Shown in pieces: positions 1-64,000 of a DNA stretch of 64,000 nt; within the stretch, counting starts at the first letter, position 1; each line of letters starts with the position of its first letter. The stretch lies in the sequence record OR142618.1, one strand, 5' to 3'. Both the position numbers and the translations under genes were made by a program. The notes beneath the pieces were generated by a model. That model did not search any database and was not told where the DNA came from. It worked only from the letters and a program-made list of their open reading frames with translations.

Positions 1-2
1 TC

Positions 3-521
3 TTAAAGAAATATCCACAAAATAACTTCGATGTCTTTCATGTAAACCACGGATCGGAGTATGATATCAAAGCAGAGCAATTTGTGAGAGATTATTGCAG
101 CGACAATAAAATAAATTGCCATGTATACTGCATTAACACAAAAAAACCAAAAGGTTGCAGTTGGGAAGAACATTGGCGAAACGAACGATATAAATTTCTG
201 CACTCTCATGAATTAGAAATCATGACTGCACATACACTAGACGACAACGTAGAGACGTGGTTGTTTTATAGTATGCACGGTTCGCCTCGTATCATTCCGT
301 ATCGGAAAAAAAATGTCATCCGACCGTTTATGCTTACTACAAAAAACGAATTTAAAAAATATGCGAAAAGTAATGGTGTACAATGGTTAGAAGATCCTAG
401 TAACCGAGACACTAATTTTAATAGAAATCAAATTCGACATAATATAATTCCTCAAGCACTTAAAGTAAATCCAGGATTGTTTAAAGTGATTGCAAAAAAA
501 GTAAGAGAAGAGAATGGCTAA
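3..521 (+). CDS. tilS: tRNA(Ile)-lysidine synthase, PP-loop domain (5'-partial; reading frame open to window start)
   Basis: Frame open from nt 3 (LKKYPQNNFDVFHVNHG...). TilS motifs HVNHG, AHTLDDNVET, RPF(M)L, WLEDPSN and RNQIRHNIIP. Stops right after the catalytic domain. Confidence 0.85.
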   Translation, partial: LKKYPQNNFDVFHVNHGSEYDIKAEQFVRDYCSDNKINCHVYCINTKKPKGCSWEEHWRNERYKFLHSHELEIMTAHTLDDNVETWLFYSMHGSPRIIPYRKKNVIRPFMLTTKNEFKKYAKSNGVQWLEDPSNRDTNFNRNQIRHNIIPQALKVNPGLFKVIAKKVREENG

Positions 522-629
522 ACACTCACTTTTAACAATGCTTGTTATTTCTATTCAAGCAAGGAATTATCATATAATACCGTATGTCGGTGTTAAACAT
601 AAACTTGTGTTTATTTTATCTAGTAGCAA

Positions 630-977
630 ATGAATACTATAATAACGCTAAGTGCTTTGCAGGAAACAATACAAGCAGACGAATGGTCATACCGCTATAA
701 TTTTATTATCAAAGATAAACGTGGTAGTAATATATTTTATTGTGTAGAAATCGAAAATTCATTACAGTCGTGGTTTGTAGACTATACATATAACAATAGT
801 TTGATATACTTAGATATATTTAAGATTCAGCTATTAACACAAAAAATATCATCTTATATTATTAATAGAATAGTAGTAGTATTGACAGACAGTAACTCAA
901 GTACAATTTTATACAATGAAATGGAAAATGATAGTATTAGTAGTAAAAATTATTCATCTAAAATAGTATTAGCATAA
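630..977 (+). CDS. hypothetical protein (AT-rich array)
   Basis: 115-aa ORF, co-oriented with and tightly packed among neighbours. Confidence 0.55.
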   Translation: MNTIITLSALQETIQADEWSYRYNFIIKDKRGSNIFYCVEIENSLQSWFVDYTYNNSLIYLDIFKIQLLTQKISSYIINRIVVVLTDSNSSTILYNEMENDSISSKNYSSKIVLA

Positions 978-1188
978 ATGAATGTATTTTAGCATAAGAC
1001 CATAACGCACTATTTGCATTAAATTCCAAACTAAAAATGTAACTTCTTTATGTATATTCTTATTATTGCAATTCTAGTAAAATCTGTACAACTATTACTG
1101 AGTTAGATGTACAGGACAAAGAACCGCAAAATGCTTGACTATCCATTCGTGTTGGGTTAATTTAACAAAATTATATAAGGTATTTTAA

Positions 1189-1521
1189 GTGTTTATCATT
1201 AAATTACAAAGCAATTGTGACAAAATAGAAATAGATAACTCAAAATACAATTACGGGTTTTTTATTGTTAACTCAGAAAACATGAAAGTATTCCATTACA
1301 GTAACAAAGAATCGTCTTTGTATTCTATGTTTGCAAAAAATCTACATATCAATGTATTTTTGGTGTCTACCTTGTGTTGTATTATATGTTTCGACTATCC
1401 TACTTTATACTTAGAAATGGAATCAAACCGTGCAGTGACATTAGGTATAAATCCATGTTTCTTAAATATAGATATACAAGGTTCTCGGTTCCATAATTGG
1501 GATCCGGTGTGTTTTGTATAA
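1189..1521 (+). CDS. small-ORF repeat-family protein
   Basis: Starts MFIIKLQSNCDKI, the family N-terminal motif. Confidence 0.6.
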   Translation: MFIIKLQSNCDKIEIDNSKYNYGFFIVNSENMKVFHYSNKESSLYSMFAKNLHINVFLVSTLCCIICFDYPTLYLEMESNRAVTLGINPCFLNIDIQGSRFHNWDPVCFV

Positions 1522-1569
1522 ACATGTGATATAATTTATGTTTAGTTATTTCTTAAATAAGGTATTGAA

Positions 1570-1911
1570 ATGAAGGAAAACAATATACTAGAAATGCAAG
1601 CAGGATGCTCAAACGTGGCTGTTATAGGTAACAGTGTTATAAGTATAGAAGGATTATATGACAAACCAACAAAAACATTAAACTTCTTTGTAAGATATAA
1701 TTTAAACCATGATTCAGAGTACTTATCATACATTTACACATTTAAAAATGATATATGTGTACTGTCTTTATCTAGTAAATGTTTTATGATTAAAATGGCC
1801 TCAGAGATGTACTATAAAACCAGATCTGTATGTATTATTAATAATAAAGGAAACGGATTGTTATATAGTTACAAAAATCACACATGGGCTCGGACATGCA
1901 TTCTAATATAG
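1570..1911 (+). CDS. hypothetical protein (AT-rich array)
   Basis: 113-aa ORF, packed in array. Confidence 0.55.
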   Translation: MKENNILEMQAGCSNVAVIGNSVISIEGLYDKPTKTLNFFVRYNLNHDSEYLSYIYTFKNDICVLSLSSKCFMIKMASEMYYKTRSVCIINNKGNGLLYSYKNHTWARTCILI

Positions 1912-2243
1912 AAAAAATTTATTATATTTCTAAAAATACACGAAGTATAAAGGTAATGGACCATACAATTACTATATGGTCGTTATATATTTCACCTAAT
2001 ATTACTATAATTTTATGGGCAACTAATTTAACTACAGGATTATGTACCTTAAAATATAAAAATGAATTCAAAATAGATTTATTTAAATTAGTCAATACAG
2101 TGTATTCTATAAAAAACAGATATAGAAACAGTACATATGTATTAGATGATATAATGCACAATACTATATGCTCTGTGGGTATATTAAGACCCCGTATTGC
2201 AGATGAAGTATATTGCAGATATAGAATATCGTATGTCAGCTAG
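1884..2243 (+). CDS. hypothetical protein (AT-rich array)
   Basis: 119-aa ORF overlapping neighbours. Confidence 0.5.
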   Translation: MGSDMHSNIEKIYYISKNTRSIKVMDHTITIWSLYISPNITIILWATNLTTGLCTLKYKNEFKIDLFKLVNTVYSIKNRYRNSTYVLDDIMHNTICSVGILRPRIADEVYCRYRISYVS

Positions 2244-2667
2244 CATTACATATATTGTATCAATTACTGCTAGATGCACATCTATATATGAAGATGCGTA
2301 TAGTGATTTCGTTATATTTTGTATAGCAGATGTATTTGGTAGTTATATAATTCAATATATGACAGAACGCAACAATAGGTTTATAGCTGTATATGAATAT
2401 ACATTTTCTACAATATGATATGTCTGATTCAAGTATATTATGCAATATAACAAGATATTCGTATACAATAAGACTGAGTAATTATACATCGTTTTATTTT
2501 GTTATATCCGGAATGGGTAGGCCTATAACAAAAGTTGTATCCAGTATACTGTGTACTCCTATTCATATAATAGATGTGTGTAATGTTTCGCATCGTGCAA
2601 GAGATACGATTTTTTCGTACAATGACACCCAATTACGCAGTTCTTTGCATTTGTTTTCTATATCATT

Positions 2668-3207
2668 TTGGAAGTTAAAAGCATGTACTATGATAAACGT
2701 ATCCTACATAATATGATATTTCAAAAACCATTTATAGAATTAAATAGTATCCCAGATTACACTCATCCGGGCGGATTTGCATACCAACGAAAAAATCATA
2801 TACACGAAGGCGTAGACCTTTATTGTAAAAATAAAGAACCTGTGTTTACAATGTTATCGGGTAAAGTAGTTAATATAATAAAAGATTTTACAGGACCGGG
2901 CTGCGGAACACCTTGGTGGAATAAAACAAGTGCAATAGTAATAGAGGACGTATTCGGTGTATGGGTATACGGCGAAATATTAGTAGGAAATTGGATTAAC
3001 ATAGGAGATACTGTACCAGCTGGAACATGTATCGGCAGAGTAGAACAAGTGTTAAAAAAGAACAAAGGACGTCCTATGTCTATGCTTCACGTAGAACGAT
3101 ATACAAAAGGAACTACAAATTCTATTGGATTATGGCAATTAAATACTAGCAGACCTGAAAATTTATTAGATCCAACACCTTTGTTACGGCGTATCATAAA
3201 TGAATAA
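2668..3207 (+). CDS. M23 family Zn-metallopeptidase (peptidoglycan hydrolase-like)
   Basis: HEGVDL (HxxxD), PVFTMLSGKV, VPAGTCIGRV, MLHVE (HxE/HxH position) and C-terminal LDPTPLL. Confidence 0.8.
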   Translation: MEVKSMYYDKRILHNMIFQKPFIELNSIPDYTHPGGFAYQRKNHIHEGVDLYCKNKEPVFTMLSGKVVNIIKDFTGPGCGTPWWNKTSAIVIEDVFGVWVYGEILVGNWINIGDTVPAGTCIGRVEQVLKKNKGRPMSMLHVERYTKGTTNSIGLWQLNTSRPENLLDPTPLLRRIINE

Positions 3208-3541
3208 TATATTATATATTCAGAATTTTATAAGAAGTAGAAAATTAGAAGCAGAATACGGATGTATAGTTACCATTAATAATAATACAGGAGCTAGAGA
3301 ATTTACAGCATATCATCTCAAAAACTGGCATAATTGTTCATTTATATCCTATAATAATTGCAGTATAGATATTATTGCATTATGTAACCATACACACACG
3401 ATAGCATATGGAGCAGATAATGCAAGTTTTATAATAAAAAATAATAACAGAAATATACTACTGTCAGTAGTTGATACGAATATGACATATTCGTCTTGTT
3501 ATTCATCTTCTGTAATTATAAATATTTCTGTTTTATTATAA
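3200..3541 (+). CDS. small-ORF repeat-family protein
   Basis: ILYIQNF at the N-terminus and IIALCNHTHTI internally; overlaps upstream stop. Confidence 0.6.
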   Translation: MNNILYIQNFIRSRKLEAEYGCIVTINNNTGAREFTAYHLKNWHNCSFISYNNCSIDIIALCNHTHTIAYGADNASFIIKNNNRNILLSVVDTNMTYSSCYSSSVIINISVLL

Positions 3542-3542
3542 A

Positions 3543-3866
3543 ATGAATTTAATATTTTGTATAGCTAGCATTGATAATATACAAATAGGTATAGACCGGT
3601 CAATCGGACATATAAACAATATAATATATATCCGAACTAGCCCCTCTAATGATATAATCAAATATATAACAGAAGTAAAATATGGTAAAACAGTATCACT
3701 TATGTTAAATCTCGATATATCAATATTTAAAGAATTATTTATTTTTATTTTGTCATGTAAATGTAAACACATCACTGAACTAAGAATATACAATAAAGTA
3801 GTATTTTATTTTTATTCTGATAACAGAAGATCTTTAACAGATTTGTTATATTACATAGGTCAGTAA
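3543..3866 (+). CDS. hypothetical protein (AT-rich array)
   Basis: 107-aa ORF starting MNLIFCIAS, 1 nt after previous stop. Confidence 0.55.
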   Translation: MNLIFCIASIDNIQIGIDRSIGHINNIIYIRTSPSNDIIKYITEVKYGKTVSLMLNLDISIFKELFIFILSCKCKHITELRIYNKVVFYFYSDNRRSLTDLLYYIGQ

Positions 3867-3978
3867 CAGTACATTTACAGAAAAATATAATATCTTATGT
3901 ATTATTCATTATAAAAACTCTGTTGTGTTATTAAGTATTGTATGTTAGCGTACAAGTTAATTAAATGCGGAACACTAA

Positions 3979-4272
3979 ATGGATATTATTCTTTTTATAT
4001 CAAATAATACATACTATATAACATCAACGAGTAATAGCACATTCTTATTATACAGATTTGATCAAAAATGTATCTATGTTGTAACAAAAAATCTTAATTC
4101 ACATCCGGTAGTGATAGACGACGGAAGTAATGGCTGGGGGACAATATATGAGATTCCCGCATTAGTTCAGTTTTACACAGATATTTTTAAATTTTCTGTG
4201 CATCACGAGTTAATTCAAATATATGTGCTCACAAAAGTAGGTCAATTTTTCTCTAAGATTGTTACTTACTAA
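3979..4272 (+). CDS. small-ORF repeat-family protein
   Basis: MDIILFISNNTYYI ... ALVQFYTDIF. Confidence 0.65.
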   Translation: MDIILFISNNTYYITSTSNSTFLLYRFDQKCIYVVTKNLNSHPVVIDDGSNGWGTIYEIPALVQFYTDIFKFSVHHELIQIYVLTKVGQFFSKIVTY

Positions 4273-4594
4273 TACAATTGTACAATACATAGGTAATTTG
4301 ATGGACAATATATTTTATATTTCGTACGAGATAGCTGTCCAGTGTTCTAATATAACTACATTTTATTTAATTAATAAACACAATAGAGTATTTTATGCAA
4401 TACGTTCAGCCGCAGGACACCCAATCGACATTTTCGATTTTGATTGGAAACAAAAAATCTTACTAACGTCTAAATATTGTAATAAGCTTTTATTTATTAT
4501 TGGTAGAGAAAAGATACAGGTAACTACTACTAAGTTAAAGATATTTTATTGTCTTAGTAACGTATCTGCTAAATCGGATCAAGTTACACTATAA
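4259..4594 (+). CDS. small-ORF repeat-family protein (probable)
   Basis: Internal MDNIFYISYEI; packed in array. Confidence 0.5.
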   Translation: MLLTNTIVQYIGNLMDNIFYISYEIAVQCSNITTFYLINKHNRVFYAIRSAAGHPIDIFDFDWKQKILLTSKYCNKLLFIIGREKIQVTTTKLKIFYCLSNVSAKSDQVTL

Positions 4595-4814
4595 ATATCA
4601 CACCATTAATTTTAATTAGTGTATACTATTATTGTGACACTATTAAATATGTTAATTAGATAAAATAAATTATTAATGAAAAATCTATTTCCTACTGGAT
4701 GCATATTTAATATATTGGTATTATCTTATCACACAGATACAATATATGCTGTATGTTACTCAGATTGTCGTGTTATTGCACTAAACAGTTATTATACATA
4801 CTATATACCTTTAA

Positions 4815-5075
4815 ATGACTAAATTAATACTTACAATTTCTATTAATACCAAACAGATAGCATTATTAAACGATGTTGTGCATTTTCGAAATTATAATAA
4901 AATGGTATACTTTATAAATTTTTTATCTAAAACTAAGTCATTAATTATTATGGACAAGTTAATAACAGATAGTTTTATTATCTTTTATATAAGTGAAAAT
5001 TGTTCCGAAATTTATGTCACCCCTAGATATGCTTTTATATGTAATTTCAATGGGGTTGGGTTTTTTAGATCATAA
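4815..5075 (+). CDS. small-ORF repeat-family protein
   Basis: LILTISINTKQI ... IIFYISENCSEI (two units). Confidence 0.6.
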   Translation: MTKLILTISINTKQIALLNDVVHFRNYNKMVYFINFLSKTKSLIIMDKLITDSFIIFYISENCSEIYVTPRYAFICNFNGVGFFRS

Positions 5076-5106
5076 CTAGTTGTGTTAATTAGGATAACTA
5101 TACTTA

Positions 5107-5400
5107 ATGAAATATGATTTTATATTACATATGAGTAATAACACAAATTGTATTATATTCGACACAAGTATTACCTTTGTTGACAACAAAGGTATATTCT
5201 TTTATAAAATAATACCAATACACTTGCATGGTATGTGTAATTTTCCTTATATAGATAACAGTTGGTCAAACTATATTTCATTACCTATAATTATACAATA
5301 TTATACAAATAAACTGGTATATTTACCTTCTAAAATAGTTTTTCGTCAAAATAAATCTAATATATCAGCAGATACTGTATTTCGTACAAATATGTTATGA
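5107..5400 (+). CDS. small-ORF repeat-family protein
   Basis: FILHMSNNTNCI ... PIIIQYYTNKL. Confidence 0.65.
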   Translation: MKYDFILHMSNNTNCIIFDTSITFVDNKGIFFYKIIPIHLHGMCNFPYIDNSWSNYISLPIIIQYYTNKLVYLPSKIVFRQNKSNISADTVFRTNML

Positions 5401-5678
5401 ACGATGAATTAATACTATTGTTAAGTAAAGAGACTTATATAACATCATTTTCTCATAACTGTGTAGACTTGTTCAGCGCTGCTGGAATTATATTTTATAG
5501 CATATCTATACCATACATGGGTTCCCGTGCTGCTAGCAGAATACATCATTTATATTTGTGTGTGTTTACACTATCTCCTTTCATAATACAATCATTTTGC
5601 CGTGTAATATTCGATAATAAGTATACAATTGGCATAGCACATAATGGCACACTTATATGGAAAGGTCTTTACCAATAA
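5397..5678 (+). CDS. small-ORF repeat-family protein
   Basis: LILLLSKETYI ... FIIQSFCRVI; ATGA overlap with upstream gene. Confidence 0.65.
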   Translation: MNDELILLLSKETYITSFSHNCVDLFSAAGIIFYSISIPYMGSRAASRIHHLYLCVFTLSPFIIQSFCRVIFDNKYTIGIAHNGTLIWKGLYQ

Positions 5679-5746
5679 CTTTTTCAGTTGCTATAATATG
5701 CACAATGTGCAATAATAAAAACAATGTGCAATTGTGAATAAAATAC

Positions 5747-6052
5747 ATGAATATTATCATTAACATTCAAGCATCAACATCCGAAATCTTCTTTGACACA
5801 GACTGTATCACGTTAATAACGAGTTTAGGCGGTCATGTTCTTTCGATAAACCGAAGAACAGGAAAAGGCGCAGTTGTACTTCATAACATAAAGTTAGATT
5901 CCATATATCGTATTCTACTATTACAGCACACAACTACATCACTTGTTGTATGGGGTGCTGTGGACATTAAAGTATCATTTAAAGACATAGCCGATGAATA
6001 CATTTTCCTTGCTATAGGAAGAATACATTATCACGGCAAATGGTTAAAATAA
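5747..6052 (+). CDS. small-ORF repeat-family protein
   Basis: MNIIINIQASTSEI ... ILLLQHTTTSL. Confidence 0.65.
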   Translation: MNIIINIQASTSEIFFDTDCITLITSLGGHVLSINRRTGKGAVVLHNIKLDSIYRILLLQHTTTSLVVWGAVDIKVSFKDIADEYIFLAIGRIHYHGKWLK

Positions 6053-6321
6053 TTCCGACTATGCATAACATTCATTATGACGAAATTTTAGAAATATCTA
6101 ATAAAGCTAGATTAATTGTAATTTACTCTGGCATATGTTCTATATACACAAAACCTTCTGTTTATTATAATGTAAATTATAATTTTTATAGTAATCCATT
6201 TAGTTGTTGGAATAGGGCAGTATTTATAGCATCTAAACAATGCGGACGCATAATATTCACTAATAACCGGGTGCGTATATTAACTGATAAAAAAATAATG
6301 TGGTATTATAGTACTCTATAA
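6040..6321 (+). CDS. hypothetical protein (AT-rich array)
   Basis: 93-aa ORF, overlaps upstream. Confidence 0.5.
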   Translation: MVKIIPTMHNIHYDEILEISNKARLIVIYSGICSIYTKPSVYYNVNYNFYSNPFSCWNRAVFIASKQCGRIIFTNNRVRILTDKKIMWYYSTL

Positions 6322-6336
6322 GGTATAGATTGAAAA

Positions 6337-6645
6337 ATGGTATATAAAATACCTAATGACAAGTGTATGTTGTTAATATTTCTGAGTAGTGTCTCCGATA
6401 CTATACACATAGAATTCAGTTTTAGAAAAAGAATTAGAAAATATTTGCACACACTAAAAATATACAAAGAAGATAACATTTGCATATTTATAAATGGCAT
6501 ATTACTATTTAAAAAAGTTATATGTAACGATATGATAATTCCTATTTTGATACAATCGAACACAAGATCTATATCACTGCATAACAACTTCTTAGAAATA
6601 TTTTCTAACAGATATTATTTGACGTTATTTAGAAAACTGACATAG
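6337..6645 (+). CDS. small-ORF repeat-family protein
   Basis: LLIFLSSVSDTI ... PILIQSNTRSI. Confidence 0.6.
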   Translation: MVYKIPNDKCMLLIFLSSVSDTIHIEFSFRKRIRKYLHTLKIYKEDNICIFINGILLFKKVICNDMIIPILIQSNTRSISLHNNFLEIFSNRYYLTLFRKLT

Positions 6646-6665
6646 TCTTAAATAGGCAAAAATAC

Positions 6666-6917
6666 ATGATTGTTATACTTCTTTCACACTTTACACGTGA
6701 ACTAAATGCAGAATTTAATGAATTAAAACTTACTGTACATGGTAAAAGATTAGCGCAAATATATCCGACAGCATACATAGATACTAACGTCTTATGCCAT
6801 TATATGCGTGAACTTGATTTCTTACTATTATACATTTCTAACAATGCAAAAACGATACAATTAGACTATTCACACAGAATAATATTATATCACTCTCCTA
6901 TACCGCACTATATTTAA
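6666..6917 (+). CDS. small-ORF repeat-family protein
   Basis: MIVILLSHFTREL ... LLYISNNAKTI. Confidence 0.65.
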   Translation: MIVILLSHFTRELNAEFNELKLTVHGKRLAQIYPTAYIDTNVLCHYMRELDFLLLYISNNAKTIQLDYSHRIILYHSPIPHYI

Positions 6918-6949
6918 AGAGATAAGTATGTGAACTATCATTTAAATAG

Positions 6950-7318
6950 TTGCTGTACAGAAACTACATTATTAAACTCTTTTTTAATAAGCAAGTTAAT
7001 GTCTATCTAAACACTATGTGCAACCTACCATTTATTATATCAAATAATTCCTACACACTAACCTACGGACCAAATATAACGTCAACAGGAGCAGGCATAT
7101 ACATTGCCAATATATACGGATTTGTGTTTCTATACTCAGTTGTTACTATTTCTAATTTTCAAATATGTTTTAGTATGCTTAACGAAATAGATCCTTCGTA
7201 TTTGCAATACGAATGCGATTCAATAAAAACAATAAACACAAAAATGTATTATAGACTAAATGTCAATTCATTACTTAATACAATGATATGTAAAGAATAT
7301 TATGAATTTATTATTTGA
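6950..7318 (+). CDS. hypothetical protein (AT-rich array)
   Basis: 122-aa ORF; contains FIISNNSYTL and YLQYECDSI. Confidence 0.5.
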   Translation: MLYRNYIIKLFFNKQVNVYLNTMCNLPFIISNNSYTLTYGPNITSTGAGIYIANIYGFVFLYSVVTISNFQICFSMLNEIDPSYLQYECDSIKTINTKMYYRLNVNSLLNTMICKEYYEFII

Positions 7319-7586
7319 ATTATTAAGAAACACTAGTAAAATCATACCGCGTGATGGTCTAAATGCTGCTAGATTTATTCTTGTAAATACCCATTATATA
7401 AAAATAGCATCTTTTTGTTTATTATTTTCTACATGGACCTGCCGTACATTTTTAAGTATAAACCAGTTTCAAATGTCAGAATCTACGTTAGTTATCATAT
7501 CTAATAAAATAAAGAAGATCAAAAGAGTAAAAAAATCATACGCTTTAGTTTTTGACGAATCATATATTCTGTTGAAAATCAAATGA
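7302..7586 (+). CDS. hypothetical protein (AT-rich array)
   Basis: 94-aa ORF with coupled overlaps. Confidence 0.55.
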   Translation: MNLLFELLRNTSKIIPRDGLNAARFILVNTHYIKIASFCLLFSTWTCRTFLSINQFQMSESTLVIISNKIKKIKRVKKSYALVFDESYILLKIK

Positions 7587-7837
7587 TAATACATATCTCA
7601 CATTTAACACATATAATAAATGCATATTCTAAATATATAATCGTCACTAATAAAGCTAATGAAATTATACTTTGCAATTACATATATAACCAAACTAAAA
7701 TTTACATTAACAAAGTATTACCAAGTATCGACTTAATCTGTTATATTCAACATAACACAAAAACTATTAGTTATCCCATTGTAAATAGCCATTTTCTATT
7801 ATATCCATATCTTTGCAATAATGCCTTGGTTGTATAA
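7583..7837 (+). CDS. small-ORF repeat-family protein
   Basis: MIIHISHLTHII ... LICYIQHNTKTI. Confidence 0.65.
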   Translation: MIIHISHLTHIINAYSKYIIVTNKANEIILCNYIYNQTKIYINKVLPSIDLICYIQHNTKTISYPIVNSHFLLYPYLCNNALVV

Positions 7838-7839
7838 TT

Positions 7840-8139
7840 ATGGATTTTATTTTCCTACTACAACATAACACTTCTATTATATTATATAATAATATATCAT
7901 ATGGTATTATAGAATTATACACAAAAGACGAAGTTCCAGTATTAGACATAGAACTATCAAGTTCTATGTACATATATCAAGGTAATTTTAATGACAAAAC
8001 TGCAATACTCTATCTACAGCAAAATACACACCAGATACAAATAGATATAGATCCATATAATTTTATTATAAAAATGAGAAACATGTACTATAAAGACATT
8101 TATTATATTGTATTACATGGATTATATGGATTATATTAA
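7840..8139 (+). CDS. small-ORF repeat-family protein, duplicate copy 1
   Basis: MDFIFLLQHNTSII ... AILYLQQNTHQI; paralog at 8206. Confidence 0.8.
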   Translation: MDFIFLLQHNTSIILYNNISYGIIELYTKDEVPVLDIELSSSMYIYQGNFNDKTAILYLQQNTHQIQIDIDPYNFIIKMRNMYYKDIYYIVLHGLYGLY

Positions 8140-8203
8140 ACTTATCTCCGCAGAAGTAAATCAAATATATCCATATCTTTGCAATAATGCCTTGGTTGTA
8201 TAA
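8126..8203 (+). CDS. chimeric 25-aa junction ORF (N-terminus of the 8474 gene fused to C-terminus of the 7583 gene)
   Basis: MDYIKLISAEVNQI + YPYLCNNALVV*. Confidence 0.55.
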   Translation: MDYIKLISAEVNQIYPYLCNNALVV

Positions 8204-8205
8204 TT

Positions 8206-8487
8206 ATGGATTTTATTTTCCTACTACAACATAACACTTCTATTATATTATATCGTAATAGTATTATAGAATTATACACAGAAGACGAAATGCCAGTAAT
8301 AGACATAGATATAACAAATTCTATGTTCATATATCAAGGTATTTTTAATGACAAAACTGCAATACTCTATCTACAACAAAATACACACAGTATAGGTATA
8401 GAATCATCAAATTCTTATTATATGATAAGAATGAGAAATATGTACCATAGAAACGTTTATTATATTATAACACATGGATTATATTAA
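8206..8487 (+). CDS. small-ORF repeat-family protein, duplicate copy 2
   Basis: MDFIFLLQHNTSII ... AILYLQQNTHSI. Confidence 0.8.
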   Translation: MDFIFLLQHNTSIILYRNSIIELYTEDEMPVIDIDITNSMFIYQGIFNDKTAILYLQQNTHSIGIESSNSYYMIRMRNMYHRNVYYIITHGLY

Positions 8488-8758
8488 ATTTATCTCCGCA
8501 GAAGTAAATCAAATTAAAAAATCCACCCACCCTGGCAGCACCCGCGACGGCTTAACACTATATAACGTACATGACCAACCTATAATAGAAATAAAGATCC
8601 AAAAAATAATATCCCGTGCATATGTGCGTGCAAACTACGATAAGTTGTGTAATGAAATCTGCATTCTTTATATACAAAGCCAAACAACTTTAATATCTAC
8701 CACACGGAACACACTAGTAATCTTTACTTCCCACTATATAGTTCACTCTATCACATGA
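8474..8758 (+). CDS. small-ORF repeat-family protein
   Basis: MDYIKFISAEVNQI ... ICILYIQSQTTLI. Confidence 0.7.
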   Translation: MDYIKFISAEVNQIKKSTHPGSTRDGLTLYNVHDQPIIEIKIQKIISRAYVRANYDKLCNEICILYIQSQTTLISTTRNTLVIFTSHYIVHSIT

Positions 8759-9045
8759 ACCTAATATATACACTACAACATAAAACTAGATATATATCCC
8801 AATTTGATACTAATTTTGATACTACTTATCGTTTAATTAACTCAGATAGAAAATGCTTTTATCTTATAACACGCAAGAACAAAAAGACCATAGTAGACAT
8901 AGACTATAATGTCTTTAATGATATTTTCGGTATATTACATTTACAGTCTAAAACACATATACTACAACGTTCATACTACCTAATAAAAATATATGATGCA
9001 TGTACGGATTTAATATTTTTTATATACCACCACAACCATAAATGA
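8755..9045 (+). CDS. small-ORF repeat-family protein
   Basis: MNLIYTLQHKTRYI ... FGILHLQSKTHIL. Confidence 0.75.
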   Translation: MNLIYTLQHKTRYISQFDTNFDTTYRLINSDRKCFYLITRKNKKTIVDIDYNVFNDIFGILHLQSKTHILQRSYYLIKIYDACTDLIFFIYHHNHK

Positions 9046-9323
9046 AATTTATTATAACATTACAATCATACACAACTACAATACAGTTTCTAACTAATGA
9101 TTTTATATTATATTCTGATAGAAATAGATTATTAGAATTAGGTATATACAATAACAAATTCAACTGTTACATACATATCAATAATTTTAATAATAACAAT
9201 ATAATCTTGTGTTATCTTCAGCATATAATTTATACAATACACATTCATCCCTTTGTTTTATCGATGTGTAATAGTAATTGGTTATCAGTTAATACAAAAT
9301 GTTATTCAAGAAGACTTTACTAG
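9042..9323 (+). CDS. small-ORF repeat-family protein
   Basis: MKFIITLQSYTTTI ... ILCYLQHIIYTI. Confidence 0.7.
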   Translation: MKFIITLQSYTTTIQFLTNDFILYSDRNRLLELGIYNNKFNCYIHINNFNNNNIILCYLQHIIYTIHIHPFVLSMCNSNWLSVNTKCYSRRLY

Positions 9324-9329
9324 ATCCGA

Positions 9330-9720
9330 TTAGTAATGAATGATAGAAATCACTATACTATAACTAATGAGTGATAATACTAATAGATAGCTATAATGAG
9401 TGATACTAATAGATATCAATACTAATACTAATATTGATAGATAGCTATAGTGTACAAATAATGAGTGAATTATATAGTACATATTTCGGTGAATACTGAT
9501 ATAATACCAATAGATAGTGATACTGATAGACATCGATACTAATACTGATAGATAGAAACTATAGTGTAACAAATAATAAGTGATACTAATAGAAGCTATA
9601 GTGTACAAATAATGAGTGATAGTGATAGTGTACAAATAATGAGTGATAGTGAGTGATACTAATAAGATAGTGATAGTGTACAAATAATGAGTGAATTATA
9701 TAGTACATATTTCGGTGAAC
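9330..9720. repeat. purine-skewed low-complexity tract of degenerate short repeats
   Basis: Reiterated tagtgtacaaataatgagtga and gatactaatagatagcta; tacaaataatgagtgaattatatagtacatatttcggtgaa occurs at about 9453 and 9681. Confidence 0.85.
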
Positions 9721-10000
9721 CCTAACATCACCGAAGAAAGAAGGACCAAAATTTTGGAAATCTTGCTCTATAGGTCCCATCCATTTTCTTCCCAGTTACA
9801 TTCATTTTCTTCCCAGTTACATTCATTTTCTTTCCATTTCTAACCATTTCTAACCATTTTTATAGATTTTTTTTGGAAAAATCCGTTTTCTGCTATATAG
9901 GGACCTTCTTATAAAATATAATCTTTTTCAATAAAAAATATTTTTTTTGAAAATTTCCAATTCTTGCTATATAGGCCGGTTTCATTATATATTCCCGTTT
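9720..10000. repeat. pyrimidine-rich tract with short direct repeats
   Basis: ttttcttcccagttacattca x2, ttctaaccatt x2, TTGCT(A/C)TATAGG-like x3 (about 9764, 9889, 9964). Confidence 0.7.
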
Positions 10001-10125
10001 GCATAACATATACGGAATATAGTATGCTATACGTATATAAACCGTGACTCTAGACAACTCACTTACTGTACGCTTGTTAATATAATTCCATTTCGTAGTA
10101 TAACGTATATACAGGACAACTAGTT

Positions 10126-10395
10126 ATGGATCTGATACTATTTCTTCAACATAATACTGTAGAGATGGACTATAGTGAATGGTACGTTCGTCTTAACAAC
10201 AAGAATGAAAAGCATATAGCTATGATTACAGGTAACGGTATTAGACTGTATTATAGAAATATTAATAGCTTACTTGGTATTCTTCATTTACAATACTGTA
10301 ATTATAAATTTTTCATGCATACGGACAATTATATTTCTTTTACTTTTGCTAATAATAATAGGTTTGTACATGAAATACATGTTGATTTGAAATAA
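10126..10395 (+). CDS. small-ORF repeat-family protein
   Basis: MDLILFLQHNTVEM ... LGILHLQYCNYKF; AGGA upstream. Confidence 0.75.
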   Translation: MDLILFLQHNTVEMDYSEWYVRLNNKNEKHIAMITGNGIRLYYRNINSLLGILHLQYCNYKFFMHTDNYISFTFANNNRFVHEIHVDLK

Positions 10396-10398
10396 TAT

Positions 10399-10716
10399 AT
10401 GGATTTCATACTATTACTTCAATCTCAATGTCATGAGATTGTATATACCAAACAAATTATTGATATGCTTAATGCGCATGATGATAGGCAGTTTGTATAT
10501 GGAATTACGTTGCCTATGGGGAGAAAACATGTGACATATAAGGCATATTGTTTGTATAATAATATATGCGATGTGATAGGTTTATTACATATGCAATCTA
10601 TTCTATCGTTAATAGAAGTTAAACATTTAAAATCAGTTTCTGGTAAAACAGATATTATTGTTAATATGGTGTTTGCTAACGATTTTCTTCAATATGCTAT
10701 ATATTTATGGACTTAA
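10399..10716 (+). CDS. small-ORF repeat-family protein
   Basis: MDFILLLQSQCHEI ... IGLLHMQSILSLI. Confidence 0.75.
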   Translation: MDFILLLQSQCHEIVYTKQIIDMLNAHDDRQFVYGITLPMGRKHVTYKAYCLYNNICDVIGLLHMQSILSLIEVKHLKSVSGKTDIIVNMVFANDFLQYAIYLWT

Positions 10717-10991
10717 TATTATTATTTCAGTCTCGTTGTTGTAAGATTTGGTATTCAGATTATATTATAGATATGATCGACTATAGTGATTATACTATAG
10801 TATCATTACTACGCCCGCCGAATGGGCGTATGTATGCCTATTGTTCGTGTAACAATATATACAACGAAATTAGTATAATGCATTTGCAGAATAGCATACA
10901 TTCATTACAAATAAGTTATAGTACCCGTTCTATAATGTGTCGTATGACTAATGTGTATGAAGATCTAATTCAATATATTAGTATACTTTAG
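10707..10991 (+). CDS. small-ORF repeat-family protein
   Basis: MDLILLFQSRCCKI ... ISIMHLQNSIHSL. Confidence 0.75.
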   Translation: MDLILLFQSRCCKIWYSDYIIDMIDYSDYTIVSLLRPPNGRMYAYCSCNNIYNEISIMHLQNSIHSLQISYSTRSIMCRMTNVYEDLIQYISIL

Positions 10992-10993
10992 TA

Positions 10994-11269
10994 ATGTATT
11001 TTATTTTGTTTATACAGAGATTGTGTTGTTCGATTAGAAGGGCTTCGCATGGATTCGATATTTTTGATACAAATGAAGTAGCATATTCATTAATAGATCA
11101 TCATGGTTTCAGTATGAAACATTTTGTTTCATACTCTGTTATAAACGATGTAATAGGAATTATACATTTACAAGTGCATACAAATAAGTTTTATTTTCTT
11201 AATGAAAAACATCAAATGGATATGATTTGTTTTCTAGATAGTAAAGGCGGTCATTTTTTTAGTTTATAG
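10994..11269 (+). CDS. small-ORF repeat-family protein
   Basis: MYFILFIQRLCCSI ... IGIIHLQVHTNKF. Confidence 0.75.
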   Translation: MYFILFIQRLCCSIRRASHGFDIFDTNEVAYSLIDHHGFSMKHFVSYSVINDVIGIIHLQVHTNKFYFLNEKHQMDMICFLDSKGGHFFSL

Positions 11270-11281
11270 AGGACGGAATTT

Positions 11282-11545
11282 GTGTTATTAATATTAATGC
11301 TTCAGCGTAATGTCGAATGGATTCTTTATACTGATTGTGAAATTCGACTTGTTCTGCCCGATTATAATACGTTATATCGTTTTCTAATTCAGATACAGAA
11401 AATTAATGGGTATCTAAATTGCCATGCTAGTAATGACATTGTAGGTATGTTTTATTTACAGTACAATTGTGATACTATATCATTTAATAGATTTGATGAA
11501 TTTATGATACTAAACCACAATGGCGTAATAATTTTTGGCTGGTGA
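11282..11545 (+). CDS. small-ORF repeat-family protein
   Basis: MLLILMLQRNVEWI ... VGMFYLQYNCDTI. Confidence 0.75.
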   Translation: MLLILMLQRNVEWILYTDCEIRLVLPDYNTLYRFLIQIQKINGYLNCHASNDIVGMFYLQYNCDTISFNRFDEFMILNHNGVIIFGW

Positions 11546-11841
11546 CTAGTATGGATATTATATTGATCCTTAGCAGTGAAGTTATAAGAATACAAGGTTG
11601 TTTTTATGATATAGAAACTTTACAAATAAGGTTCTTCAATAAATACGACTCAATATATTCTTGTAATAAAATGGGAGGATTTGTTAACTATAAAACATTT
11701 CCCAATGAACTACTAAGTATAATTCATTTGCAGCAGAATACACATAGGTTGATAACACACGGTAAATGTATATTTTTTGATAGTGTAGATTTTATTTCTA
11801 TTCACTGGGAGACTTTGTTTGACACAAACGAATATGTATAA
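11542..11841 (+). CDS. small-ORF repeat-family protein
   Basis: MDIILILSSEVIRI ... LSIIHLQQNTHRL. Confidence 0.75.
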   Translation: MTSMDIILILSSEVIRIQGCFYDIETLQIRFFNKYDSIYSCNKMGGFVNYKTFPNELLSIIHLQQNTHRLITHGKCIFFDSVDFISIHWETLFDTNEYV

Positions 11842-12085
11842 TGATATGAATTATATATTACTAATTAGTAACCAGTCTAAATATATTTCGTTGAAGGCAC
11901 TTGGATTAACTGTAAAAACACGTGAACCAAGGTTAACTCATTATATTATATTTTAAATATGAACGAAGAATATGATATATTATATTTGTCTAACAATACT
12001 ATGCAAATAACATTTCGTTTTTCAGTATATTGTTTTTATGATAAAACTCGTAGTATTATATATTGTCAATAAGACAGAAATATAA

Positions 12086-12400
12086 ATGGATTTAATATTA
12101 ACACTTCAGCATAAAACTGTGCTAATATCACAGTTTAGTGCATTATTTGTATTTCAAAATATAAACAGTGATACTATATTTTGTTTGGATATAAGTAGAC
12201 ATGTATATTATTTCGAAATAATATTCAGGTTATATAATAATAAGAATGGCATGGTGTATTTGCAACATGCCATTAATTCTATTAAGTTTACCTTTAGTTT
12301 ACAATATCATACAATTCGTGGATATTCTAGTATACCATCTATATATATGTATGATAAAAAATATGCTATTGTACACGTACCATATGTTAGGAATACTTAA
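12086..12400 (+). CDS. small-ORF repeat-family protein
   Basis: MDLILTLQHKTVLI ... NGMVYLQHAINSI. Confidence 0.75.
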   Translation: MDLILTLQHKTVLISQFSALFVFQNINSDTIFCLDISRHVYYFEIIFRLYNNKNGMVYLQHAINSIKFTFSLQYHTIRGYSSIPSIYMYDKKYAIVHVPYVRNT

Positions 12401-12699
12401 TGGATCTTATATTATACATTCAGTACAGTGCTCATAAAATAGAAACTGTTTATAAATCATATCTATTTTATAGTAATAACTATTCACTTTATTACAGACT
12501 GTCTGTATATAAGAGATTATTGGTACCATCGGGTAGTGAATCATATGCAAGGGCTTCGGCTGAATATTCTGCTATTACAGACAAAATAGGAATTATACAC
12601 TTACAATCGAAAACACACGCAATATTATTTGTTATAGACAGTATGTGCATTCACGACAAATCGTATCAAACACTCCATTATATTATACTAAGGTCATAA
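12400..12699 (+). CDS. small-ORF repeat-family protein
   Basis: MDLILYIQYSAHKI ... IGIIHLQSKTHAI; TAATG coupling. Confidence 0.75.
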   Translation: MDLILYIQYSAHKIETVYKSYLFYSNNYSLYYRLSVYKRLLVPSGSESYARASAEYSAITDKIGIIHLQSKTHAILFVIDSMCIHDKSYQTLHYIILRS

Positions 12700-12798
12700 T
12701 GTTTATAAGTTTTATTCCGCCTGTTGCAATGTTGATACGACTACAATCAAATCTACATATTATCTGTTTTGATTCTGTTTATGATAGTATAGTGTTTT

Positions 12799-13080
12799 GT
12801 GATAAAGACTACGACGAAATACATTGCTGCTTATGGTAGCGTGTTTGCATTTAACGCAAAAACATGTTATACAGTATTGTTTGTTGAGTATTTTGACATT
12901 GTTGTTTCTAAAAATCTTTTATATAAAGGATTAATATGCATAATATATTTAAATTATCATATTGTACAAATATGTTTAAATTTAAAATATTATGGGATCA
13001 AAAAGTATACCTATGCTCGTTTATGTCATTGCGGTATACTACCCTATATATTTCTGCAGGTCGTATCAGATAAATGGTAA
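12799..13080 (+). CDS. hypothetical protein (AT-rich array)
   Basis: 93-aa ORF; start uncertain. Confidence 0.4.
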   Translation: MIKTTTKYIAAYGSVFAFNAKTCYTVLFVEYFDIVVSKNLLYKGLICIIYLNYHIVQICLNLKYYGIKKYTYARLCHCGILPYIFLQVVSDKW

Positions 13081-14400
13081 CAAATATATTAGAATTAATG
13101 TATGTATGTCACCATACATATAATATAACAACTGACAGCTACTATAACATTTTCTTCTTAAATAAAAATAATAAAATTATCTTTGTTGTGTATTAAAACA
13201 AATGGGAATATTTCTCTTATCACGCAATACTTGCTATATTTGTGTTATACATGTCAGACGCATTGTATACAAGATTAAAATGTATGACAGACATGGCAAT
13301 TATGTGTGTACAATTAATGTTATCTAAGAACATATTAAATTATATAGAATTTGGTTGTATGTAATACAGTTTAATAATGGCAACAGATATTGATAAAATA
13401 ACATACATTTCATTTAACTCATGCTATATATCAGTTAATCGTTTTAGTGTTATTATATATTATGAGTACGGTAGATTGATTTTATATGATGATACCCCCG
13501 GGCTTATATAAGAACGTATTCTACATACAGTATAATGTACGTCATATCAGCATATATTATTTTGATGCATGTGAATGTAATATATTACAAGTAGAATGCA
13601 ATAATTTTCTTACTCTAACATATAAATTAAATGAAAAAACCAATAAGTAATATAGTTGAATTATCGCTTAATACGCACCGGTTTAATACCAATTATATAA
13701 CTAGTGCTCATTGTTTAGTATTTTATAATGCGTCGTCATATCCTATACATTATGTTCGTTTACACACAAACAAACGTTAACACTTATGTCGCCGGTATCA
13801 ATTCATAATATAGTTTGTATTCAACACTATCTTAATAGATGGTATACTAGAATATCCCCAACAGGTATTAATGTGTATTCAGATTCATATGTTAGAATTA
13901 GAATAAATGTTCATAAATAAAAATATTATAAATCACGATATACATTATGATATGTTGCAGGTATCTTCATGCGCACATACAATAGATTCATCGCTATGTA
14001 GTACATATCTATTGGCATGCATTTATAATAGTAATGAAAAAATTATTATAATTAGTGTTGCATATCTAAGATGAATGGTATAAAAGATATAATAGAATTT
14101 TCATCGCATGCATACGAAATATGTGCAAATACAGCAAGACTTAGAGATATAGTATACTACTCGATACTCATAAAGGCAAAAGACGGTCTTGCATTTTATA
14201 TGGTAGACTCGTTTGCATATATAACATGACCAGTATCCTTGAATGTTCTTACAATACTTCTAATATTAGGTTTCGTTTTTGTAAAAACAGTGGCATTTTA
14301 ATTGTGAACTTTCTAAACAAAAATGATGACATACATTTCATTGTAATAATTAGATACAAATATACATATCGTTAATTACTAATACATAGGAGAGTAATAA

Positions 14401-14535
14401 ATGAATAGAGCAGCAAAGAAAAATGTTTCTATATTTGTTATTCAGAATCATACTTTTAGAGTTCATGTTGTACGATATGATCCTGCGAGAATTTCAATAT
14501 ATCTCTCACTTGTACATAATTGTGTTGCATCTTAA
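14401..14535 (+). CDS. single-unit micro-protein, 44 aa
   Basis: AGGAG RBS; MNRAAKKNVSIFVIQNHTFRV... Confidence 0.6.
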   Translation: MNRAAKKNVSIFVIQNHTFRVHVVRYDPARISIYLSLVHNCVAS

Positions 14536-14643
14536 GAACTATATCTGTATAATGTAGGTTACATTTGCATGTATAGGATTATCTTTCATATAATATATGC
14601 TTATTAACTATACGACATGTATTGAATTACTTTATAGTATTGT

Positions 14644-14790
14644 ATGATTCGTAAAAATATAGTTCTAATATCACATAACACGTCAAAAATAATATTAGAA
14701 AGAAGAACAAGCAAAGTATTACGTGTTTCTATATTTAAATCAATCGGAAAATACTACTACCATTATTATACAACGTGTGGGAAACTATAA
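14644..14790 (+). CDS. single-unit micro-protein, 48 aa
   Basis: MIRKNIVLISHNTSKII...; TAATG-coupled to next ORF. Confidence 0.55.
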   Translation: MIRKNIVLISHNTSKIILERRTSKVLRVSIFKSIGKYYYHYYTTCGKL

Positions 14791-14930
14791 TGCAAGATCA
14801 TCATTTCACTACACTGTTGTATATGTCTAATCGTGCAGATAGAATAAAGATTTTTCGACAGCCTTCCTGTCTTATTGTATATATTAAGTCAGGTATGTTA
14901 TATATTAATAAACAATTCTTAAAATGTTAG
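14790..14930 (+). CDS. single-unit micro-protein, 46 aa
   Basis: MQDHHFTTLLYMSNRADRI... Confidence 0.55.
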   Translation: MQDHHFTTLLYMSNRADRIKIFRQPSCLIVYIKSGMLYINKQFLKC

Positions 14931-15700
14931 AATATATAGATACTCTCAAATATAATTACATTTTAACTGTATGCAGCGGTGTAGAGTCTATATCATTTGA
15001 ATCATTTACTAGATCAGTAATATCAGTTTCCATAATATATAATAATATTACTATCTTTCCGTACCAAACTACACGAACTATACTGTATGGTGTATAATCT
15101 TATTTTTATTTCTTGTAATGTTTCTTTAATTAGTTTTTCTATTTTTAATAAAACATTTGAAGTTTATATTTATGGAAAAATGTTAGTGGTAATTTATTGT
15201 ACAGGACTACATATATGTTAGATATATTGCTACAGTTCCAACGCAGGGTGGATACAATTAAGATGGAGTTAATGTGGCGTCACTTGCATTTTTATGAAAA
15301 AGCCGGCGAGGAAATTGAGTTATTTCATGCTATATTTCTGCCGCCCGATCACCGAAGTATTAATTAATAAAATTCTATAACAAAAACAAGTTGTATTTTT
15401 CGGCATAAAAATTTATGAATAAAGATACAAACAAAGAATCACCTATTATTAAAGAATTATATTTTATATTAAGATTGTAAGTAAAATAAAATACTTTTAG
15501 AATCTAAAACTAAAATGATCGATTGGGTATTTAAATTGTCTGCTAGTTGCTACGAAATAGACGGACAACACAGTGAGTCAATAAGAATATATAATTCATA
15601 TTGTCTTTTAGGAACTATACAATGTTATTGTGCTCAGTTAAAAATAAATTTATATAAATTTTAATATTGTGGGAAGAATTCTTTTAAATAGGCATACTAT

Positions 15701-15844
15701 ATGAATGATCTATTACAATATCAACTCACATTATGTTCCATATCTTTGCAGAAAGCTCGTTTTAAGTCAGGCAATGTGTATTACATTCTAATTGAACGTA
15801 ACGACAGCGGTAGGTATTCCCGAGATGTAAAAATACTTAAATGA
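15701..15844 (+). CDS. micro-protein, 47 aa
   Basis: MNDLLQYQLTLCSI... Confidence 0.45.
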   Translation: MNDLLQYQLTLCSISLQKARFKSGNVYYILIERNDSGRYSRDVKILK

Positions 15845-15845
15845 T

Positions 15846-16016
15846 ATGCGTATATTTGTAATATCACAAAATTGCATGACTATCAGACTTTTTTATCATA
15901 CATATTTCATTAAAGATGTAAATTATGATTCAATTTGTGTGTTATATAAAACGAATAGCAGAATTGTAATACATCCGAGTTTTACAGTAGATGAATATAT
16001 TCGATCTGTCTTATAA
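15846..16016 (+). CDS. single-unit micro-protein, 56 aa
   Basis: MRIFVISQNCMTI... Confidence 0.55.
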   Translation: MRIFVISQNCMTIRLFYHTYFIKDVNYDSICVLYKTNSRIVIHPSFTVDEYIRSVL

Positions 16017-16179
16017 TTCTTCATTTATTTTGATGAAATCGAATAGAATATACATTAGTAATAATATCTATCGTGTAGGAGCTATATATGTATTACCTGC
16101 AATAACGAAATATATACATCAAATATTCTATGTAAACGCTGCAATATATAGATTTTTAGATACAGGTATACTAGTATGA
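15991..16179 (+). CDS. single-unit micro-protein
   Basis: MNIFDLSYNSSFI. Confidence 0.55.
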   Translation: MNIFDLSYNSSFILMKSNRIYISNNIYRVGAIYVLPAITKYIHQIFYVNAAIYRFLDTGILV

Positions 16180-16364
16180 AATTCAATATATTTAAATTGC
16201 AAAGAAGATGTCACATTATAAATTGTCATTTTTATGACATTCTTAGATTTTCAAAACCTACATATTTTCGAGATGCTGATAGAATAACTATATTTTCATT
16301 AATAGGTACTAATAGTATCAGAATTTACGAGGATATGTATAAAGGATATGCACAAACCATATGA
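16176..16364 (+). CDS. single-unit micro-protein
   Basis: MKFNIFKLQRRCHII; ATGA overlap. Confidence 0.55.
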   Translation: MKFNIFKLQRRCHIINCHFYDILRFSKPTYFRDADRITIFSLIGTNSIRIYEDMYKGYAQTI

Positions 16365-16672
16365 TTGAAATATTAATATTTTCGAGTGTTAGTGATTATA
16401 TTAATATAAGCCACGATATGGCACGGCTATATAATCTTAATGGTGTTAGTGAATTAATATTTGCATCAAAACCATACAAGTATATTATATTAACTAATTT
16501 AAAAAATCGTATAGGTATATTCTGTATTTCAAATATAATAAGTGAAAGGGTGATGGGAGATATTACTAGTAATGAATGTTGGGCTTATCCTTGGCCTCCA
16601 GATACTGGCATAGATGTATATATTGATTTCCTGTATAAAAATGATGAGCTTTCTACTAAACACACAATATAA
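16361..16672 (+). CDS. small-ORF repeat-family protein
   Basis: ILIFSSVSDYI ... IFCISNIISERV. Confidence 0.6.
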   Translation: MIEILIFSSVSDYINISHDMARLYNLNGVSELIFASKPYKYIILTNLKNRIGIFCISNIISERVMGDITSNECWAYPWPPDTGIDVYIDFLYKNDELSTKHTI

Positions 16673-16709
16673 CCATAGACAAATAAGTGCATTATGCTAA
16701 TATATACAT

Positions 16710-17110
16710 GCTTACTAAACAGTTACTTGTTAAGTAAGTTAAAAAGTCGGTAACAGTGATGTTACAGGATACACAGGCAAATACGGTTGGAAGATGCTGT
16801 GTAAAGAACAAATATCCAGCTCATTCCTAGGCATTATAGCCTACACATTATATTTGAATGGGCATAAAAACTTCCAAAGAACCTTCGAAATTTTCTCATA
16901 GGATAGTGTATTAGAAGGAATGCACTATCAGGAAGCTGTAGGTGATGGTTGCTATCCCAGACAGTCCTTTCTAAAATACTTTAATATGATATAAAGTTCT
17001 ATGCAACCGTATACATGCTGTAAGATATTAGATTACACCATGTATTAAACGTAAAAGCAAAACCTTCAGTTAGTAATCTCGCAGTGAAGGGGGTAGGTGA
17101 GTGCTACCCA
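16710..17110 (+). ncRNA. putative large structured RNA or 5' leader (ncRNA-1)
   Basis: ORF-free; upstream TAGACA and extended TGcTAATAT; multiple helices with G-U pairs (see findings). Confidence 0.6.
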
Positions 17111-17152
17111 AACTCAACAAACAACTAATGGTCTAGAAAAGGTATAGTATAC

Positions 17153-17560
17153 ATGCAACATACTCACATTCGTTTCTACAACGAAGAAACTCAACAGATC
17201 GATAACCGCCGTGGCGCTACTGTTGCCTGGGAAACCGCCGGCAACAAGATCCGTATTTCCGTAGCAGCATGTTCGGAAATGGATAACTTCAACCGCAAGA
17301 CCGGACGTGAACATGCTGCTAGCCGTCTCGAAAGTGGCGACTACATCGAGTTTAACGGCACCGAACTTCTTAATGCACAGATGTCTTCTGTAAGTCATGT
17401 GCAGTCTGAAGGTCTCGTTCGTGCTATGTGCTTCTTGCTAGCACAAGGCAAAGGCGATCTATATTACCCGGCAAGCGAAGGTCAGCTTCGCAGCGAAGCC
17501 GAGTGCAATAGCTACAACGCCCTCGAGTACCTGAAACACCAGATGGGCATTCATCAGTAA
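17153..17560 (+). CDS. hypothetical protein, host-like codon usage
   Basis: 135 aa, GC-richer; phage-type motif ACSEMDNFNRKTGREHAASRL. Confidence 0.8.
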   Translation: MQHTHIRFYNEETQQIDNRRGATVAWETAGNKIRISVAACSEMDNFNRKTGREHAASRLESGDYIEFNGTELLNAQMSSVSHVQSEGLVRAMCFLLAQGKGDLYYPASEGQLRSEAECNSYNALEYLKHQMGIHQ

Positions 17561-17573
17561 GTATTCGGCCATT

Positions 17574-17616
17574 CGGAATTGCGATTTAGGTTTTGGAATT
17601 CTAAATCGCAATTCCG
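17574..17616. repeat. perfect 16-bp inverted repeat, 11-nt loop
   Basis: cggaattgcgatttag / ctaaatcgcaattccg. Confidence 0.9.
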
Positions 17617-17801
17617 GTTTCCAAATTCAATTTTAGGCACAAACTCGGATCCGCATTTGCATTTTGCATTTACATTTTGTGTTCTGAGTGTATATGCAAA
17701 ATGCAATCGCGCATGTTGTCGATGCATTGGCTAATCTTTTATTTTTGATAGTTTAGAAAAGATTAAGAACAGAAACTATCTGTAAATTAATAAAAATAAC
17801 A

Positions 17802-17830
17802 TTTACATTACATACACATATGCATATACT
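17802..17830 (+). promoter_or_regulatory. sigma70-type promoter
   Basis: TTTACA-17-TATACT with A-rich upstream sequence. Confidence 0.7.
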
Positions 17831-17836
17831 ATATAT

Positions 17837-18115
17837 AAGTTATGCGCTGTTGCATACGTAAATACCTCCTATGTTGTTTAGATATGTCGATTCTGGTATA
17901 ACCAGATAGACCTAAGGATGATGCTAGTGATTCCTTAGTATTGTATATTCTAGCTGAGTATAAAGAGTAAGGGGCTTTATACAAATAACAATTCCTTAGG
18001 CAAGATATACCGCTCCGTTGTGCTGACGAGCATAATTTGCCCAGATACAGAGCACGTGACTGGTCTGAGGAGCATTTATATCAGAAAGGCAGACTTATGT
18101 TTGCCTTTCTTTTTG
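17837..18115 (+). ncRNA. putative small RNA (ncRNA-2)
   Basis: Lies between a promoter and an intrinsic terminator, has no credible ORF, forms several hairpins and carries ACCUCCU near the 5' end. Confidence 0.6.
18084..18115 (+). terminator. intrinsic terminator
   Basis: gaaaggcagac-ttat-gtttgcctttc followed by T-tract. Confidence 0.8.
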
Positions 18116-18129
18116 AGCAGATATTCTCT

Positions 18130-18300
18130 TATTCACTTCCTTATTCATTTCTTTATTCATCTCTATTTCGTTTGTCACTTCCTTATTCATTTCTTTATTC
18201 ATCTCTATTTCATTTGTTATTGCAAATAAGACTAATTCTTATTTGCGTTTGTAATTTCATTTGTTATTGCAAATAAGACTAATTCGTATTTGCATTTGCA
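18130..18300. repeat. pyrimidine-rich direct repeats
   Basis: cttccttattcatttctttattcatctct x2; catttgttattgcaaataagactaattc x2. Confidence 0.85.
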
Positions 18301-18513
18301 ACGAAAAAGAATATGCAAATAATAACTAATCTTATTTGCATTTGCACTGCCTAGTATATGGATTGGTAGCATACTTGGAAATGGATAGTAAATAAGTAGT
18401 TGATTTGTTTATAAATTATACTTCTACACCATACAGATTGACCTTGCTATATATAGCTCGTGCGCGTGTATACAAGATGGTAAAAAATAATTTAAAAATA
18501 TTTTAAAAAATGC

Positions 18514-18637
18514 TTGACTTTCCATTACTACGACCTTAAAGTGCGAACTGTAGACGCAGTGTGTAGAGCGCTACATAGTAAGCAACGCAGAAAGTAAACA
18601 AAAAATGCTTGACGCAATGCAAACTAGGCTCTACACT
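18514..18637 (+). promoter_or_regulatory. tandem sigma70-type promoters with A-tract UP elements
   Basis: TTGACT-17-TAAAGT (18514-18542) and TTGACG-17-TACACT (18609-18637), both preceded by aaaaatgc. Confidence 0.75.
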
Positions 18638-18720
18638 GTATACAAGCTTAAGGGGTAGGTGCCCCGAAAGTGTAGTAAGTAAACAACATAATCCTTCCAT
18701 CAGCTACAGAGGTATACAAC

Positions 18721-19425
18721 ATGTCCGTACATATCACTCGTCAACGTACCGACAAACAGCACGTCCTGGCACTGGCAATCAACGGCGTGGTCATCGGCCA
18801 GACCATGGCTACTTACACCACCCCGAGCAAGCGCACCTGGTCGGCGACCGCCGAAGTCGAACTGGCAGACGGCACTGTCGTTCAGTTCGAACAGAAGGAA
18901 GTGTTCAGCGCGATCCGCATCACCCGCGAAATCGAGCAGGCGCTCGACGGCAAGGAACTGGCGGCCAAGTACACCCCGGAACCGAAAGTTCCCGGGCAGA
19001 AGGGTCCGAAACCGCTCACCGACGAAAGCCGGCTCAGCAACGCGATCGCGATCGTCAAAGCGGCCATCACCCACACCGGCTTCGACGAAGCTACCCTGGT
19101 GTTCGACGGGGTCGACAAGGCCAACTTCGAGCAGAACAGCACCTCCGTCGGCAACAAGCTGCGTCGCCTGGGCTTCGTCTTCGAACTCGGCGCCGGCAAG
19201 GCGAACAGCGGCAAGGGCTTCCTGATCAACCGCAAAGCGCAGGCCGAGGCAGAAGCTGCCGAACGCAAGGCCAAGCGCGACGCCGAGAAGAAGGAACGCG
19301 AAGAAAAAGCGGCGGCTGCCAAGCGCGAAGCTGACGAACGCAAGGCCAAGCGTGAAGCCGAACGCGCCGAAAAGGTCGCTGAAAAGAACGCAGCGATCGC
19401 CGGGGCAGCGCAGGAAAGCAAGTAA
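18721..19425 (+). CDS. paralog A of a three-member GC-rich family; K/E/A-rich C-terminal tail
   Basis: Shared domain NGVVIGQ...TPSKRTWSA...EQKEVFSAIRITR; GAGG RBS; terminator follows. Confidence 0.9.
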   Translation: MSVHITRQRTDKQHVLALAINGVVIGQTMATYTTPSKRTWSATAEVELADGTVVQFEQKEVFSAIRITREIEQALDGKELAAKYTPEPKVPGQKGPKPLTDESRLSNAIAIVKAAITHTGFDEATLVFDGVDKANFEQNSTSVGNKLRRLGFVFELGAGKANSGKGFLINRKAQAEAEAAERKAKRDAEKKEREEKAAAAKREADERKAKREAERAEKVAEKNAAIAGAAQESK

Positions 19426-19440
19426 TTGCCCAACTGCGCC

Positions 19441-19469
19441 AGAAGGGGAGCAATAGCTCCCCTTTCTTC
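19441..19469 (+). terminator. intrinsic terminator
   Basis: gaaggggagc-aata-gctcccctttc. Confidence 0.8.
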
Positions 19470-19494
19470 ATGACCACACAATCTATATACTACT

Positions 19495-19731
19495 ATGTCT
19501 TTAACTATATTTTCTATATCAGCTAATTTGTATACAATAACTTGGTATTCTGCGCAACTGACACAATGGTGTTATATAGACATAATAACACGCGACGCTA
19601 ATATTTTTATAACCTATCCATTTTATAATAACATATTTGTATCTAAAATTAGTTCTAATACAATAATTGAAGAAAAAATTGAAGAAAAATATGAACACTA
19701 TATTAGAGATATGTCGTGGAATAAGAAATGA
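19495..19731 (+). CDS. hypothetical protein
   Basis: 78-aa AT-rich ORF. Confidence 0.5.
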   Translation: MSLTIFSISANLYTITWYSAQLTQWCYIDIITRDANIFITYPFYNNIFVSKISSNTIIEEKIEEKYEHYIRDMSWNKK

Positions 19732-20391
19732 CTATATAACAGTCAATAATTTTACATATGACTACTATCTAGAGGTAAACACACCTGCGTTTTCTTTAAT
19801 GATAATTATTCCGACAGTTCCTATATTAGACAATATTTGCATTACTTTTATAAAAAAGTATTAATATGAATATATTCTTTATATCAAACAGTCTATCTAA
19901 TATACTATATCATAAAGCTTATGATATACATATGATAGATATTAAGATTAATAATTCTACTTCTATTTGGCTTACATATTCTTTCAATATTACTAAGGTA
20001 TCATTTAAATATATTATCTGATTCGTTTTCTTATTGTATGAGTTGCAATTGCAAATTACTCTTATTTGTAATTGCATATAAACAATCAGTTGCTATTAAA
20101 AGTATTTGCTGTTAATATATTATATAACAGTGCAATTGATATTTTAAAATACAGTGTGCAATACATCTTACATGTATTAAAATTTGTGTGTTACTTATTT
20201 TGCATTAATGATTAATATACCTCTCCTACAGTACAAAACTCATACTATAAACAATTTGTTCGGGCGATCGTTCTCGAAAAGTATACAAGTGAGAGATAGC
20301 AATCTAATTATACTTGTTAGTTTCTATATAGAAGGTTCTAAATATAGAAAATTTGTATATAACAAAGAATACCTCAAAGAGATTTCAGCAT

Positions 20392-20658
20392 ATGCAAACA
20401 ACAATCGTTAATGCCCTAAAATCTATTAATGTAAAGTATTCGGATATATTTTACACAAATGGTAATTTGTGTAATACCGTTACAATACGAAATATTCGTA
20501 AAAATGGTAAATTAGATTCGGCAGAACAAATTAATGTAGAATCAGTTGTGAGCAATTATTTGATTCAAAAAGATTTAAATTTGCCCTTTTCTATTCAGTG
20601 GGCAAATAATGATTGTTGCGAAGAGTATACTACACTTATTCTCTTCTTCAGAAAATAG
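20392..20658 (+). CDS. hypothetical protein
   Basis: ORF MQTTIVN... (ATG within track ORF 20353). Confidence 0.55.
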   Translation: MQTTIVNALKSINVKYSDIFYTNGNLCNTVTIRNIRKNGKLDSAEQINVESVVSNYLIQKDLNLPFSIQWANNDCCEEYTTLILFFRK

Positions 20659-20916
20659 TGTATGATTAGATTAAAAAGATATGTTCAATTGCATAGCATA
20701 TACAGATTGTCTTACTATGCGCACGGCATACATTTTAGCAAAACAAAGAATATAATGCTTTACGTAGGAAACGCAGGTCCCGTACCCGTAACATGACAGT
20801 ATATAGCGTTAAAATGTGCATTTTTTGCACGATTTTGCGGGGTATGCGTTACAAGCAATACACACATACTGCTTTTAAAATGCATGCTTACATGCGCTTT
20901 GTAGGGGGTTTAAAAC

Positions 20917-21129
20917 ATGCTTAAATTAGTTACCACTGTGCTATACAACGTCTGTGTAGCTTCGTTGATAATGATTGTGTTTGTATGCGGTATAAATTTA
21001 GTAATGTATCTCGATAACATTACTGACAATAATCCAGTTGTTATCTTTATTTCCCTTCTATCAGTTATTTATGGTGTTGCGTGGTTAAGCTATATGTTTG
21101 TTACTATCCAATTTCAGTCCAAGAAATAA
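20917..21129 (+). CDS. small membrane protein (2 predicted TM segments)
   Basis: Two long hydrophobic stretches; GGGGG RBS-like sequence. Confidence 0.65.
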   Translation: MLKLVTTVLYNVCVASLIMIVFVCGINLVMYLDNITDNNPVVIFISLLSVIYGVAWLSYMFVTIQFQSKK

Positions 21130-21144
21130 AAGTATTGGTAACAT

Positions 21145-21486
21145 ATGATAGATAAAAATGGAAATACAGAAGACTTTGATTTTGATAATGCATGCACTAT
21201 AACTGATCTGTCTGTTCCTCTTCAGCAAAAAATACAATCATATAAATTAAATAAAATATTGGTTATGGTTGCAATCCTTAAATATTCGAATATAAAACAA
21301 GAAATAGGATGTTTCGCTATCATATGGGATCATATAATAAAAATAACGGTTGAAGTAAAATGCAATCCGTATGCAGAAACACACATACTCATGCATGCGC
21401 ATGTATTTTCTAATTCCGATTCATGTACTCATAGTGTATTGCTGAATTACAGAAACAAATATTTACCCACTAATTATTATAATTAA
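21145..21486 (+). CDS. hypothetical protein
   Basis: 113-aa ORF in operon. Confidence 0.65.
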   Translation: MIDKNGNTEDFDFDNACTITDLSVPLQQKIQSYKLNKILVMVAILKYSNIKQEIGCFAIIWDHIIKITVEVKCNPYAETHILMHAHVFSNSDSCTHSVLLNYRNKYLPTNYYN

Positions 21487-21487
21487 T

Positions 21488-21895
21488 ATGGAAGATATTC
21501 TTAAAATTGCTAAACTAATCGGGTACGTAAACATACATGCAAATAAACATCTTCAGTATGATTTTAACAAAGATATGGAACATGTATGTGTTAGTGCCAA
21601 GACTAGGACAAGTATGAACGGAATAAAATACCTTTATGTAGTAATGAATATATATTATATATATTGCCAGCAAGAAAGTGTTGCCGTTATATTAAACGAA
21701 GTAAACATCGATGAAATGCCTATATTAGATAATCTTTATGCTAAACTTAATGATTTAACTACACATAAATCTGTTATAAAATTTAAATATACAGAAATAA
21801 CACAAGAACAAATAGATTTGTTGAATAATAGTGAAAGATATATAGTATATTTTGACTCTTATTTAGAAGAATACGGAATAGCTTCGTTTTATTAA
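21488..21895 (+). CDS. hypothetical protein
   Basis: 135-aa ORF in operon. Confidence 0.7.
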   Translation: MEDILKIAKLIGYVNIHANKHLQYDFNKDMEHVCVSAKTRTSMNGIKYLYVVMNIYYIYCQQESVAVILNEVNIDEMPILDNLYAKLNDLTTHKSVIKFKYTEITQEQIDLLNNSERYIVYFDSYLEEYGIASFY

Positions 21896-21908
21896 TTTTG
21901 AGGAATAT

Positions 21909-22106
21909 ATGAAAAAACAAACAGGATTTACAGATTGGCCATTGATTAGTTTGGGTACAATTATTATCTTGTGTGTATGGGTATTAATTCTACAATACAC
22001 AGAAATAAATGTACTAGAAGAAAAATGTAACAAAGTAGGTGGTATTTTTAATAACACGGTTTGCATACGGTCAGATGCAGTTATTAACTTAGATAAGGTA
22101 AAATAA
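21909..22106 (+). CDS. small membrane-anchored protein
   Basis: GAGG RBS; one TM segment followed by a C-x3-GG-x6-C motif. Confidence 0.7.
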   Translation: MKKQTGFTDWPLISLGTIIILCVWVLILQYTEINVLEEKCNKVGGIFNNTVCIRSDAVINLDKVK

Positions 22107-22107
22107 A

Positions 22108-22365
22108 ATGCCAAAACTTTACGTTAACAAAAAACATGATACCATTTATCTTCAATTAGATCATTTCTCATCCGATACTGTATCTCCAATTAATTACAAC
22201 GAAGATGTAGAATATGTAATTGATAGGATCCGTAGTCTGCACAAATCCGGATTCGGGTTTAGTCATATGAATACTCTACAAGAATATCTTACGGCAAGAA
22301 CAGAACAGGATAAGAAGTTTAAGCTTAAAGTAGAAGACTTTGAAGTAGTATCATTTAAGATTTAA
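22108..22365 (+). CDS. hypothetical protein
   Basis: 85-aa ORF in operon. Confidence 0.7.
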   Translation: MPKLYVNKKHDTIYLQLDHFSSDTVSPINYNEDVEYVIDRIRSLHKSGFGFSHMNTLQEYLTARTEQDKKFKLKVEDFEVVSFKI

Positions 22366-22386
22366 AATTATACATAATCAAAGAAT

Positions 22387-22415
22387 TTGACATTTGATGT
22401 GTATACTAGTATAAT
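22387..22415 (+). promoter_or_regulatory. perfect-consensus sigma70 promoter
   Basis: TTGACA-17-TATAAT. Confidence 0.9.
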
Positions 22416-22421
22416 TTGCTC

Positions 22422-22952
22422 ATGCTGTCGTAACAGCTACTTTGTTCCATTCACAAGCAGCTCTGTTCCATTACTGGATATTGGTAGTAGAAACTATCCC
22501 CATCGTGCCCACAGTATTGTTCTGTTAGAGACAGATTAAAACATACAAAAGTGGGTTATTTAAATTATGATTTTGGGTGCTGAAGTATAGTCGTTAGACA
22601 AGGATATGTCTAATGTTGCAAAGGACTATGCGAAACGTATTATATATCTTATCCGATATTAGATATGTAATAAAAGGATGAAGCTCTGGTAGAAACAGAG
22701 TGTAATTCTTGCTTGTATATCACACGGATATACAAAAGAATATACACACCAACTTCAGCATTGATGTAAATTTTCTAGCATAGGTATATAACATCGATGT
22801 TCCGGGATTCATTGGAAACAATGAGAGAATGATGTAATCTGAGGAAAAAGGTCCCCGCCTCGTCCATATTACGAAATGGTTTTGAGTACTTATGCCCTCG
22901 TCCTATATTGGCATATGGGTTTTATATTTCTCCCGTAATTACGGGAGAATAT
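22422..22952 (+). ncRNA. putative ~530-nt structured RNA (ncRNA-3)
   Basis: No ORF after a consensus promoter; long-range helix tgctgaagt/acttcagca, GAAA tetraloop, ends at a 22-bp palindrome. Confidence 0.7.
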
Positions 22953-23281
22953 AATTTCCTGAACCTACTTGGAAATGGACGCTTCTGCTGTGCTTCGCAC
23001 ATCATCTAAGGGCCTTCACCCTTACCGCTAAGAGCAAGAGCAAAAGCAATATAATTACAAATAAGAATTAATTATTGTTTAGTTTTATCGTAATGAATAT
23101 GAAGATAAAAACTAAACAATAATTCACATGTAGCGTTAGCTACTGTGAATATCTACTATAATATTAACCATATATGTATACAAGGGCATATTATGGCTGT
23201 TACTTGTTGACAGTTTGATATATGTGTTACACTGCATAAATCAAATGTACATTACAATGTTTTGATTATTAGGAACATACT

Positions 23282-23869
23282 ATGTCATTTTCTTTGACTG
23301 CTGCTATTAATCGATATACTAGTCTAATAGAAGAAAATTTCAAAATAAATTATCTGAAGAATTTTGCGTCAGGATATATCTCGTATAAATTACTAAGAAA
23401 TAAAACATTCCTACATACTGAAATATCACATAGACTTGATTATATAAAGGTATTTACTTCTTATACATATGTAGAAAATAATGTCAAATTAGATAAAAAA
23501 TCACCTGTTGTACATTCGTATATTTCTACTACTGAATGCTCTAAATTTAGAGTAGGAGATATAAGAAGAATGTTTTACGATTCATTTCCACGAGGAAATG
23601 TTTTTAATATTAAAGAGAATACTCAAGTTAGCTGGTCATCAGCTAATATTGGAATTTACGAGAATTCGTTTAATCTTAATTATATTTCGAACAATAAGTA
23701 TATTCGATTAGAAACAGGAGATATATTTGTCTGTATTAATGATAGTATGGTAAATGAACTACAAGAACATATGCATGTTCATTCTATATGTACTAACGAA
23801 ACAAAGAAGTTTTATGTAAGAGAAATTGATTTAAATATGCTACATTACAAAAAACACATTATGGAATAA
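23282..23869 (+). CDS. hypothetical phage protein
   Basis: 195 aa; AGGA RBS; VHSYI...GDI...PRGNV motif of a type seen in large-phage hypotheticals. Confidence 0.75.
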   Translation: MSFSLTAAINRYTSLIEENFKINYLKNFASGYISYKLLRNKTFLHTEISHRLDYIKVFTSYTYVENNVKLDKKSPVVHSYISTTECSKFRVGDIRRMFYDSFPRGNVFNIKENTQVSWSSANIGIYENSFNLNYISNNKYIRLETGDIFVCINDSMVNELQEHMHVHSICTNETKKFYVREIDLNMLHYKKHIME

Positions 23870-23872
23870 AGA

Positions 23873-24421
23873 ATGAACTACAAAGCATTAGAAGTATTTT
23901 ATTTCTTTCTAGAACATTACAAGGTAAATCCAGTAGCCGATTTGGAATTTAAATTCGAACCTTCAGGTAGTGATGACCAATCTAAGCGCAAGTCATCACT
24001 GTCGTTTGTTAAACGTATTGGTGTTCTTACTCCTTCATTTAACGAATTATACGAAGTTCAGAATCGATTCATGACAGATCTTCGAGAAATGAATGTAGTA
24101 TATAAGATAGGATTTAATTATAATGCATTCAACGTATTAGCACCTTTGTATGCAAGATATGAAAAGAATGTAAAAGAATTTCGTCGACTTTTAAAGAAAT
24201 ACTCAAGTTTCAACGAAGTAACAGAATATTACAAAAAAGCCGACAACATGTTACCGGACAATGTATACGAAACAATGAAGGAAGATTTTTCATTGTTTAA
24301 TGACGTTACTACAAAGAGGTTATCTGAAATAAAACTTTGTTATCCTAATTGGCAAGTATGGGATTCTGAACATCCCAACTGGGAAACAATAAATCAACTT
24401 TATAAGAATGCAAAGAAATAA
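23873..24421 (+). CDS. hypothetical protein
   Basis: 182 aa, followed by terminator. Confidence 0.8.
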   Translation: MNYKALEVFYFFLEHYKVNPVADLEFKFEPSGSDDQSKRKSSLSFVKRIGVLTPSFNELYEVQNRFMTDLREMNVVYKIGFNYNAFNVLAPLYARYEKNVKEFRRLLKKYSSFNEVTEYYKKADNMLPDNVYETMKEDFSLFNDVTTKRLSEIKLCYPNWQVWDSEHPNWETINQLYKNAKK

Positions 24422-24430
24422 TGCATATTT

Positions 24431-24460
24431 AGAAAGGGAATTATAATTCCCTTTCTTTTT
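24431..24460 (+). terminator. intrinsic terminator
   Basis: agaaagggaat-tata-attccctttct followed by T-tract. Confidence 0.8.
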
Positions 24461-24579
24461 GGATCTATATTAGCAAATACTAATTAATCTTATTTGCACA
24501 AATTTAATCCTATTGTGTTTTCTATTTTGAAGTGCTACATTACATGTAGTTGCATAAAACTATATACAGGAGAAATGAT

Positions 24580-25131
24580 ATGTGCTATGCATGGGATATC
24601 AAAGACGGGGATGATATCGAAGTCGAAGCAGTTATGGATGAACGAAGCTATGAGTGGACCGGCAAGTTACGTATCATCCAGTATCGGATCCAAGATCGGT
24701 GGCGTGTTATTATCAATATAGTAGAATTTTGGAGTCATTCTACTGAAAGTATACTGAAAGAACTTGGTATAGAAGCTAAACACATTACTAAAGGATATGC
24801 CACACTTAGTATGGTTCGTTTCCCGGAGGTTGATTACCTATTTAGTGTAACACCCGATAATGCAGATTATGTAACTGTTAACCGCAGTGCAGTAGATATT
24901 TCTGACAGTTGGTTTGTTGCAAAAAACATAAAAGCAGTTATGTATCATTTGGGATCTGAAATCCAGATCACTCCGTGGTTTGTGCGTAAAGATAGTAGCG
25001 AGACAAATTTCAATTGTATTGATCGATTAGTAGCTCTAGTAAAAGAGAATACTGACGTTGACACGTATCAGTACATCAAGGTAGGTTGTCCTGAGGACAA
25101 GTCATTTTACTTTGCGTGGATAGACAAATAA
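24580..25131 (+). CDS. hypothetical protein
   Basis: AGGAG RBS 7 nt before ATG 24580. Confidence 0.8.
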   Translation: MCYAWDIKDGDDIEVEAVMDERSYEWTGKLRIIQYRIQDRWRVIINIVEFWSHSTESILKELGIEAKHITKGYATLSMVRFPEVDYLFSVTPDNADYVTVNRSAVDISDSWFVAKNIKAVMYHLGSEIQITPWFVRKDSSETNFNCIDRLVALVKENTDVDTYQYIKVGCPEDKSFYFAWIDK

Positions 25132-25220
25132 TTCGTTTGCTATACGTACTAATACGTTGTATACTGTTAGTACGTATAGCAAAAGTAACACATAACGTTT
25201 TGATTTAATGGAGCCCTAAC

Positions 25221-25514
25221 ATGAAAAAAGAATTTGAATCGCGGATTCGGACTCCCTCTCCGGCGCCAGCGCCCCGGACGCCCGATGTGTGCAGCGAGTG
25301 CAATGACACCGGGAAAGTCTATGACGAAAGCGGCGCCGGTCCGTGGAGTTGCTACGCCTGTACCGGTAACCCGGAGGTGATCGGCTACGCAAACGGCGAT
25401 GAGTTGGACAACATGCTGGATGACCGCACTGCTGTTCTCTCTCCAAGGAAGACCAGTTTTCACACCGTGCCAGTGTATCGACTGATCCACACCCAAAACA
25501 AAAGTTTTCAATAA
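25221..25514 (+). CDS. hypothetical protein with CxxC...CxxC Zn-ribbon, GC-rich
   Basis: CSECNDTG...CYACTG; GGAG RBS. Confidence 0.75.
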   Translation: MKKEFESRIRTPSPAPAPRTPDVCSECNDTGKVYDESGAGPWSCYACTGNPEVIGYANGDELDNMLDDRTAVLSPRKTSFHTVPVYRLIHTQNKSFQ

Positions 25515-25562
25515 AATCGATATGGAATTGGCCCTCCGGCAAGCCGGAATAGAGGTGAAGCC

Positions 25563-25772
25563 ATGAAGACATTTTTGAAGATGCTCGCATATTGCGTGCT
25601 TGGGACATCCATTGGCATTGCCATCAGCCAATGGTTCATCTTCGTCCTAGAGATGAGGCTTGGCGCCGTGCTCTGGTACATCGTTGGCCTTGGTCCTGTG
25701 CTGCTTGTGTTTTGCATTTTGGGCAGCTTCCTTCAATGGCTGATTCATAAGAACTTGGAGAAAAAGCAATGA
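25563..25772 (+). CDS. small membrane protein, GC-rich
   Basis: GAGGT RBS; two hydrophobic segments. Confidence 0.7.
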   Translation: MKTFLKMLAYCVLGTSIGIAISQWFIFVLEMRLGAVLWYIVGLGPVLLVFCILGSFLQWLIHKNLEKKQ

Positions 25773-25843
25773 CCGACCACGCAGAGCTGCGGAGGCTGGC
25801 TAAAGAAGTGATCCGAATTGAACGAAATGAGGATGCAGCATGA
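25769..25843 (+). pseudogene. 24-aa remnant resembling the N-terminus of Ead/Ea22-like prophage proteins
   Basis: MTDHAELRRLAKEVIRIERNEDAA*; ATGA-coupled on both sides. Confidence 0.45.
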
Positions 25844-26376
25844 GCATTGACTGGAGCAAGGCACCAGAGGGTGCGACGCACTACCAACCGGAATCACGTG
25901 GCTTCCATGCGGCATGGTTCCGACTTCAAGGGGGGAAGGCTCGCGAAATGTGGGTCGTGATACCCGGCGGTGCGCTTGAGCACATCATCGATCCGACTGT
26001 CTTCGACGAGAGCATGCAGAACCTGATCGCCCGCCCCGTAGAACCTGCCACCTGGAACGGCCAGGGCCTGCCGCCGGTTGGCCTGATGGTGGAGTGGAAG
26101 GCAGGCCTTGATCACGACTGGCAGCGCGTAACCGTGCTTGCCTACGCCAATGGCGACGCGTGGTTTCAGCCTGAGGATGGCCCGTCTTTCATCGTCGGCA
26201 ACCCGGCAAACTTCAGGCGTATCCGCACCCCCGAGCAGTTGGTCGCCGAGGAGCGGGAAAAGGCGATTAATCAGATGATTTCTGATGCTGGATACGTAGA
26301 TCCGAAGATTGGCACATTTGTGGCTATGCGCAATCTCTACGACGCCGGCTACCGGCGTCGGGAGGAAGGGAAATGA
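25840..26376 (+). CDS. Pseudomonas temperate-phage-type hypothetical protein
   Basis: MSIDWSKAPEGATHY ... WNGQGLPPVG ... RTPEQLVAEEREKAI ... LYDAGYR, a typical prophage-family pattern. Confidence 0.8.
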   Translation: MSIDWSKAPEGATHYQPESRGFHAAWFRLQGGKAREMWVVIPGGALEHIIDPTVFDESMQNLIARPVEPATWNGQGLPPVGLMVEWKAGLDHDWQRVTVLAYANGDAWFQPEDGPSFIVGNPANFRRIRTPEQLVAEEREKAINQMISDAGYVDPKIGTFVAMRNLYDAGYRRREEGK

Positions 26377-26639
26377 GCAGACTGACAGCTGAGCAAGCCC
26401 GTGACATAGCGCGAGCGAAAGACGATGTCGATACTATCCTCAACGACATCGCCAAAACAGCCGCAGAAGGAAAGTACGTGTACACTACCCGCGCCTATGG
26501 GTTCGGCACAGGCGGCGGACGGCGCAGCGACGCGATCCTCAAAGTGTTGCGTAGCCTCGGCTACGACTGTGCTGTGCATGCTGAGGGACGCCAGTCTGTT
26601 GACCTGTGGCTTGAAGTGAAATGGGGAGACAAGCCATGA
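26373..26639 (+). CDS. hypothetical protein, GC-rich
   Basis: 88 aa, ATGA-coupled, GGAAGG RBS. Confidence 0.75.
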   Translation: MSRLTAEQARDIARAKDDVDTILNDIAKTAAEGKYVYTTRAYGFGTGGGRRSDAILKVLRSLGYDCAVHAEGRQSVDLWLEVKWGDKP

Positions 26640-27082
26640 CTAACAACCCCGGAGATTCAAAAATGATCGTAGAAAACGCCAAGCAAGCCGCCGAAGACTT
26701 CAAAACTTCCATGGCTAAGATTTTTCCGAATTACATCGCCAGGGCGTCGGTTTCCGATAACCTTGGTCCGGCGATGACAATTTCGTTTGCGAATGTCGGT
26801 TGCGCTTCCGAAGCCCCTAACAGCATTCTGATGAATGCGAGCGGTTACATGCGCTTTATGATGCATTTGTGTGACAATTGCGGGAATGTATTGCCAGAAG
26901 GTTCGCCGGTAGAAATTGAGCTACTAATGTGGTCTATCCCCTATCGTTCGGAAGTGATCAAGTTCCGCAAGATCAAGGGCAAGACACCAGCCGAAGCTAT
27001 GCAAAAGCTAGTCAAGTGGTTTGAAAAAACGCTGAAGCTATCCGGGGTCTGTAATGGTCTCCACGTAGGACACGCAGAATGA
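26636..27082 (+). CDS. hypothetical protein
   Basis: ATGA-coupled start MTNNPGDSK; GGAG RBS. Confidence 0.7.
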   Translation: MTNNPGDSKMIVENAKQAAEDFKTSMAKIFPNYIARASVSDNLGPAMTISFANVGCASEAPNSILMNASGYMRFMMHLCDNCGNVLPEGSPVEIELLMWSIPYRSEVIKFRKIKGKTPAEAMQKLVKWFEKTLKLSGVCNGLHVGHAE

Positions 27083-27480
27083 ACATTGTGTTGGACAAAT
27101 TGCTGTTTGGCGGTTTCATCGACCAGCACCGCAATGAACTTGCCCAGCAACAACTGAATCGGTTGTTTGCCAAGTACGGTGAGCCGAAGATTGGTATCAC
27201 ACGGGCATGCTTTCTATCTAAGCATTACGTCCTGAAGTTCCCGATTAATGACAGGGGTGAGCGGTGCAACGATTGGGAAGGTAGCTGTTCCGGCAGCTAT
27301 TTGGCACGCGGACGCTGGCTAGAAATCGGAGGCTTCATTTGCGTCATGCAAGAGCGTTTGGTTGAAGTGGATTGGAAGAACAACACCCATGCAAACTTTC
27401 CTGATTGGGTAGGCAGCATAGATTGTGGTCAAGTCGGCTACGATAAACATGGCGTTCTGAAAGCGTATGACTTCGGGTGA
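27079..27480 (+). CDS. minimal protein-kinase-like fold protein (putative)
   Basis: GITRACF, VLKFP, NDWE, VMQERL, IDCGQVG and terminal YDFG in canonical kinase order. Confidence 0.55.
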   Translation: MNIVLDKLLFGGFIDQHRNELAQQQLNRLFAKYGEPKIGITRACFLSKHYVLKFPINDRGERCNDWEGSCSGSYLARGRWLEIGGFICVMQERLVEVDWKNNTHANFPDWVGSIDCGQVGYDKHGVLKAYDFG

Positions 27481-27729
27481 AGCATGACCCCGGTCGACCC
27501 TGACAGTGGCATTAATAGCATCAGTAAAACCACAAGAAATTCTCATAGCTGAAATGGAACAGTTAAGAACAAAGAACAGTGAATACAAAGAAAGAGGTTT
27601 TTAGCGGCTAAATTGTTGCGCTTTTCTTCGATATTTAGTATATTTCTATTGACGTGCTAGGGCATTTTGTACTAATATAGCACTTGAAGGCTAGGTATTC
27701 CGCCAAAGTCTACTACCGGAGAACTTCCG

Positions 27730-28017
27730 ATGATTGTTAAAGTCGCTGCTTTCCGTAACGCTGTTGACCACCTTTTCCGCGTGGTCAATGTCGACTATCA
27801 CGCTTGCGTGCGCGCAGACGAGCTGCGCAACTGGCAAAGCATTGCAAGTCGTGTTCTAGCCGAAGTCGATGCCTTAGAATGCAAGCGCGCTAGACAGGAC
27901 GACCTCGATCAGCAGCGCCGCAGCATCGAAACAGCCCGCGAACGCATGGACCAGGCAGCGCAACGCATCGCCCAACTCGAAACCGTTATCCGTCCCGCTG
28001 TAGGGCGCATGCAATGA
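27730..28017 (+). CDS. hypothetical protein with C-terminal coiled coil, GC-rich
   Basis: TTGACG promoter at 27649; GGAG RBS. Confidence 0.8.
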   Translation: MIVKVAAFRNAVDHLFRVVNVDYHACVRADELRNWQSIASRVLAEVDALECKRARQDDLDQQRRSIETARERMDQAAQRIAQLETVIRPAVGRMQ

Positions 28018-28168
28018 GCGCCCTTCGCTTCGCCGCAATCCGGAATTGTCAAAACCAGCATGCACCAGCGCCATCAAAACTGACGATGAACATCCGCAAT
28101 GCAGATATGGAAAGAGACAAGAAATGAAATTCTAAATTACTTAAACAAACACAATAGGAGCAGAATAC

Positions 28169-28399
28169 ATGAGCCTTAAATATAATGGATATGTCTTAAG
28201 CATCAATATCCTCGGTCAAAACGAAACTATCAGTGAATACGCCTATCCTACCGATGATCCTAAAAGTGATAAAAAGAAAGCTTTTTTGGCTGCAATGACA
28301 AAATTCGTTGAATCAGATGATTTTGAGAAATTTACTAACGAAATGTATACAAATTTCTCGATTAATGTTCAAGCCCTAGTTTCTACGTCTACGGAGTAA
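28169..28399 (+). CDS. hypothetical protein
   Basis: AGGAG RBS. Confidence 0.75.
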   Translation: MSLKYNGYVLSINILGQNETISEYAYPTDDPKSDKKKAFLAAMTKFVESDDFEKFTNEMYTNFSINVQALVSTSTE

Positions 28400-28403
28400 A
28401 TTA

Positions 28404-28580
28404 ATGAACATCTTAAAACATATATATTGGGCTGTGCGTTATGGTGATTGGAATATAGGATGGGATCCGACTTGGGGTAGCAAACCTGATGAACCTTTTA
28501 TTTGGTGTAAGCCGATATATTATGACGGACATCATTGCTACCTGCGAGTAGGCTACTTTTGGATAGGAGTAACATACTAA
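28404..28580 (+). CDS. 58-aa Trp-rich hypothetical protein
   Basis: GGAG RBS; MNILKHIYWAVRYGDWNIGW... Confidence 0.6.
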   Translation: MNILKHIYWAVRYGDWNIGWDPTWGSKPDEPFIWCKPIYYDGHHCYLRVGYFWIGVTY

Positions 28581-28821
28581 CATTTACAATATATCTATAA
28601 AAGAATATAGTAGTGACACAGTTGTTAAATTGCAAACACTAATTAATCTTATTTGCATTTGCTATCTTGTATAATAGAAACGACTTCTAAACATGGATAT
28701 GAGATGGAAAACTTAGATAGGATCTCTGTTACAAATTTTTGAGTTACAATACATAGTAGTTTTGCTATTATGTGTTTATAGAAGTTTAATAACAGAACTA
28801 AAACATAAAGGATTGTCTGTC

Positions 28822-29163
28822 ATGAAAAGTTACGCAAAGTTTTATGTAGGGAAAAACATATATGATGCTGAAGTGCCGGATTTGGACATAAACATGTCAG
28901 ATGCAGAACTTTTCGAAGTAGCACTGCATCAAATGGCAGTACAGTGGTCTAGCACTGCCGGGCATCCGCATCACAAGGATGCAATGCGTAAAGACGGCAA
29001 GGTAGCCCGGAGTAAAGAACGGGTGTATATTCGCGGCAACGGCTGGTCCGTTTCGTTACATAGTCCTGAATTTGTAGAAAAACATTCGGCATACCTTGCC
29101 GCAGCGGAGTGGAAACTACTAACAGATTTGCTTGTGTTTGACACTTGCTGGAACGCTAATTAG
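28822..29163 (+). CDS. hypothetical protein
   Basis: AAGGA RBS before ATG 28822. Confidence 0.7.
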   Translation: MKSYAKFYVGKNIYDAEVPDLDINMSDAELFEVALHQMAVQWSSTAGHPHHKDAMRKDGKVARSKERVYIRGNGWSVSLHSPEFVEKHSAYLAAAEWKLLTDLLVFDTCWNAN

Positions 29164-29192
29164 TAATTCTCTCTCTACACAGGAGAACGGCA

Positions 29193-29525
29193 ATGAATAC
29201 TATCAGTGTAAGAAATATGCGTTATATTGTACGTGGTTTTGTTACTCATGCAATTGCCCAGGGTTATTCAGTTTCCGTTTATGAAGGGGGTGATTGGGCG
29301 ATCGAGAAGAGTACTTCTGTAAAAGATATTATGAATTCTATCATGTCTACTGACAGTGATACATTCTGTATTTATAATGCAGAGAAAGTGAAGGTAGGTC
29401 ATGTATATTGCATTTATTGCAATAGTGATTACGAAGTTATTGCAGATTACACCGATTCACCTCTTATGCAATCGATTCTCGTCGAAGCTCTACGCAGAGC
29501 AAATCGAATAGAAGAACTGAGCTGA
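29193..29525 (+). CDS. hypothetical phage protein
   Basis: AGGAG RBS; terminator at 29528-29558. Confidence 0.8.
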   Translation: MNTISVRNMRYIVRGFVTHAIAQGYSVSVYEGGDWAIEKSTSVKDIMNSIMSTDSDTFCIYNAEKVKVGHVYCIYCNSDYEVIADYTDSPLMQSILVEALRRANRIEELS

Positions 29526-29527
29526 GA

Positions 29528-29558
29528 AAAAGAAGCAGGAATAATTCCTGCTTCTTTT
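29528..29558 (+). terminator. intrinsic terminator
   Basis: aaaagaagcagga-ataa-ttcctgcttctttt. Confidence 0.8.
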
Positions 29559-29630
29559 GTATGTTACAAGTTAAACAAGATTAATTTGCATTTGCTATGT
29601 AATAATATTTTCTATTGAATTAAATATTAT

Positions 29631-29867
29631 ATGTGTTACTATATGCACAATGCTGTTAAACAAAGCGATAAATTAATAGCTATGGCAAATAAATTACATA
29701 TCATCTGTGCAAAATGTGGTAGCACTCTTATAAACATAAAAATACCAAAGGTATGTGCAGATGATCCATTAAATGTAGTATATTTTTCGTGCGAAAACTG
29801 TAAGGAACTTACAGGCATATACGAATGGGCAGAAACAAATAATCGCAAAGTAGTCGACGATAGGTAA
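29631..29867 (+). CDS. small Zn-finger protein
   Basis: CAKCGS...CENCKE. Confidence 0.6.
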   Translation: MCYYMHNAVKQSDKLIAMANKLHIICAKCGSTLINIKIPKVCADDPLNVVYFSCENCKELTGIYEWAETNNRKVVDDR

Positions 29868-29874
29868 GAAGTAA

Positions 29875-30180
29875 ATGGAAGCATATACAGATCATCCTAT
29901 CCTAATGATCGGCGATGTTCCGTATGAAGAAGCACCTATAAGAAAAATAATTATAAAAGGTTATGATTTTAAATATATCTGGGCAGTATACTATTATATG
30001 GATTTAATTCCTATAAGGGTTCAGATAAAACGCTGTTATGTGTACGAAACTCCGGGTAGAGTAGGTTATGTAAAATCTATTAGAGAAGAAGTATTAAGAA
30101 AACGCAAAAAGAAACAACGTGACATATGTGAATACGATACATATCAAGATGAAGACGATTTTTGGAAAGGAATGTATTAA
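29875..30180 (+). CDS. hypothetical phage protein
   Basis: AYTDHP...GD...APIR...YD motif of a type seen in lytic-phage hypotheticals. Confidence 0.75.
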   Translation: MEAYTDHPILMIGDVPYEEAPIRKIIIKGYDFKYIWAVYYYMDLIPIRVQIKRCYVYETPGRVGYVKSIREEVLRKRKKKQRDICEYDTYQDEDDFWKGMY

Positions 30181-30181
30181 A

Positions 30182-30475
30182 ATGCATAATACCCGTATTG
30201 TTGTTCGACTCAATGTTATCACTCCTATTTCAACTGCCAATGGCGTTGTAGTTGATTCGGTAGTCCGCGGGCATCGAGCAGGCATTAAGCAAGGCAAACA
30301 AATGTATCATGTTTATTCTATTCAAACAGGCGAGTATCTCGGTTTGAAATCAGAAGACGACGTAAGTGAAATTAAACCGTCTTCGTATGAAGAATTTCTT
30401 ACTCCGAGAACAATTACTTCAACTGAAGTAGAACAAATTAAATCTTCTTTCGAGTGGTACGAAGCTAACATTTGA
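30182..30475 (+). CDS. hypothetical protein
   Basis: ATG at 30182; terminator at 30478-30506. Confidence 0.7.
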   Translation: MHNTRIVVRLNVITPISTANGVVVDSVVRGHRAGIKQGKQMYHVYSIQTGEYLGLKSEDDVSEIKPSSYEEFLTPRTITSTEVEQIKSSFEWYEANI

Positions 30476-30709
30476 TATAAAGGGGGAATTATCCCCCTTT
30501 ATTTTTCTTTTATAAACATAAATAATTCGCATTTGCACCGAAGATGCTTTATAACGCATAAATTTACATAGCTAATACATACATATTGCTAACGTTAAAA
30601 AGCGCGTTATATAGCTTATAATTGCATATTGTGCAATGCATTTGTTGGTGTTATATTAAACATGCGCAACAATCAACTATACAAAAACATTTATTATGGA
30701 GATACAACA

Positions 30710-31000
30710 ATGAAAAATACACTGTGTCTCGTTGCATTTTTGGGTCTCACAGTAATAGCTCATACTTATGCAGCAGATTCTGCAAATAAAGACGTGAGCA
30801 CCCTCACTATGGAACAGGATCTAGAAACATATCTAAACGAAGAGTTTGGATTAACAGGGAAAGTTAATTGCAATAATGCTGTTAACGGAATGTTCGAGTG
30901 TGTCATGCACGACGGACAAAAGAAATACATGTTTGCATGTAATGCAGAAGACAGTGTATGCATAGTAGTATCTGTCCCGATTAAAGGAATTCGGTTATGA
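30710..31000 (+). CDS. secreted/periplasmic protein with signal peptide and Cys pairs
   Basis: GGAG RBS; MKNTLCLVAFLGLTVIAHTYA signal-like N-terminus. Confidence 0.7.
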   Translation: MKNTLCLVAFLGLTVIAHTYAADSANKDVSTLTMEQDLETYLNEEFGLTGKVNCNNAVNGMFECVMHDGQKKYMFACNAEDSVCIVVSVPIKGIRL

Positions 31001-31185
31001 AAAAAGCTCTTTCAAGTGTAATAGGTATCATTGTTCTGTTACTAGGCGTATTTATGGTAGATAATCCTACAATAGGATTAATGCTAGGAGGGTTAGTAGG
31101 TAGTTATATTTTCAGCATAGGCGGAGTAATTCTATGTGTTATATCGTTTATGATATTTGCACTTGCCTTTGTTGAGATGAAATGA
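30997..31185 (+). CDS. small membrane protein
   Basis: Almost entirely hydrophobic; ATGA overlap. Confidence 0.65.
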   Translation: MKKALSSVIGIIVLLLGVFMVDNPTIGLMLGGLVGSYIFSIGGVILCVISFMIFALAFVEMK

Positions 31186-31383
31186 ATGATTTATTTAAGT
31201 ATTTGGACATTTGTATCTATAATAGTATCGATATATCATAATATTTTAACTATAAAAATGCATAAACAGGTACTGTTGTATAAAGATTATACTTTTTATA
31301 AGGAAAGATTAGATTTTGTCTGTAATAGTTATATATTTTTCAATGTAATATTCTTCATTTTCATTGCATGCGTTACAAAATAG
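31186..31383 (+). CDS. small membrane protein
   Basis: Two hydrophobic segments. Confidence 0.55.
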   Translation: MIYLSIWTFVSIIVSIYHNILTIKMHKQVLLYKDYTFYKERLDFVCNSYIFFNVIFFIFIACVTK

Positions 31384-31407
31384 ATCACAAAAAGTTTTAA
31401 AATTCAG

Positions 31408-31436
31408 TTTACAGCATGCATAGTTTTACGTATTAT
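31408..31436 (+). promoter_or_regulatory. sigma70-type promoter
   Basis: TTTACA-17-TATTAT. Confidence 0.65.
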
Positions 31437-31442
31437 AAACAC

Positions 31443-31945
31443 ACAAAGCAATACAGCATAACGCATTGTAAGCAACACTAAACGGGAGACACCGTCCCGC
31501 AAGCAGCCCGCCCGCGATGTTCGCGGGCTGCGGCAAACAGGTGTACAAGGTCTAGTAACGTGGAAGGCGCAGCATACCTTTCCTTAAATCGGAAATCGGT
31601 CAATGACGTACCTGCCCCTGGACACTGCTAGACCTTGCTGCTACAGGCGGGACAGCTACAAAGGTACACTGTATGTATCTATGCTTTACCCCGCTTTGTA
31701 GCAGGTCTTAAAACGGTCTACTGGCATATGCCTTAGTGCTAGTAGGAATCATTAACCTAAAACTATTATATGCTTCCTGGAGGTGAAGAGTATGCCGCCG
31801 CAGCATTAAATATACATTATGATGATGATAATTATGAATGCCGAAACACCGCTTCGATTCGTTTAAAAGACAGATGTCTGAATCGAATGTTTTTGGGCAA
31901 AAAGGTCCCTTAGATGGGATTTTTTTGCGGCTGCTAACTAGCAAA
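31443..31945 (+). ncRNA. putative ~500-nt two-domain structured RNA (ncRNA-4)
   Basis: GC-rich and ORF-free; nested helices gtcccgc/gcgggac, caaggtctag/ctagaccttg, gcagcccgc/gcgggctgc, gctacaaag/ctttgtagc, tgctagt/actagca. Confidence 0.7.
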
Positions 31946-32042
31946 CGCGAATTAATCTTATTTGCAATTTAAGAAAAATACCAGTTGACTGTAGCTTGCT
32001 AACATAGTACATTTAACTCATAAATCCGCAGGAGTAGCAGTT

Positions 32043-32210
32043 ATGTCGCTGAAAAAGAAACTTTTAAATTCTGTGCAGATTAAATATTTCGGCAACATTT
32101 ATACTTACATTTATGATGCCGTTCATGACGTTATTTATTTCGATAACCAGCAAATGTCTTATGCTGAATTTGAAGAGGCAGTAGACTGTAAGCTAGGAGA
32201 AGTTCTGTGA
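32043..32210 (+). CDS. 55-aa hypothetical protein
   Basis: TTGACT-17-TACATT promoter at 31985; GCAGGAG RBS. Confidence 0.7.
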   Translation: MSLKKKLLNSVQIKYFGNIYTYIYDAVHDVIYFDNQQMSYAEFEEAVDCKLGEVL

Positions 32211-32482
32211 ATGAATATGTTGATACACACAGAGCTAAAAGAATACTAATAATTTCTTCTATATGTTTTTTTGTAACTGGCATTCTGATAGGATACAGCC
32301 TAGCGTCGAATTCTGAGTCTGCTTCGTTATATATGCAGTATAAAGAACTTGTAAAGTCTTGCGAAGCAGAATTGCCAAGAAATGAAAATTGCCAAGTAAT
32401 CGTATATGCTATACCAACACCCGAAGTAGAAGAAGAGAAACTAGAAATACAAACAATTCTTAAAGGGGTCGAAATAAAATGA
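32207..32482 (+). CDS. membrane-anchored hypothetical protein
   Basis: AGGAG RBS, GTG start, one TM segment. Confidence 0.7.
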   Translation: MNEYVDTHRAKRILIISSICFFVTGILIGYSLASNSESASLYMQYKELVKSCEAELPRNENCQVIVYAIPTPEVEEEKLEIQTILKGVEIK

Positions 32483-32715
32483 GCGTATACTGTAATTGCA
32501 TAGCATGCGGTGGAGATGATCCGTATGCTGTATGTGAAAATGTGTTAATGGATATCCAAAAGCACAAATATAATACTGGTCCCAGCTGGGGGCTGGTAGT
32601 TGCGGCAGTATTGTGTTTGGTAGGAATGGGATTAGCAGGTAACGCAGCACTATCTGATAAAAAAGAAACACCGTGCGAAACTACACAACAAAAACAAGAG
32701 GTGTATAATGAGTAA
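32479..32715 (+). CDS. small Cys-motif membrane protein
   Basis: CNCIACGG plus one TM segment. Confidence 0.65.
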   Translation: MSVYCNCIACGGDDPYAVCENVLMDIQKHKYNTGPSWGLVVAAVLCLVGMGLAGNAALSDKKETPCETTQQKQEVYNE

Positions 32716-32914
32716 CAAAACAACAGACATGCTGGTAGATGAATTTCTGTGCGAGCGTGCATCTTTTTCTCCGTTTAGCGAAGGTGTTCATGCAGCTAAA
32801 CTAGGGCAGAAATATACAGACTGCCCGTATACCAAAAATGAGCCGTATGAACGTAACGAATGGATTCGAGGACATCAAATGTGGCATGATTATTCTGTTC
32901 AACAATACAAATAA
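32708..32914 (+). CDS. Rmf/CrpP-fold protein (ribosome modulation factor-like)
   Basis: EG-VH-A-AKL-G-QKYTD-CPY-x7-R-NE-W-IR-G matches the RMF pattern G-x2-A-x3-G-x5-CPY-xn-R-x2-W-x2-G. Confidence 0.65.
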   Translation: MSNKTTDMLVDEFLCERASFSPFSEGVHAAKLGQKYTDCPYTKNEPYERNEWIRGHQMWHDYSVQQYK

Positions 32915-32929
32915 TATTCAGGGGATATT

Positions 32930-33133
32930 ATGAAGAAACTATCTATGTGCGATTTTGCCAAATGGAAGGCAAACTATTATAGCACTAATAAATCCGGTCA
33001 GCCACTCCGTCTAGGACAAGCATTTATTAACGAATTTTCCGAACAGGGTGATATGCCTCAGCCAAATCTATATTATGAAGAAGATAATGCAACTGCTGAG
33101 CTTATCATTCTAGAAAAATACATTATATACTAA
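32930..33133 (+). CDS. hypothetical phage protein
   Basis: RLGQAFIN motif; GGGG RBS. Confidence 0.7.
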   Translation: MKKLSMCDFAKWKANYYSTNKSGQPLRLGQAFINEFSEQGDMPQPNLYYEEDNATAELIILEKYIIY

Positions 33134-33143
33134 GGAAGTAGTA

Positions 33144-33338
33144 ATGTATCTTGCACACCTATTCGCTTTGGTCCCGTCTATGTTTGCAGTATTAATTAAT
33201 GCTATCTTTATTAAATACGGTTTGGGACCTGCTTCTATAATAGTATTTATGGCCTTAGTTGTAACTGTAACAGGAATTGGGTCTGTAATAGATATGATGC
33301 GTGCATTGTCTGAAGTAGACAATATTATTGATAGATAA
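33144..33338 (+). CDS. small membrane protein
   Basis: Two TM segments; AAGGA RBS. Confidence 0.65.
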   Translation: MYLAHLFALVPSMFAVLINAIFIKYGLGPASIIVFMALVVTVTGIGSVIDMMRALSEVDNIIDR

Positions 33339-33369
33339 TATTTACATATTCGTAGTAAAAAGAGAAATT

Positions 33370-33669
33370 ATGAAACTCAACGAAGTTACTACAATTTCTG
33401 ATCTAGACAATATTCCTGTCACTGACAAATTTATAGTTGTCGGCGAAGATATGGTAGGTCTTGCTTTTATCGATAACGATGGAAAGTTAAATGATGGATT
33501 CTTTTTTGAGTGTACTTATACTCAGAATAAGGAACAAATATTTAAAGCTGTTCAACAATTGAAAAAACAAGTAGATGAATTAAATAATTGTAATAAAGAG
33601 AAAGTTATAGCACATATCATGCGAGCTCCTGAGTTTGCATATGTTTGGGTATACTTTGAACAAAAATAA
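33370..33669 (+). CDS. hypothetical protein
   Basis: ATG at 33370 in track ORF 33328. Confidence 0.65.
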   Translation: MKLNEVTTISDLDNIPVTDKFIVVGEDMVGLAFIDNDGKLNDGFFFECTYTQNKEQIFKAVQQLKKQVDELNNCNKEKVIAHIMRAPEFAYVWVYFEQK

Positions 33670-33951
33670 TAGTTCTATATTTTTTGATATATGCAAACGC
33701 AAATAATTAGAATTTGCAGAACCTGTTACAAACTTTCTGTTTATATAAAATACAATCATGCTATAATAGTTTATAATAAAAATGTAAGCATATAGCACCA
33801 AAAGAACAAAGATGAAGTTCATTCTTTGTCTAAAGATTAAGTTTGCTGAGAATTTTGATAAGAAACTTCAACTGCTAGATATTATATCAATAGTGCATTT
33901 ATCATGCATTGAACAGAAAAGAAGTACTCTTTTATCTACGAGGAAAAGCAA

Positions 33952-34167
33952 ATGAAATACAAAATCATTCTTCAAAACCGTAGCAATGGTGTTGTCGCTG
34001 AATTTTCGGTAGATAACGAAATTAACCCCGAGATCATGGATACTTCTATTATTGTTCATGAAGGGACATCGTATATGTTTACTGGCCAGCGCGGTTCTTA
34101 CTACGATATCCTTTATTTTAGTGAAATATATAAGACTATTAACACGACAGACCTGTCTTTGCTATAA
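33952..34167 (+). CDS. hypothetical protein
   Basis: GAGG RBS. Confidence 0.75.
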   Translation: MKYKIILQNRSNGVVAEFSVDNEINPEIMDTSIIVHEGTSYMFTGQRGSYYDILYFSEIYKTINTTDLSLL

Positions 34168-34240
34168 CAGAAAACGCTTTACAATAGCTCTAAATGTGCT
34201 ATTATGTAGTTGTACATAAAACAACGCAGGAGATTATATC

Positions 34241-34438
34241 ATGCGTAGCACACTCGGAGTAGAACATGCATCGAGAGAAATTCTTTCTGCATGGGTTGAT
34301 GTAATGCAGCAACTCAACTGTGAGCATTTCTATAGCGAACTGAAAGACAATGCAGTTCGCTTAGATTTACAGGAATATATGTATACTGAACGTCTCGTTC
34401 AGTATTATACAGATCTTCCAGTCACTAATGCTGGTTGA
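34241..34438 (+). CDS. hypothetical protein
   Basis: GCAGGAG RBS; own promoter; terminator at 34469-34498. Confidence 0.75.
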   Translation: MRSTLGVEHASREILSAWVDVMQQLNCEHFYSELKDNAVRLDLQEYMYTERLVQYYTDLPVTNAG

Positions 34439-34617
34439 TGCCGTCGCCGGGCGTGAACTACATTTATTAGGAAAGGGGTTTTAAGCCCCTTTCCTTTTGA
34501 ATGTTAAGTGTAAGTGCAAATTAATCTTATTTACTTGTTACAATTTAGTTCTTGAATTCACACATAATAGTATGTATAGTTTTAATATATAAGATACCAA
34601 CATGTGAGATTGTAAAA

Positions 34618-35070
34618 ATGAAACTTCATAAAATGAATGGTAATGTTTTTATTCGGTTTGAAGTAGATACTTCATCGGATAATTTTGTAGAGAAGGTTTA
34701 CGAAGAAATTATGCAACTTCCTGCAAAATTGTATTTCGAAAAGATAGAACGTAGAACTTGGTTCTGTAGCTTTTACACAGGCTACGACGAATTGGTAGAA
34801 TTCGTTAATGAAATAAAAGACAGAGTTAGTTCAGAAGGTGTTTTCTTTGACAGGCCATTGCAGCTAACTCTTATCAATTCGGGCGGGGTAGAAGTAAATA
34901 TTTCCGATATAGAACCAGATCTTCACTATCTCTTTGATAACGATATTACAACTACAAAACTTATCTCTATGGAAGGATCCTGCAATATGGTAGATTTGCT
35001 CATGTGCGAATGGGTACCTATTAGCATTCGAACTTCTATTGCTAAGGCATTTACTGACAAATTTTTATAA
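34618..35070 (+). CDS. hypothetical protein
   Basis: ATG at 34618 in track ORF 34552. Confidence 0.7.
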   Translation: MKLHKMNGNVFIRFEVDTSSDNFVEKVYEEIMQLPAKLYFEKIERRTWFCSFYTGYDELVEFVNEIKDRVSSEGVFFDRPLQLTLINSGGVEVNISDIEPDLHYLFDNDITTTKLISMEGSCNMVDLLMCEWVPISIRTSIAKAFTDKFL

Positions 35071-35162
35071 TAAAATACCTGTTGACGCATATAGCAATAT
35101 GCGCAATAATATGCACGAAAGCAAGAACAGATCCAAATAACCTTTTTATAAGAGATTATATT

Positions 35163-35810
35163 ATGTCTAAGTATCTTTCTTTTAGCGTAAACGTAGACAT
35201 GGACAACACTGGTCTGTTGAAATGGTTGCGTCCTACCACCGGTCGGTTGGATGGATTCGAAGAGAGTGTTAAAAACTTCGTTTCTTCTTTCCGCTCAGTC
35301 GAGTCGAGCCCTACGGTGTTTCAAGTTTACGATGACGATAACCAGCCGTTGCAAGTAAGCAACATGAGCTGCTTCTTCCGATACTTTCCGGTGTATGGTA
35401 TGTGCCTTGCACCGGGTTCGATGGTCCGGGAACAATATCGTCGGGAGATCCTCGACTACACTACTGACGAGTTCTGTTCATTCAGTAACTACTTCAGTGA
35501 CGGCAAGGCCATCCGCGGCGGGGCAGTCTTGTGGTGGGATGTAGAGAAAGACTTGGTATGGTCTGTTAGTCCCGAATTGATTCGCCTCGTATATGCCCGC
35601 TTGCAAAGCGATCTGGACATCGGGTGGTATCATCTCGGGCAAGAAGTTATGGCTGTAGTTCCCCTTCGTTCGTATCCCAACGATGTTGCCCGATGGAAAT
35701 ATGTACAAGGTAATATCTGCGGCATCGACGATCAAGTGAGCATTCGCAGCAATGTCGACGGTCGAGTCACCCGGCTTAATTGGGAATACATCGTGACCCA
35801 AGGGGGATAA
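35163..35810 (+). CDS. hypothetical protein, intermediate GC
   Basis: ATG at 35163 after a GAGA RBS-like site. Confidence 0.8.
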   Translation: MSKYLSFSVNVDMDNTGLLKWLRPTTGRLDGFEESVKNFVSSFRSVESSPTVFQVYDDDNQPLQVSNMSCFFRYFPVYGMCLAPGSMVREQYRREILDYTTDEFCSFSNYFSDGKAIRGGAVLWWDVEKDLVWSVSPELIRLVYARLQSDLDIGWYHLGQEVMAVVPLRSYPNDVARWKYVQGNICGIDDQVSIRSNVDGRVTRLNWEYIVTQGG

Positions 35811-35811
35811 T

Positions 35812-36039
35812 ATGGGCGGTCTTGCTAATATAGTTGCATGCATAGCTTCTATTGTTGCAATTGTTACTGGAAATATCTGGTATTTTATCGCACTGTTGCT
35901 ATGCACAGCATTTATGTCGCCCGAACGAAAAGGATCATTAATTGATGTATTTTCGGTCATTGTCGGGATTGGTGCTATATTTAACGGAGACATTGCATGG
36001 GGCATAGTGTTCATAGCATTAGTGATAATAGTTAAATAA
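35812..36039 (+). CDS. small multi-TM membrane protein
   Basis: Highly hydrophobic; terminator at 36041-36067. Confidence 0.7.
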   Translation: MGGLANIVACIASIVAIVTGNIWYFIALLLCTAFMSPERKGSLIDVFSVIVGIGAIFNGDIAWGIVFIALVIIVK

Positions 36040-36081
36040 AAAGGAAGGGGTTTAACCCCTTCCTTTCTATGCAGGTGTTAA

Positions 36082-36231
36082 ATGTCATCAATTTTTTATC
36101 TTAGCAATTTAACAGAATACATAGTAATTTTAAACAATAAAAGAATAAAAATAAGTGCCAAGAAATATTCTATAGGATATGTATCACTAGAAACACCTCG
36201 GCGCACAATTTACTGGACACTTTTTAAATGA
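36082..36231 (+). CDS. single-unit micro-protein, 49 aa
   Basis: MSSIFYLSNLTEYI. Confidence 0.5.
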   Translation: MSSIFYLSNLTEYIVILNNKRIKISAKKYSIGYVSLETPRRTIYWTLFK

Positions 36232-36473
36232 AATACAATAATCGTATCTAAATAGCTACCTACCTTTATATCAAAAACCATTCTATTAAATATATTTCCC
36301 AAATCATATTACAAAAGTTATATTTGAATTTTGGATTCTTATCTCAACCTTGCATTGCAATATAAAATGCGAATATGAGTGTGCTGTATGTGTTTGCATA
36401 CGCATGTACATACGCATAAACGTATTAAGAAATACAATTTATTTTATCCTATACGATTATCTTTAATACCTAT

Positions 36474-36818
36474 ATGTTGTTTGATAATAAAAGTATAATA
36501 AGTAAAAGACATTATCCATTGTATAATGGTTTTAATATATTTCGCTGTAGTGTCGGATGTATATATTTTTCATATGATAAAATGTCATTTATTCACGACA
36601 TATTCATGCAAACCATTTCGTTGTTCCTTACGACGTTATTATTGTTTTTACTTATAACTCCTTTATATTATATAGGATTGAAAAATCCAGTCAATATAAC
36701 TACATTTGTTTCGTGTTTAATAATAACCATTCTTATAACAAGTTATTATTTTATGTCAGTTTTGACTTATATATTCTGTATTACCGTTCAGTCAATAATT
36801 TATAAAAGAAAGAAATAA
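36474..36818 (+). CDS. membrane protein (AT-rich)
   Basis: C-terminal hydrophobic segments. Confidence 0.5.
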   Translation: MLFDNKSIISKRHYPLYNGFNIFRCSVGCIYFSYDKMSFIHDIFMQTISLFLTTLLLFLLITPLYYIGLKNPVNITTFVSCLIITILITSYYFMSVLTYIFCITVQSIIYKRKK

Positions 36819-36829
36819 TTTAGTTTCTT

Positions 36830-36906
36830 TTTCATTATCAATATCTTTTTCTTTTTCAATATCTTTTTCTTTATCTTTTTCTTTATCTTTTTCTTTATCT
36901 TTTATC
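36830..36906. repeat. atctttttcttt tandem tract
   Basis: About 4 copies of (t)atctttttcttt. Confidence 0.8.
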
Positions 36907-37029
36907 ATTGCAAATACAAATAATAATTATTCTTATTTGCATTTAGTGATGTAAATAATTCTTATTTGTATTTGCGATTAATTCTTATTTGCTACAATAG
37001 ATAGAATAAGAATAATTCACATTTGCAAT

Positions 37030-37139
37030 GCCGCTAAAAGCGCTGTAAGCGCTGTATATTGCGTAGTAGTGCTAAGCAATGCGTTAGTACAGCTACGCGC
37101 ACAAACGCTGTTATGCGCGCTTGTAGCGCGTTTTAGGGC
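37030..37139 (+). other. ~110-nt imperfect long hairpin
   Basis: ctaaaa/ttttag, gcgctgtaagcgc/gcgcttgtagcgc, gcgtag/ctacgc and gtgctaa/ttagtac; the mismatches are G-T on the + strand. Confidence 0.7.
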
Positions 37140-37374
37140 CCATGCGCATGCGTATACCTGTAGCTTTACATAGTAAAATGCAGAAAAGACGTCGTCTATT
37201 AACGTGCCTGTCTTAATAGAAATATACAATTGTACAATACCTGCGAAATCCTACACACTACAGACATGCAAACAAGCAATGTGCTTGCAAGCATAAAAGT
37301 TTTTAAAAAGTAGTAGACACAGTGTAGCATCCCTAGTAAGCTACACACATAAACAACACAACGGAGTACAAGCT

Positions 37375-37845
37375 ATGTCTAATGTAAGCATCCCTGCTGT
37401 AACTGTAGAGAACATCGGCACCCTGCGCATCGTGCGCACCGCTAACAAGGAGGTCGGAAGTGTGCTCGACCTAAAAGTTAACGGGGTAGTAGTAGGGCAA
37501 GCTTTCCCGCTCTACAGCACAAAAACCCAGCGTAGCTGGAACGCGAGCATGCACGCTACCGTTAACGGCGTAGAGGTGCAGTTTGCACAGGAAGGCGTGT
37601 TCAGTGCAATCCGCATTGCACGGGCGTTCGAGGATGCAGTAAAGCACGCCGTTAGCAACGGCGAACAAGGGCAACCCCTCCCCGCGCCGGCGGCGGCAGA
37701 AGCGCAAGCAGAAGCGCAAGCAGAAGCCCCGGCAGCGCAGACCGAGGATGCGCCGGAGACCCCGGCAGCCGAAGCTAAGCCCGCCCGCAAAGGCGGCAGC
37801 AAAGGCGGCAGCAAAGGCGGCAGCAAAGGCGGCAGCAAAAAGTAA
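37375..37845 (+). CDS. paralog B of three-member family; A/E/P linker and (KGGS)4 tail
   Basis: NGVVVGQ...STKTQRSWNA...AQEGVFSAIRIARA; TAGACA-17-TAAGCT promoter at 37314; GGAG RBS. Confidence 0.9.
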   Translation: MSNVSIPAVTVENIGTLRIVRTANKEVGSVLDLKVNGVVVGQAFPLYSTKTQRSWNASMHATVNGVEVQFAQEGVFSAIRIARAFEDAVKHAVSNGEQGQPLPAPAAAEAQAEAQAEAPAAQTEDAPETPAAEAKPARKGGSKGGSKGGSKGGSKK

Positions 37846-37999
37846 GCGCTGCTAACACAGGAAAGGGGCAACTGCCCCTTTCCTTTTATGTCCTAGTTGT
37901 AAACGCAAATTAATCTTATTTGCATTTGCACAAGTCATTCTCCGGTTGCATTACTGCGGTAAGATGTTAGTATATATGTAGCTATACGGAGTAATTGCT

Positions 38000-38230
38000 A
38001 TGAAGCGCAAGTACCTAAAGGCACAGTTCGAGCATGTCAGTGCCGGGCGAGTTGCAAAAGAACTCGACGAGAAGTTCAATTTCGTTGTAGGCGATAATGT
38101 ACACTACTGGGCCATCTTCGAAACTAATGTCAAACCCGAAGTTCTACAAAAGGCAATTCATGACATGAACGGTGGTGCTTACTGCCATGCATATTCTATT
38201 CCGTATGAGGATGTAGAGGAGTATCTCTAA
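38000..38230 (+). CDS. hypothetical protein
   Basis: GGAG RBS, immediately after joint promoter. Confidence 0.8.
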   Translation: MKRKYLKAQFEHVSAGRVAKELDEKFNFVVGDNVHYWAIFETNVKPEVLQKAIHDMNGGAYCHAYSIPYEDVEEYL

Positions 38231-38444
38231 TGCTCTACTATCGCGATGTTTATGCAGGTGTTTGCTGTTAAACTTGTATAGCCGGCACCAGGTCGCATAT
38301 AACACGCCTAGCCCCATGCAAACTGCGGACATGATCCATTCACGCCTGTAGCGTATGTTCGAAGAATTCGGTTGCAAGCCCGACGGTTGCTCTGCTAGCA
38401 TGTACGAGGATAAGACGCACATTACACTAGCCTGGAGCAAGTAA

Positions 38445-38735
38445 ATGGATATGTCGATTGTGAACAAGCGCTTCGAGAAAGAACTAGCGCTGTTTAATGT
38501 CGAAGTTCTCAGTAAGCGCACAGTGAATCATATAACGAAACCGAACATCGAAGTTTCGTTCAAACTAAAGGGTCATACTACTGAAGAAGAGATGACCACT
38601 GTTACTCAGCTCGCACGTCCCATTATGGAGTATGTAAGCGGACGTAGGGTGGTCTGGGCACATACCGGTCTTTGGCGCTCAATGAAAGACGACCTCGAAG
38701 TAGCAGTGCTGACAATGAAGTTATCCAAACAATAA
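38445..38735 (+). CDS. hypothetical protein
   Basis: GGAG RBS; followed by joint terminator. Confidence 0.75.
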   Translation: MDMSIVNKRFEKELALFNVEVLSKRTVNHITKPNIEVSFKLKGHTTEEEMTTVTQLARPIMEYVSGRRVVWAHTGLWRSMKDDLEVAVLTMKLSKQ

Positions 38736-38890
38736 GAGAAAGGGGCACTTGCCCCTTTCCTTTTATGTCCTAGTTGTAAATGCAAATTACTCTTATTTGC
38801 ATTTGCACAAGTCAATCTCCTGTTGCATTACTGCGGTAAGATGTTAGTATGTGTTTAGCAGTAACACATAACTAGCAGGAGCAACAGACA

Positions 38891-39151
38891 ATGGCAAAGG
38901 TTTACCAAGCAAGTGACAGCACCGGTGAGTGGCAGTGTGTTGTTATCCTCCCCGACGTTGACTCGGCTCTTCTGTACGCTACCAAGCGCTGCGCGCAAAT
39001 GGGCAAGGTGGAAGTTGTCGGTCCGTGGGCTCCTGTAATGCCACAGCATTACGCGAACATGCCGAAAGGTGACGGTGCGGAAGTGCAGTGGCGCCTCATC
39101 CCGCCGGGTTGCGGTGTAGCCTGGTACGTCACTTCGGTTAACGACAAGTAA
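38891..39151 (+). CDS. hypothetical protein, GC-rich
   Basis: GCAGGAG RBS after joint promoter. Confidence 0.8.
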   Translation: MAKVYQASDSTGEWQCVVILPDVDSALLYATKRCAQMGKVEVVGPWAPVMPQHYANMPKGDGAEVQWRLIPPGCGVAWYVTSVNDK

Positions 39152-39161
39152 GGAGACAGAC

Positions 39162-39464
39162 ATGAACCTCGTTACTCTGTGGATCAACGGGCGTGCTGTG
39201 ACTGCCCGCAAGGTTGTCAGTAAACACACTGTCCGCAATCCGAACAGTCCGATCGATATCGAGACTATCGACGTTGTTCGACTGCGTCTGCCCCGTGGTG
39301 TTCGTGCTAGCAGTTGGGCACTCCGTAAGGCAGTGTACCAACTCATGGAGCAAAGCTGTAGCTGCTCGAGAGACTGTTGTGGACACTGGTTCGGCGGCGC
39401 ACGCAAGATCTACATTAAAGGCAGAGACGTCAGTGTAGTTGCCGGGTACCAGCGCAATTACTAA
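39162..39464 (+). CDS. hypothetical protein with CSCSRDCCGHW motif, GC-rich
   Basis: AAGGAG RBS; Cys cluster. Confidence 0.8.
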   Translation: MNLVTLWINGRAVTARKVVSKHTVRNPNSPIDIETIDVVRLRLPRGVRASSWALRKAVYQLMEQSCSCSRDCCGHWFGGARKIYIKGRDVSVVAGYQRNY

Positions 39465-39719
39465 AGGAAAGGGGGCAACTGCCCCTTTCCTTTTATGTCC
39501 TAGTTGTAAATGCAAATTATTCTTATTTGCAATGATAATATCCCCGCCACGCAAATAAGAACTAATCTTAGAACAAATATTCACTTGATTTTTCTCCCAA
39601 TATAGTGTATGTGTATACCGGATAAGATTAAGTCTTGTTTGCTTGTTACATTTTATATGTTGCAATGCTAAGGCAATGATACTATTATATGTACAGTAAT
39701 ATAACCCAGGGGATATAAC

Positions 39720-40025
39720 ATGTCAGCAGAATTGAAGCGGTTGTTAGAGATTTTTCCAACCTTTAAATCATTCATTTATGCTGAAGGGGCATATGGCATT
39801 GATGTTTGGAAGGCTACGGGTAGTGTTACTTTGGAACAGGTATTCAATGCTGTTAATGCAGGTAATGCAGAATGGCAATGTAAAGGTGATCCAACATGCA
39901 GCCTGGAACAAAACAGCATGTATATTTTCATTACTATTCAGGAACCAGACTACACAGGAATGGTTGATATTGATGTTTGTGTAAAGATTACTAACGGTAA
40001 TGAAGTAAGTTATCAAATAGCATAA
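39720..40025 (+). CDS. hypothetical protein
   Basis: GGGG RBS; terminator at 40029-40059. Confidence 0.75.
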   Translation: MSAELKRLLEIFPTFKSFIYAEGAYGIDVWKATGSVTLEQVFNAVNAGNAEWQCKGDPTCSLEQNSMYIFITIQEPDYTGMVDIDVCVKITNGNEVSYQIA

Positions 40026-40244
40026 TAAAGGAAAGGGGGAATTAATCCCCTTTCCTTTTATATATAATATACTTATAAATAAGAATTAATTTTATTTAAT
40101 TAAAATTAGAATAATTCTTATTTGCACGATCCCGCACTTATAACACAAGTATATTACAAAAGCAAGAATAAAATTAACTTGACACACATATGTAGAATAT
40201 AGCACAATGTGTTTATAAATTATATTACTACAGGAGTGTTAACC

Positions 40245-40616
40245 ATGTTCAAATGCAAATTGTTTGTAGTAGATCCTGTTTATAACAACCTTTGCTACAC
40301 TCAACAAATATGGCTCGAAAGTGACATAAATGTGTGTAGTCAAATAAAGCGTATTATTTCTGACGCAGAATTGGCATGCGCAAACAGGATAGTAAATAAT
40401 CCTCATAGTCCGCTGTGCGTTAAATCGGCAGCATTAAAAATGGTTATGGACGGGCGCATTGACATCGAACTCAAAGATGTCGATAGTTACGTTGATCAAT
40501 ATAAAGACATTCTTCCTAGCACAAATATTTTGGGTGTTTTTAAACCGACGTTTTTATCTAACTGGAAAGAAGAGTGTGAACTTTATTTCCTCACTTGTGT
40601 TGAAAAAGACAATTAA
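40245..40616 (+). CDS. hypothetical protein
   Basis: AGGAG RBS before ATG 40245. Confidence 0.75.
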   Translation: MFKCKLFVVDPVYNNLCYTQQIWLESDINVCSQIKRIISDAELACANRIVNNPHSPLCVKSAALKMVMDGRIDIELKDVDSYVDQYKDILPSTNILGVFKPTFLSNWKEECELYFLTCVEKDN

Positions 40617-40627
40617 TATAATATAAT

Positions 40628-40915
40628 ATGGAATATGATTTAAAAAATATTGTTTCGAAGACTATCTTATCTAATAAAATTAAGATAGTCTCTTTACGTA
40701 CTGTAGTAAAAACTCAGTATAAAAGAGTAGACTTCCATTATAAGATAGAATGTGAAAATAGTTCTACAAAACGTAATTTGGCACTTGCCCGTATATACAA
40801 ACCATTAGAACACACATTAGGTTCAAAACTTGTTTATGTAGATGTTGTGCCTATCAAGTTTAAGAAAGATGAAATGCCATCTACTATTCTATCGGTAAGT
40901 GTAATGACTAGTTGA
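40628..40915 (+). CDS. hypothetical protein
   Basis: 95-aa ORF in operon. Confidence 0.65.
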   Translation: MEYDLKNIVSKTILSNKIKIVSLRTVVKTQYKRVDFHYKIECENSSTKRNLALARIYKPLEHTLGSKLVYVDVVPIKFKKDEMPSTILSVSVMTS

Positions 40916-41065
40916 TATTTGGATTTGATAATTGGAAATATAATAGTAATTCTTATTTGCAATTATAATAAATTCTTGTTTACTTTTAAAATAAAAGCAA
41001 ATTCTAGTTGCATAGCTAGAGGCACTGTGCTAGTATATTAAAAAATAAAGACAGGAGTGTTATTC

Positions 41066-41248
41066 ATGCAAACCAAAGCAACCGAGTTGGCAGTAGGCGA
41101 TGTTGTTTTCTACAATGGCATGAAAATGACTATCCAGAAAATTTCTAAAGGTCGGTGTGCAATAGATATTACACTAGTAAATACTTTGGCTAAACTCACA
41201 TCTTATGTGACAGTCGACTACGACGAAGAATTTGAAGAAGTATTATAA
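41066..41248 (+). CDS. small beta-barrel-like hypothetical protein
   Basis: AGGAG RBS; KATELAVGDVV motif. Confidence 0.7.
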   Translation: MQTKATELAVGDVVFYNGMKMTIQKISKGRCAIDITLVNTLAKLTSYVTVDYDEEFEEVL

Positions 41249-41265
41249 TGCAGAAATTATAGTCA

Positions 41266-41294
41266 TAAGAAAAGGGGCATTGCCCCTTTTCTTA
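41266..41294. terminator. bidirectional intrinsic terminator
   Basis: taagaaaaggggc-att-gccccttttctta between convergent genes. Confidence 0.85.
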
Positions 41295-41531
41295 TAGTCC
41301 CAACAAATGCTTGCCACTTTTGACTTGCATCATACGTACTTTCTTTTTGCGCATTTGCGTTCTTACGTTCAGGCTGTTGGGACCTTTGAAGCTATACAGT
41401 ATTTCAGTAGTCCCGTCTTCATAGTTGCGTACCACATTTGCAACAATTTGACTGCCTTCCTGGAACGCTTCGATAAACACGCAGTAATTGAAATTTTCCT
41501 TGTTAGCGTTATGTGCGCGTAGTTGCATCAT
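41292..41531 (-). CDS. hypothetical protein (only minus-strand cassette in the early region)
   Basis: Minus-strand GCAGGAG RBS and TTGCAT...TATACT promoter; ends at the bidirectional terminator. Confidence 0.7.
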   Translation of the reverse strand: MMQLRAHNANKENFNYCVFIEAFQEGSQIVANVVRNYEDGTTEILYSFKGPNSLNVRTQMRKKKVRMMQVKSGKHLLGL

Positions 41532-41884
41532 TTTCTGTTACTCCTGCGTTGTTTTGCTTTGTTATGTGTAGTATACGCTATGTGTGTACTAATGCAAGAA
41601 TTTTCTTCCATTTTCTTTCAAATAAAATGTTATTAGCATCTATTCTGTTATAACATTTTCTATGACTTCGTGTTTTGCAAATAAGAATTATTCGCATTTG
41701 CATTCCTACCTATCTGCCTAAATTTTAGGCAGCCTGGGTGATTGTCTCCCCCGCCCTATTACTGGTCTCTGTATAAAGATAATAGCATATTTGCATCTGC
41801 ATGCAAGCATTTTTTGTAGAATTTTCCTCTTGACATTCCTTGCTGTAGGCTACATTATGCACACACAAAGCAGGAGATACCATT

Positions 41885-42265
41885 ATGGCACTCATAGCAT
41901 TAGTCGCAACTGCATATGACAAAGAAGGCGATAAGTTCGACTATGTTCGATATCTTAAAGCTCATATCAATTTTGTGTCTGCTCAAGATCAACTGAAAGA
42001 ATGGATCAAAAACAAAATTGATGCAAGTATAGCAGAAGTTAAAATCGGATTACGTGCAGAAATCGAAGTATTGGCCTATTTGGGAAACTATATAAGCCAT
42101 AGTCAACGGATTATTAGTCCCGCCGGGATCATCATGTACATTGTTCTTGATGAGAAGTATGTTAACGAACTTCACGGTCAAATTTCTAATGCAATTGATT
42201 GTGAAGAAAAGAAACATGTAATAAAGAAAGAAGAAAACGTCACTTATATTGATTTTAAAAAATAA
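41885..42265 (+). CDS. hypothetical protein
   Basis: TTGACA promoter at 41830; GCAGGAG RBS. Confidence 0.8.
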   Translation: MALIALVATAYDKEGDKFDYVRYLKAHINFVSAQDQLKEWIKNKIDASIAEVKIGLRAEIEVLAYLGNYISHSQRIISPAGIIMYIVLDEKYVNELHGQISNAIDCEEKKHVIKKEENVTYIDFKK

Positions 42266-42298
42266 CTTGCGTTAGCTGTAATGTATATGTATTATGTA

Positions 42299-42458
42299 CT
42301 CAAGTTTGCAGCAAGACGTATTAATTTGTTTTGCTGTTAGTTGTAACTCCTGCTACCAAGTATGTGTTGAGCTAATGCTCCTGACTTGGTTCTTGGTACA
42401 CTGGTTTGGGTGTACCGTTCTTGAGCTGCAAAGGGCTTGCCCGGAGCAGCTTTTTTTT
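42299..42458 (+). ncRNA. putative ~160-nt small RNA with two CUCCU motifs (ncRNA-5)
   Basis: TTGCGT-17-TATTAT upstream; stems ctcaag/cttgag, ccaagt/acttgg and ggtacac/gtgtacc; terminator gctgc...gcagc followed by T8. Confidence 0.55.
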
Positions 42459-42538
42459 GACCAATATTATTCATTTGACAAAAAATAATAATTAAAAATA
42501 TAATAGCTTAGTGTATAACTTCCCGTATTAGGCTAATT

Positions 42539-42910
42539 ATGAAATTTGTTATTGCTGCTATTGCATTGTCTTTGTCCACACTAGTTTCTGCAGAATCTAT
42601 TTCTGAAGTTAAGATAACTAAAGAAACATGTCTTACACTTCTAGAATTATCTAAGATTCATGTTGATATGGTAGTAAATGAACACATGAATGCAATACAA
42701 ATTGCATCTCAAATGGATATTGTATCTAATTCATATAAGAATAATAATAGTAAATGGCTTGCATTCTTGCAAGCTCAAGCAAATATTTCAAAATTAATTG
42801 ATAATGTATATGAGTTTTCATCTACTGAAGAAAGAAAGATTATTCCTCTAGCCATATTTAACGGTTGTATGGAAAGAGTTGGTAATACTTTAGAAATATA
42901 TAAGAAATAA
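42539..42910 (+). CDS. secreted/periplasmic hypothetical protein
   Basis: Signal peptide MKFVIAAIALSLSTLVSA; TTGACA-18-TATAAT upstream. Confidence 0.8.
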   Translation: MKFVIAAIALSLSTLVSAESISEVKITKETCLTLLELSKIHVDMVVNEHMNAIQIASQMDIVSNSYKNNNSKWLAFLQAQANISKLIDNVYEFSSTEERKIIPLAIFNGCMERVGNTLEIYKK

Positions 42911-42911
42911 T

Positions 42912-43220
42912 ATGTATAATGTATATGTAGTCCACGGAATAGTCAACACAGGCGTTGAGACTAATATTTGTGATATAGAACGTTACATTACAAGTAACGA
43001 CTTCCATGCTGTAGCAAAGTTTCTTAATTTTAAAGAACATATGGTACCAAACACACGATTAATTGTTTCTGGATTAAATACTAAAAAGAACATATTAGAA
43101 TTAGAATTAAATTTATCGAAAAAAGAATATGTAGTATCAGGTTTTAGAGTTACATCACCTGATATAAATGAATGTATTGAATATTACCTGTGTAGAAGGA
43201 TATTTAAGTTACATGATTGA
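42912..43220 (+). CDS. hypothetical protein
   Basis: 102-aa ORF in operon. Confidence 0.6.
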   Translation: MYNVYVVHGIVNTGVETNICDIERYITSNDFHAVAKFLNFKEHMVPNTRLIVSGLNTKKNILELELNLSKKEYVVSGFRVTSPDINECIEYYLCRRIFKLHD

Positions 43221-43552
43221 ATTTATATTAAAATCCCTTTTATTAACTTCAGTTGTCAGTGTTGGCATACTACTGATATTCATTATTATTTCATTATTAA
43301 TGTTGGGCTTAGGACCGATAGTTCCATTCCTTATTTAATTTTAATTATTTGCAAGCAAATGCAAATGCGAATAATTCTTATTATCCAGCAGGCTACTGTA
43401 CCTAATCTTCGTTAGATAAAATCTATTAGAATCTACAAAGTCCATTAAAACGTTCAATTGTACATGGTGGCCAGATCTGCATATACTACACACATGAAGC
43501 AAGCAAACAGCGCTTCATAAACAAACCCAAATACAGCTAGGAGTTCCAAATC

Positions 43553-43990
43553 ATGACCAAAGCAACCGTTACCGTCGAGCAATCCGCAATCAAACTGGTC
43601 CGCCGCAACCTGGAAGGGCACCGGCAGGCCCTGCTGCTGAACGGCGTCGAAGTAGGCAGCAGCGAAGCGTTCTACAAGACCAAAACCCAGCGCACCTGGT
43701 CGGCGAAGATCGACGCCAACATCAACGGCAAGGACATCGTCCTCGAACAGAAAGGCGTGTTCAGTGCGATCCGGATCGCCCGGGCGATGGAACAAGCAAT
43801 CCTGTTCATCCTGACCGACGGCAAAGAAGGCGCCGAGATGCCGGCCAGCACGCTGAGCAAGGAAGAGCAAGCCCACAACCTGGTCAAGGCAGTAGTTCAG
43901 GTTGCCGGCCACGCAGTCCAGTCCGGCGACGCTGCCCCGGCGAAGAAAGGCAGCTCGAAGAAGCGCAAAGAAGCCCAGCCGGAAGCATAA
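43553..43990 (+). CDS. paralog C of three-member family; basic tail
   Basis: NGVEVGS...KTKTQRTWSA...EQKGVFSAIRIARA; AGGAG RBS; terminator at 44004-44029. Confidence 0.9.
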   Translation: MTKATVTVEQSAIKLVRRNLEGHRQALLLNGVEVGSSEAFYKTKTQRTWSAKIDANINGKDIVLEQKGVFSAIRIARAMEQAILFILTDGKEGAEMPASTLSKEEQAHNLVKAVVQVAGHAVQSGDAAPAKKGSSKKRKEAQPEA

Positions 43991-44146
43991 TCCGGACTAC
44001 ACCGAGAAAGCACCGAAAGGTGCTTTCTCTATGACTGTTAATAACAAATATTCTTATTTGCATCTATTCTGATATAATAATAACTCTTATTTACAAATCA
44101 TACTGAATACTGTATTTTACACATTAAACATTGTAGGTAATATAAA

Positions 44147-44635
44147 TTGAATATATTTGTGACTGACACAAATCCTTATGTATGTGCCAAACATCATTGT
44201 GATGTTCATCTAAGAAAGATGATAGTAGAAACAGCACAATTGTTAAGCACTACTCATTATATAATAAACGGATATACTCCTGCATATAAACCTACTCATA
44301 AAAATCATCCATGTGCCGTTTGGATTAGAGAAAGTTCAAAAAACTATGAATGGACTTATGAACTTCTTACAAGTCTTATAAATGAATTTGAATATAGATT
44401 TGACAAACAACATGCAACTAAAATTCACCTTTCGTCATTAAAAACTATACCAAAACTCCCTAATATAGAAAGAACAGAGTTTGTCTTAGTTATGCCAGAC
44501 GAATTTAAAACAGGTAATGTAACACATTCATATCAGTTATATTTAAATGACAAATTTAAAGAATGGGCATCGAGATCTAACAGACCCATTTATGCTACAT
44601 ATACAAAGACACCTAAACCATATTTTATTAGTTGA
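44147..44635 (+). CDS. pyrimidine-dimer DNA glycosylase / endonuclease V family
   Basis: MNIFVTDTNP...HCDVHLRKMIVETAQLLST...YKPTHKNHPCAVWIRES...NYEW...F..VMPDEFK. Confidence 0.8.
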   Translation: MNIFVTDTNPYVCAKHHCDVHLRKMIVETAQLLSTTHYIINGYTPAYKPTHKNHPCAVWIRESSKNYEWTYELLTSLINEFEYRFDKQHATKIHLSSLKTIPKLPNIERTEFVLVMPDEFKTGNVTHSYQLYLNDKFKEWASRSNRPIYATYTKTPKPYFIS

Positions 44636-44707
44636 AATATAATAAAAATGATTGACATGTACATAAGATCATATTATGCTGTATAAAACAGCAAGGAGTA
44701 GATATAC

Positions 44708-44941
44708 ATGTACCGCAAACTGAATACAAATCCACGCCCAATGCCAAAAACAAAGGCAATTCCAACTAAATTTGTCATTCAGTACACTGCACGGAATAAA
44801 GCAACAGAAAGTTTGTTCAAAAAAAGAACTATTACATTACATGCGTTTGGGCGTCTCGATGCACAAACACTCCTATCGAAACATATCCGAAAAAATAATT
44901 TGGAATTAGGTGTAATTATTGATTTCGGTGAAACAGTTTAG
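44708..44941 (+). CDS. basic hypothetical protein
   Basis: TTGACA-17-TATGCT promoter at 44652; AAGGAG RBS; terminator at 44952-44979. Confidence 0.8.
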   Translation: MYRKLNTNPRPMPKTKAIPTKFVIQYTARNKATESLFKKRTITLHAFGRLDAQTLLSKHIRKNNLELGVIIDFGETV

Positions 44942-45160
44942 TTAGTGACACAGGAAAGGGGGCAGTTGCCCCCTTTCCCATTATTAAGTCAAATGCAAAT
45001 GCAAATACAAATTATTCTTATTTGCACAGATCAGACCATCCATTCCAATAACATTACTAACTTGGATGAAATGGCTTACTACAATGAACTTTGAATACTA
45101 AAAAGTACCTAAGAAGTAATTCCAGTTGTATCTAAAACACTATGTGTTATTATACATATA

Positions 45161-45532
45161 GTGTTTTTATTTCTTATAACTATATTCAATAATAATGGTA
45201 AAACATATATGATTGAAGTAATTAAATGCATTATATGTAATGAATCACCCCGTCCTGGTGCATTTGCAGCATTTATTACTCAAATGCGTCAAGTAGTAAA
45301 ACCTCATGCAACTATAACTAGTTGGAATATTCTGCCCGGCATTAATGATGATCCAACTAGTTATATTCATGCATTCAGTATAAAATCAAAAACAGCATAC
45401 AATATTAATCAAGCAGTTACCTTATTACTAATGTCATTATATAATGCTAGTGAATATAAGACTAGCTACATACCTACTTCGTTTAAAGACTATGAATCTA
45501 CAATAAAACATTTATCTAAGATCAAACAATAA
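45161..45532 (+). CDS. hypothetical protein
   Basis: 123-aa ORF; start probably at the internal MIEVIKC. Confidence 0.55.
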   Translation: MFLFLITIFNNNGKTYMIEVIKCIICNESPRPGAFAAFITQMRQVVKPHATITSWNILPGINDDPTSYIHAFSIKSKTAYNINQAVTLLLMSLYNASEYKTSYIPTSFKDYESTIKHLSKIKQ

Positions 45533-45536
45533 CCAG

Positions 45537-45752
45537 TTGCATATTTACAAATATACATGTATGCTAAAACATATACACAATCATGAGTACATTATCATGA
45601 CAAAAGAAATTGCTTTTACTGAAGGATTAAAAGCAGGCACTCAAATAAAAGAAGGCAAAGCTATCCTAACTGACTTCTTTCGATATTTCAATTCCTTACC
45701 AACTAATATGAGAACTTCTTTTATCATCGGTATCAAAACCGGTAGAAACTAA
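45537..45752 (+). CDS. hypothetical protein
   Basis: Likely start at the internal MTKEIAF. Confidence 0.5.
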   Translation: MHIYKYTCMLKHIHNHEYIIMTKEIAFTEGLKAGTQIKEGKAILTDFFRYFNSLPTNMRTSFIIGIKTGRN

Positions 45753-45839
45753 TAAGCATATTAATTTTCATATTTTGGTAGACAAGGGTACTCACTGGAT
45801 GCATACTGTACACATACAGAACATACGGAGTACAAAGGG

Positions 45840-46109
45840 ATGGATGCGCGTAGCCTGCTTCGCCTGATAGAAGACCTCCCTATAGCTGTCTTCGGCAGCA
45901 CAATGGATATTGTTCATCGAGTCAATTTTGAAGCTCTGGACAATGCCGCCCACACCGACGGGGTAAAAGTCCACGAAGACGGAACCAACCGTTATACGGA
46001 CGCTTTTGTTGATTGTTGGCTCCGCAGCGTCGAAACAATTTTGGCCTGTTGCGATTTTGTGACCGAGGATGCCGCTAAGTGGTATATCGAGCACGGTGTC
46101 AAGTTTTGA
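45840..46109 (+). CDS. hypothetical protein, GC-rich
   Basis: GGAG/AAGGG RBS. Confidence 0.7.
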   Translation: MDARSLLRLIEDLPIAVFGSTMDIVHRVNFEALDNAAHTDGVKVHEDGTNRYTDAFVDCWLRSVETILACCDFVTEDAAKWYIEHGVKF

Positions 46110-46207
46110 CATCCTCCGCCTCGCCTGCAGATAAAAAGGTTGACGTAGACTAGCAATGGACACATAATAATTACAACGCAACGCAACTAGCCCTGGAGGG
46201 CAAAACT

Positions 46208-46357
46208 ATGTGTAACATTCAATGCATGAACAGCAAAGCCGGCGAGTCCTACGCATGGGTTTGGAGCGATAGCGATAGCGATATCTGCTACGAAGTTATC
46301 TTCCGGCATGGCCAAGTCCTCACCCAGGTTTGGCTCGGATATGATATTGTAGCCTAA
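46208..46357 (+). CDS. 49-aa acidic micro-protein
   Basis: TTGACG-17-CATAAT promoter at 46140; GGAGG RBS; terminator at 46366-46390. Confidence 0.7.
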   Translation: MCNIQCMNSKAGESYAWVWSDSDSDICYEVIFRHGQVLTQVWLGYDIVA

Positions 46358-46406
46358 CACCAACTAAAGCCCCGTCCCAGGCGGGGCTTTACCGAAGGAA
46401 AAGATC

Positions 46407-46616
46407 ATGATCGAACAACTGAAAGACATGCTCGTAGCGCAACGCATGCGCATGAACCAACTCGAAAAACTGCGCTACACCGGACGCGTCGCTAGCGAGT
46501 TGCATGCCCACGCCAGGGAATTGTGTGAAGCATTGGAACTGGCAATTGCAAATGCCCAGTGCCTGGAAATGCGCAAGTGCGAAGAGGGCACCCTGCACGC
46601 CCTCTTCGCACAATAA
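46407..46616 (+). CDS. hypothetical protein, GC-rich
   Basis: AAGGA RBS; helical. Confidence 0.7.
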   Translation: MIEQLKDMLVAQRMRMNQLEKLRYTGRVASELHAHARELCEALELAIANAQCLEMRKCEEGTLHALFAQ

Positions 46617-46649
46617 CCCACCGCGCACAACCCGACAAGGAAACTAACC

Positions 46650-47141
46650 ATGAGCACTACCATCCCCGATTCGATTCATCCGAGTGATCTTCCTGAAATC
46701 GGGCTGCCATTAGCCGACGGAACCTTCTTTGCCCGCCAATGGCTCAATGGCAAGGAATACGCCTACGTCGATCTCGGCAAAAGCGCCGAGTTCACTGGAG
46801 AATGGGGCAAGTATGGCCATGACGTGGTCGGCGCCGGCAGCTACCGAGACGGAGCTTCGAACACGGTCGCTATGGCAGAAGCTGGCAGTCCGATTGCCAA
46901 GCAAGCCATGGAGATCGGAGAAGGCGTATTTATTCCCTCTGTTCTGGAACTGGCTCTTCTGTTCTCCGCCAAGCAAGCAGGCGAGTTGTCTGGTTTCGCA
47001 GATCGCTGGTATTGGTCGAGTTCGCAGGACTCCGCTAACGCCGCCTTCAACATGGACTTCGGCGACGGCTACACAAGCGGACACGTCAAGTACGTCGACT
47101 TCCGTGTCCGCCCCGTCCGCAAGATTCTCATCCTTCAGTAA
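46650..47141 (+). CDS. DUF1566 / Lcl C-terminal (C-type lectin fold) protein
   Basis: IPSVLELALL ... WYWSSSQDSANAAFNMDFGDG ... FRVRPVR. Confidence 0.75.
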   Translation: MSTTIPDSIHPSDLPEIGLPLADGTFFARQWLNGKEYAYVDLGKSAEFTGEWGKYGHDVVGAGSYRDGASNTVAMAEAGSPIAKQAMEIGEGVFIPSVLELALLFSAKQAGELSGFADRWYWSSSQDSANAAFNMDFGDGYTSGHVKYVDFRVRPVRKILILQ

Positions 47142-47279
47142 TATAGCCCCGGCGAGCAAACATTGCTCGGAAGGTGCTAGCTGAACGACTGACGGAACAA
47201 TAAATAACGGTTGACGTGCGTCTAGCGGCGGATGCATAATAGCTACAAGACAACACAGCAAGCCCCGGAGGGCGCAACC

Positions 47280-47480
47280 ATGTCCCAGATCGTAGATGTC
47301 AAGCAAATTGCAATTGATGCAAACCGTCGCCCGGCCTACAATGCGGTCATGGTGCGCTGGTTGATGCAGGAAGCTGAACTTCACCGTAGCTGCGGTCGCA
47401 CCGCTACCCTGTTCTGCATCGTTCGCAACCGCCCCGACGGCACCCAGCGCCAGCTTGTGCAGCTTGTGGCTAGCGAGTAA
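47280..47480 (+). CDS. hypothetical protein, GC-rich
   Basis: TTGACG-18-CATAAT promoter at 47211; GGAGG RBS. Confidence 0.75.
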   Translation: MSQIVDVKQIAIDANRRPAYNAVMVRWLMQEAELHRSCGRTATLFCIVRNRPDGTQRQLVQLVASE

Positions 47481-47510
47481 CCTCTACAACCCTACGCCCA
47501 GGAGGCCGTC

Positions 47511-47675
47511 ATGAATGCTGTACTGGCTAAACTTCAAAACGAACGCTGTGCAACCCTTCGCTTGATGTTGCTCCCAGAGAACCGCGGGTATCGGTTCACT
47601 GACCACCCCTGGGCAAAGCAAATCCGCAATCTGCACGACGAAGCCAAGTGCATCCGCGAACATTACAGTAAGTAA
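47511..47675 (+). CDS. 54-aa hypothetical protein, GC-rich
   Basis: AGGAGG RBS; MNAVLAKLQNERC... Confidence 0.7.
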   Translation: MNAVLAKLQNERCATLRLMLLPENRGYRFTDHPWAKQIRNLHDEAKCIREHYSK

Positions 47676-47846
47676 TCCAATCCCACTGGATCTTACTGAG
47701 GATAAGATAATGACCTACGCAGAACTAATAAAGAAATTTCATAACATAGAAGCCGGTCATTATCTTTCCGACATTGAAGTAATCTTTCAGGAACATTGAG
47801 TACAACATTAATGAATTGCTGGGCTTCATCATTTATTGACTAGCCT

Positions 47847-48161
47847 ATGCACAGGAGAACTAAAATGAATTGCGAACATTTTTTCCTCAGTGCAGTAAAA
47901 GAACTTCTGTCCCTGTACCACATTAAGAGTACTATTCAACCGTCTTCTGATAACCTCGAAGAATTGGTAGTAGTTATTACCGATACTGCTTTCGGTACTA
48001 TCAGATATGTCGGTAATAACACCGGATCAGTTATGTGTTATACTATGGGCAGTAATTACCCGTTGTATGACACTGAATGTTATTCCGACCGAACTATGAT
48101 AGATTGTGTTATGTTGATATCAGTTTGGTATTCAATGTTCCCGACATTCGATAATAAGTAA
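47847..48161 (+). CDS. hypothetical protein
   Basis: AGGAG RBS before the internal MNCEHF. Confidence 0.7.
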   Translation: MHRRTKMNCEHFFLSAVKELLSLYHIKSTIQPSSDNLEELVVVITDTAFGTIRYVGNNTGSVMCYTMGSNYPLYDTECYSDRTMIDCVMLISVWYSMFPTFDNK

Positions 48162-48419
48162 TATAATGGTTGCCCTATATAGTGTATGATGTTAGTTGTA
48201 TACTATATAGAACATTTCTATTAACTGGGAGGGATTAATAAAAATATTTTCTTGACAATAGCAGGTATAGGATAATTCTATTATACTGAAAATTGTTATA
48301 GAAAAATATAGTTGACAAATTTTGAAAGTGATGAATTCCAACACCGGGTGGCTGTAAGCTGAGACGGTTGACATTCGGTGAGTGGTGGATTGTTACGCGG
48401 GTAGATTTTGAAATTCACC

Positions 48420-48660
48420 GTCTATAGGTTCACTTATGTCACTTATGAGTCATTTCCGTATATAGGTTCACTTATAACACATATAAGTTACTTCCATTCG
48501 CTCATAAGTAACGTTCGATTATAAGTATCTTTTGCTTATATGTTCACTCATAGGTTATGATAAATCACATTCAATACTGTTACTACACACATTCAAACCT
48601 ATAAGTCATTTCACTGTATTGTACTGTACTGTACTGTATCATATATACTTCATACAATTT
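48420..48660. repeat. low-complexity tract (TCACTT/TCACTC-rich)
   Basis: tataggttcacttat x2, gtcacttatgag, gttcactcatagg, (ctgta)n. Confidence 0.75.
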
Positions 48661-48744
48661 TCTTCTTTATCATGCTGCTAGTAAACAATCTATGTTATTA
48701 TGCGTAGAAATGTTGTATAGTGTATTATAGTAAGTATAGTATGA

Positions 48745-50136
48745 TTGCTATACAATATTCCTAATCTCATATTGTTGTTTAACTTTCCAAATCTGTCTCG
48801 GCTGTTCTACTTTATGTCTCATAGTTACGTATTTTCTTTATCTAGGCGTATACGTAATAAACAAAGTAACTTTATAAAAAATTACTATAACTCATTAAAA
48901 TGGGTATACGGTGAAAGAAACATTTATAGATATATTACACGATACTCATTATGTAGAGCACTATATAGAGGCTATTAAATAAAAATGAGTGGTATAATAA
49001 AAACATCTGTGTATTATAATAATATTAATATATCTTCTTATGTTGCAATTATTAAACTAGCTACAACATATAGGTTAAAAGAATTTTCACACGTTGGAAA
49101 TTTAAATATATCTTTAATACGCAATAAAACGTATGTTACATTAAGTGTAAGTAAATATGGTATAAAAATTAATGTTAATATTAGAAATATCTAGTAGAAT
49201 AAGGGTTATACGATATCATACATTCCTTAATGCTAAATATACACTTTTTAGTAGTATACCGAATTTAAGCATGTATAAAATAGGCATTGATGTTGATGAT
49301 AACGTTATATCTATAATAGTTTACCAAACATATGAATAAAATATTTTTAATTTCTAACAATATTAATTTAATGAAGTATAACATACTTTACTATTATTAT
49401 TCTGCTATTGCAGTTAATACACATAAATTCTGGAAGGATAGAAGCTACGATATTGAAATAACATTTACAGGAGGCAATGCAATTATTCTGGAGTTGTTAT
49501 TTCTAAATTGTAGAATAAAGGTTAGGAAACAATATGACTACGAATAAGATGATACACTGCTCGCGTATTGTAGGGATGAACAGAATACGAAAATACATTG
49601 TTGTATTTTATAAATGTGAGTTTAAAAGTTTATATATACAGCTTAATAACGAGCTTGGCTATTATGGAAGTTTAAGTTTAATGTATAGAGACTTTGATTC
49701 AGATATACTTTTTCGTATAATTCGATAATTATGAATATATTTAAAATTAGTGTTTTATCTTATGAAACAATGCAATTAGATACATTGCTTCGATATATTA
49801 CAATACCCCAACATGTACCTATAAAGACTGTTTCTATAGTATATTTAAATGATTCAAAATTTGAAGTATACATTATCTTTGATAATATGAATTATATAAT
49901 ACTCACACATGAATAGTATTTTATTAAGATCTAGAATTCTATCATACGAAACTATAAATTCTTTTTTTAATATACTCTCGGCTATCAGTAGTAAGCGTAA
50001 TCATACCTGGTCTGCTGTACGCAGCGTATCGTGCGAGTGTTTCAGAGACAATAATTACACACGGGTAAATTTCTCTGTTGAAACCTTTGCAGATAATACA
50101 TTTATTTTAGCCAAATATAGAAGTAACAAAGCATAA
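48745..50136 (+). CDS. array of AT-rich small ORFs (48745, 48985, 49332, 49534, 49731, 49909)
   Basis: Co-oriented, overlapping 61-77 aa ORFs; MNKIFLISNNINL and MNIFKISV starts. Confidence 0.5.
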
Positions 50137-50269
50137 CTCTATATTAAATATACACTAGGGTGAAGGGTGAATAGTATAAGATTGAAACTTGTATATAAGA
50201 AAGTGGATAATACATGATAAAATGAATAAACATGTAGGAATGGGTTATATGTGTGATTATGCTGTAGTG

Positions 50270-50375
50270 AAGTGTTGGGAGTGAAATGAAGTGGATGAAG
50301 TGAAATGAAGTGGATGAAGTGAAATGAAGTGAAGTGAAATGAAGTGGATGAAGTGAAGTGAAATGAAGTGGATTA
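50270..50375. repeat. GAAGT/GAAAT/GGAT tandem repeat
   Basis: gaagtgaaatgaagtggat reiterated about 4 times. Confidence 0.9.
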
Positions 50376-50507
50376 TCTACTAGCACAATTGATTTAAAAA
50401 AATGCGTGCTAGCTCCACCATTCTAAAAAAATAAAATCTTGCTATGCGAATGTATGCAGTTTTGCTATAATATTATTATATTTAATCTAATATAACGGAA
50501 TTTTAAA

Positions 50508-50882
50508 ATGATATTTGTTTTTGGTAGTAATGAAGCGGGTCGACATGGCGCTGGTGCAGCAAAATTTGCACTACAGCGTAAAGGTGCAATCTACGGTATC
50601 GGTGTAGGTCATCATGGACAAAGTTATGCAATTCCTACTAAAGATCATAACATAATTACACTACCGTATGCTGATATAGAAAAATATGTTAAGCAGTTTT
50701 TAGAATATGCGAAAAATAATCCACAATTGCAATTTCAAGTAACCCGAATTGGTTGTGGTCTAGCAGGTTTCACTGATAACGAAATAGCTCCGCTGTTTGT
50801 TACTGCATCGGATAATTGCTATTTCGATAGCGCCTGGTCGCCTTATCTTCCTGGCAATTTTAAATTTTGGGGAAGTATATGA
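50508..50882 (+). CDS. A1S_2505-family phage non-structural protein (macrodomain-like fold)
   Basis: IFVFGSNEAGRHGAGAA ... SYAIPTK ... FQVTRIGCGLAG ... IAPLF. Confidence 0.8.
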   Translation: MIFVFGSNEAGRHGAGAAKFALQRKGAIYGIGVGHHGQSYAIPTKDHNIITLPYADIEKYVKQFLEYAKNNPQLQFQVTRIGCGLAGFTDNEIAPLFVTASDNCYFDSAWSPYLPGNFKFWGSI

Positions 50883-52507
50883 ATATAATAGAGAGAATAC
50901 AAGACTATAATAGTGTTTTTGATAGAATAACAGTCTCATATTTATTGCAATTAATATCAGGACCTGAAAAGTTAAATAACTTTGATTTTATCAATATAAA
51001 GATAGTAACATATAAAACTAGTGTAACTAGTAAACCTAGTGCAACACTAGAATATAGAACATGCAGTTTTCCTATAAAAATAGGATTAGTATAGTGAATA
51101 AACAAACAGAATATATTCACGCATACATCAAGGTATTAAGCGTCTGTTCTATTAATAAAATTATTAATAAGCGAGTGAAACATTTTAGTATATACATAAC
51201 AGAAGTTATTCATGATTTTGATGGAAAATATTTAATTGTGAGAGCTAAATTTTATATTGTAGGTATTTACGGTTGTTATAGCAAGCCGGTTATATACAGA
51301 TGCATATAGATATATTAGATTATTCAGCACGTTTCGGCAGAAGGTCTAATGCCGTATATATGTTAATTTACCTTGCGTTTTTAACGGTTAATAGTAAACA
51401 TATAAAAATAAAAATAGATAAATCGTCTAGGGTTTTCTTTTCTATAATAGAAAACAACAATTTAAGATATAGTATAGGTATAGTATGTCAGTAAAGGATA
51501 TACTAATTTTATCTAATTTCTTTAATAAAGAAAAGTCGATTGCATCTATTTGTCCCATGCTAACAGTAAATTCAAATCTTGCTCCTTTAGAAATGCCGTT
51601 CGAAAACATAAAACTTCTAACTGTAAATATACATTTTTCCAAAGCTACCTCAAACCACATAAAATATGAGTTTACTTTTGTAACAGACAACACCGTACTT
51701 AACAACTTAAATGGATATGCAGTGTATATAAGACATGATTAAATATTTCGACAGTGTTACCAATATCCTATTTTTATCCCATTATATTATTGTAAATGAT
51801 AAACTTATATCTGCATTTGTAAAATTTTACAATACGGATAAAAATAAAGATGTTAAACCGCATTTTATTATAGTTACAGACTATTATAATAGAATATCGA
51901 AAAATATATTTTTCGTAGTAGACGATGCGTATTATGTAACTAGGTATAACGAATGAATTATCATACCAAACTTTTTACATCAGTTAATACATTTTCTATA
52001 TCACATGCCATGCACTGCAATATATGTAATGCACATTTAGCTAACATAACGTTTTTATTTTATATTAAAGATGCATATTGTGTAGATTTGCATCACGTTA
52101 AGTTAACAACAAAAAAATTGTTTAATAAAGATGAAATTTATATGTTTACTAATATAAATTCTTTAAAAATATGTGAAATACGTTGTGTATAACTTTTTAT
52201 ATTATAATAAGTTTTATAGCATGATTGAGAATCATCTAAATTTATGTTCAATGTATATACGAATGCCTAATAATCTTACTTATTAACGTACTATTCAGCA
52301 TTATAGGATTTTATAATTGATATGTATATAATAGACCTGCAATATTTTTATTCCTACAAATCTATAATAAAATCCATAATATATATTAACACACATTCCA
52401 TTAATGTACGTTTTTCATTAATAAAATACCACTACGCATGGCTAGTATATACTAGTCACGGTCATACATTATTCAACAAAATAATAACAGATAATATTGC
52501 TAAGTAA
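50867..52507 (+). CDS. array of AT-rich small ORFs (50867, 51061, 51300, 51485, 51735, 51953, 52322)
   Basis: Co-oriented, overlapping 61-85 aa ORFs; ILILSNFF and ILFLSHYII motifs. Confidence 0.5.
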
Positions 52508-52607
52508 TCGTTTCATATTTGCTTATAAACAAATGTTTACATAATTGTATTACATAGTGTATTATTAAGTATTGTTGCAAGGATCGCAACAACGGAGATA
52601 ACAAGGA

Positions 52608-52793
52608 ATGTTAACAATTTCATCAGTAGAATTGGCATATGTAAATACTACATGCCTTTTTAGGGCATCTATGTTGCTAAGGGAAATGCCAGGTAGTAAT
52701 ATAAGAGTTTATCTAGGTAAAAAAGTACAAACGATGGTAATGTTGTCACGTACATTACCTGTTAAAATTGGATATATTCCGCAGAAGGGTTAA
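52608..52793 (+). CDS. hypothetical protein
   Basis: GGAG/AAGGA RBS. Confidence 0.55.
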   Translation: MLTISSVELAYVNTTCLFRASMLLREMPGSNIRVYLGKKVQTMVMLSRTLPVKIGYIPQKG

Positions 52794-52796
52794 GAA

Positions 52797-53774
52797 ATGA
52801 CTATAGTATATGCACATGAAATAAAAAATGATGTTTTTGTAGTTAGAACTAGTGCATATCTGTTTAACAATAATACAGCAATCCCTAGGCAAAATAACGG
52901 AAAACCTATTATTTCTGTCGATTTTGCTATACATGACGGAATAAAAGAACATGCAGTAAAAAGTAATGGTTTGATAGAATTTTATGCATCTAAAGACGAC
53001 ATAGAAACTAAACAGTACACAATAATAACATATATTCATTATGTTTCTCATTATATTCATTCTGTAGATAATACTATATTGTCTGTTCAAGATTATGACA
53101 CATTTAAACTATGTAATGAAATAGATAAAGGATATTTAAATCTTTATTCTGAGTGCTATGCCAAGACAAAATACAAAGAAGATACAATCCAAATTGTCAT
53201 ACAAAATAAGCTCGAAAGTATTGAAGACGAAATGCTAAGAAAGCATGCAATGCCTGTATTTTTGCCAGATCCGTACAACGTAAGTTCCGGAAAATCGGTG
53301 TATTCTATAAATTTAGAAAATGTAATTATAGATTACATTGAAACTAATGTTAATTCTGTAGTTAAAAATAAACTTGAACAAAAAATAAAAAATCCTTCTG
53401 ATCCGTATTTTTATAAATCAAAAATTCTTAGAAACCAATATTATATAGAAAAAACAAACATTTCTATTGCACTAAGTATAGGACAGTCACTACACAGTAC
53501 ACTCTATACTAGTAATACGTTCGTCGGGTCTATAGAAAGTATTAACATATCGTTAAAACATGCTATGAAACAATTAAAAATGATGTGCGATCTTTATATA
53601 TCGTTAAATGATACATCAAATACCGATATGACCTTTTTAGTTGGCCATCTCGACTCATTAGCTAGAATAGTACGACAGATAGATTTTAAAATAAAAGATA
53701 AAGACAAAAGAACTTTATTAATTGATTCGATTGATAAAATAAAAGAAAGTATAATAAAAAGAAAAGAAGATTAA
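52797..53774 (+). CDS. hypothetical protein, 325 aa
   Basis: Long ORF converging on the virion operon. Confidence 0.85.
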   Translation: MTIVYAHEIKNDVFVVRTSAYLFNNNTAIPRQNNGKPIISVDFAIHDGIKEHAVKSNGLIEFYASKDDIETKQYTIITYIHYVSHYIHSVDNTILSVQDYDTFKLCNEIDKGYLNLYSECYAKTKYKEDTIQIVIQNKLESIEDEMLRKHAMPVFLPDPYNVSSGKSVYSINLENVIIDYIETNVNSVVKNKLEQKIKNPSDPYFYKSKILRNQYYIEKTNISIALSIGQSLHSTLYTSNTFVGSIESINISLKHAMKQLKMMCDLYISLNDTSNTDMTFLVGHLDSLARIVRQIDFKIKDKDKRTLLIDSIDKIKESIIKRKED

Positions 53775-53788
53775 ATCTTCTTTTCTTT
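53758..53788. terminator. bidirectional A/T-flanked hairpin between convergent genes
   Basis: aaagaaaagaagat-taa-atcttcttttcttt. Confidence 0.6.
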
Positions 53789-55008
53789 TATATTATTAAA
53801 ATTGTTTTTGTATAAGTATACGTATTATTGTCGTATGTAGTTACTCGCCATGATATGTCTTGCGTCTGTCCCACTGTGCCGGAATTTGACGAAAAAGTCC
53901 ATGTTCTGTTAACTACAACAGGATCATTTGGTCTTACATAATTAACAGAGCCCTTTGAATTTGTTCTAGTTGTATTAGATCCTACAGGCAGAGGGTATGC
54001 AACTCCGTCAAATACTATTTCTTCAGATACGATTGCTTGATAGCCGAATGTAAATATTGCAGATCCGGTTACACTAGCACCCTGCTGTACTTGGTTAGGA
54101 CCGGAAATGTTCATAGTAGGAACTATTGCTGCACTATTTGTTAAATTATATAACAGTGCATAAGTAGGCGATATAACAGGATATATTGCACTAGAAATAT
54201 GTTCTATTACTGTAAATTGCAAATTTCCTTGAACTATAGTTTGTGTGTCAAATTCCGTAAATATTACATAAAATGATATAACAGATGGACTGTTTAACTT
54301 TGCTTGAACAGACATCTGGACGTTGTCTATTTTAAGTATAAAAACTGTTTGATATGTATTATTTAATTCATAGAACGTTTTAGTACATGGTTTGCTGTTA
54401 GTTGGTACGCTTGGTGCAGATATTCCGAAAAATACAACAGAATTTATATTTTCTAAAAGCTCCTTCATCTTTGTAGAAATAGTAGTGCTCGGCGAGGTCA
54501 TCTGAGGCGTTATTCTTATTGCGCCGCCTGTATTGAAAAATTGTCTTGCATGATTATTATCATTAAATGTGACAGTAAACTCTGAATATACAGATTGATC
54601 CCACGGAGCACTCGTCGGTCTACTAGATGTTAGTTTAGTAGTATAAGTCGGATTTGCTAATTTACCTCTATTAGCTTCTAATAAAGATAATGCATCGCCT
54701 AATGGTAACAATGTACCGGGCGGTTGCATTACATCATAGTTATATGCAGCAATTGTATTACTTGAAGATACAATTGCTGGCCAGGCTGCGCCTAGTAACG
54801 ATGTGCCTTGATGTAATGCAATAGTTTGCATAGTAGAAAACAGTGTATTCCAGTTAGATGCACTGATTATATTTCCTATAGCAACTTGTTGTACAGGAAC
54901 AGTCTGTCCGTATCCGTAGCTACCTGTTCCTGTACCTAAAATATTTTGTATTTTAGAAGAAAATAGATTATAATCAGCAGCCTGTATTACCTGATTTCTT
55001 GCGTACAT
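53788..55008 (-). CDS. virion structural protein (baseplate/tail-associated)
   Basis: IQAADYN...GTGTGSYGYGQ N-terminus of jumbo-myovirus type; operon context. Confidence 0.8.
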   Translation of the reverse strand: MYARNQVIQAADYNLFSSKIQNILGTGTGSYGYGQTVPVQQVAIGNIISASNWNTLFSTMQTIALHQGTSLLGAAWPAIVSSSNTIAAYNYDVMQPPGTLLPLGDALSLLEANRGKLANPTYTTKLTSSRPTSAPWDQSVYSEFTVTFNDNNHARQFFNTGGAIRITPQMTSPSTTISTKMKELLENINSVVFFGISAPSVPTNSKPCTKTFYELNNTYQTVFILKIDNVQMSVQAKLNSPSVISFYVIFTEFDTQTIVQGNLQFTVIEHISSAIYPVISPTYALLYNLTNSAAIVPTMNISGPNQVQQGASVTGSAIFTFGYQAIVSEEIVFDGVAYPLPVGSNTTRTNSKGSVNYVRPNDPVVVNRTWTFSSNSGTVGQTQDISWRVTTYDNNTYTYTKTILII

Positions 55009-56444
55009 TATTTAGAGCCTATTGCACATAAAACTAATTCTACATCCGATGTTGATTTAGAACTAATAGCACGTCCTATAATACTATATACACCCATAGG
55101 ACCTAACTGTTGCAATTCTGACATTGTTATTCTACGAGCAACACCAGGAACATCACTAGCAACTAATCTATCGCCCTTAGATATGGGTCCTATTACTTTC
55201 ACGGGTACTCTTCCTGCTAATGCAACAAACGGATGAGTGTCATCTGTCCCTGCGTCGGCATTCATCATTATGCCTGCACTTGTACTTATTACACCGAATA
55301 CTTCTGTATCTGCATCGAATGTTGTCATTGTTATTTCTTTAGAACCACCCAATTTAACTACAGTTCCTGTATCTAATTCTCCATCAGCTTCATATCTTTC
55401 TGCAAGATCTGCATATTTACTTGATGTAGACGTACCTATTAAATTAGTTCCATAAATATTTTGGAAAGGACTAATTTGGCTTCCTATAGAAGAAGTAGTT
55501 GTTCTAGCATTTATTTTAGATGTTGTTATTTCGTTTATGTATGATAGGCCAAATGCATTATTAATATCGCCGATTGTGGTAGTATCAGGTACACCGGGAA
55601 TTAGTTTATCTCTTGCATATAATTCCATACCGTATATTTTAGAATATCTATTTGTATCTGAACCTAAAGTAAATGCATTAGTTGTGCTAGGTATTAAGTT
55701 AGTAATAACACCATAACCTGGCTGCCCGGATCCGACTGATAAACTATTAGCATACATCCCGCTTGCATATATACCTGCAATTCTACTCGAAGCACTACCT
55801 AGAGTATCAGTTGTGTTTTTCATCCCAACTGCTGTATCACTAAGAGGTATAAAACCTAAAGTAATATTACCGTTTGATCTAGAAAATACAATTTCTTGTG
55901 TTGCAAGAAATCTTCTTGCATATACATCTGCAAATGTTAAACTTGCCGAACCTATAGAATACTGAGAAGTTGTACTGGGTAGTACATTACCGCCTATAGT
56001 AGTAGCACCTAATTGGGTTGTTCCTGCAACTAAATTAGTTGTATTAACTGTACTGAAATAACCTACTCTGAATCTATTTGCGGCGGCGCCTAAATCTACT
56101 GTATTTGTTGCAGGAATTATTGTAGAATCTACTGTACTTATTAATGATTTCCACGATGCATGATTTGGGTTTGCACTAGTGTTGTCTGTAGAATTGACAG
56201 GATCGTTTCCTATCCATACTTTCATTACATTAGTTCTAGTATCAAACCAAAGTTGCCCTTTTATTGCACCCCTAGGAGATGTATTATTTGCAAAGTTTTC
56301 TAATGTTCTTATTGTAGACTGTGCTAAAGATTGTCCATATGCAGGTGTTATTCTACCAACTAAGCTAGTAGAATATACGTTAGATATAGTACCATCAGGT
56401 ATTGCTATTATATTTCCGTTTGACTTTGTAATTGTATATGACAT
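55008..56444 (-). CDS. tail fibre/spike with C-terminal autocleaving intramolecular chaperone (Peptidase_G2/IMC-like)
   Basis: LENFA...GQLWFDT anchor; repeated DLG/TLGS-x4-R/F-x2-I/Y units; KYADLAERYE ... ALAGRVPVKV ... KGDRLV. Confidence 0.8.
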   Translation of the reverse strand: MSYTITKSNGNIIAIPDGTISNVYSTSLVGRITPAYGQSLAQSTIRTLENFANNTSPRGAIKGQLWFDTRTNVMKVWIGNDPVNSTDNTSANPNHASWKSLISTVDSTIIPATNTVDLGAAANRFRVGYFSTVNTTNLVAGTTQLGATTIGGNVLPSTTSQYSIGSASLTFADVYARRFLATQEIVFSRSNGNITLGFIPLSDTAVGMKNTTDTLGSASSRIAGIYASGMYANSLSVGSGQPGYGVITNLIPSTTNAFTLGSDTNRYSKIYGMELYARDKLIPGVPDTTTIGDINNAFGLSYINEITTSKINARTTTSSIGSQISPFQNIYGTNLIGTSTSSKYADLAERYEADGELDTGTVVKLGGSKEITMTTFDADTEVFGVISTSAGIMMNADAGTDDTHPFVALAGRVPVKVIGPISKGDRLVASDVPGVARRITMSELQQLGPMGVYSIIGRAISSKSTSDVELVLCAIGSK

Positions 56445-56446
56445 TA

Positions 56447-58192
56447 TTAACCTACCCTAATCCATACGTATGCACATTGCCACGGAGATTGGTTATTATG
56501 TTTTCCGTCGCCGCCGACAGAAGAAGTTAGAGGCGCTGTAGTAACGCTCTGGAATCCGTAACCGTCTTCGACCCTAGCAGATTGACCGCCGACTGAACCG
56601 AATCTACCCGATTGCGAAACGTTATTTCCGAAACCTTGTATATGCTGATGCGCTGGCATCTCTGCTACAGTAAGTTTATGGAAATAAGTTCCTCCTGTTG
56701 ATCCGGCAGCATATCCACCCGAATCTCCATTTGCATCAGTAGTAGATCCGTTCCCGACTATAGATCTGCCCTGTGCATACGGATTCCAGACCCCGAATCC
56801 TAAATAAGTTGCTGGGTTTGCCGAATTAGTTGCGTTAATGTATACAGAACCTATAGGATATACTAATTCTCTAGTAGCTGCAATGGCAGTTAAAATTTTC
56901 TGATCTACTTGGTCTTGGGTATAAACGGTAGGAAGATTGCCAGTATGCCATATTCTTTGACCGTTTATATATAGTGCGCCGTCGTTTACGCCATCTGTAT
57001 GCAGTCGAACATCGTAATCAGTAGAAGAGTTCGTGGCATGGTGAAAATCTAAATACCTAGCTATTTCTGTAACACCAGATGTACTAACAACAGGAATCTT
57101 GTTAGCCATATTTCCAGGAACACCAGGTGCTATAACATCGTGTGACGCTGCTGTGCCTAATCCAACTACAGTTGTGTTCATTGTAACGTTTGTAGTACCG
57201 TCTAATACTACTGAACCTAAAACATTTCCAGTTAGTGTTAATGTTCTGCCAAACGTCCATTTATCTGCAGAAGCTGCTCTGGTTGCATTAGTCGCACTTG
57301 ATGCATTACCTACGAAATTTACAGAATACATGTTTCTATAGCGCCGAGCAGTAGAACCTAAGTCATACGTATTATCTATTACAGGCATCAAATGAGAATT
57401 TAAACCTTGATTTGTGCCAGTTCCTAGTGTTAATAACGTCGTATTTACATCTTGGCCGAAGAATCTTGTTACTCTATATGAAGTACCACCTATAATCCAT
57501 GTGCCCCTACAGAATAAATCGTTATTAGGTCCGTTTTCTAATGCTATAACAGAAGAACCATTAGTAAAAGTTATACCACCGGAATTAATCCATGCTTTCT
57601 TTGTATATAAATTATCCCATTGTTTTGCAGACGAACCCAAACTAGACGATGTTATAAACTGACAAGGATTCGGCATAGTCGATTGGGTTTCGGGTAATAT
57701 GTCGCCTTGAACTGAAGTATTTCCTACAACTGTAAGAGCAGTTCTGTTAGAACTAGATGTACATTTTCTTAAAGTTGCTTCTGTTCCGAAAAAGCCCACT
57801 GCATAGATATTTTTAAATCTAAGTGTAGGAGACCCTATATTAATTGTATTATCAACTTTTGGCAATAGATCTTGTATTAATGCTCCGCCAATAGGAGTCC
57901 ACATTTCGTTAGATCTATCTGCACTAGTGTTATCGTTAGGAGATAGAGGGTCTGCTCCTTTCCATACTTTAAGTATTTCCTGCTGAGTATCATACCACAG
58001 TTGGCCCTTAATGGCCCCCCGAGGCGGAATTGTATTGGCAAAATTTTCTAAATGCCTAATTGTACTCTGTGCTATTTCTCCGCCATATGGTGATATGTCT
58101 TTGCCTAGTAATGGCAAAGTATAATTCTCTAATATCGTTTGGTCTGCAACAGTAATAGGGGTGCCGTTACTTTTGGAAATATTATATGACAT
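56447..58192 (-). CDS. tail fibre / baseplate protein with T4 gp10/gp12-like C-terminal collar region
   Basis: LENFA...GQLWYDT anchor; DFHH...DYDVRL; YPIGSVYINA...NPATYLGFGVW...GRSIVG; GGTYFHKLTVAEMPAHQH. Confidence 0.8.
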   Translation of the reverse strand: MSYNISKSNGTPITVADQTILENYTLPLLGKDISPYGGEIAQSTIRHLENFANTIPPRGAIKGQLWYDTQQEILKVWKGADPLSPNDNTSADRSNEMWTPIGGALIQDLLPKVDNTINIGSPTLRFKNIYAVGFFGTEATLRKCTSSSNRTALTVVGNTSVQGDILPETQSTMPNPCQFITSSSLGSSAKQWDNLYTKKAWINSGGITFTNGSSVIALENGPNNDLFCRGTWIIGGTSYRVTRFFGQDVNTTLLTLGTGTNQGLNSHLMPVIDNTYDLGSTARRYRNMYSVNFVGNASSATNATRAASADKWTFGRTLTLTGNVLGSVVLDGTTNVTMNTTVVGLGTAASHDVIAPGVPGNMANKIPVVSTSGVTEIARYLDFHHATNSSTDYDVRLHTDGVNDGALYINGQRIWHTGNLPTVYTQDQVDQKILTAIAATRELVYPIGSVYINATNSANPATYLGFGVWNPYAQGRSIVGNGSTTDANGDSGGYAAGSTGGTYFHKLTVAEMPAHQHIQGFGNNVSQSGRFGSVGGQSARVEDGYGFQSVTTAPLTSSVGGDGKHNNQSPWQCAYVWIRVG

Positions 58193-58195
58193 AAA

Positions 58196-58801
58196 TTACC
58201 CCATTTGCACTCTAACAGTATATTGTATTTGTAATGCTCTATTAGATGATTTTTGTATAGGATGGAATATTACATGAGTAATCATTATTGCTTCACTTTG
58301 ATCTAAATTTCCAGCTATACTAGGTGGCCCTACATATAACGCAATTTCATCGAATACAGAACTATCTTTATTATCTTCTGCAAAACTGGGAGCTCTGTCT
58401 ATAATTTGTTGTTGTAGTCCTGCTTCATCGTATGCAAGAGTAGTGGTTACTTTTAAATCTGAAAAATTTGTACTTCCTAAAATAACTTCTATTTTATTCT
58501 GAAGTGTATTATCTATTTCTTTTTTAAATGTTTCGTTATATAACGAATCGTCGGGATTACGTATAATAGAAACATTGGGTTCCCTATAAATTATTTCACC
58601 CTCAGCAGTCACTCGAGTACCGCCGTTGCCGAAAGCCATATATCTTACGTGCCCGTTATCTTGTCCAGCCAATGCAGATACTATAGCAGCAGCCAAATTA
58701 CCGAAATGAATTGCATTCTTTTTGCTAAGAAGTATTTCACCCGTGTCTTTATCTACAATAGTAAGATGCCCAATAGCACGGATAGTTCCACTATCTTGCA
58801 T
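58196..58801 (-). CDS. virion structural protein (baseplate-associated)
   Basis: KKNAIHFGN...MAFGNGG...FDEIAL...HVIFHPIQKSSNR pattern; operon context. Confidence 0.75.
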   Translation of the reverse strand: MQDSGTIRAIGHLTIVDKDTGEILLSKKNAIHFGNLAAAIVSALAGQDNGHVRYMAFGNGGTRVTAEGEIIYREPNVSIIRNPDDSLYNETFKKEIDNTLQNKIEVILGSTNFSDLKVTTTLAYDEAGLQQQIIDRAPSFAEDNKDSSVFDEIALYVGPPSIAGNLDQSEAIMITHVIFHPIQKSSNRALQIQYTVRVQMG

Positions 58802-58952
58802 ATTAACCCCTTTTATTTAATAATTCTTTATTTGTTTTCAGATCTACAATTTTAACGTGATCGAGGGCGTGACCGAGCACGTCCTCGTCTGGTTTTTTAT
58901 TGTTACTGTTATCTTTCTTATTATCCATATCGATATTTATCTGTGTTTTAAA

Positions 58953-61900
58953 CTACGGAGTTAATCCACTTCCAGGTCTGTTTTGTAAAAATATAGCCCA
59001 GGGAGTTGTACTTAGAGCAAGACCACCGTTATTATTTTCCCATATGTACTTACCTGTATCTTCTTGTTCTTGTTTATACGAACCGTCAAATACTCTAGTA
59101 TATAAAGGCACAGTTGTATCTCCATTTGTTCCGGTATATACAGATGTCCCTAATGATCCCCTAGTCAATCCGTGTAATTTATTACCGCGTTTATATAAGA
59201 ATTCTATACGTTCGGTTCCTATCCAAACTACACCGGGTTTACTATTAGACGGATCTACTATTGCAGATGCATCTACTAACTCTATAGATTTATCTGTAAG
59301 TTTTAATGGTTTAGCTAATCTAGTGCTATAATAATCAGAAATCCTAACATAGTGTGTTTCGCCCATTTCATCTAGGTGTACCCTGAAGCTTAGTGGTTTG
59401 GCAGGATATTTGATTACAACATTATCACCTTGCATTGTAACTGGATTTATGAAATTGTGTTGTTCATTGAATACAGCTACCCACGAATTATTAACAATAT
59501 CGGTTACTTTTTGAATGTTTGTTTCAGTCCAATCGATTCGTATAATATCGCCTGCGTTAAGAGTACCCTTATATACTACTAATAACTTAGCATTATCACC
59601 TGTTATATTTGTGAATTCTATAGTGTAGTCTTTGTCTTTAGTTTTACTAATTCCATTTATATAAACTGTCTCTCCTACAAAATTACGTATACTAGTATCT
59701 ACAGTGAAAAGTTTTGTATTTGTATACAATATTTCTTTACTCTTACGAGTATATAAATTATTAGATACACTGATCATTCTTTTGTTAGCAGCAACAAACA
59801 TGTCTAAAGTCTGCAACTTATATTCAGATGTAGTAACAGAAGTTATGTTATATTTGTTCATTACATACGAAACATAATCATCTAACTTCATTATAGAATA
59901 AGATTGATATTTAACTGTAATTACAGTTCCTGCACTCGGCGCAATTTCAAAATTAATAACAAGTTCAGGAGTAATTCCACTATTATCTACAACTACTGTA
60001 TAGCCATACATTGCAACTCCGCTTGAATAAACACCCTGGACTCTGTTGGGGAGAATATTCATACCTGTATGTATCATAGTATCTACACCATTTGCAGTAA
60101 TATCTACAAACTTGTATGTAAGTTGTCCCGATGCCTGTGCGACTACTTCGTCAGGATTAGCAATAGTTGGCATATCTATAGGTAGTAGGTACACACTATC
60201 TGCATTTTCTGGAGAATCTATGCTTGGATCCCAAGCAAATGTATCCCATGTGTTTATATCTTTATTTTGTTTTGTATTTCTTAAATCTACAGTTATGTAT
60301 CCTTGAGTATTATCCCTTACTACCGAATTAGTATCAAACCTATAATCGTTAGCTACAGTAGTTTGTGAAGTATAATTATCTTTATAGACTACTGATATAA
60401 TATCACCTGTACTGAAACTAGTAGGATATGCAATGACTACGGTATTAATGCCGTTGTTATCTATATTAAACTTCAATTTGTCTTCAGTATTAGGATCTCC
60501 GTTTATAACTAACCCTATTATATCCTGTAACACTATTTTTTCAGTTAATACTATTTTAACAAACGGGTTCGAAGTATCTGTATTAGTAACAACATACTGA
60601 ACTTCTGTAGTCTTCGCATTAGAATCTACAATAATAACCATGTTCTCTGTAGGAGATACTAATGCTTGTTCTTCTGGGATGCCTTCTCTTACGTCAGTAT
60701 CTTCAAAATATGCACCATCTATTATAGGCTTACTAGTGTCACTGTTAAATGTATTAGTAACAGGATTAAAAGTAAACACTATTTCGTCACCTTCTACTGC
60801 GCCAGGAACTTCTATAGATGTAAAATTAGAACCTTTTGTAGCAGTGTATTGTGTAGAAGATCCATTTAGTGTTACGCTAGTTATATCTACTACATATCGT
60901 ATGACAAATGTTGTTTTTCCTTCCGATATGACTGTTGCACTTGTTTCGGTATAATTAGGAGTAATAACATACGTAGCAGTAGAGGCATCCCATGCGTATT
61001 CGTCCCATTTTGTACTATCCCACGGTCTGCTAAATATGTACTCAAAATCTTTAGCATCTATGACCTTGCCTTCATAGTCACACCCGTATTCGTCGCCGAA
61101 TCGTTCGTTAAATTGGAATAAAACATCTCTCTCGCCGGCTGAACTTTCGTATAGACGTTCAGTAAACGAACTGTATGGATATGAACCGTTTATGGGTGCG
61201 GCACTTAAAATATCCCGTTGCAAGTCAGTTTGATATAATATATATCTTCCAGCAGCGCCAGAATATTGTAAGTATTCAGTCCATAATTGACGATTACCTT
61301 CTTGTATTGTGCCCGGTATACCCCAACGTAATTGACCCCACTTAGGTATACCCCAGCCGCCTGCGATTTTACCAGCTGGATCTATTGCTAAATCAAATAT
61401 AGGTTTAAGCACTTTACCGGGTTGTCTAGCATTATATTCTAACCTCATTTCCTCTAACGGAGTTTGGGTGAATTCTGTACCAGAATATAATTTTATTTTA
61501 GATCCTATTTTAATAAGAGTATTTGATTTAAATGTTACTTGTAGATAACCATTCTCGTTTATTTCTACATCATATTGCTCTTTAGTAATAGTTTTTCCAT
61601 CTACCTTAATTTTCCAAACAGATTTTATATCGGTGTAGTTTACTATTATTACATCACCTGCATCAGGAGTAGAAGGAAGTATTATAAATGTTGCATTTAA
61701 TATTGTAGTGAATGTGTAACCTTCTATTTCTTGCCCATTTATTGTTACAGATGTTATTCTAGAAATATCTTTATTAGCACCTAATTGATATTGAGAAATT
61801 CCATCTAATGCTATAAATTCATCATTAGGAGTATTTGCTATAAGAACTACTTGGCCACCGGTACCGATAAATGTTTGGTCGCCTAAGTCTATATAATTCG

Positions 61901-63998
61901 GTTTAGTTATGTAACCGCATTGTACTCGATCGTATAACGAATTTATATCAAATAATCTGGGTACTTCTATCGGACGGAATGGTGCTTGTTCTCCCTCGTG
62001 ATCGTCTGGCCAATCATATAATGAATCATAGTCATACGCTGTTCCGTTCGCGATATCCATAGGAACATTATATTTTACCCCTAAGTCTCTTATTTTTGTA
62101 GTATACGGTTTAATTTCTTTTATATAAGAAATAAAACTCTGTATAGGATCAGTTGTAACCGATTCTTGCTGAGTTAAACTTTCTCCTTCTTGATTAACTT
62201 TTATATAAGTAGTCTTGAATACCCAATCTAAGTTTTGTTGCTCAGATAAAACATAATTTATTAACGCAAAGAACACTAAGTTCCTCATTACTAAGTTTGC
62301 GTCTTTAAATACATTGTTATAAAGAGCAAATATTAGTTCTCGCAGTGCATTATCATTTGTATATGATCTAGATACTGTATAGATTGCAGGCAACAACTGA
62401 ATAGCACTGTTCTGACGTCCAATTAGCGTAAAATTCTGATTACTGTATTGATAAAGTGTAAATTCTTCAGGTCTTACTAATTTAACTATATCGCCGTCTT
62501 TTAGTTTTCCTACAAGTCCCGTTAATTCACCTACAGTAGACACTTGTTTTACAGGTGTTGTATTAAATTGATTAAATCCGTCAGCATACCAGTTTACATA
62601 TCTCCAAAGAACAGAAGACGCTAATCCATCAGCCCATGCAGGATTAAAATCTTTTATAGATATAGTAGACAGAAGACTGTTTGCATTTTGAACAAATACT
62701 TTTCTTGCTGCCATTCTATTATCTATCATAGATTGTCTAGGTCTTACTTTTATACCCAATTTACTAAATTCAGACAACGTAGGATCAGGAACTATATCTC
62801 CGTTTATGTTATATCCAACTAAACTATCTACTAATCTATTCCATAGATATGTAGGGATAACCGAAACTTCGTCGCCTTCCCTTAGTAGTTTCCATTCTGT
62901 ATGTTTCTCGTTTATATTTTTAGTGTATCTATAATTAACCTGGAATACTGGTGTTTTTCCATTAATAGTTTTTGATACATTAGAAAATACAAACGAATTA
63001 TTTCCTATAAACGAGAACCATTTATAACCCTGCGATTTAGGATTAGTTATAAGATTTTCTACACTAGTAGAAGTCATATTTCTACTTTTTATATTATTAG
63101 GTATTTCTTGTTTACCTTTTACCCAATAATAATATATAGGTGTTGCTTGGCCAGCAGAATTAGTGTCATACCTGACAACATAATCTGTTAACGATTTCGG
63201 TGTGCCAGTGCCGTTGTATAAATCAGGCGTAAACGGACTCGAAACCCATTCGTAAACATTTATTACTGAACCTGGGAATAGTTTACCCCAATTATCCCTT
63301 CTATATTCTAGAATTTGTTCTTTGGTTTCAGATCCATCTAGTTTTCCGGGTTGTTCATATTGTAAATACCTGCAAGTAGATGTATCCCACCATAATCTCC
63401 CCACTTCAGAATCTGTAAATGCCAATTCGTCGTCTATATTTGCAGAATTAGCCGAAACAGAATATGTAGTAGGATCTATTTCTGATTTATAGTGAATGTT
63501 TCTATCAGCAGTTCCGGGTATTAATCCTTTAACTGGATCGTAAACTGGTAGAAAATCTATAGTTTGTTTAGTGTCTTTATCATAGAAATATGCATTTTCA
63601 AATAATTTACTATCTACTAAATTTTGTCTAGAACGAATATTTGTTATAGTAGATCCGGAAACAACAGCAACAGCCCAGTCATTGTCTGAATTTATACTAT
63701 CTATCCATACTTTACCCGATGTTACATTAACCGTTGCATTATTTTTAAATCTCACATTTTTAAAGAATAAAGGATTCTGTATAGGTACATTAGTTACTTG
63801 GTTACCTTCTTTATCAAATATTGCATCTATAACACCGTCCGAATCTACAGTATACGAATATACCATATTGTTTATAACACAATACGGATATAGCGCATTA
63901 GTAGCAGGTGTTAGTCCAGAGTATATAACAAATACACCCCAGTCGATACCTACTGACGAGGCATTACCTACCCAAATGTAACTAGTTAGACTCGGTTT
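58953..63998 (-). CDS. large baseplate wedge protein (>1680 aa; start lies beyond the window)
   Basis: Frame stays open from 63866 to the window end; YLQYEQ...NWGKLFPGS...YEWV, DWVFKTTYI and YIKEIKPYTTKIR motifs of jumbo-myovirus wedge subunits. Confidence 0.85.
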   Translation of the reverse strand, partial: KPSLTSYIWVGNASSVGIDWGVFVIYSGLTPATNALYPYCVINNMVYSYTVDSDGVIDAIFDKEGNQVTNVPIQNPLFFKNVRFKNNATVNVTSGKVWIDSINSDNDWAVAVVSGSTITNIRSRQNLVDSKLFENAYFYDKDTKQTIDFLPVYDPVKGLIPGTADRNIHYKSEIDPTTYSVSANSANIDDELAFTDSEVGRLWWDTSTCRYLQYEQPGKLDGSETKEQILEYRRDNWGKLFPGSVINVYEWVSSPFTPDLYNGTGTPKSLTDYVVRYDTNSAGQATPIYYYWVKGKQEIPNNIKSRNMTSTSVENLITNPKSQGYKWFSFIGNNSFVFSNVSKTINGKTPVFQVNYRYTKNINEKHTEWKLLREGDEVSVIPTYLWNRLVDSLVGYNINGDIVPDPTLSEFSKLGIKVRPRQSMIDNRMAARKVFVQNANSLLSTISIKDFNPAWADGLASSVLWRYVNWYADGFNQFNTTPVKQVSTVGELTGLVGKLKDGDIVKLVRPEEFTLYQYSNQNFTLIGRQNSAIQLLPAIYTVSRSYTNDNALRELIFALYNNVFKDANLVMRNLVFFALINYVLSEQQNLDWVFKTTYIKVNQEGESLTQQESVTTDPIQSFISYIKEIKPYTTKIRDLGVKYNVPMDIANGTAYDYDSLYDWPDDHEGEQAPFRPIEVPRLFDINSLYDRVQCGYITKPNYIDLGDQTFIGTGGQVVLIANTPNDEFIALDGISQYQLGANKDISRITSVTINGQEIEGYTFTTILNATFIILPSTPDAGDVIIVNYTDIKSVWKIKVDGKTITKEQYDVEINENGYLQVTFKSNTLIKIGSKIKLYSGTEFTQTPLEEMRLEYNARQPGKVLKPIFDLAIDPAGKIAGGWGIPKWGQLRWGIPGTIQEGNRQLWTEYLQYSGAAGRYILYQTDLQRDILSAAPINGSYPYSSFTERLYESSAGERDVLFQFNERFGDEYGCDYEGKVIDAKDFEYIFSRPWDSTKWDEYAWDASTATYVITPNYTETSATVISEGKTTFVIRYVVDITSVTLNGSSTQYTATKGSNFTSIEVPGAVEGDEIVFTFNPVTNTFNSDTSKPIIDGAYFEDTDVREGIPEEQALVSPTENMVIIVDSNAKTTEVQYVVTNTDTSNPFVKIVLTEKIVLQDIIGLVINGDPNTEDKLKFNIDNNGINTVVIAYPTSFSTGDIISVVYKDNYTSQTTVANDYRFDTNSVVRDNTQGYITVDLRNTKQNKDINTWDTFAWDPSIDSPENADSVYLLPIDMPTIANPDEVVAQASGQLTYKFVDITANGVDTMIHTGMNILPNRVQGVYSSGVAMYGYTVVVDNSGITPELVINFEIAPSAGTVITVKYQSYSIMKLDDYVSYVMNKYNITSVTTSEYKLQTLDMFVAANKRMISVSNNLYTRKSKEILYTNTKLFTVDTSIRNFVGETVYINGISKTKDKDYTIEFTNITGDNAKLLVVYKGTLNAGDIIRIDWTETNIQKVTDIVNNSWVAVFNEQHNFINPVTMQGDNVVIKYPAKPLSFRVHLDEMGETHYVRISDYYSTRLAKPLKLTDKSIELVDASAIVDPSNSKPGVVWIGTERIEFLYKRGNKLHGLTRGSLGTSVYTGTNGDTTVPLYTRVFDGSYKQEQEDTGKYIWENNNGGLALSTTPWAIFLQNRPGSGLTP

Positions 63999-64000
63999 AG

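Follow-up and report, generated by a model that had tools for sequence, protein, structure and literature searches.

The closest described system is ncRNA002 of phage PA5oct, which was annotated from RNA-seq as "putative lncRNA ncRNA002" (MK797984, EST35_0068, 21951..22401) and accounts for 4.65% of the phage RNA-seq reads early in infection, 5.04% in the middle period and 1.23% late (PMC7318152). PA5oct uses the host RNA polymerase, and the paper that describes it gives ncRNA002 neither structure, ends nor function (PMC7318152); six years after the annotation we find no account of its fold or role in the literature. We report here on the corresponding locus in a 64,000-nt stretch of record OR142618.1 (the window), which is from Pseudomonas phage Callisto (Wroclawvirus). 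By blastn, the Callisto locus containing 31408–31945 matches PA5oct 21877–22492 with 94% identity over 620 nt, Callisto itself at 100% and eight other Wroclawviruses at 99–99.8%, and metagenomic contigs share with Callisto and PA5oct a collinear set of neighboring ORFs. On these comparisons the segment 31444–31926 of the + strand, about 480 nt, is orthologous to PA5oct ncRNA002 (EST35_0068; Lood et al. 2020, PMC7318152): it is the same gene with the same neighbors, promoter and 3' hairpin, and is set apart from its PA5oct counterpart by two replaced patches of 25–30 nt and roughly a dozen point changes. The Callisto GenBank record leaves the locus unannotated.

We regard it as very nearly certain that this is a structured ncRNA gene. 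A preliminary description of the Callisto DNA had called it a large phage ncRNA of unknown class, and this holds, no Rfam family matching it, but the RNA itself is already published as PA5oct ncRNA002 and is not new. What is added here are its probable ends, a fold that is backed by natural variation, and evidence that rules out a protein product and the sponge families known so far.

Distribution and known families

Relatives of the RNA are found in a single genus. A blastn search of 50,697 phage records returned matches in Wroclawviruses only, and a search of plasmids found none. Exact-word DNA scans, which are blind to relatives below roughly 90% identity, gave 0 matches for two 20-mers in JGI metagenomes, for one 20-mer in IMG/VR, where three flanking proteins likewise had no match, and for a 22-mer in 185,579 species genomes; the 22-mer result means that there is no sign of a host origin for the GC-rich half of the RNA. 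Among 5.8 billion proteins the adjacent 55-residue protein matches itself only, as does a spurious 41-residue minus-strand ORF, which has no homolog outside the genus. Pfam and PHROG assign no function to the neighboring genes other than a weak match to ribosome modulation factor (RMF), in a gene about 780 nt downstream of the RNA.

The families in Rfam 15 include 6S, tmRNA, RNase P, ROOL, GOLLD, group I and II introns, riboswitches and small ribozymes. The whole window has 0 matches at gathering score, and 31200–32100 has only four chance-level matches (10–16 bits, E 1.6–6), far below gathering scores; as judged by these models, the RNA belongs to no known class. The window also has no tRNA or tmRNA gene and no paralog of the RNA. 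A ribozyme or a degenerate mobile intron, which we consider together with a small-protein mRNA (see below) as a very improbable set of explanations, would draw some encouragement from a compact multi-helix fold that is superficially intron-like, but the group I/II intron and small-ribozyme models give no score even at E ≤ 10, and there is no host gene at the locus for an intron to interrupt.

Promoter, terminator and flanking DNA

The promoter TTTACA-17-TATTAT named in the preliminary description is present on the + strand (31408–31436, with hexamers at 31408–31413 and 31431–31436), agrees with the sigma-70 consensus at 10 of 12 positions, and is the best sigma-70-like site within 31100–32150. 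Both hexamers are unchanged in 17 haplotypes, the sole change being in the spacer at 31414, and the A/T-rich tract aaaaagttttaaaattcag directly 5' of the -35 hexamer (31389–31407), which may function as an UP element, is unchanged in all of them. The predicted transcription start is at about 31441–31445, and the PA5oct RNA-seq coordinates of ncRNA002 project to window positions 31455–31909. Initiation by the host sigma-70 RNA polymerase at this promoter, at about 31443, is strongly supported. RNA-seq evidence for a discrete + strand transcript is from PA5oct only; the preliminary description had named lack of transcription as grounds for giving up the RNA, and the published RNA-seq of this 94%-identical locus contradicts it.

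At the other end of the gene, a hairpin with an A-tract and a U7 tract (31897–31928, + strand, with the U7 at 31920–31926) is a probable intrinsic terminator, with a dG of -18.9 kcal/mol and a z of -5.15, comparable to the -17.9 kcal/mol of the ncRNA001 terminator. Positions 31903 and 31905 have changed with pairing kept, and 31913 varies in the loop. A consensus terminator scan does not list this hairpin, and the RNA-seq end of PA5oct ncRNA002 falls within it at 31909; transcription most likely ends at the hairpin and U7 tract, at about 31926. Both ends are thus read from the promoter match, the hairpin and the rough RNA-seq coordinates of a relative. With its own promoter, an intrinsic terminator and no conserved ORF, the locus has, as far as sequence can tell, the make-up of a stand-alone ncRNA gene.

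The hairpin and U7 tract might instead form a conditional terminator, with the RNA a cis-acting leader or attenuator of the operon at 32043, whose read-through transcripts would form an extra helix between 31502–31508 and 31929–31935. The 7-nt complement that this requires lies just past the U-tract and pairs with a probability of 0.99 when included, a C>U change at 31934 keeps the pairing, the genes that follow share the strand of the RNA, and a mostly terminating leader would also resemble an abundant short RNA. We nonetheless consider a leader quite unlikely, as the interval that separates the RNA from the gene holds a boundary motif (found elsewhere 3' of terminators) and a separate promoter-like site, as the RNA matches no family of riboswitches or leaders, and as the PA5oct annotation is of a discrete RNA whose end lies about 130 nt short of the gene (PMC7318152). 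The promoter-like site, TTGACT-17-TACATT (31985–32013, + strand), would serve the downstream genes, the first ATG of which is at 32043; it has 9 of 12 consensus positions, is weak, and is like chance matches in such AT-rich DNA.

The boundary motif (T[AT]GCAAAnnCnAATTAATCTTATTTGCA, 31939–31966, + strand) lies outside the RNA. The preliminary description had ended the RNA at a 'GCAAA...CTTATTTGC' element, which is instead one copy of this dispersed intergenic DNA motif. A 27-mer of the motif has 4 copies within 3 mismatches where 0 are expected, its 16-mer core has 29 copies against an expectation of 3.59 ± 2.03, and several copies lie just 3' of terminator T-runs and 5' of promoters. One could also suppose that the transcript, structured, GC-containing and made from a strong promoter, stays on the DNA as an R-loop, is processed by RNase H and primes phage DNA synthesis: ColE1 RNA II, a replication primer, resembles ncRNA002 in size and structure, and T4 origin transcripts can likewise be named. 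Its abundance is high early and in the middle period and falls late, and PA5oct encodes an RNase H-like protein. However, the locus shows no inflection of GC skew, cluster of iterons or unwinding element specific to it, and copies of the dispersed motif range over tens of kilobases, so that a priming role has in our estimate only a very small chance of being correct.

Folding and structural parts

The segment 31440–31975 folds with -182.1 kcal/mol compared with -142.2 ± 6.0 in dinucleotide shuffles (z -6.64), and 0 of 100 shuffles fold as well, an outcome that upholds the preliminary description on the folding comparison by which it was to be judged. The MFE of the RNA body itself (31444–31926) is -164.4 kcal/mol. 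When 130 pieces of equal size are taken from the window for comparison (background z mean -1.54, sd 1.81), the RNA, at a z of -5.56, ranks fourth, with three other pieces folding even better relative to their shuffles. The portrayal of the locus as a GC-rich island in AT-rich DNA is correct for the 5' half (GC up to 0.57 at 31475–31624, with flanks of 0.21–0.35) but not for the 3' half (0.38–0.39), and GC-rich islands are numerous elsewhere in the window, several exceeding this one in GC.

The computed folds are multi-branched, and their rods and hairpins, all on the + strand, recur across all folds and in both haplotype groups. The RNA opens with a weakly structured A/C-rich 5' leader (31444–31482), in which only helices of 2–4 bp are predicted, followed by hairpin P1 (CGGGA/UCCCG, 31483–31499; pair probability 0.96), which by itself has a dG of -6.5 kcal/mol and a z of only -1.4, and which is invariant, so that natural variation gives no test of it. 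A variable GC-rich hairpin (31503–31536) comes next, and its 3' part serves as the 5' strand of P4, a long-range helix (31527–31534, pairing with 31797–31804 at a probability of 0.94). Within it, patch 1 (31512–31536) is wholly different in PA5oct and SRR11301205 with flanks that are 98–100% identical, and folding gives a hairpin in both versions. The replaced PA5oct patch pairs over 12 bp with the conserved GUAUGCCGCCGC at 31791–31802, and the P4 duplex energy is -24.4 kcal/mol in PA5oct (reached by 0.45% of shuffles) and -19.4 kcal/mol in Callisto (reached by 8%).

Rod A, a 92-nt irregular hairpin (31546–31637; dG -34.6 kcal/mol, z -3.75), appears in every fold computed and has a 12-bp base, internal loops including GA/RGA, and an apical loop at 31584–31590; a C>U change at 31612 keeps its pair, and 31584, 31597 and 31620 vary in loops. 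Abutting it is rod B (31638–31704; 67 nt, dG -29.2 kcal/mol, z -4.65), where G>A at 31646 turns a G-U pair into A-U in five haplotypes. Hairpin C (31717–31746; 11 bp, dG -14.2 kcal/mol, p 0.93) has a variable loop, with changes at 31729 and 31732 and a 2-nt insertion in three contigs, and an untouched stem. The second replaced patch (31808–31836) makes up most of a variable AT-rich hairpin (31803–31841) closed by GCAUU/AAUGC; it is replaced in PA5oct with a 1-nt deletion, and each version folds into a hairpin that these pairs close. Hairpin D (UUCGAUUC/GAAUCGAA plus AGAC/GUCU, 31843–31893; p 0.99) keeps its pair through a C>U change at 31884 and varies in its loop at 31873 and 31874.

This arrangement differs from the two-domain structure first proposed. 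All eight pairs of complementary segments on which that proposal drew exist, seven of them where they had been placed, the exception being gctacaaag/ctttgtagc, whose 3' arm is at 31694–31702. Among the named helices, however, caaggtctag/ctagaccttg, ttcgattc/gaatcgaa and cggga/tcccg alone are favored (p > 0.94), and the two-domain global fold lies 21.7 kcal/mol above the minimum. Closing the first domain with gtcccgc/gcgggac and gctacaaag/ctttgtagc costs 9–11 kcal/mol, with pair probabilities near 0. Closure of the second by tgctagt/actagca fails at both arms, since 31737–31743 belong to hairpin C, with its varying loop, and 31937–31943 lie beyond the hairpin and U7 tract that probably end the RNA. 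A switch driven by the competing cggga/tcccg hairpin is possible on paper but finds no support.

Natural variation offers a way of weighing the fold. The 17 haplotypes carry 20 substitutions, 13 at unpaired positions and seven that keep a pair, with none that breaks one; the null expectation is 7.5 pair-breaking changes, and none of 20,000 randomizations reaches zero, in a comparison where the fold was derived from one of the compared sequences. Indels within the RNA fall in loops or linkers, while large deletions riddle the AT-rich spacer directly 5' of the gene (31188–31297) in these genomes. Double-sided change is seen at one of 156 pairs, covariation of this kind being almost absent because the sequences, all from one genus, are 94–100% identical. 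These patterns strongly support a model in which the predicted pairs are under purifying selection and it is the fold, not a protein, that is preserved. Similarly well supported is a multi-branched architecture with rods A and B abutting, hairpins C and D, and the helix 31527–31534/31797–31804, in which two peripheral hairpins would be free to change in sequence.

The little-structured leader raises the question of a base-pairing regulator, in which the A/C-rich segment at 31444–31482 or an exposed loop would pair with host or phage mRNAs and the body would serve to stabilize it. About 40 nt of the leader have little predicted structure, and the terminator hairpin has a U-tail and a U-rich stretch before it, a combination typical of Hfq-dependent sRNAs. 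But there is no significant antisense match in the 64-kb window except the dispersed DNA motif, there are no (ARN)n runs for the Hfq distal face, and such sRNAs seldom need 480 nt of selected structure; we think this explanation unlikely.

Coding capacity and the mini-ORF

The locus was first described as non-coding, and our findings agree. Its longest + strand ORFs, of 47 and 44 codons, lack gene-like conservation: the former is frameshifted in PA5oct, and the latter has five changed codons, all amino-acid-changing and none silent, and no ribosome-binding site. Neither has a Pfam match, and on sequence grounds they do not behave as genes. Small ORFs placed at the locus by gene callers appear in the GenBank records of five phages (Cassandra, Ettore, Paride, PAC2 and Deifobo), which is a point in favor of a small-protein mRNA, yet three of these ORFs are on the untranscribed strand. 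A type I toxin mRNA of the hok kind was also considered and rejected, neither + strand ORF being conserved as a protein or hydrophobic throughout.

A different, potentially coding element is a Shine-Dalgarno sequence GGAGGUGA (31779–31786) followed by an AUG at 31792, a five-codon ORF encoding MPPQH, and a stop codon at 31807–31809 (31779–31809 overall, + strand), which is TAA, or TGA in PA5oct. A perfect ribosome-binding site with a five-codon ORF does not fit a pure protein-scaffold model, and an alternative is that ribosomes are loaded onto AUG-CCG-CCG-CAG-CAU-stop and that the effect of the RNA comes from translation of this Pro-Pro mini-ORF. It may act by engaging ribosomes, or through drop-off of peptidyl-tRNA so that the host-preferred tRNA-Pro is tied up, or translation may remodel the long-range helix that holds the mini-ORF codons. 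Only 0.2% of shuffles contain GGAGGUGA, and 2.5% contain GGAGG-N5-9-AUG. Every haplotype retains the site, the AUG and a stop codon, and the hairpin predicted locally is a weak one (-5.1 kcal/mol, z -0.36). As to codon use, 17% of Pro codons in the AT-rich ORFs of the phage are CCG, a minor share, and PA5oct has its own tRNA-Pro(TGG). The minigenes of phage lambda bar are a precedent for mini-ORFs that cause peptidyl-tRNA drop-off, and they share a strong ribosome-binding site and an ORF of a few codons inside a phage transcript, but have ORFs of two codons and no large conserved fold. The difficulties are that 31761–31807 is invariant, so selection on the ORF is inseparable from selection on the helix; that the GC-rich codons are equally explained by their role in P4; and that conserved structure extending over about 480 nt would be more than a mini-ORF requires. 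A dual-function RNA of this kind seems to us about as improbable as the leader.

A possible function in trans

The explanation that we favor, though we would put it somewhat short of an even chance, is that the locus is a self-contained ncRNA gene of about 480 nt whose product is a stable, trans-acting scaffold or decoy RNA. Compact folding would allow the RNA to accumulate, and it would act in trans in early and middle infection, with the conserved internal loops of the rods offered to a host or phage protein. The mechanism itself, in the manner of 6S, CsrB/RsmZ or CrcZ, is proposed by analogy and is if anything slightly more tentative than the reading as a whole. It is suggested indirectly by how abundant and stable the RNA is, by its long helices, whose internal loops are conserved, and by the variation tolerated at its periphery, and also by the lack of a match to any catalytic or riboswitch family.

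Particular sponge types were considered. A Csr/Rsm-type sponge is rejected because GGA is not enriched (8 occurrences versus 6.1 expected, only two of them fully unpaired) and ANGGA is absent (0), and a CrcZ-type Hfq/Crc sponge because the RNA has no AANAANAA and no (ARN)x4, with one (ARN)x3 versus 1.6 expected. An anti-CRISPR repeat mimic was rejected on inspection by eye, which showed no match to known P. aeruginosa repeats.

It is a more distant prospect, and on balance unlikely, that ncRNA002 is the founding member of a new class of large, structured RNAs of phages, with an active part in taking over the host. It might, for example, belong to an RNA-protein machine, or carry a minigene and reprogram host translation, the latter bringing together the Pro-Pro mini-ORF, the host-preferred CCG codons and the phage-encoded tRNA-Pro. 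The Wroclawvirus Paride replicates in deep-dormant Pseudomonas aeruginosa (PMC10761892), and a role in takeover might contribute to such replication. Were the RNA necessary for takeover or for growth in dormant cells, it would be one of the rare large functional RNAs of phages whose role is known. Its oddities are the two replaceable hairpins and the perfect ribosome-binding site with a Pro-Pro mini-ORF.

Comparison with known RNAs

Among large phage-borne RNAs, ROOL and GOLLD are likewise hundreds of nucleotides long and multi-branched, but their covariance models find no match here. They often adjoin tRNAs, whereas the window has no tRNA genes, and ncRNA002 is known from a single genus. PA5oct ncRNA001 (window about 17857–18092) is half the size of ncRNA002, has a lower GC content (0.40), and has no sequence similarity to it; it is nevertheless a second abundant RNA from the same long terminal-repeat region, with a TTTACA-type promoter and an A-tract/U-tract terminator like those of ncRNA002. 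The cellular RNAs 6S, CsrB/RsmY/RsmZ and CrcZ have no detectable kinship with ncRNA002, which has no Rfam match, and the large central bubble of 6S is absent from the predicted ncRNA002 fold. What they would share with it, on the working model proposed here, is their manner of operation as abundant, stable and independently transcribed RNAs that act in trans.

Results

The stretch 31380-32000 is identical to positions 217380-218000 of Pseudomonas phage Callisto (OR142618.1). Eight other Wroclawvirus jumbo phages match it at 99.0-99.8% identity and the type phage PA5oct at 94%; Arenbergviridae comprises the genus Wroclawvirus only. The homologous PA5oct stretch is annotated as an ncRNA (21951..22401, "putative lncRNA; ncRNA002; annotation based on RNA-Seq data"), the Callisto record has no feature there, and five other GenBank records show small hypothetical ORFs on both strands. 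PA5oct depends on host RNA polymerase and has four transcribed regions without plausible ORFs, and ncRNA002 provides 4.65, 5.04 and 1.23% of phage reads at 5, 15 and 25 min (PMC7318152). That paper proposes neither structure nor function (PMC7318152), and the later literature that we searched contains nothing further on ncRNA002. The structured RNA of the preliminary description is this published yet uncharacterised ncRNA002, found again from sequence alone; the feature is real and the core call right, and as an entity it is not novel, being already annotated and published. The structural support, the ends and a mini-ORF are the new details.

The promoter that had been proposed, TTTACA-17-TATTAT, lies at 31408-31436 (+), matches 10 of 12 consensus positions, is preceded by an A/T-rich tract, and predicts a start near 31443; the PA5oct RNA-seq coordinates correspond to 31455-31909. 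Further upstream, the AT-rich 31186-31383 (+) holds a 65-residue ORF annotated in some genomes, which is probably not a conserved gene, since Ettore, MIJ3, Deifobo and PA5oct have large deletions and rearrangements there. At the 3' end, 31897-31928 forms an A-tract/stem/loop/stem/U7 hairpin (-18.9 kcal/mol), on a par in stability with the clean terminator of ncRNA001, a second abundant PA5oct RNA (-17.9 kcal/mol), and with a terminator at 24431 (-14.0 kcal/mol). We infer that transcription ends at this predicted hairpin, which would make the RNA about 480 nt long; the assignment stays inferential because a simple consensus terminator scan did not report it. A separate promoter-like site at 31985-32013 (+) precedes the gene at 32043. 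That the RNA, of about 480 nt, is transcribed from its own promoter and is abundant in a 94%-identical relative is strongly supported.

The "GCAAA...CTTATTTGC" element previously taken as the RNA end is instead one copy of a dispersed DNA motif. The 27-mer occurs four times in the window at up to 3 mismatches (0 expected), at 24471-24497, 28630-28656, 31939-31965 and 37897-37923, and its 16-nt core occurs 29 times (3.59 +/- 2.03 expected, same threshold). About 25 looser copies include those at 18222-18339, 36925-36992, 38785, 39515 and 45010. Taken over all copies, the motif is mainly on the transcribed (+) strand and is sometimes clustered. The consensus, T[AT]GCAAAnnCnAATTAATCTTATTTGCA, is partly palindromic (GCAAA...TTTGC). 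Several copies directly follow terminator T-runs and stand ahead of promoter-like sequences; the motif is a dispersed DNA-level signal marking the start of the next unit, probably an operator or a phage-specific promoter element.

The claim of a GC-rich island holds for the 5' half of ncRNA002 (peak 0.57 at 31475-31624) but not for the 3' half, at only 0.38-0.39. Such islands are frequent in the window (34% GC), and GC richness alone is not diagnostic because at least one, at 37375-37845, encodes a protein (a 156-residue ORF with terminal GGSK repeats). Strongly GC-rich islands (0.6-0.75) lie at 18700-19489, 25188-26671, 27706-28120, 37377-37913, 43508-44048 and 46390-47630, and may be genes that the phage gained from hosts rich in GC.

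The non-coding assignment stands. The 47-codon ORF (31770-31913) is frameshifted in PA5oct by a 1-nt deletion, the 44-codon ORF (31838-31972) lacks a ribosome-binding site and all five of its codons that differ between Callisto and PA5oct alter the amino acid, neither has a Pfam match, and the other ORFs annotated here lie on the strand that is not transcribed. One feature is striking: a perfect Shine-Dalgarno sequence, GGAGGUGA (31779-86), is placed 5 nt ahead of AUG 31792, the first codon of a 5-codon ORF (Met-Pro-Pro-Gln-His) whose stop codon, TAA in most phages, is TGA in PA5oct. Between 0.2% (8-mer) and 2.5% (GGAGG-N5-9-AUG) of shuffles have such an arrangement. A minigene or dual-function RNA would make use of this site, a reading that we consider quite unlikely; the putative codons are also the 3' strand of a predicted long-range helix.

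The fold of 31440-31975 beats dinucleotide shuffles by 40 kcal/mol (z -6.64, 0/100 as good). A stricter control, in which the window was divided into 130 consecutive 487-nt pieces and each was compared with shuffles, shows that this DNA generally folds better than its own shuffles (mean z -1.54, sd 1.81), and the ncRNA002 piece ranks fourth of 130 (z -5.56). At 200-nt resolution it is unremarkable (z -2.1 to -3.7), so no single hairpin accounts for the signal, which reflects the architecture as a whole. The three higher-ranking pieces are 34362-34848, which takes in a terminator, one copy of the dispersed motif and a promoter gap, 22674-23160 and 17317-17803 (z -7.7, -6.7 and -5.9).

Predictions with three choices of ends, the PA5oct allele and the alignment all agree on hairpin P1 (31483-99), the 92-nt rod A (31546-31637, -34.6 kcal/mol), the abutting rod B (31638-31704, -29.2 kcal/mol), hairpins C (31717-46) and D (31843-93) and the 3' hairpin, all on the + strand; the long-range helix pairs 31527-34 with 31797-804 (probability 0.94). 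Every complementary pair in the preliminary description exists, and its helices caaggtctag/ctagaccttg, ttcgattc/gaatcgaa and cggga/tcccg belong to this fold. Closing domains 1 and 2 as it proposes would cost 9-11 and 8-12 kcal/mol, and the energy of the complete proposed fold exceeds the minimum by 21.7 kcal/mol. In the terminated RNA, its local hairpin gcagcccgc/gcgggctgc comes close to isoenergetic, at +1.7 kcal/mol.

A 7-nt complement, AGCAGCC/GGCUGCU (31502-31508 with 31929-31935), would close the whole RNA. Its second strand is just 3' of the U7 tract, where 31934 C>U preserves pairing, and the predicted helix could form in read-through transcripts only. A conditional leader of the downstream operon would account for this complement, and we regard that role as quite unlikely.

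Natural variation was compiled from ten GenBank genomes with metagenomic and SRA-derived contigs (17 distinct haplotypes). Within the RNA, two replaced patches aside, the haplotypes differ by 20 point substitutions, 13 of them at unpaired positions though 64% of positions are paired; the seven in helices all preserve pairing (G-C to G-U, G-U to A-U, A-U to G-U). With the fold taken from one of the compared sequences, pair-breaking changes number 0/20 against 7.5 expected when these base changes are relocated at random, a count of zero that not one of 20,000 such randomisations reached. Indels fall in a linker (31709) and the hairpin C loop, and several of these same genomes have lost large segments of the AT-rich spacer just upstream (31188-31297). 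Because the sequences are so alike, there is almost no double-sided covariation (1/156 pairs). PA5oct and one SRA contig have altogether different sequence in the two patches (31512-36 and 31808-36), within surrounding kilobases that are 98-100% identical, and both patches are still predicted to fold into hairpins with unchanged closing pairs. The PA5oct patch forms 12 bp with conserved 31791-802 (-24.4 kcal/mol; 0.45% of shuffles as good), which supports the long-range helix. Purifying selection on the fold is thus strongly supported.

Discussion

We tentatively favor a trans-acting role for ncRNA002, as a stable RNA that would serve a protein as scaffold or decoy. The long irregular helices of its predicted fold carry conserved internal loops, and the RNA tolerates wholesale replacement of two peripheral hairpins. 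Base-pairing regulation through the open 5' leader is unlikely, and a replication primer very improbable.

The adjoining genes are small and uncharacterised, except that a 68-residue ORF about 780 nt downstream (32708-32914, +), present in all relatives, has a sub-threshold Pfam match to ribosome modulation factor (RMF; E 2.5e-5, 24.7 bits against a cutoff of 27.9), of note given that replication in dormant cells has been reported for this phage genus.

No Rfam family reached threshold across the window, a permissive scan gave chance-level matches only, and the window contains neither tRNAs nor tmRNA. These scans argue against 6S, tmRNA, RNase P, ROOL, GOLLD, introns, riboswitches and small ribozymes as currently modelled; coding and ribozyme readings together are highly unlikely. 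Motifs of Rsm- and Crc/Hfq-type sponges are not enriched in ncRNA002, which has no paralog within the window and no relatives beyond the genus in any collection searched. The ncRNA001 ortholog (~17803-18114, +; 98.6% identical to PA5oct ncRNA001) has its own promoter, TTTACA-17-TATACT, and its terminator at 18083-18110. ncRNA002 bears no similarity to this second RNA. Though ordinary as a discovery, ncRNA002 offers experiments a good target in a phage genus known for its killing of dormant cells.

Follow-up and report, generated by a model that had tools for sequence, protein, structure and literature searches.

Repeated terminator-box-promoter joints and variable early genes in the Pseudomonas jumbo phage Callisto

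The early region of the Pseudomonas jumbo phage Callisto carries repeated intergenic joints, which start with a putative intrinsic terminator hairpin, continue with an AT-rich palindromic box of 27 bp and end at the -10 of a predicted promoter. We observed repeats of common anatomy, indels bounded by joints, a chimeric joint and joint alleles shared between sites, and the joints are probably transcription punctuation modules, homologous recombination between whose copies shuffles the early genes. The stretch analyzed here (the window) is 64 kb long and matches Callisto (OR142618) at 100%; all box and joint counts refer to those 64 kb of a 287-kb genome. According to its record, the phage belongs to Wroclawvirus of the Arenbergviridae, within the PA5oct group, and it was compared with nine sister genomes about 3% apart, giving ten independent assemblies in all, including the Nanopore+Illumina hybrid of PA5oct. 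The joint region is the early-gene part: the orthologous PA5oct stretch lies inside a 39,080-bp terminal repeat, and the orthologous PA5oct genes gp34-gp105 are early. Sensitivity of PA5oct production to rifampicin implies the use of host RNA polymerase.

In the proposed mechanism, a strong intrinsic terminator would close the transcript of the upstream gene, and a host-type (sigma-70) promoter with a TG-extended -10 would start the next. Since many copies of the module occur within about 27 kb, they would act as dispersed direct repeats, and general homologous recombination between them could delete, duplicate or replace the intervening genes while also copying joint alleles from site to site by ectopic conversion. 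Every recombination product would retain a working terminator and promoter. An equivalent mechanism has been put forward for the PeSL elements of T4-type phages, discussed below. Termination at the hairpins and firing of the promoters are predicted activities; contigs of public PA5oct-type RNA data break at the repeats and yielded no transcript ends.

Anatomy of the joints

The joints, boxes and neighboring genes are as follows.

37859-37973, plus strand: joint J1, with hairpin 37859-37888, box 37898-37930 (the 27-bp box plus an additional overlapping TTTGCA), predicted -35 TTGCAT 37946-37951 and predicted -10 TAGTAT 37968-37973
38737-38850, plus strand: joint J2, with the parts of J1 in identical register
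39466-39531, plus strand: joint J3, putative terminator and box only, the right end of the box at 39516-39531
40030-40126, plus strand: joint with putative terminator 40030-40059, degenerate box 40074-40100 and box 40100-40126; site of event G
44953-45026, plus strand: joint with putative terminator 44953-44980 and box 45000-45026; site of event H
34470-34580, plus strand: joint with putative terminator 34470-34498, weaker box 34509-34535 and predicted promoter end at 34580
24433-24541, plus strand: joint with putative terminator 24433-24460, box 24472-24498 and predicted TG-extended -10 ending at 24541
30477-30537, plus strand: joint with putative terminator and weak box
36909-37027, plus strand: cluster of 4-5 boxes in a 556-nt non-coding stretch 5' of gene 37375-37845
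18221-18340, no strand assigned: cluster of three well-formed 27-bp palindromes (10-11 of 13 arm positions self-complementary) upstream of paralog 18721-19422
41676-41702, no strand assigned: stand-alone box with 2 mismatches to the palindrome consensus
20044-20070, 28631-28657, 31940-31966, 33692-33718, 40935-40961, 43360-43386 and 44036-44062: further stand-alone boxes
41264-41296 (plus strand) and 36043-36066: hairpins of the joint terminator family with no adjoining box
38000-38735, plus strand: variable cassette D, two genes separated by 214 nt: 38000-38230 (76 aa) and 38445-38735 (96 aa)
38891-39464, plus strand: two ORFan genes between J2 and J3 (86 and 100 aa; GC 0.57 and 0.54)

A preliminary description of this DNA had counted 6 differences over the 113 nt of 37861-37973 and 38738-38850, and an exact recount gives the same figure (107/113 identical; mismatches at 37871, 37872, 37904, 37913, 37938 and 37944). 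A repeat finder aligned J1 and J2 over 122 nt at 93% identity. The identity begins in the terminator stem and ends at 37973/38850, where the predicted -10 hexamer TAGTAT is complete; TG stands directly before this hexamer, and a 16-nt spacer separates it from the predicted -35, TTGCAT. The third copy, first placed at 39467-39531, resembles J1 and J2 across about 66 nt with a 1-nt indel, and the related joints first noted at 34469-34535 and 44952-45027 are real, at 34470-34535 and 44953-45026. Further joints beyond that first list were found at 24433-24498, 30477-30537 and 40030-40126.

In total, the interval between 18.2 and 45.0 kb holds at least eight joints with terminator and box, and about 25-30 boxes. 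The joint hairpins have the features of intrinsic (Rho-independent) terminators, a G+C-rich stem-loop and a T-run right after a stop codon, and are thus predicted to act as such: the stems of J1 and J2 span 9-11 bp with the T-run after them, the stop codons 37843-37845, 38733-38735 and 39462-39464 precede the hairpin stems by 1-13 nt, and joint segments of about 90 nt with the J1 and J2 hairpins fold at about -28 to -34 kcal/mol (z-scores -4.7 to -7). Rfam gave no match on the whole window. The joint repeats greatly exceed chance expectation. The hairpin pattern GGAAAGGGG-N6-CCCCTTTCC has 8 matches against 0.01 expected; the half-box ATTCTTATTTGCA, allowing up to 2 mismatches, has 40 against 6.95 expected; and the 27-bp box, whose consensus is the imperfect palindrome TGCAAATAAGAAT-T-ATTCTTATTTGCA, has 31 against 4.65 in local shuffles. 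Conservation of the box among genomes is only slightly higher than that of other intergenic DNA (98.1% vs 97.2%).

The genes between J1, J2 and J3 have no similarity to each other, as the preliminary description had held, and none received a Pfam or PHROG function. The cassettes consist of ORFans with a GC of 0.41-0.60, compared with 0.27-0.41 for most backbone genes, and each carries its own predicted promoter. A search of IMG/VR with the J1 spacer returned 0 matches, and one with a 17-nt box word returned 48 single matches, compatible with chance for a short AT-rich word, with no locus holding more than one. In JGI metagenomes a joint word had 0 matches, and the 100-aa protein of 39162-39464 had only distant marine relatives (36-47% identity).

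Indels and allele exchange among sister phages

The relatives are not syntenic across this region, and several breakpoints fall inside joints. Events D, F, G and partly H are bounded by joints. In event D, a segment of 755-764 bp holding two genes (37983-38737) is absent from 4 of 9 relatives, namely PA5oct, Paride, MIJ3 and 30-3, with an overlap homology of 113-122 bp; in Deifobo and 30-2 the same cassette is internally deleted (38045-38342). The single joint left in the four genomes is a chimera whose left part resembles J1 and whose right part resembles J2. Its column 95 is J1-like in PA5oct and J2-like in Paride, MIJ3 and 30-3, so the side of the crossover differs between genomes. Event F is a cassette of about 700 bp present in 9/9 relatives and missing from Callisto exactly between two box copies, with the junction in TTCTTATTTGCA at the right end of the J3 box (39516-39531) and an overlap of 13-16 bp. 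In event G, a 458-bp cassette of Paride, PAC2, Cassandra and MIJ3 replaces 72 nt at the 40030-40126 joint and is flanked by a direct repeat of about 42 nt comprising terminator tail and box. Event H adds 367 bp at the 44953-45026 joint in Cassandra, Deifobo and MIJ3, and the sequences there split into several alleles 11 nt past the box. D and G fail the four-gamete test, and flanking trees are discordant.

Joint alleles also recur at different sites, which indicates that they have been copied (converted) from one to another. J1 and J2 have no fixed paralog differences (3.3 within a genome vs 3.4 and 3.07 between orthologs), and both joint copies of PAC2 share a GT loop, a derived state. The J3 spacer is of the J1/J2 type in Callisto, MIJ3 and 30-2 only, the other 7 genomes having another allele, and the hairpin at 44.95 kb has at least four alleles among relatives that match hairpins at other sites. 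One candidate circle junction, a backward joint from 40061 to 36909, was rejected: it is PA5oct's own 44.95-kb joint, whose hairpin is like that of Callisto at 40032.

A separate observation concerns the loops of the terminator hairpins, which are reverse-complemented between sister genomes with stems intact at 9/9 terminator sites compared. Small inversions of hairpin loops in non-coding DNA are classic in chloroplast spacers. There, likewise, the loop is flipped and the stem kept; the differences are that the present case concerns a phage, all nine of the terminator sites compared, and genomes only about 3% apart.

The preliminary description, which overall is partly supported, had expected indels to end in joints and genes to be gained or lost by recombination between them. 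Indel ends at joints are borne out by D, F, G and, in part, H, but only 4 of the 12 indels of at least 50 bp in 28.1-48.4 kb touch a joint; the other eight (A, B, C, E, I, I2, J and K) have none at either end. Three of the 12 have both ends in joints (P = 0.0014 when ends are placed uniformly and 0.033 when they are confined to intergenic DNA), whereas any end in a joint is not significant under the intergenic-only null (P = 0.19). As for the genes, a tblastn search with the D, F, G and H proteins located every one of them at just one site and in this genus only; loss and replacement are therefore shown, but gain and movement are not.

The eight indels that avoid joints and the non-significant any-end test are what would be expected if joints were alike through shared selection on function, with indels falling there as intergenic DNA tolerates breakpoints and the repeats playing no causal part. 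We consider such a coincidence improbable: the J1/J2 identity extends over spacers that are under no obvious constraint, the deletion left a chimeric junction that is in register, and both the GT loop shared by the two PAC2 copies and the recurrence of alleles at different sites speak against it. The presence and absence of cassettes could also be false, were the 113-nt repeats collapsed or mis-joined by short-read assemblers; indeed, De Bruijn contigs of 4/4 public runs break at boxes and hairpins, and two GenBank records begin or end beside joints. However, the ten assemblies are independent and include a hybrid, cassette-bearing genomes agree in sequence, contigs from RNA runs of a PA5oct-type sample join 37913 to 38791, and two RNA runs have zero depth over 38024-38759, where one metagenome has essentially none. 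The bridging contigs and the lack of depth mean that the absence of cassette D is no assembly artefact, and we hold this explanation for the indels as a whole to be extremely improbable.

A dedicated recombinase or nuclease could instead target the box in an integron-like or homing-endonuclease-driven exchange. The box is a 27-bp palindrome, like many recombination sites, and the sequences diverge exactly past TTCTTATTTGCA(C) in F and G and 11 nt past that motif in H. Divergence at a repeat edge is equally expected from plain homologous recombination, however, and the D junctions fall at varying places in the 113-nt repeat among genomes. No recombinase or nuclease domain was found among the 95 early ORFs of the window (10.1-50.1 kb), and the promoters of the cassettes set them apart from those of integrons. 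Site-specific exchange is thus very unlikely. In the proposed mechanism, recombination at the joints would be homology-driven and ongoing.

Possible roles of the palindromic box

The preliminary description had also taken the palindrome to be an operator built into the joint. The palindromic box is present, but its role as an operator is a guess: at 7 joints it ends 15-22 nt upstream of the predicted -35 and does not overlap the core promoter, good half-sites are biased in strand (16 on the plus strand vs 4 on the minus), and neither a helix-turn-helix nor any other DNA-binding domain was found by Pfam and PHROGs among the 95 early ORFs. All 20 good half-boxes of the 64-kb window lie within 18.2-45.0 kb. 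We lean towards the box being bound by a dimeric regulator of early transcription, encoded by the phage or the host; a repressor bound to an operator and an upstream activator are about equally probable forms of it. That the box is an UP-like upstream promoter element is possible but somewhat unlikely, and some other function is less likely still.

A more specific reading, which we regard as speculative and rather unlikely, is that the box serves as operator for a dedicated but unrecognised regulator, one that turns the entire early block on or off, with the same module serving as recombination handle. The candidate for such a regulator is the virion-borne gp38/gp86 paralog family encoded behind the densest box clusters. 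Its three members (18721, 37375 and 43553) have basic tails and lie downstream of those clusters, and the model (pLDDT 78) has five strands and a helix. Fold searches gave no significant match (best PDB E-value 0.13), AFDB returned uncharacterised matches only (E about 0.05, TM 0.5-0.6), and ten remote homologs scanned against Pfam had no significant match. If this reading were true, a foreign gene between two modules would be instantly insulated, timed and exchangeable, and the terminal repeat would house a self-wiring cassette platform.

Two likenesses seen by eye were too weak to claim, one between the box core and the Fur box and the other between 'TTTGCA + 12 nt + TATAAY' (4 sites) and T4 MotA-type middle promoters. 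The literature held nothing relevant on a TGCAAAT/ATTTGCA palindrome or on repeats in MIJ3, PA5oct and Paride.

Relation to known systems and significance

The closest comparison is with PeSL (promoter-early stem-loop) elements, the regulatory cassettes of T4-type phages (Arbiol et al. 2010, PMC2839356; Comeau et al. 2014, PMC4122927). Each is an intergenic repeat of about 100 bp that combines an early promoter of the sigma-70 type with AT-rich DNA upstream and a G/C-rich terminator stem-loop, and each is concentrated in plastic regions rich in small ORFans. In either system, close relatives differ by indels and replacements whose limits fall at the repeats and which leave a single chimeric element behind. 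The joints thus have what describes a PeSL, namely a predicted promoter and terminator-like stem-loop and an AT-rich stretch 5' of the -35 in an early plastic region, while lying outside the T4-like lineage, in the long terminal repeat of an arenbergvirus. Their order of terminator, palindrome and promoter is fixed, whereas the PeSL stem-loop is usually within or next to the promoter. Unlike in PeSL, their AT-rich part takes the form of a defined 27-bp palindrome, the promoter-proximal half of which is strongly conserved. For PeSL, mini-circles and reporter activity have been demonstrated (PMC2839356, PMC4122927), whereas the promoters and terminators of the Callisto joints are predicted from sequence. 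Judged by this comparison, the analogy is apt, and a new phage family can be said to have a genuine PeSL-like system.

Another parallel is offered by the stoperators of Cluster A mycobacteriophages, temperate phages whose monomeric immunity repressor binds these asymmetric sites of 13-14 bp (PMC9283540). Like stoperators, the boxes occur in tens of copies (about 25-30) of one site in the intergenic DNA of one gene block, with an orientation biased along transcription. The box differs in being an imperfect palindrome of 27 bp and in belonging to a virulent jumbo phage, among whose 95 early ORFs no DNA-binding protein was recognised. A row of small unrelated genes, a recurring structured repeat and the presence or absence of single cassettes also recall integron arrays, but here there is no integrase, attC-type site or common promoter, the cassettes are not promoterless, and exchange looks homology-driven.

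Our results extend PeSL-type shuffling from T4-like phages to an unrelated jumbo-phage family and define a new early-region DNA motif. The joints also explain assembly breaks and differences of PA5oct-group phages in the joint region. The group includes Paride, which is able to kill P. aeruginosa in the dormant state, as well as PA5oct, a candidate for phage therapy; for such phages, the result marks early genes that are dispensable and variable. The reuse of one terminator-promoter module suggests a general route by which large virulent phages may turn over early accessory genes without an integrase.

The early region and its joints

The DNA is identical (100%) to Pseudomonas phage Callisto (OR142618; window position = record position - 186,000), a 287-kb jumbo myovirus of the genus Wroclawvirus, family Arenbergviridae, PA5oct group, for which nine public sister genomes at ~96-97% identity are available (PA5oct, MIJ3, Paride, Cassandra, Ettore, Deifobo, PAC2, 30-2 and 30-3). 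The 39,080-bp direct terminal repeat of PA5oct includes DNA orthologous to the region, and its equivalent in the window runs from ~9.7 kb to ~48.4 kb. PA5oct terminal-repeat genes gp34-gp105 are strongly transcribed at 5 min, early transcription comes nearly all off one strand, and rifampicin stops phage production, no phage RNA polymerase having been found (PMC7318152). The joints, in which a terminator hairpin is followed by an AT-rich palindromic box and, where present, a -35/-10 promoter, thus sit among ~100 small early genes, which the host polymerase transcribes.

Joints in the window
37859-37973, + strand: J1
38737-38850, + strand: J2
39466-39531, + strand: J3, terminator and box only
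34470-34535: related joint
44953-45026: related joint
24433-24498: further copy
30477-30537: further copy
40030-40126: further copy

The preliminary description holds base for base: of the 113 positions compared between 37861-37973 and 38738-38850, 6 differ. The third copy matches for ~66 nt, and the two related joints are real. The hairpin, GGAAAGGGGC-loop-GCCCCTTTCC followed by TTTT, lies immediately 3' of the upstream gene's stop codon; its pattern has 8 matches against 0.01 expected, J1 and J2 stems are 9-11 bp, and ~90-nt J1/J2 segments fold at ~-28 to -34 kcal/mol, much more stably than shuffled sequence. After the box, J1 and J2 have TTGCAT, 16 nt, and then TG-n-TAGTAT. Because their identity ends on the last base of the predicted -10, 3' of which leader and ribosome-binding site are individual to each gene, the repeated unit appears to be a complete stop-and-restart module, with predicted promoter and terminator activity.

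Other features of the region were also recorded. Two 38-nt tandem repeats at 48418-48493, about at the PA5oct terminal-repeat end, differ in copy number and sequence between relatives, with 38 nt deleted in PAC2 and one copy more in MIJ3. A ~1-kb non-coding stretch at 17560-18520, the counterpart of the abundant ncRNA001 of PA5oct, contains a perfect inverted repeat (~17576-17617) and two ~45-nt direct repeats (~18125-18220), and is directly followed by the three best palindromic boxes. A 68-aa early ORF (32708-32911) weakly matches ribosome modulation factor PF04957 (24.7 bits, under the 27.9 cut-off), a curious match in phages of a group known to replicate on dormant cells.

Insertions, deletions and exchange at joints

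The preliminary description had proposed an integrase-free cassette array, to be checked by asking whether indels among relatives end in joints. We aligned window positions 26-51 kb to the nine relatives and read all junctions; three of the 12 events of at least 50 bp in 28.1-48.4 kb have both ends in joints, and one more has one end near a joint. In event D, both genes of 38000-38735 (755-764 bp) are absent from PA5oct, Paride, MIJ3 and 30-3. The two alignments overlap by 113-122 bp, so that J1 and J2 hold the end-points in register. One joint remains, with a J1-like left flank and a J2-like right flank, and the side of the crossover varies: column 95 has the J1 state in PA5oct and the J2 state in Paride, MIJ3 and 30-3, the last being J2-like from the hairpin loop on. 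This difference in crossover side indicates two or more independent exchanges. The cassette is truly absent, since contigs of a PA5oct-type RNA run join 37913 to 38791, and 38024-38759 has zero depth in two RNA runs and next to none in a sludge metagenome.

In event F, all nine relatives carry a ~700-bp cassette (predicted promoter of its own, 321-nt gene, predicted terminator) with TTCTTATTTGCA on either side, and Callisto, which lacks it, has a single hybrid box at 39505-39531; the simplest reading would be a Callisto-specific deletion between two boxes. In Paride, PAC2, Cassandra and MIJ3, event G replaces 72 nt (40042-40113) with a 458-bp cassette bearing a 288-nt gene and flanked by a ~42-nt direct repeat of terminator tail and box. 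In event H, the one with a single end near a joint, Cassandra, Deifobo and MIJ3 have 367 bp more, including a 297-nt gene; the extra DNA begins 11 nt 3' of the box at 45000-45026, where the ten genomes diverge into several alleles. The other events (A, B, C, E, I, I2, J and K; 28.4, 31.2, 33.8, 38.0-38.3, 45.9-47.6, 47.15 and 48.4 kb) have no joint at their ends. Joints make up 5.6% of the tested region and 13.7% of its intergenic DNA. For at least three of 12 events with both ends in joints, P = 0.0014 under uniform placement and 0.033 with both ends intergenic; for at least four of 12 with any end in a joint, P = 0.018 and, under the intergenic-only null, 0.19. The statistical case is moderate, and the sequence-level signatures weigh more.

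Sequence is also exchanged between joints in the absence of indels. No difference between J1 and J2 is fixed across the genomes, and the J1-J2 distance within a genome (3.3) lies beside those of orthologous J1-J1 (3.4) and J2-J2 (3.07) pairs; copies in the same genome have derived states in common, such as the GT loop in both PAC2 copies. The J3 spacer is of the J1/J2 type in Callisto, MIJ3 and 30-2 only and a different sequence in seven genomes, so the third copy first described is a local conversion. The 44.95-kb hairpin has at least four alleles, equal to other genomes' hairpins at 40.03 kb, 41.27 kb and J1. Identity is highest in boxes (98.1%), followed by other intergenic DNA (97.2%) and coding DNA (97.0%), and lowest in terminators (93.8%). 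All four combinations of D and G presence occur, and three flanking segments give star-like, discordant trees; these phages therefore recombine freely.

At nine of nine terminator sites compared (30477-30506, 34470-34498, 36043-66, 37859-88, 38737-64, 39466-94, 40030-59, 41264-96 and 44953-80), the hairpin loop, at times the entire hairpin, is reverse-complemented between sister genomes with the stem kept (CAACTG/CAGTTG, AATTAAT/ATTAATT, TTTTAAG/CTTAAAA, CATTG/CAATG), which makes small inversions of the loop very frequent for genomes ~3% apart. The 34.47-kb hairpin is mostly deleted in 30-3.

Variable islands of other kinds are also present. The GC-rich island at 45800-48200 (~0.50-0.56) has genes with 84-90% DNA identity to the temperate Pseudomonas phages D3, PMG1, FBPa42 and phPA-G and a different repeated promoter/leader (…AAGGTTGACG…CATAATAA; …GGAGGGCAA…ATG), and the relatives' gene replacements I and J have ends near these promoter/leader repeats. 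A second GC-rich island (25239-28156; 0.41-0.52) holds different genes in relatives, with breakpoints at gene starts or ends, free of joint or box. At 28398-28403, eight relatives carry a ~200-bp intergenic module (long hairpin and AT-rich stretch) and both genes abut in Callisto and Ettore (TAAATTAATG), so the variable unit here is an entire intergenic spacer and not a gene.

The palindromic box and neighboring genes

The box is an imperfect 27-bp palindrome ~10-15 nt 3' of the hairpin (consensus TGCAAATAAGAAT-T-ATTCTTATTTGCA), with 31 matches at nine or fewer mismatches against 4.65 in local shuffles; its 13-nt half-site has 40 matches against 6.95 expected, and the 20 half-sites that have no more than one mismatch all fall within 18.2-45.0 kb, inside the early block. 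The box is lopsided, the half closer to the downstream gene being far better conserved, and good half-sites number 16 on the + strand and 4 on the - strand. At seven joints, simple promoter scoring places the box end 15-22 nt 5' of the best -35 and 37-43 nt 5' of the -10, which puts the box between about -50 and -80. Judged by eye, the box at four further sites ends just 10-12 nt 5' of TATAAY, overlapping the -35 region.

The genes between joints were described as unrelated, and the four J1-J3 genes and their neighbors have no mutual similarity, except that the gene 5' of J1 has paralogs. None of these genes has a Pfam or PHROG function; one, a 100-aa Cys-rich protein between J2 and J3 (39162-39464), matches only the unannotated family phrog_20892 and is distantly related (36-47% identity) to proteins encoded on contigs from marine metagenomes. 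Genes in 37375-39464 are compositionally foreign (GC 0.45-0.60, against 0.27-0.41 in most neighboring genes and 0.34 in the window).

Three-member paralog family, each just 3' of one of the three densest box clusters
18721-19422: after cluster 18221-18340; its PA5oct ortholog, gp38, is a virion protein by mass spectrometry
37375-37845: 5' of J1, after cluster 36909-37027
43553-43990: after cluster 43360-43386

The paralogs share a conserved ~95-aa N-domain, modeled as five strands and a helix (pLDDT 78); their tails are variable, basic and of low complexity (KGGSK repeats, KR-rich). Considered as a lead to a box regulator, the family gave no significant fold or family match. Repeat tracts of in-frame size at 36824-36905 and 37787-37814 differ in length between relatives, by 12, 18 or 24 nt at a time. 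One is a tandem array of 18-nt units rich in CTTTTT; the other, in the tail of the 156-aa protein (37375-37845), is a GGCAGCAAAGGC (KGGS) repeat.

The box, which is direction-biased, lies mostly 5' of the core promoter, and a search of 95 early ORFs gave no DNA-binding domain; together with the unmatched paralog lead, this leaves the operator role a putative one. The box copies resemble mycobacteriophage stoperators (PMC9283540) in being numerous and oriented, but no repressor is known here.

Cassette turnover and known systems

Every variable cassette occupies one site in this genus only, none being found at a second site or outside it; on the genome comparison, cassette loss and replacement are shown, as distinct from movement or capture. 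The only backward joint in the read data, considered as a circle junction, is accounted for by a paralogous joint. Of the interpretation first offered, recombination at the joints stands, and the operator role and cassette mobility are unproven. The array is not an integron, having neither integrase nor attC and a predicted promoter for each cassette.

The closest described system is the promoter-early stem-loop (PeSL) cassette of T4-type phages, in which ~100-bp repeats combine a stem-loop terminator with an early promoter and the AT-rich part upstream of it, lie in plastic regions 5' of ORFans, and bound indels between sister phages (PMC2839356, PMC4122927). All of its architectural and comparative features are found here at the level of sequence. 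The papers on MIJ3, PA5oct and Paride do not mention the joint repeats. The joint differs in its fixed order of terminator, palindrome and promoter, and in that its AT-rich part is a defined 27-bp palindrome. Callisto is moreover not T4-like, so its joints would be PeSL-like in working and a separate instance.
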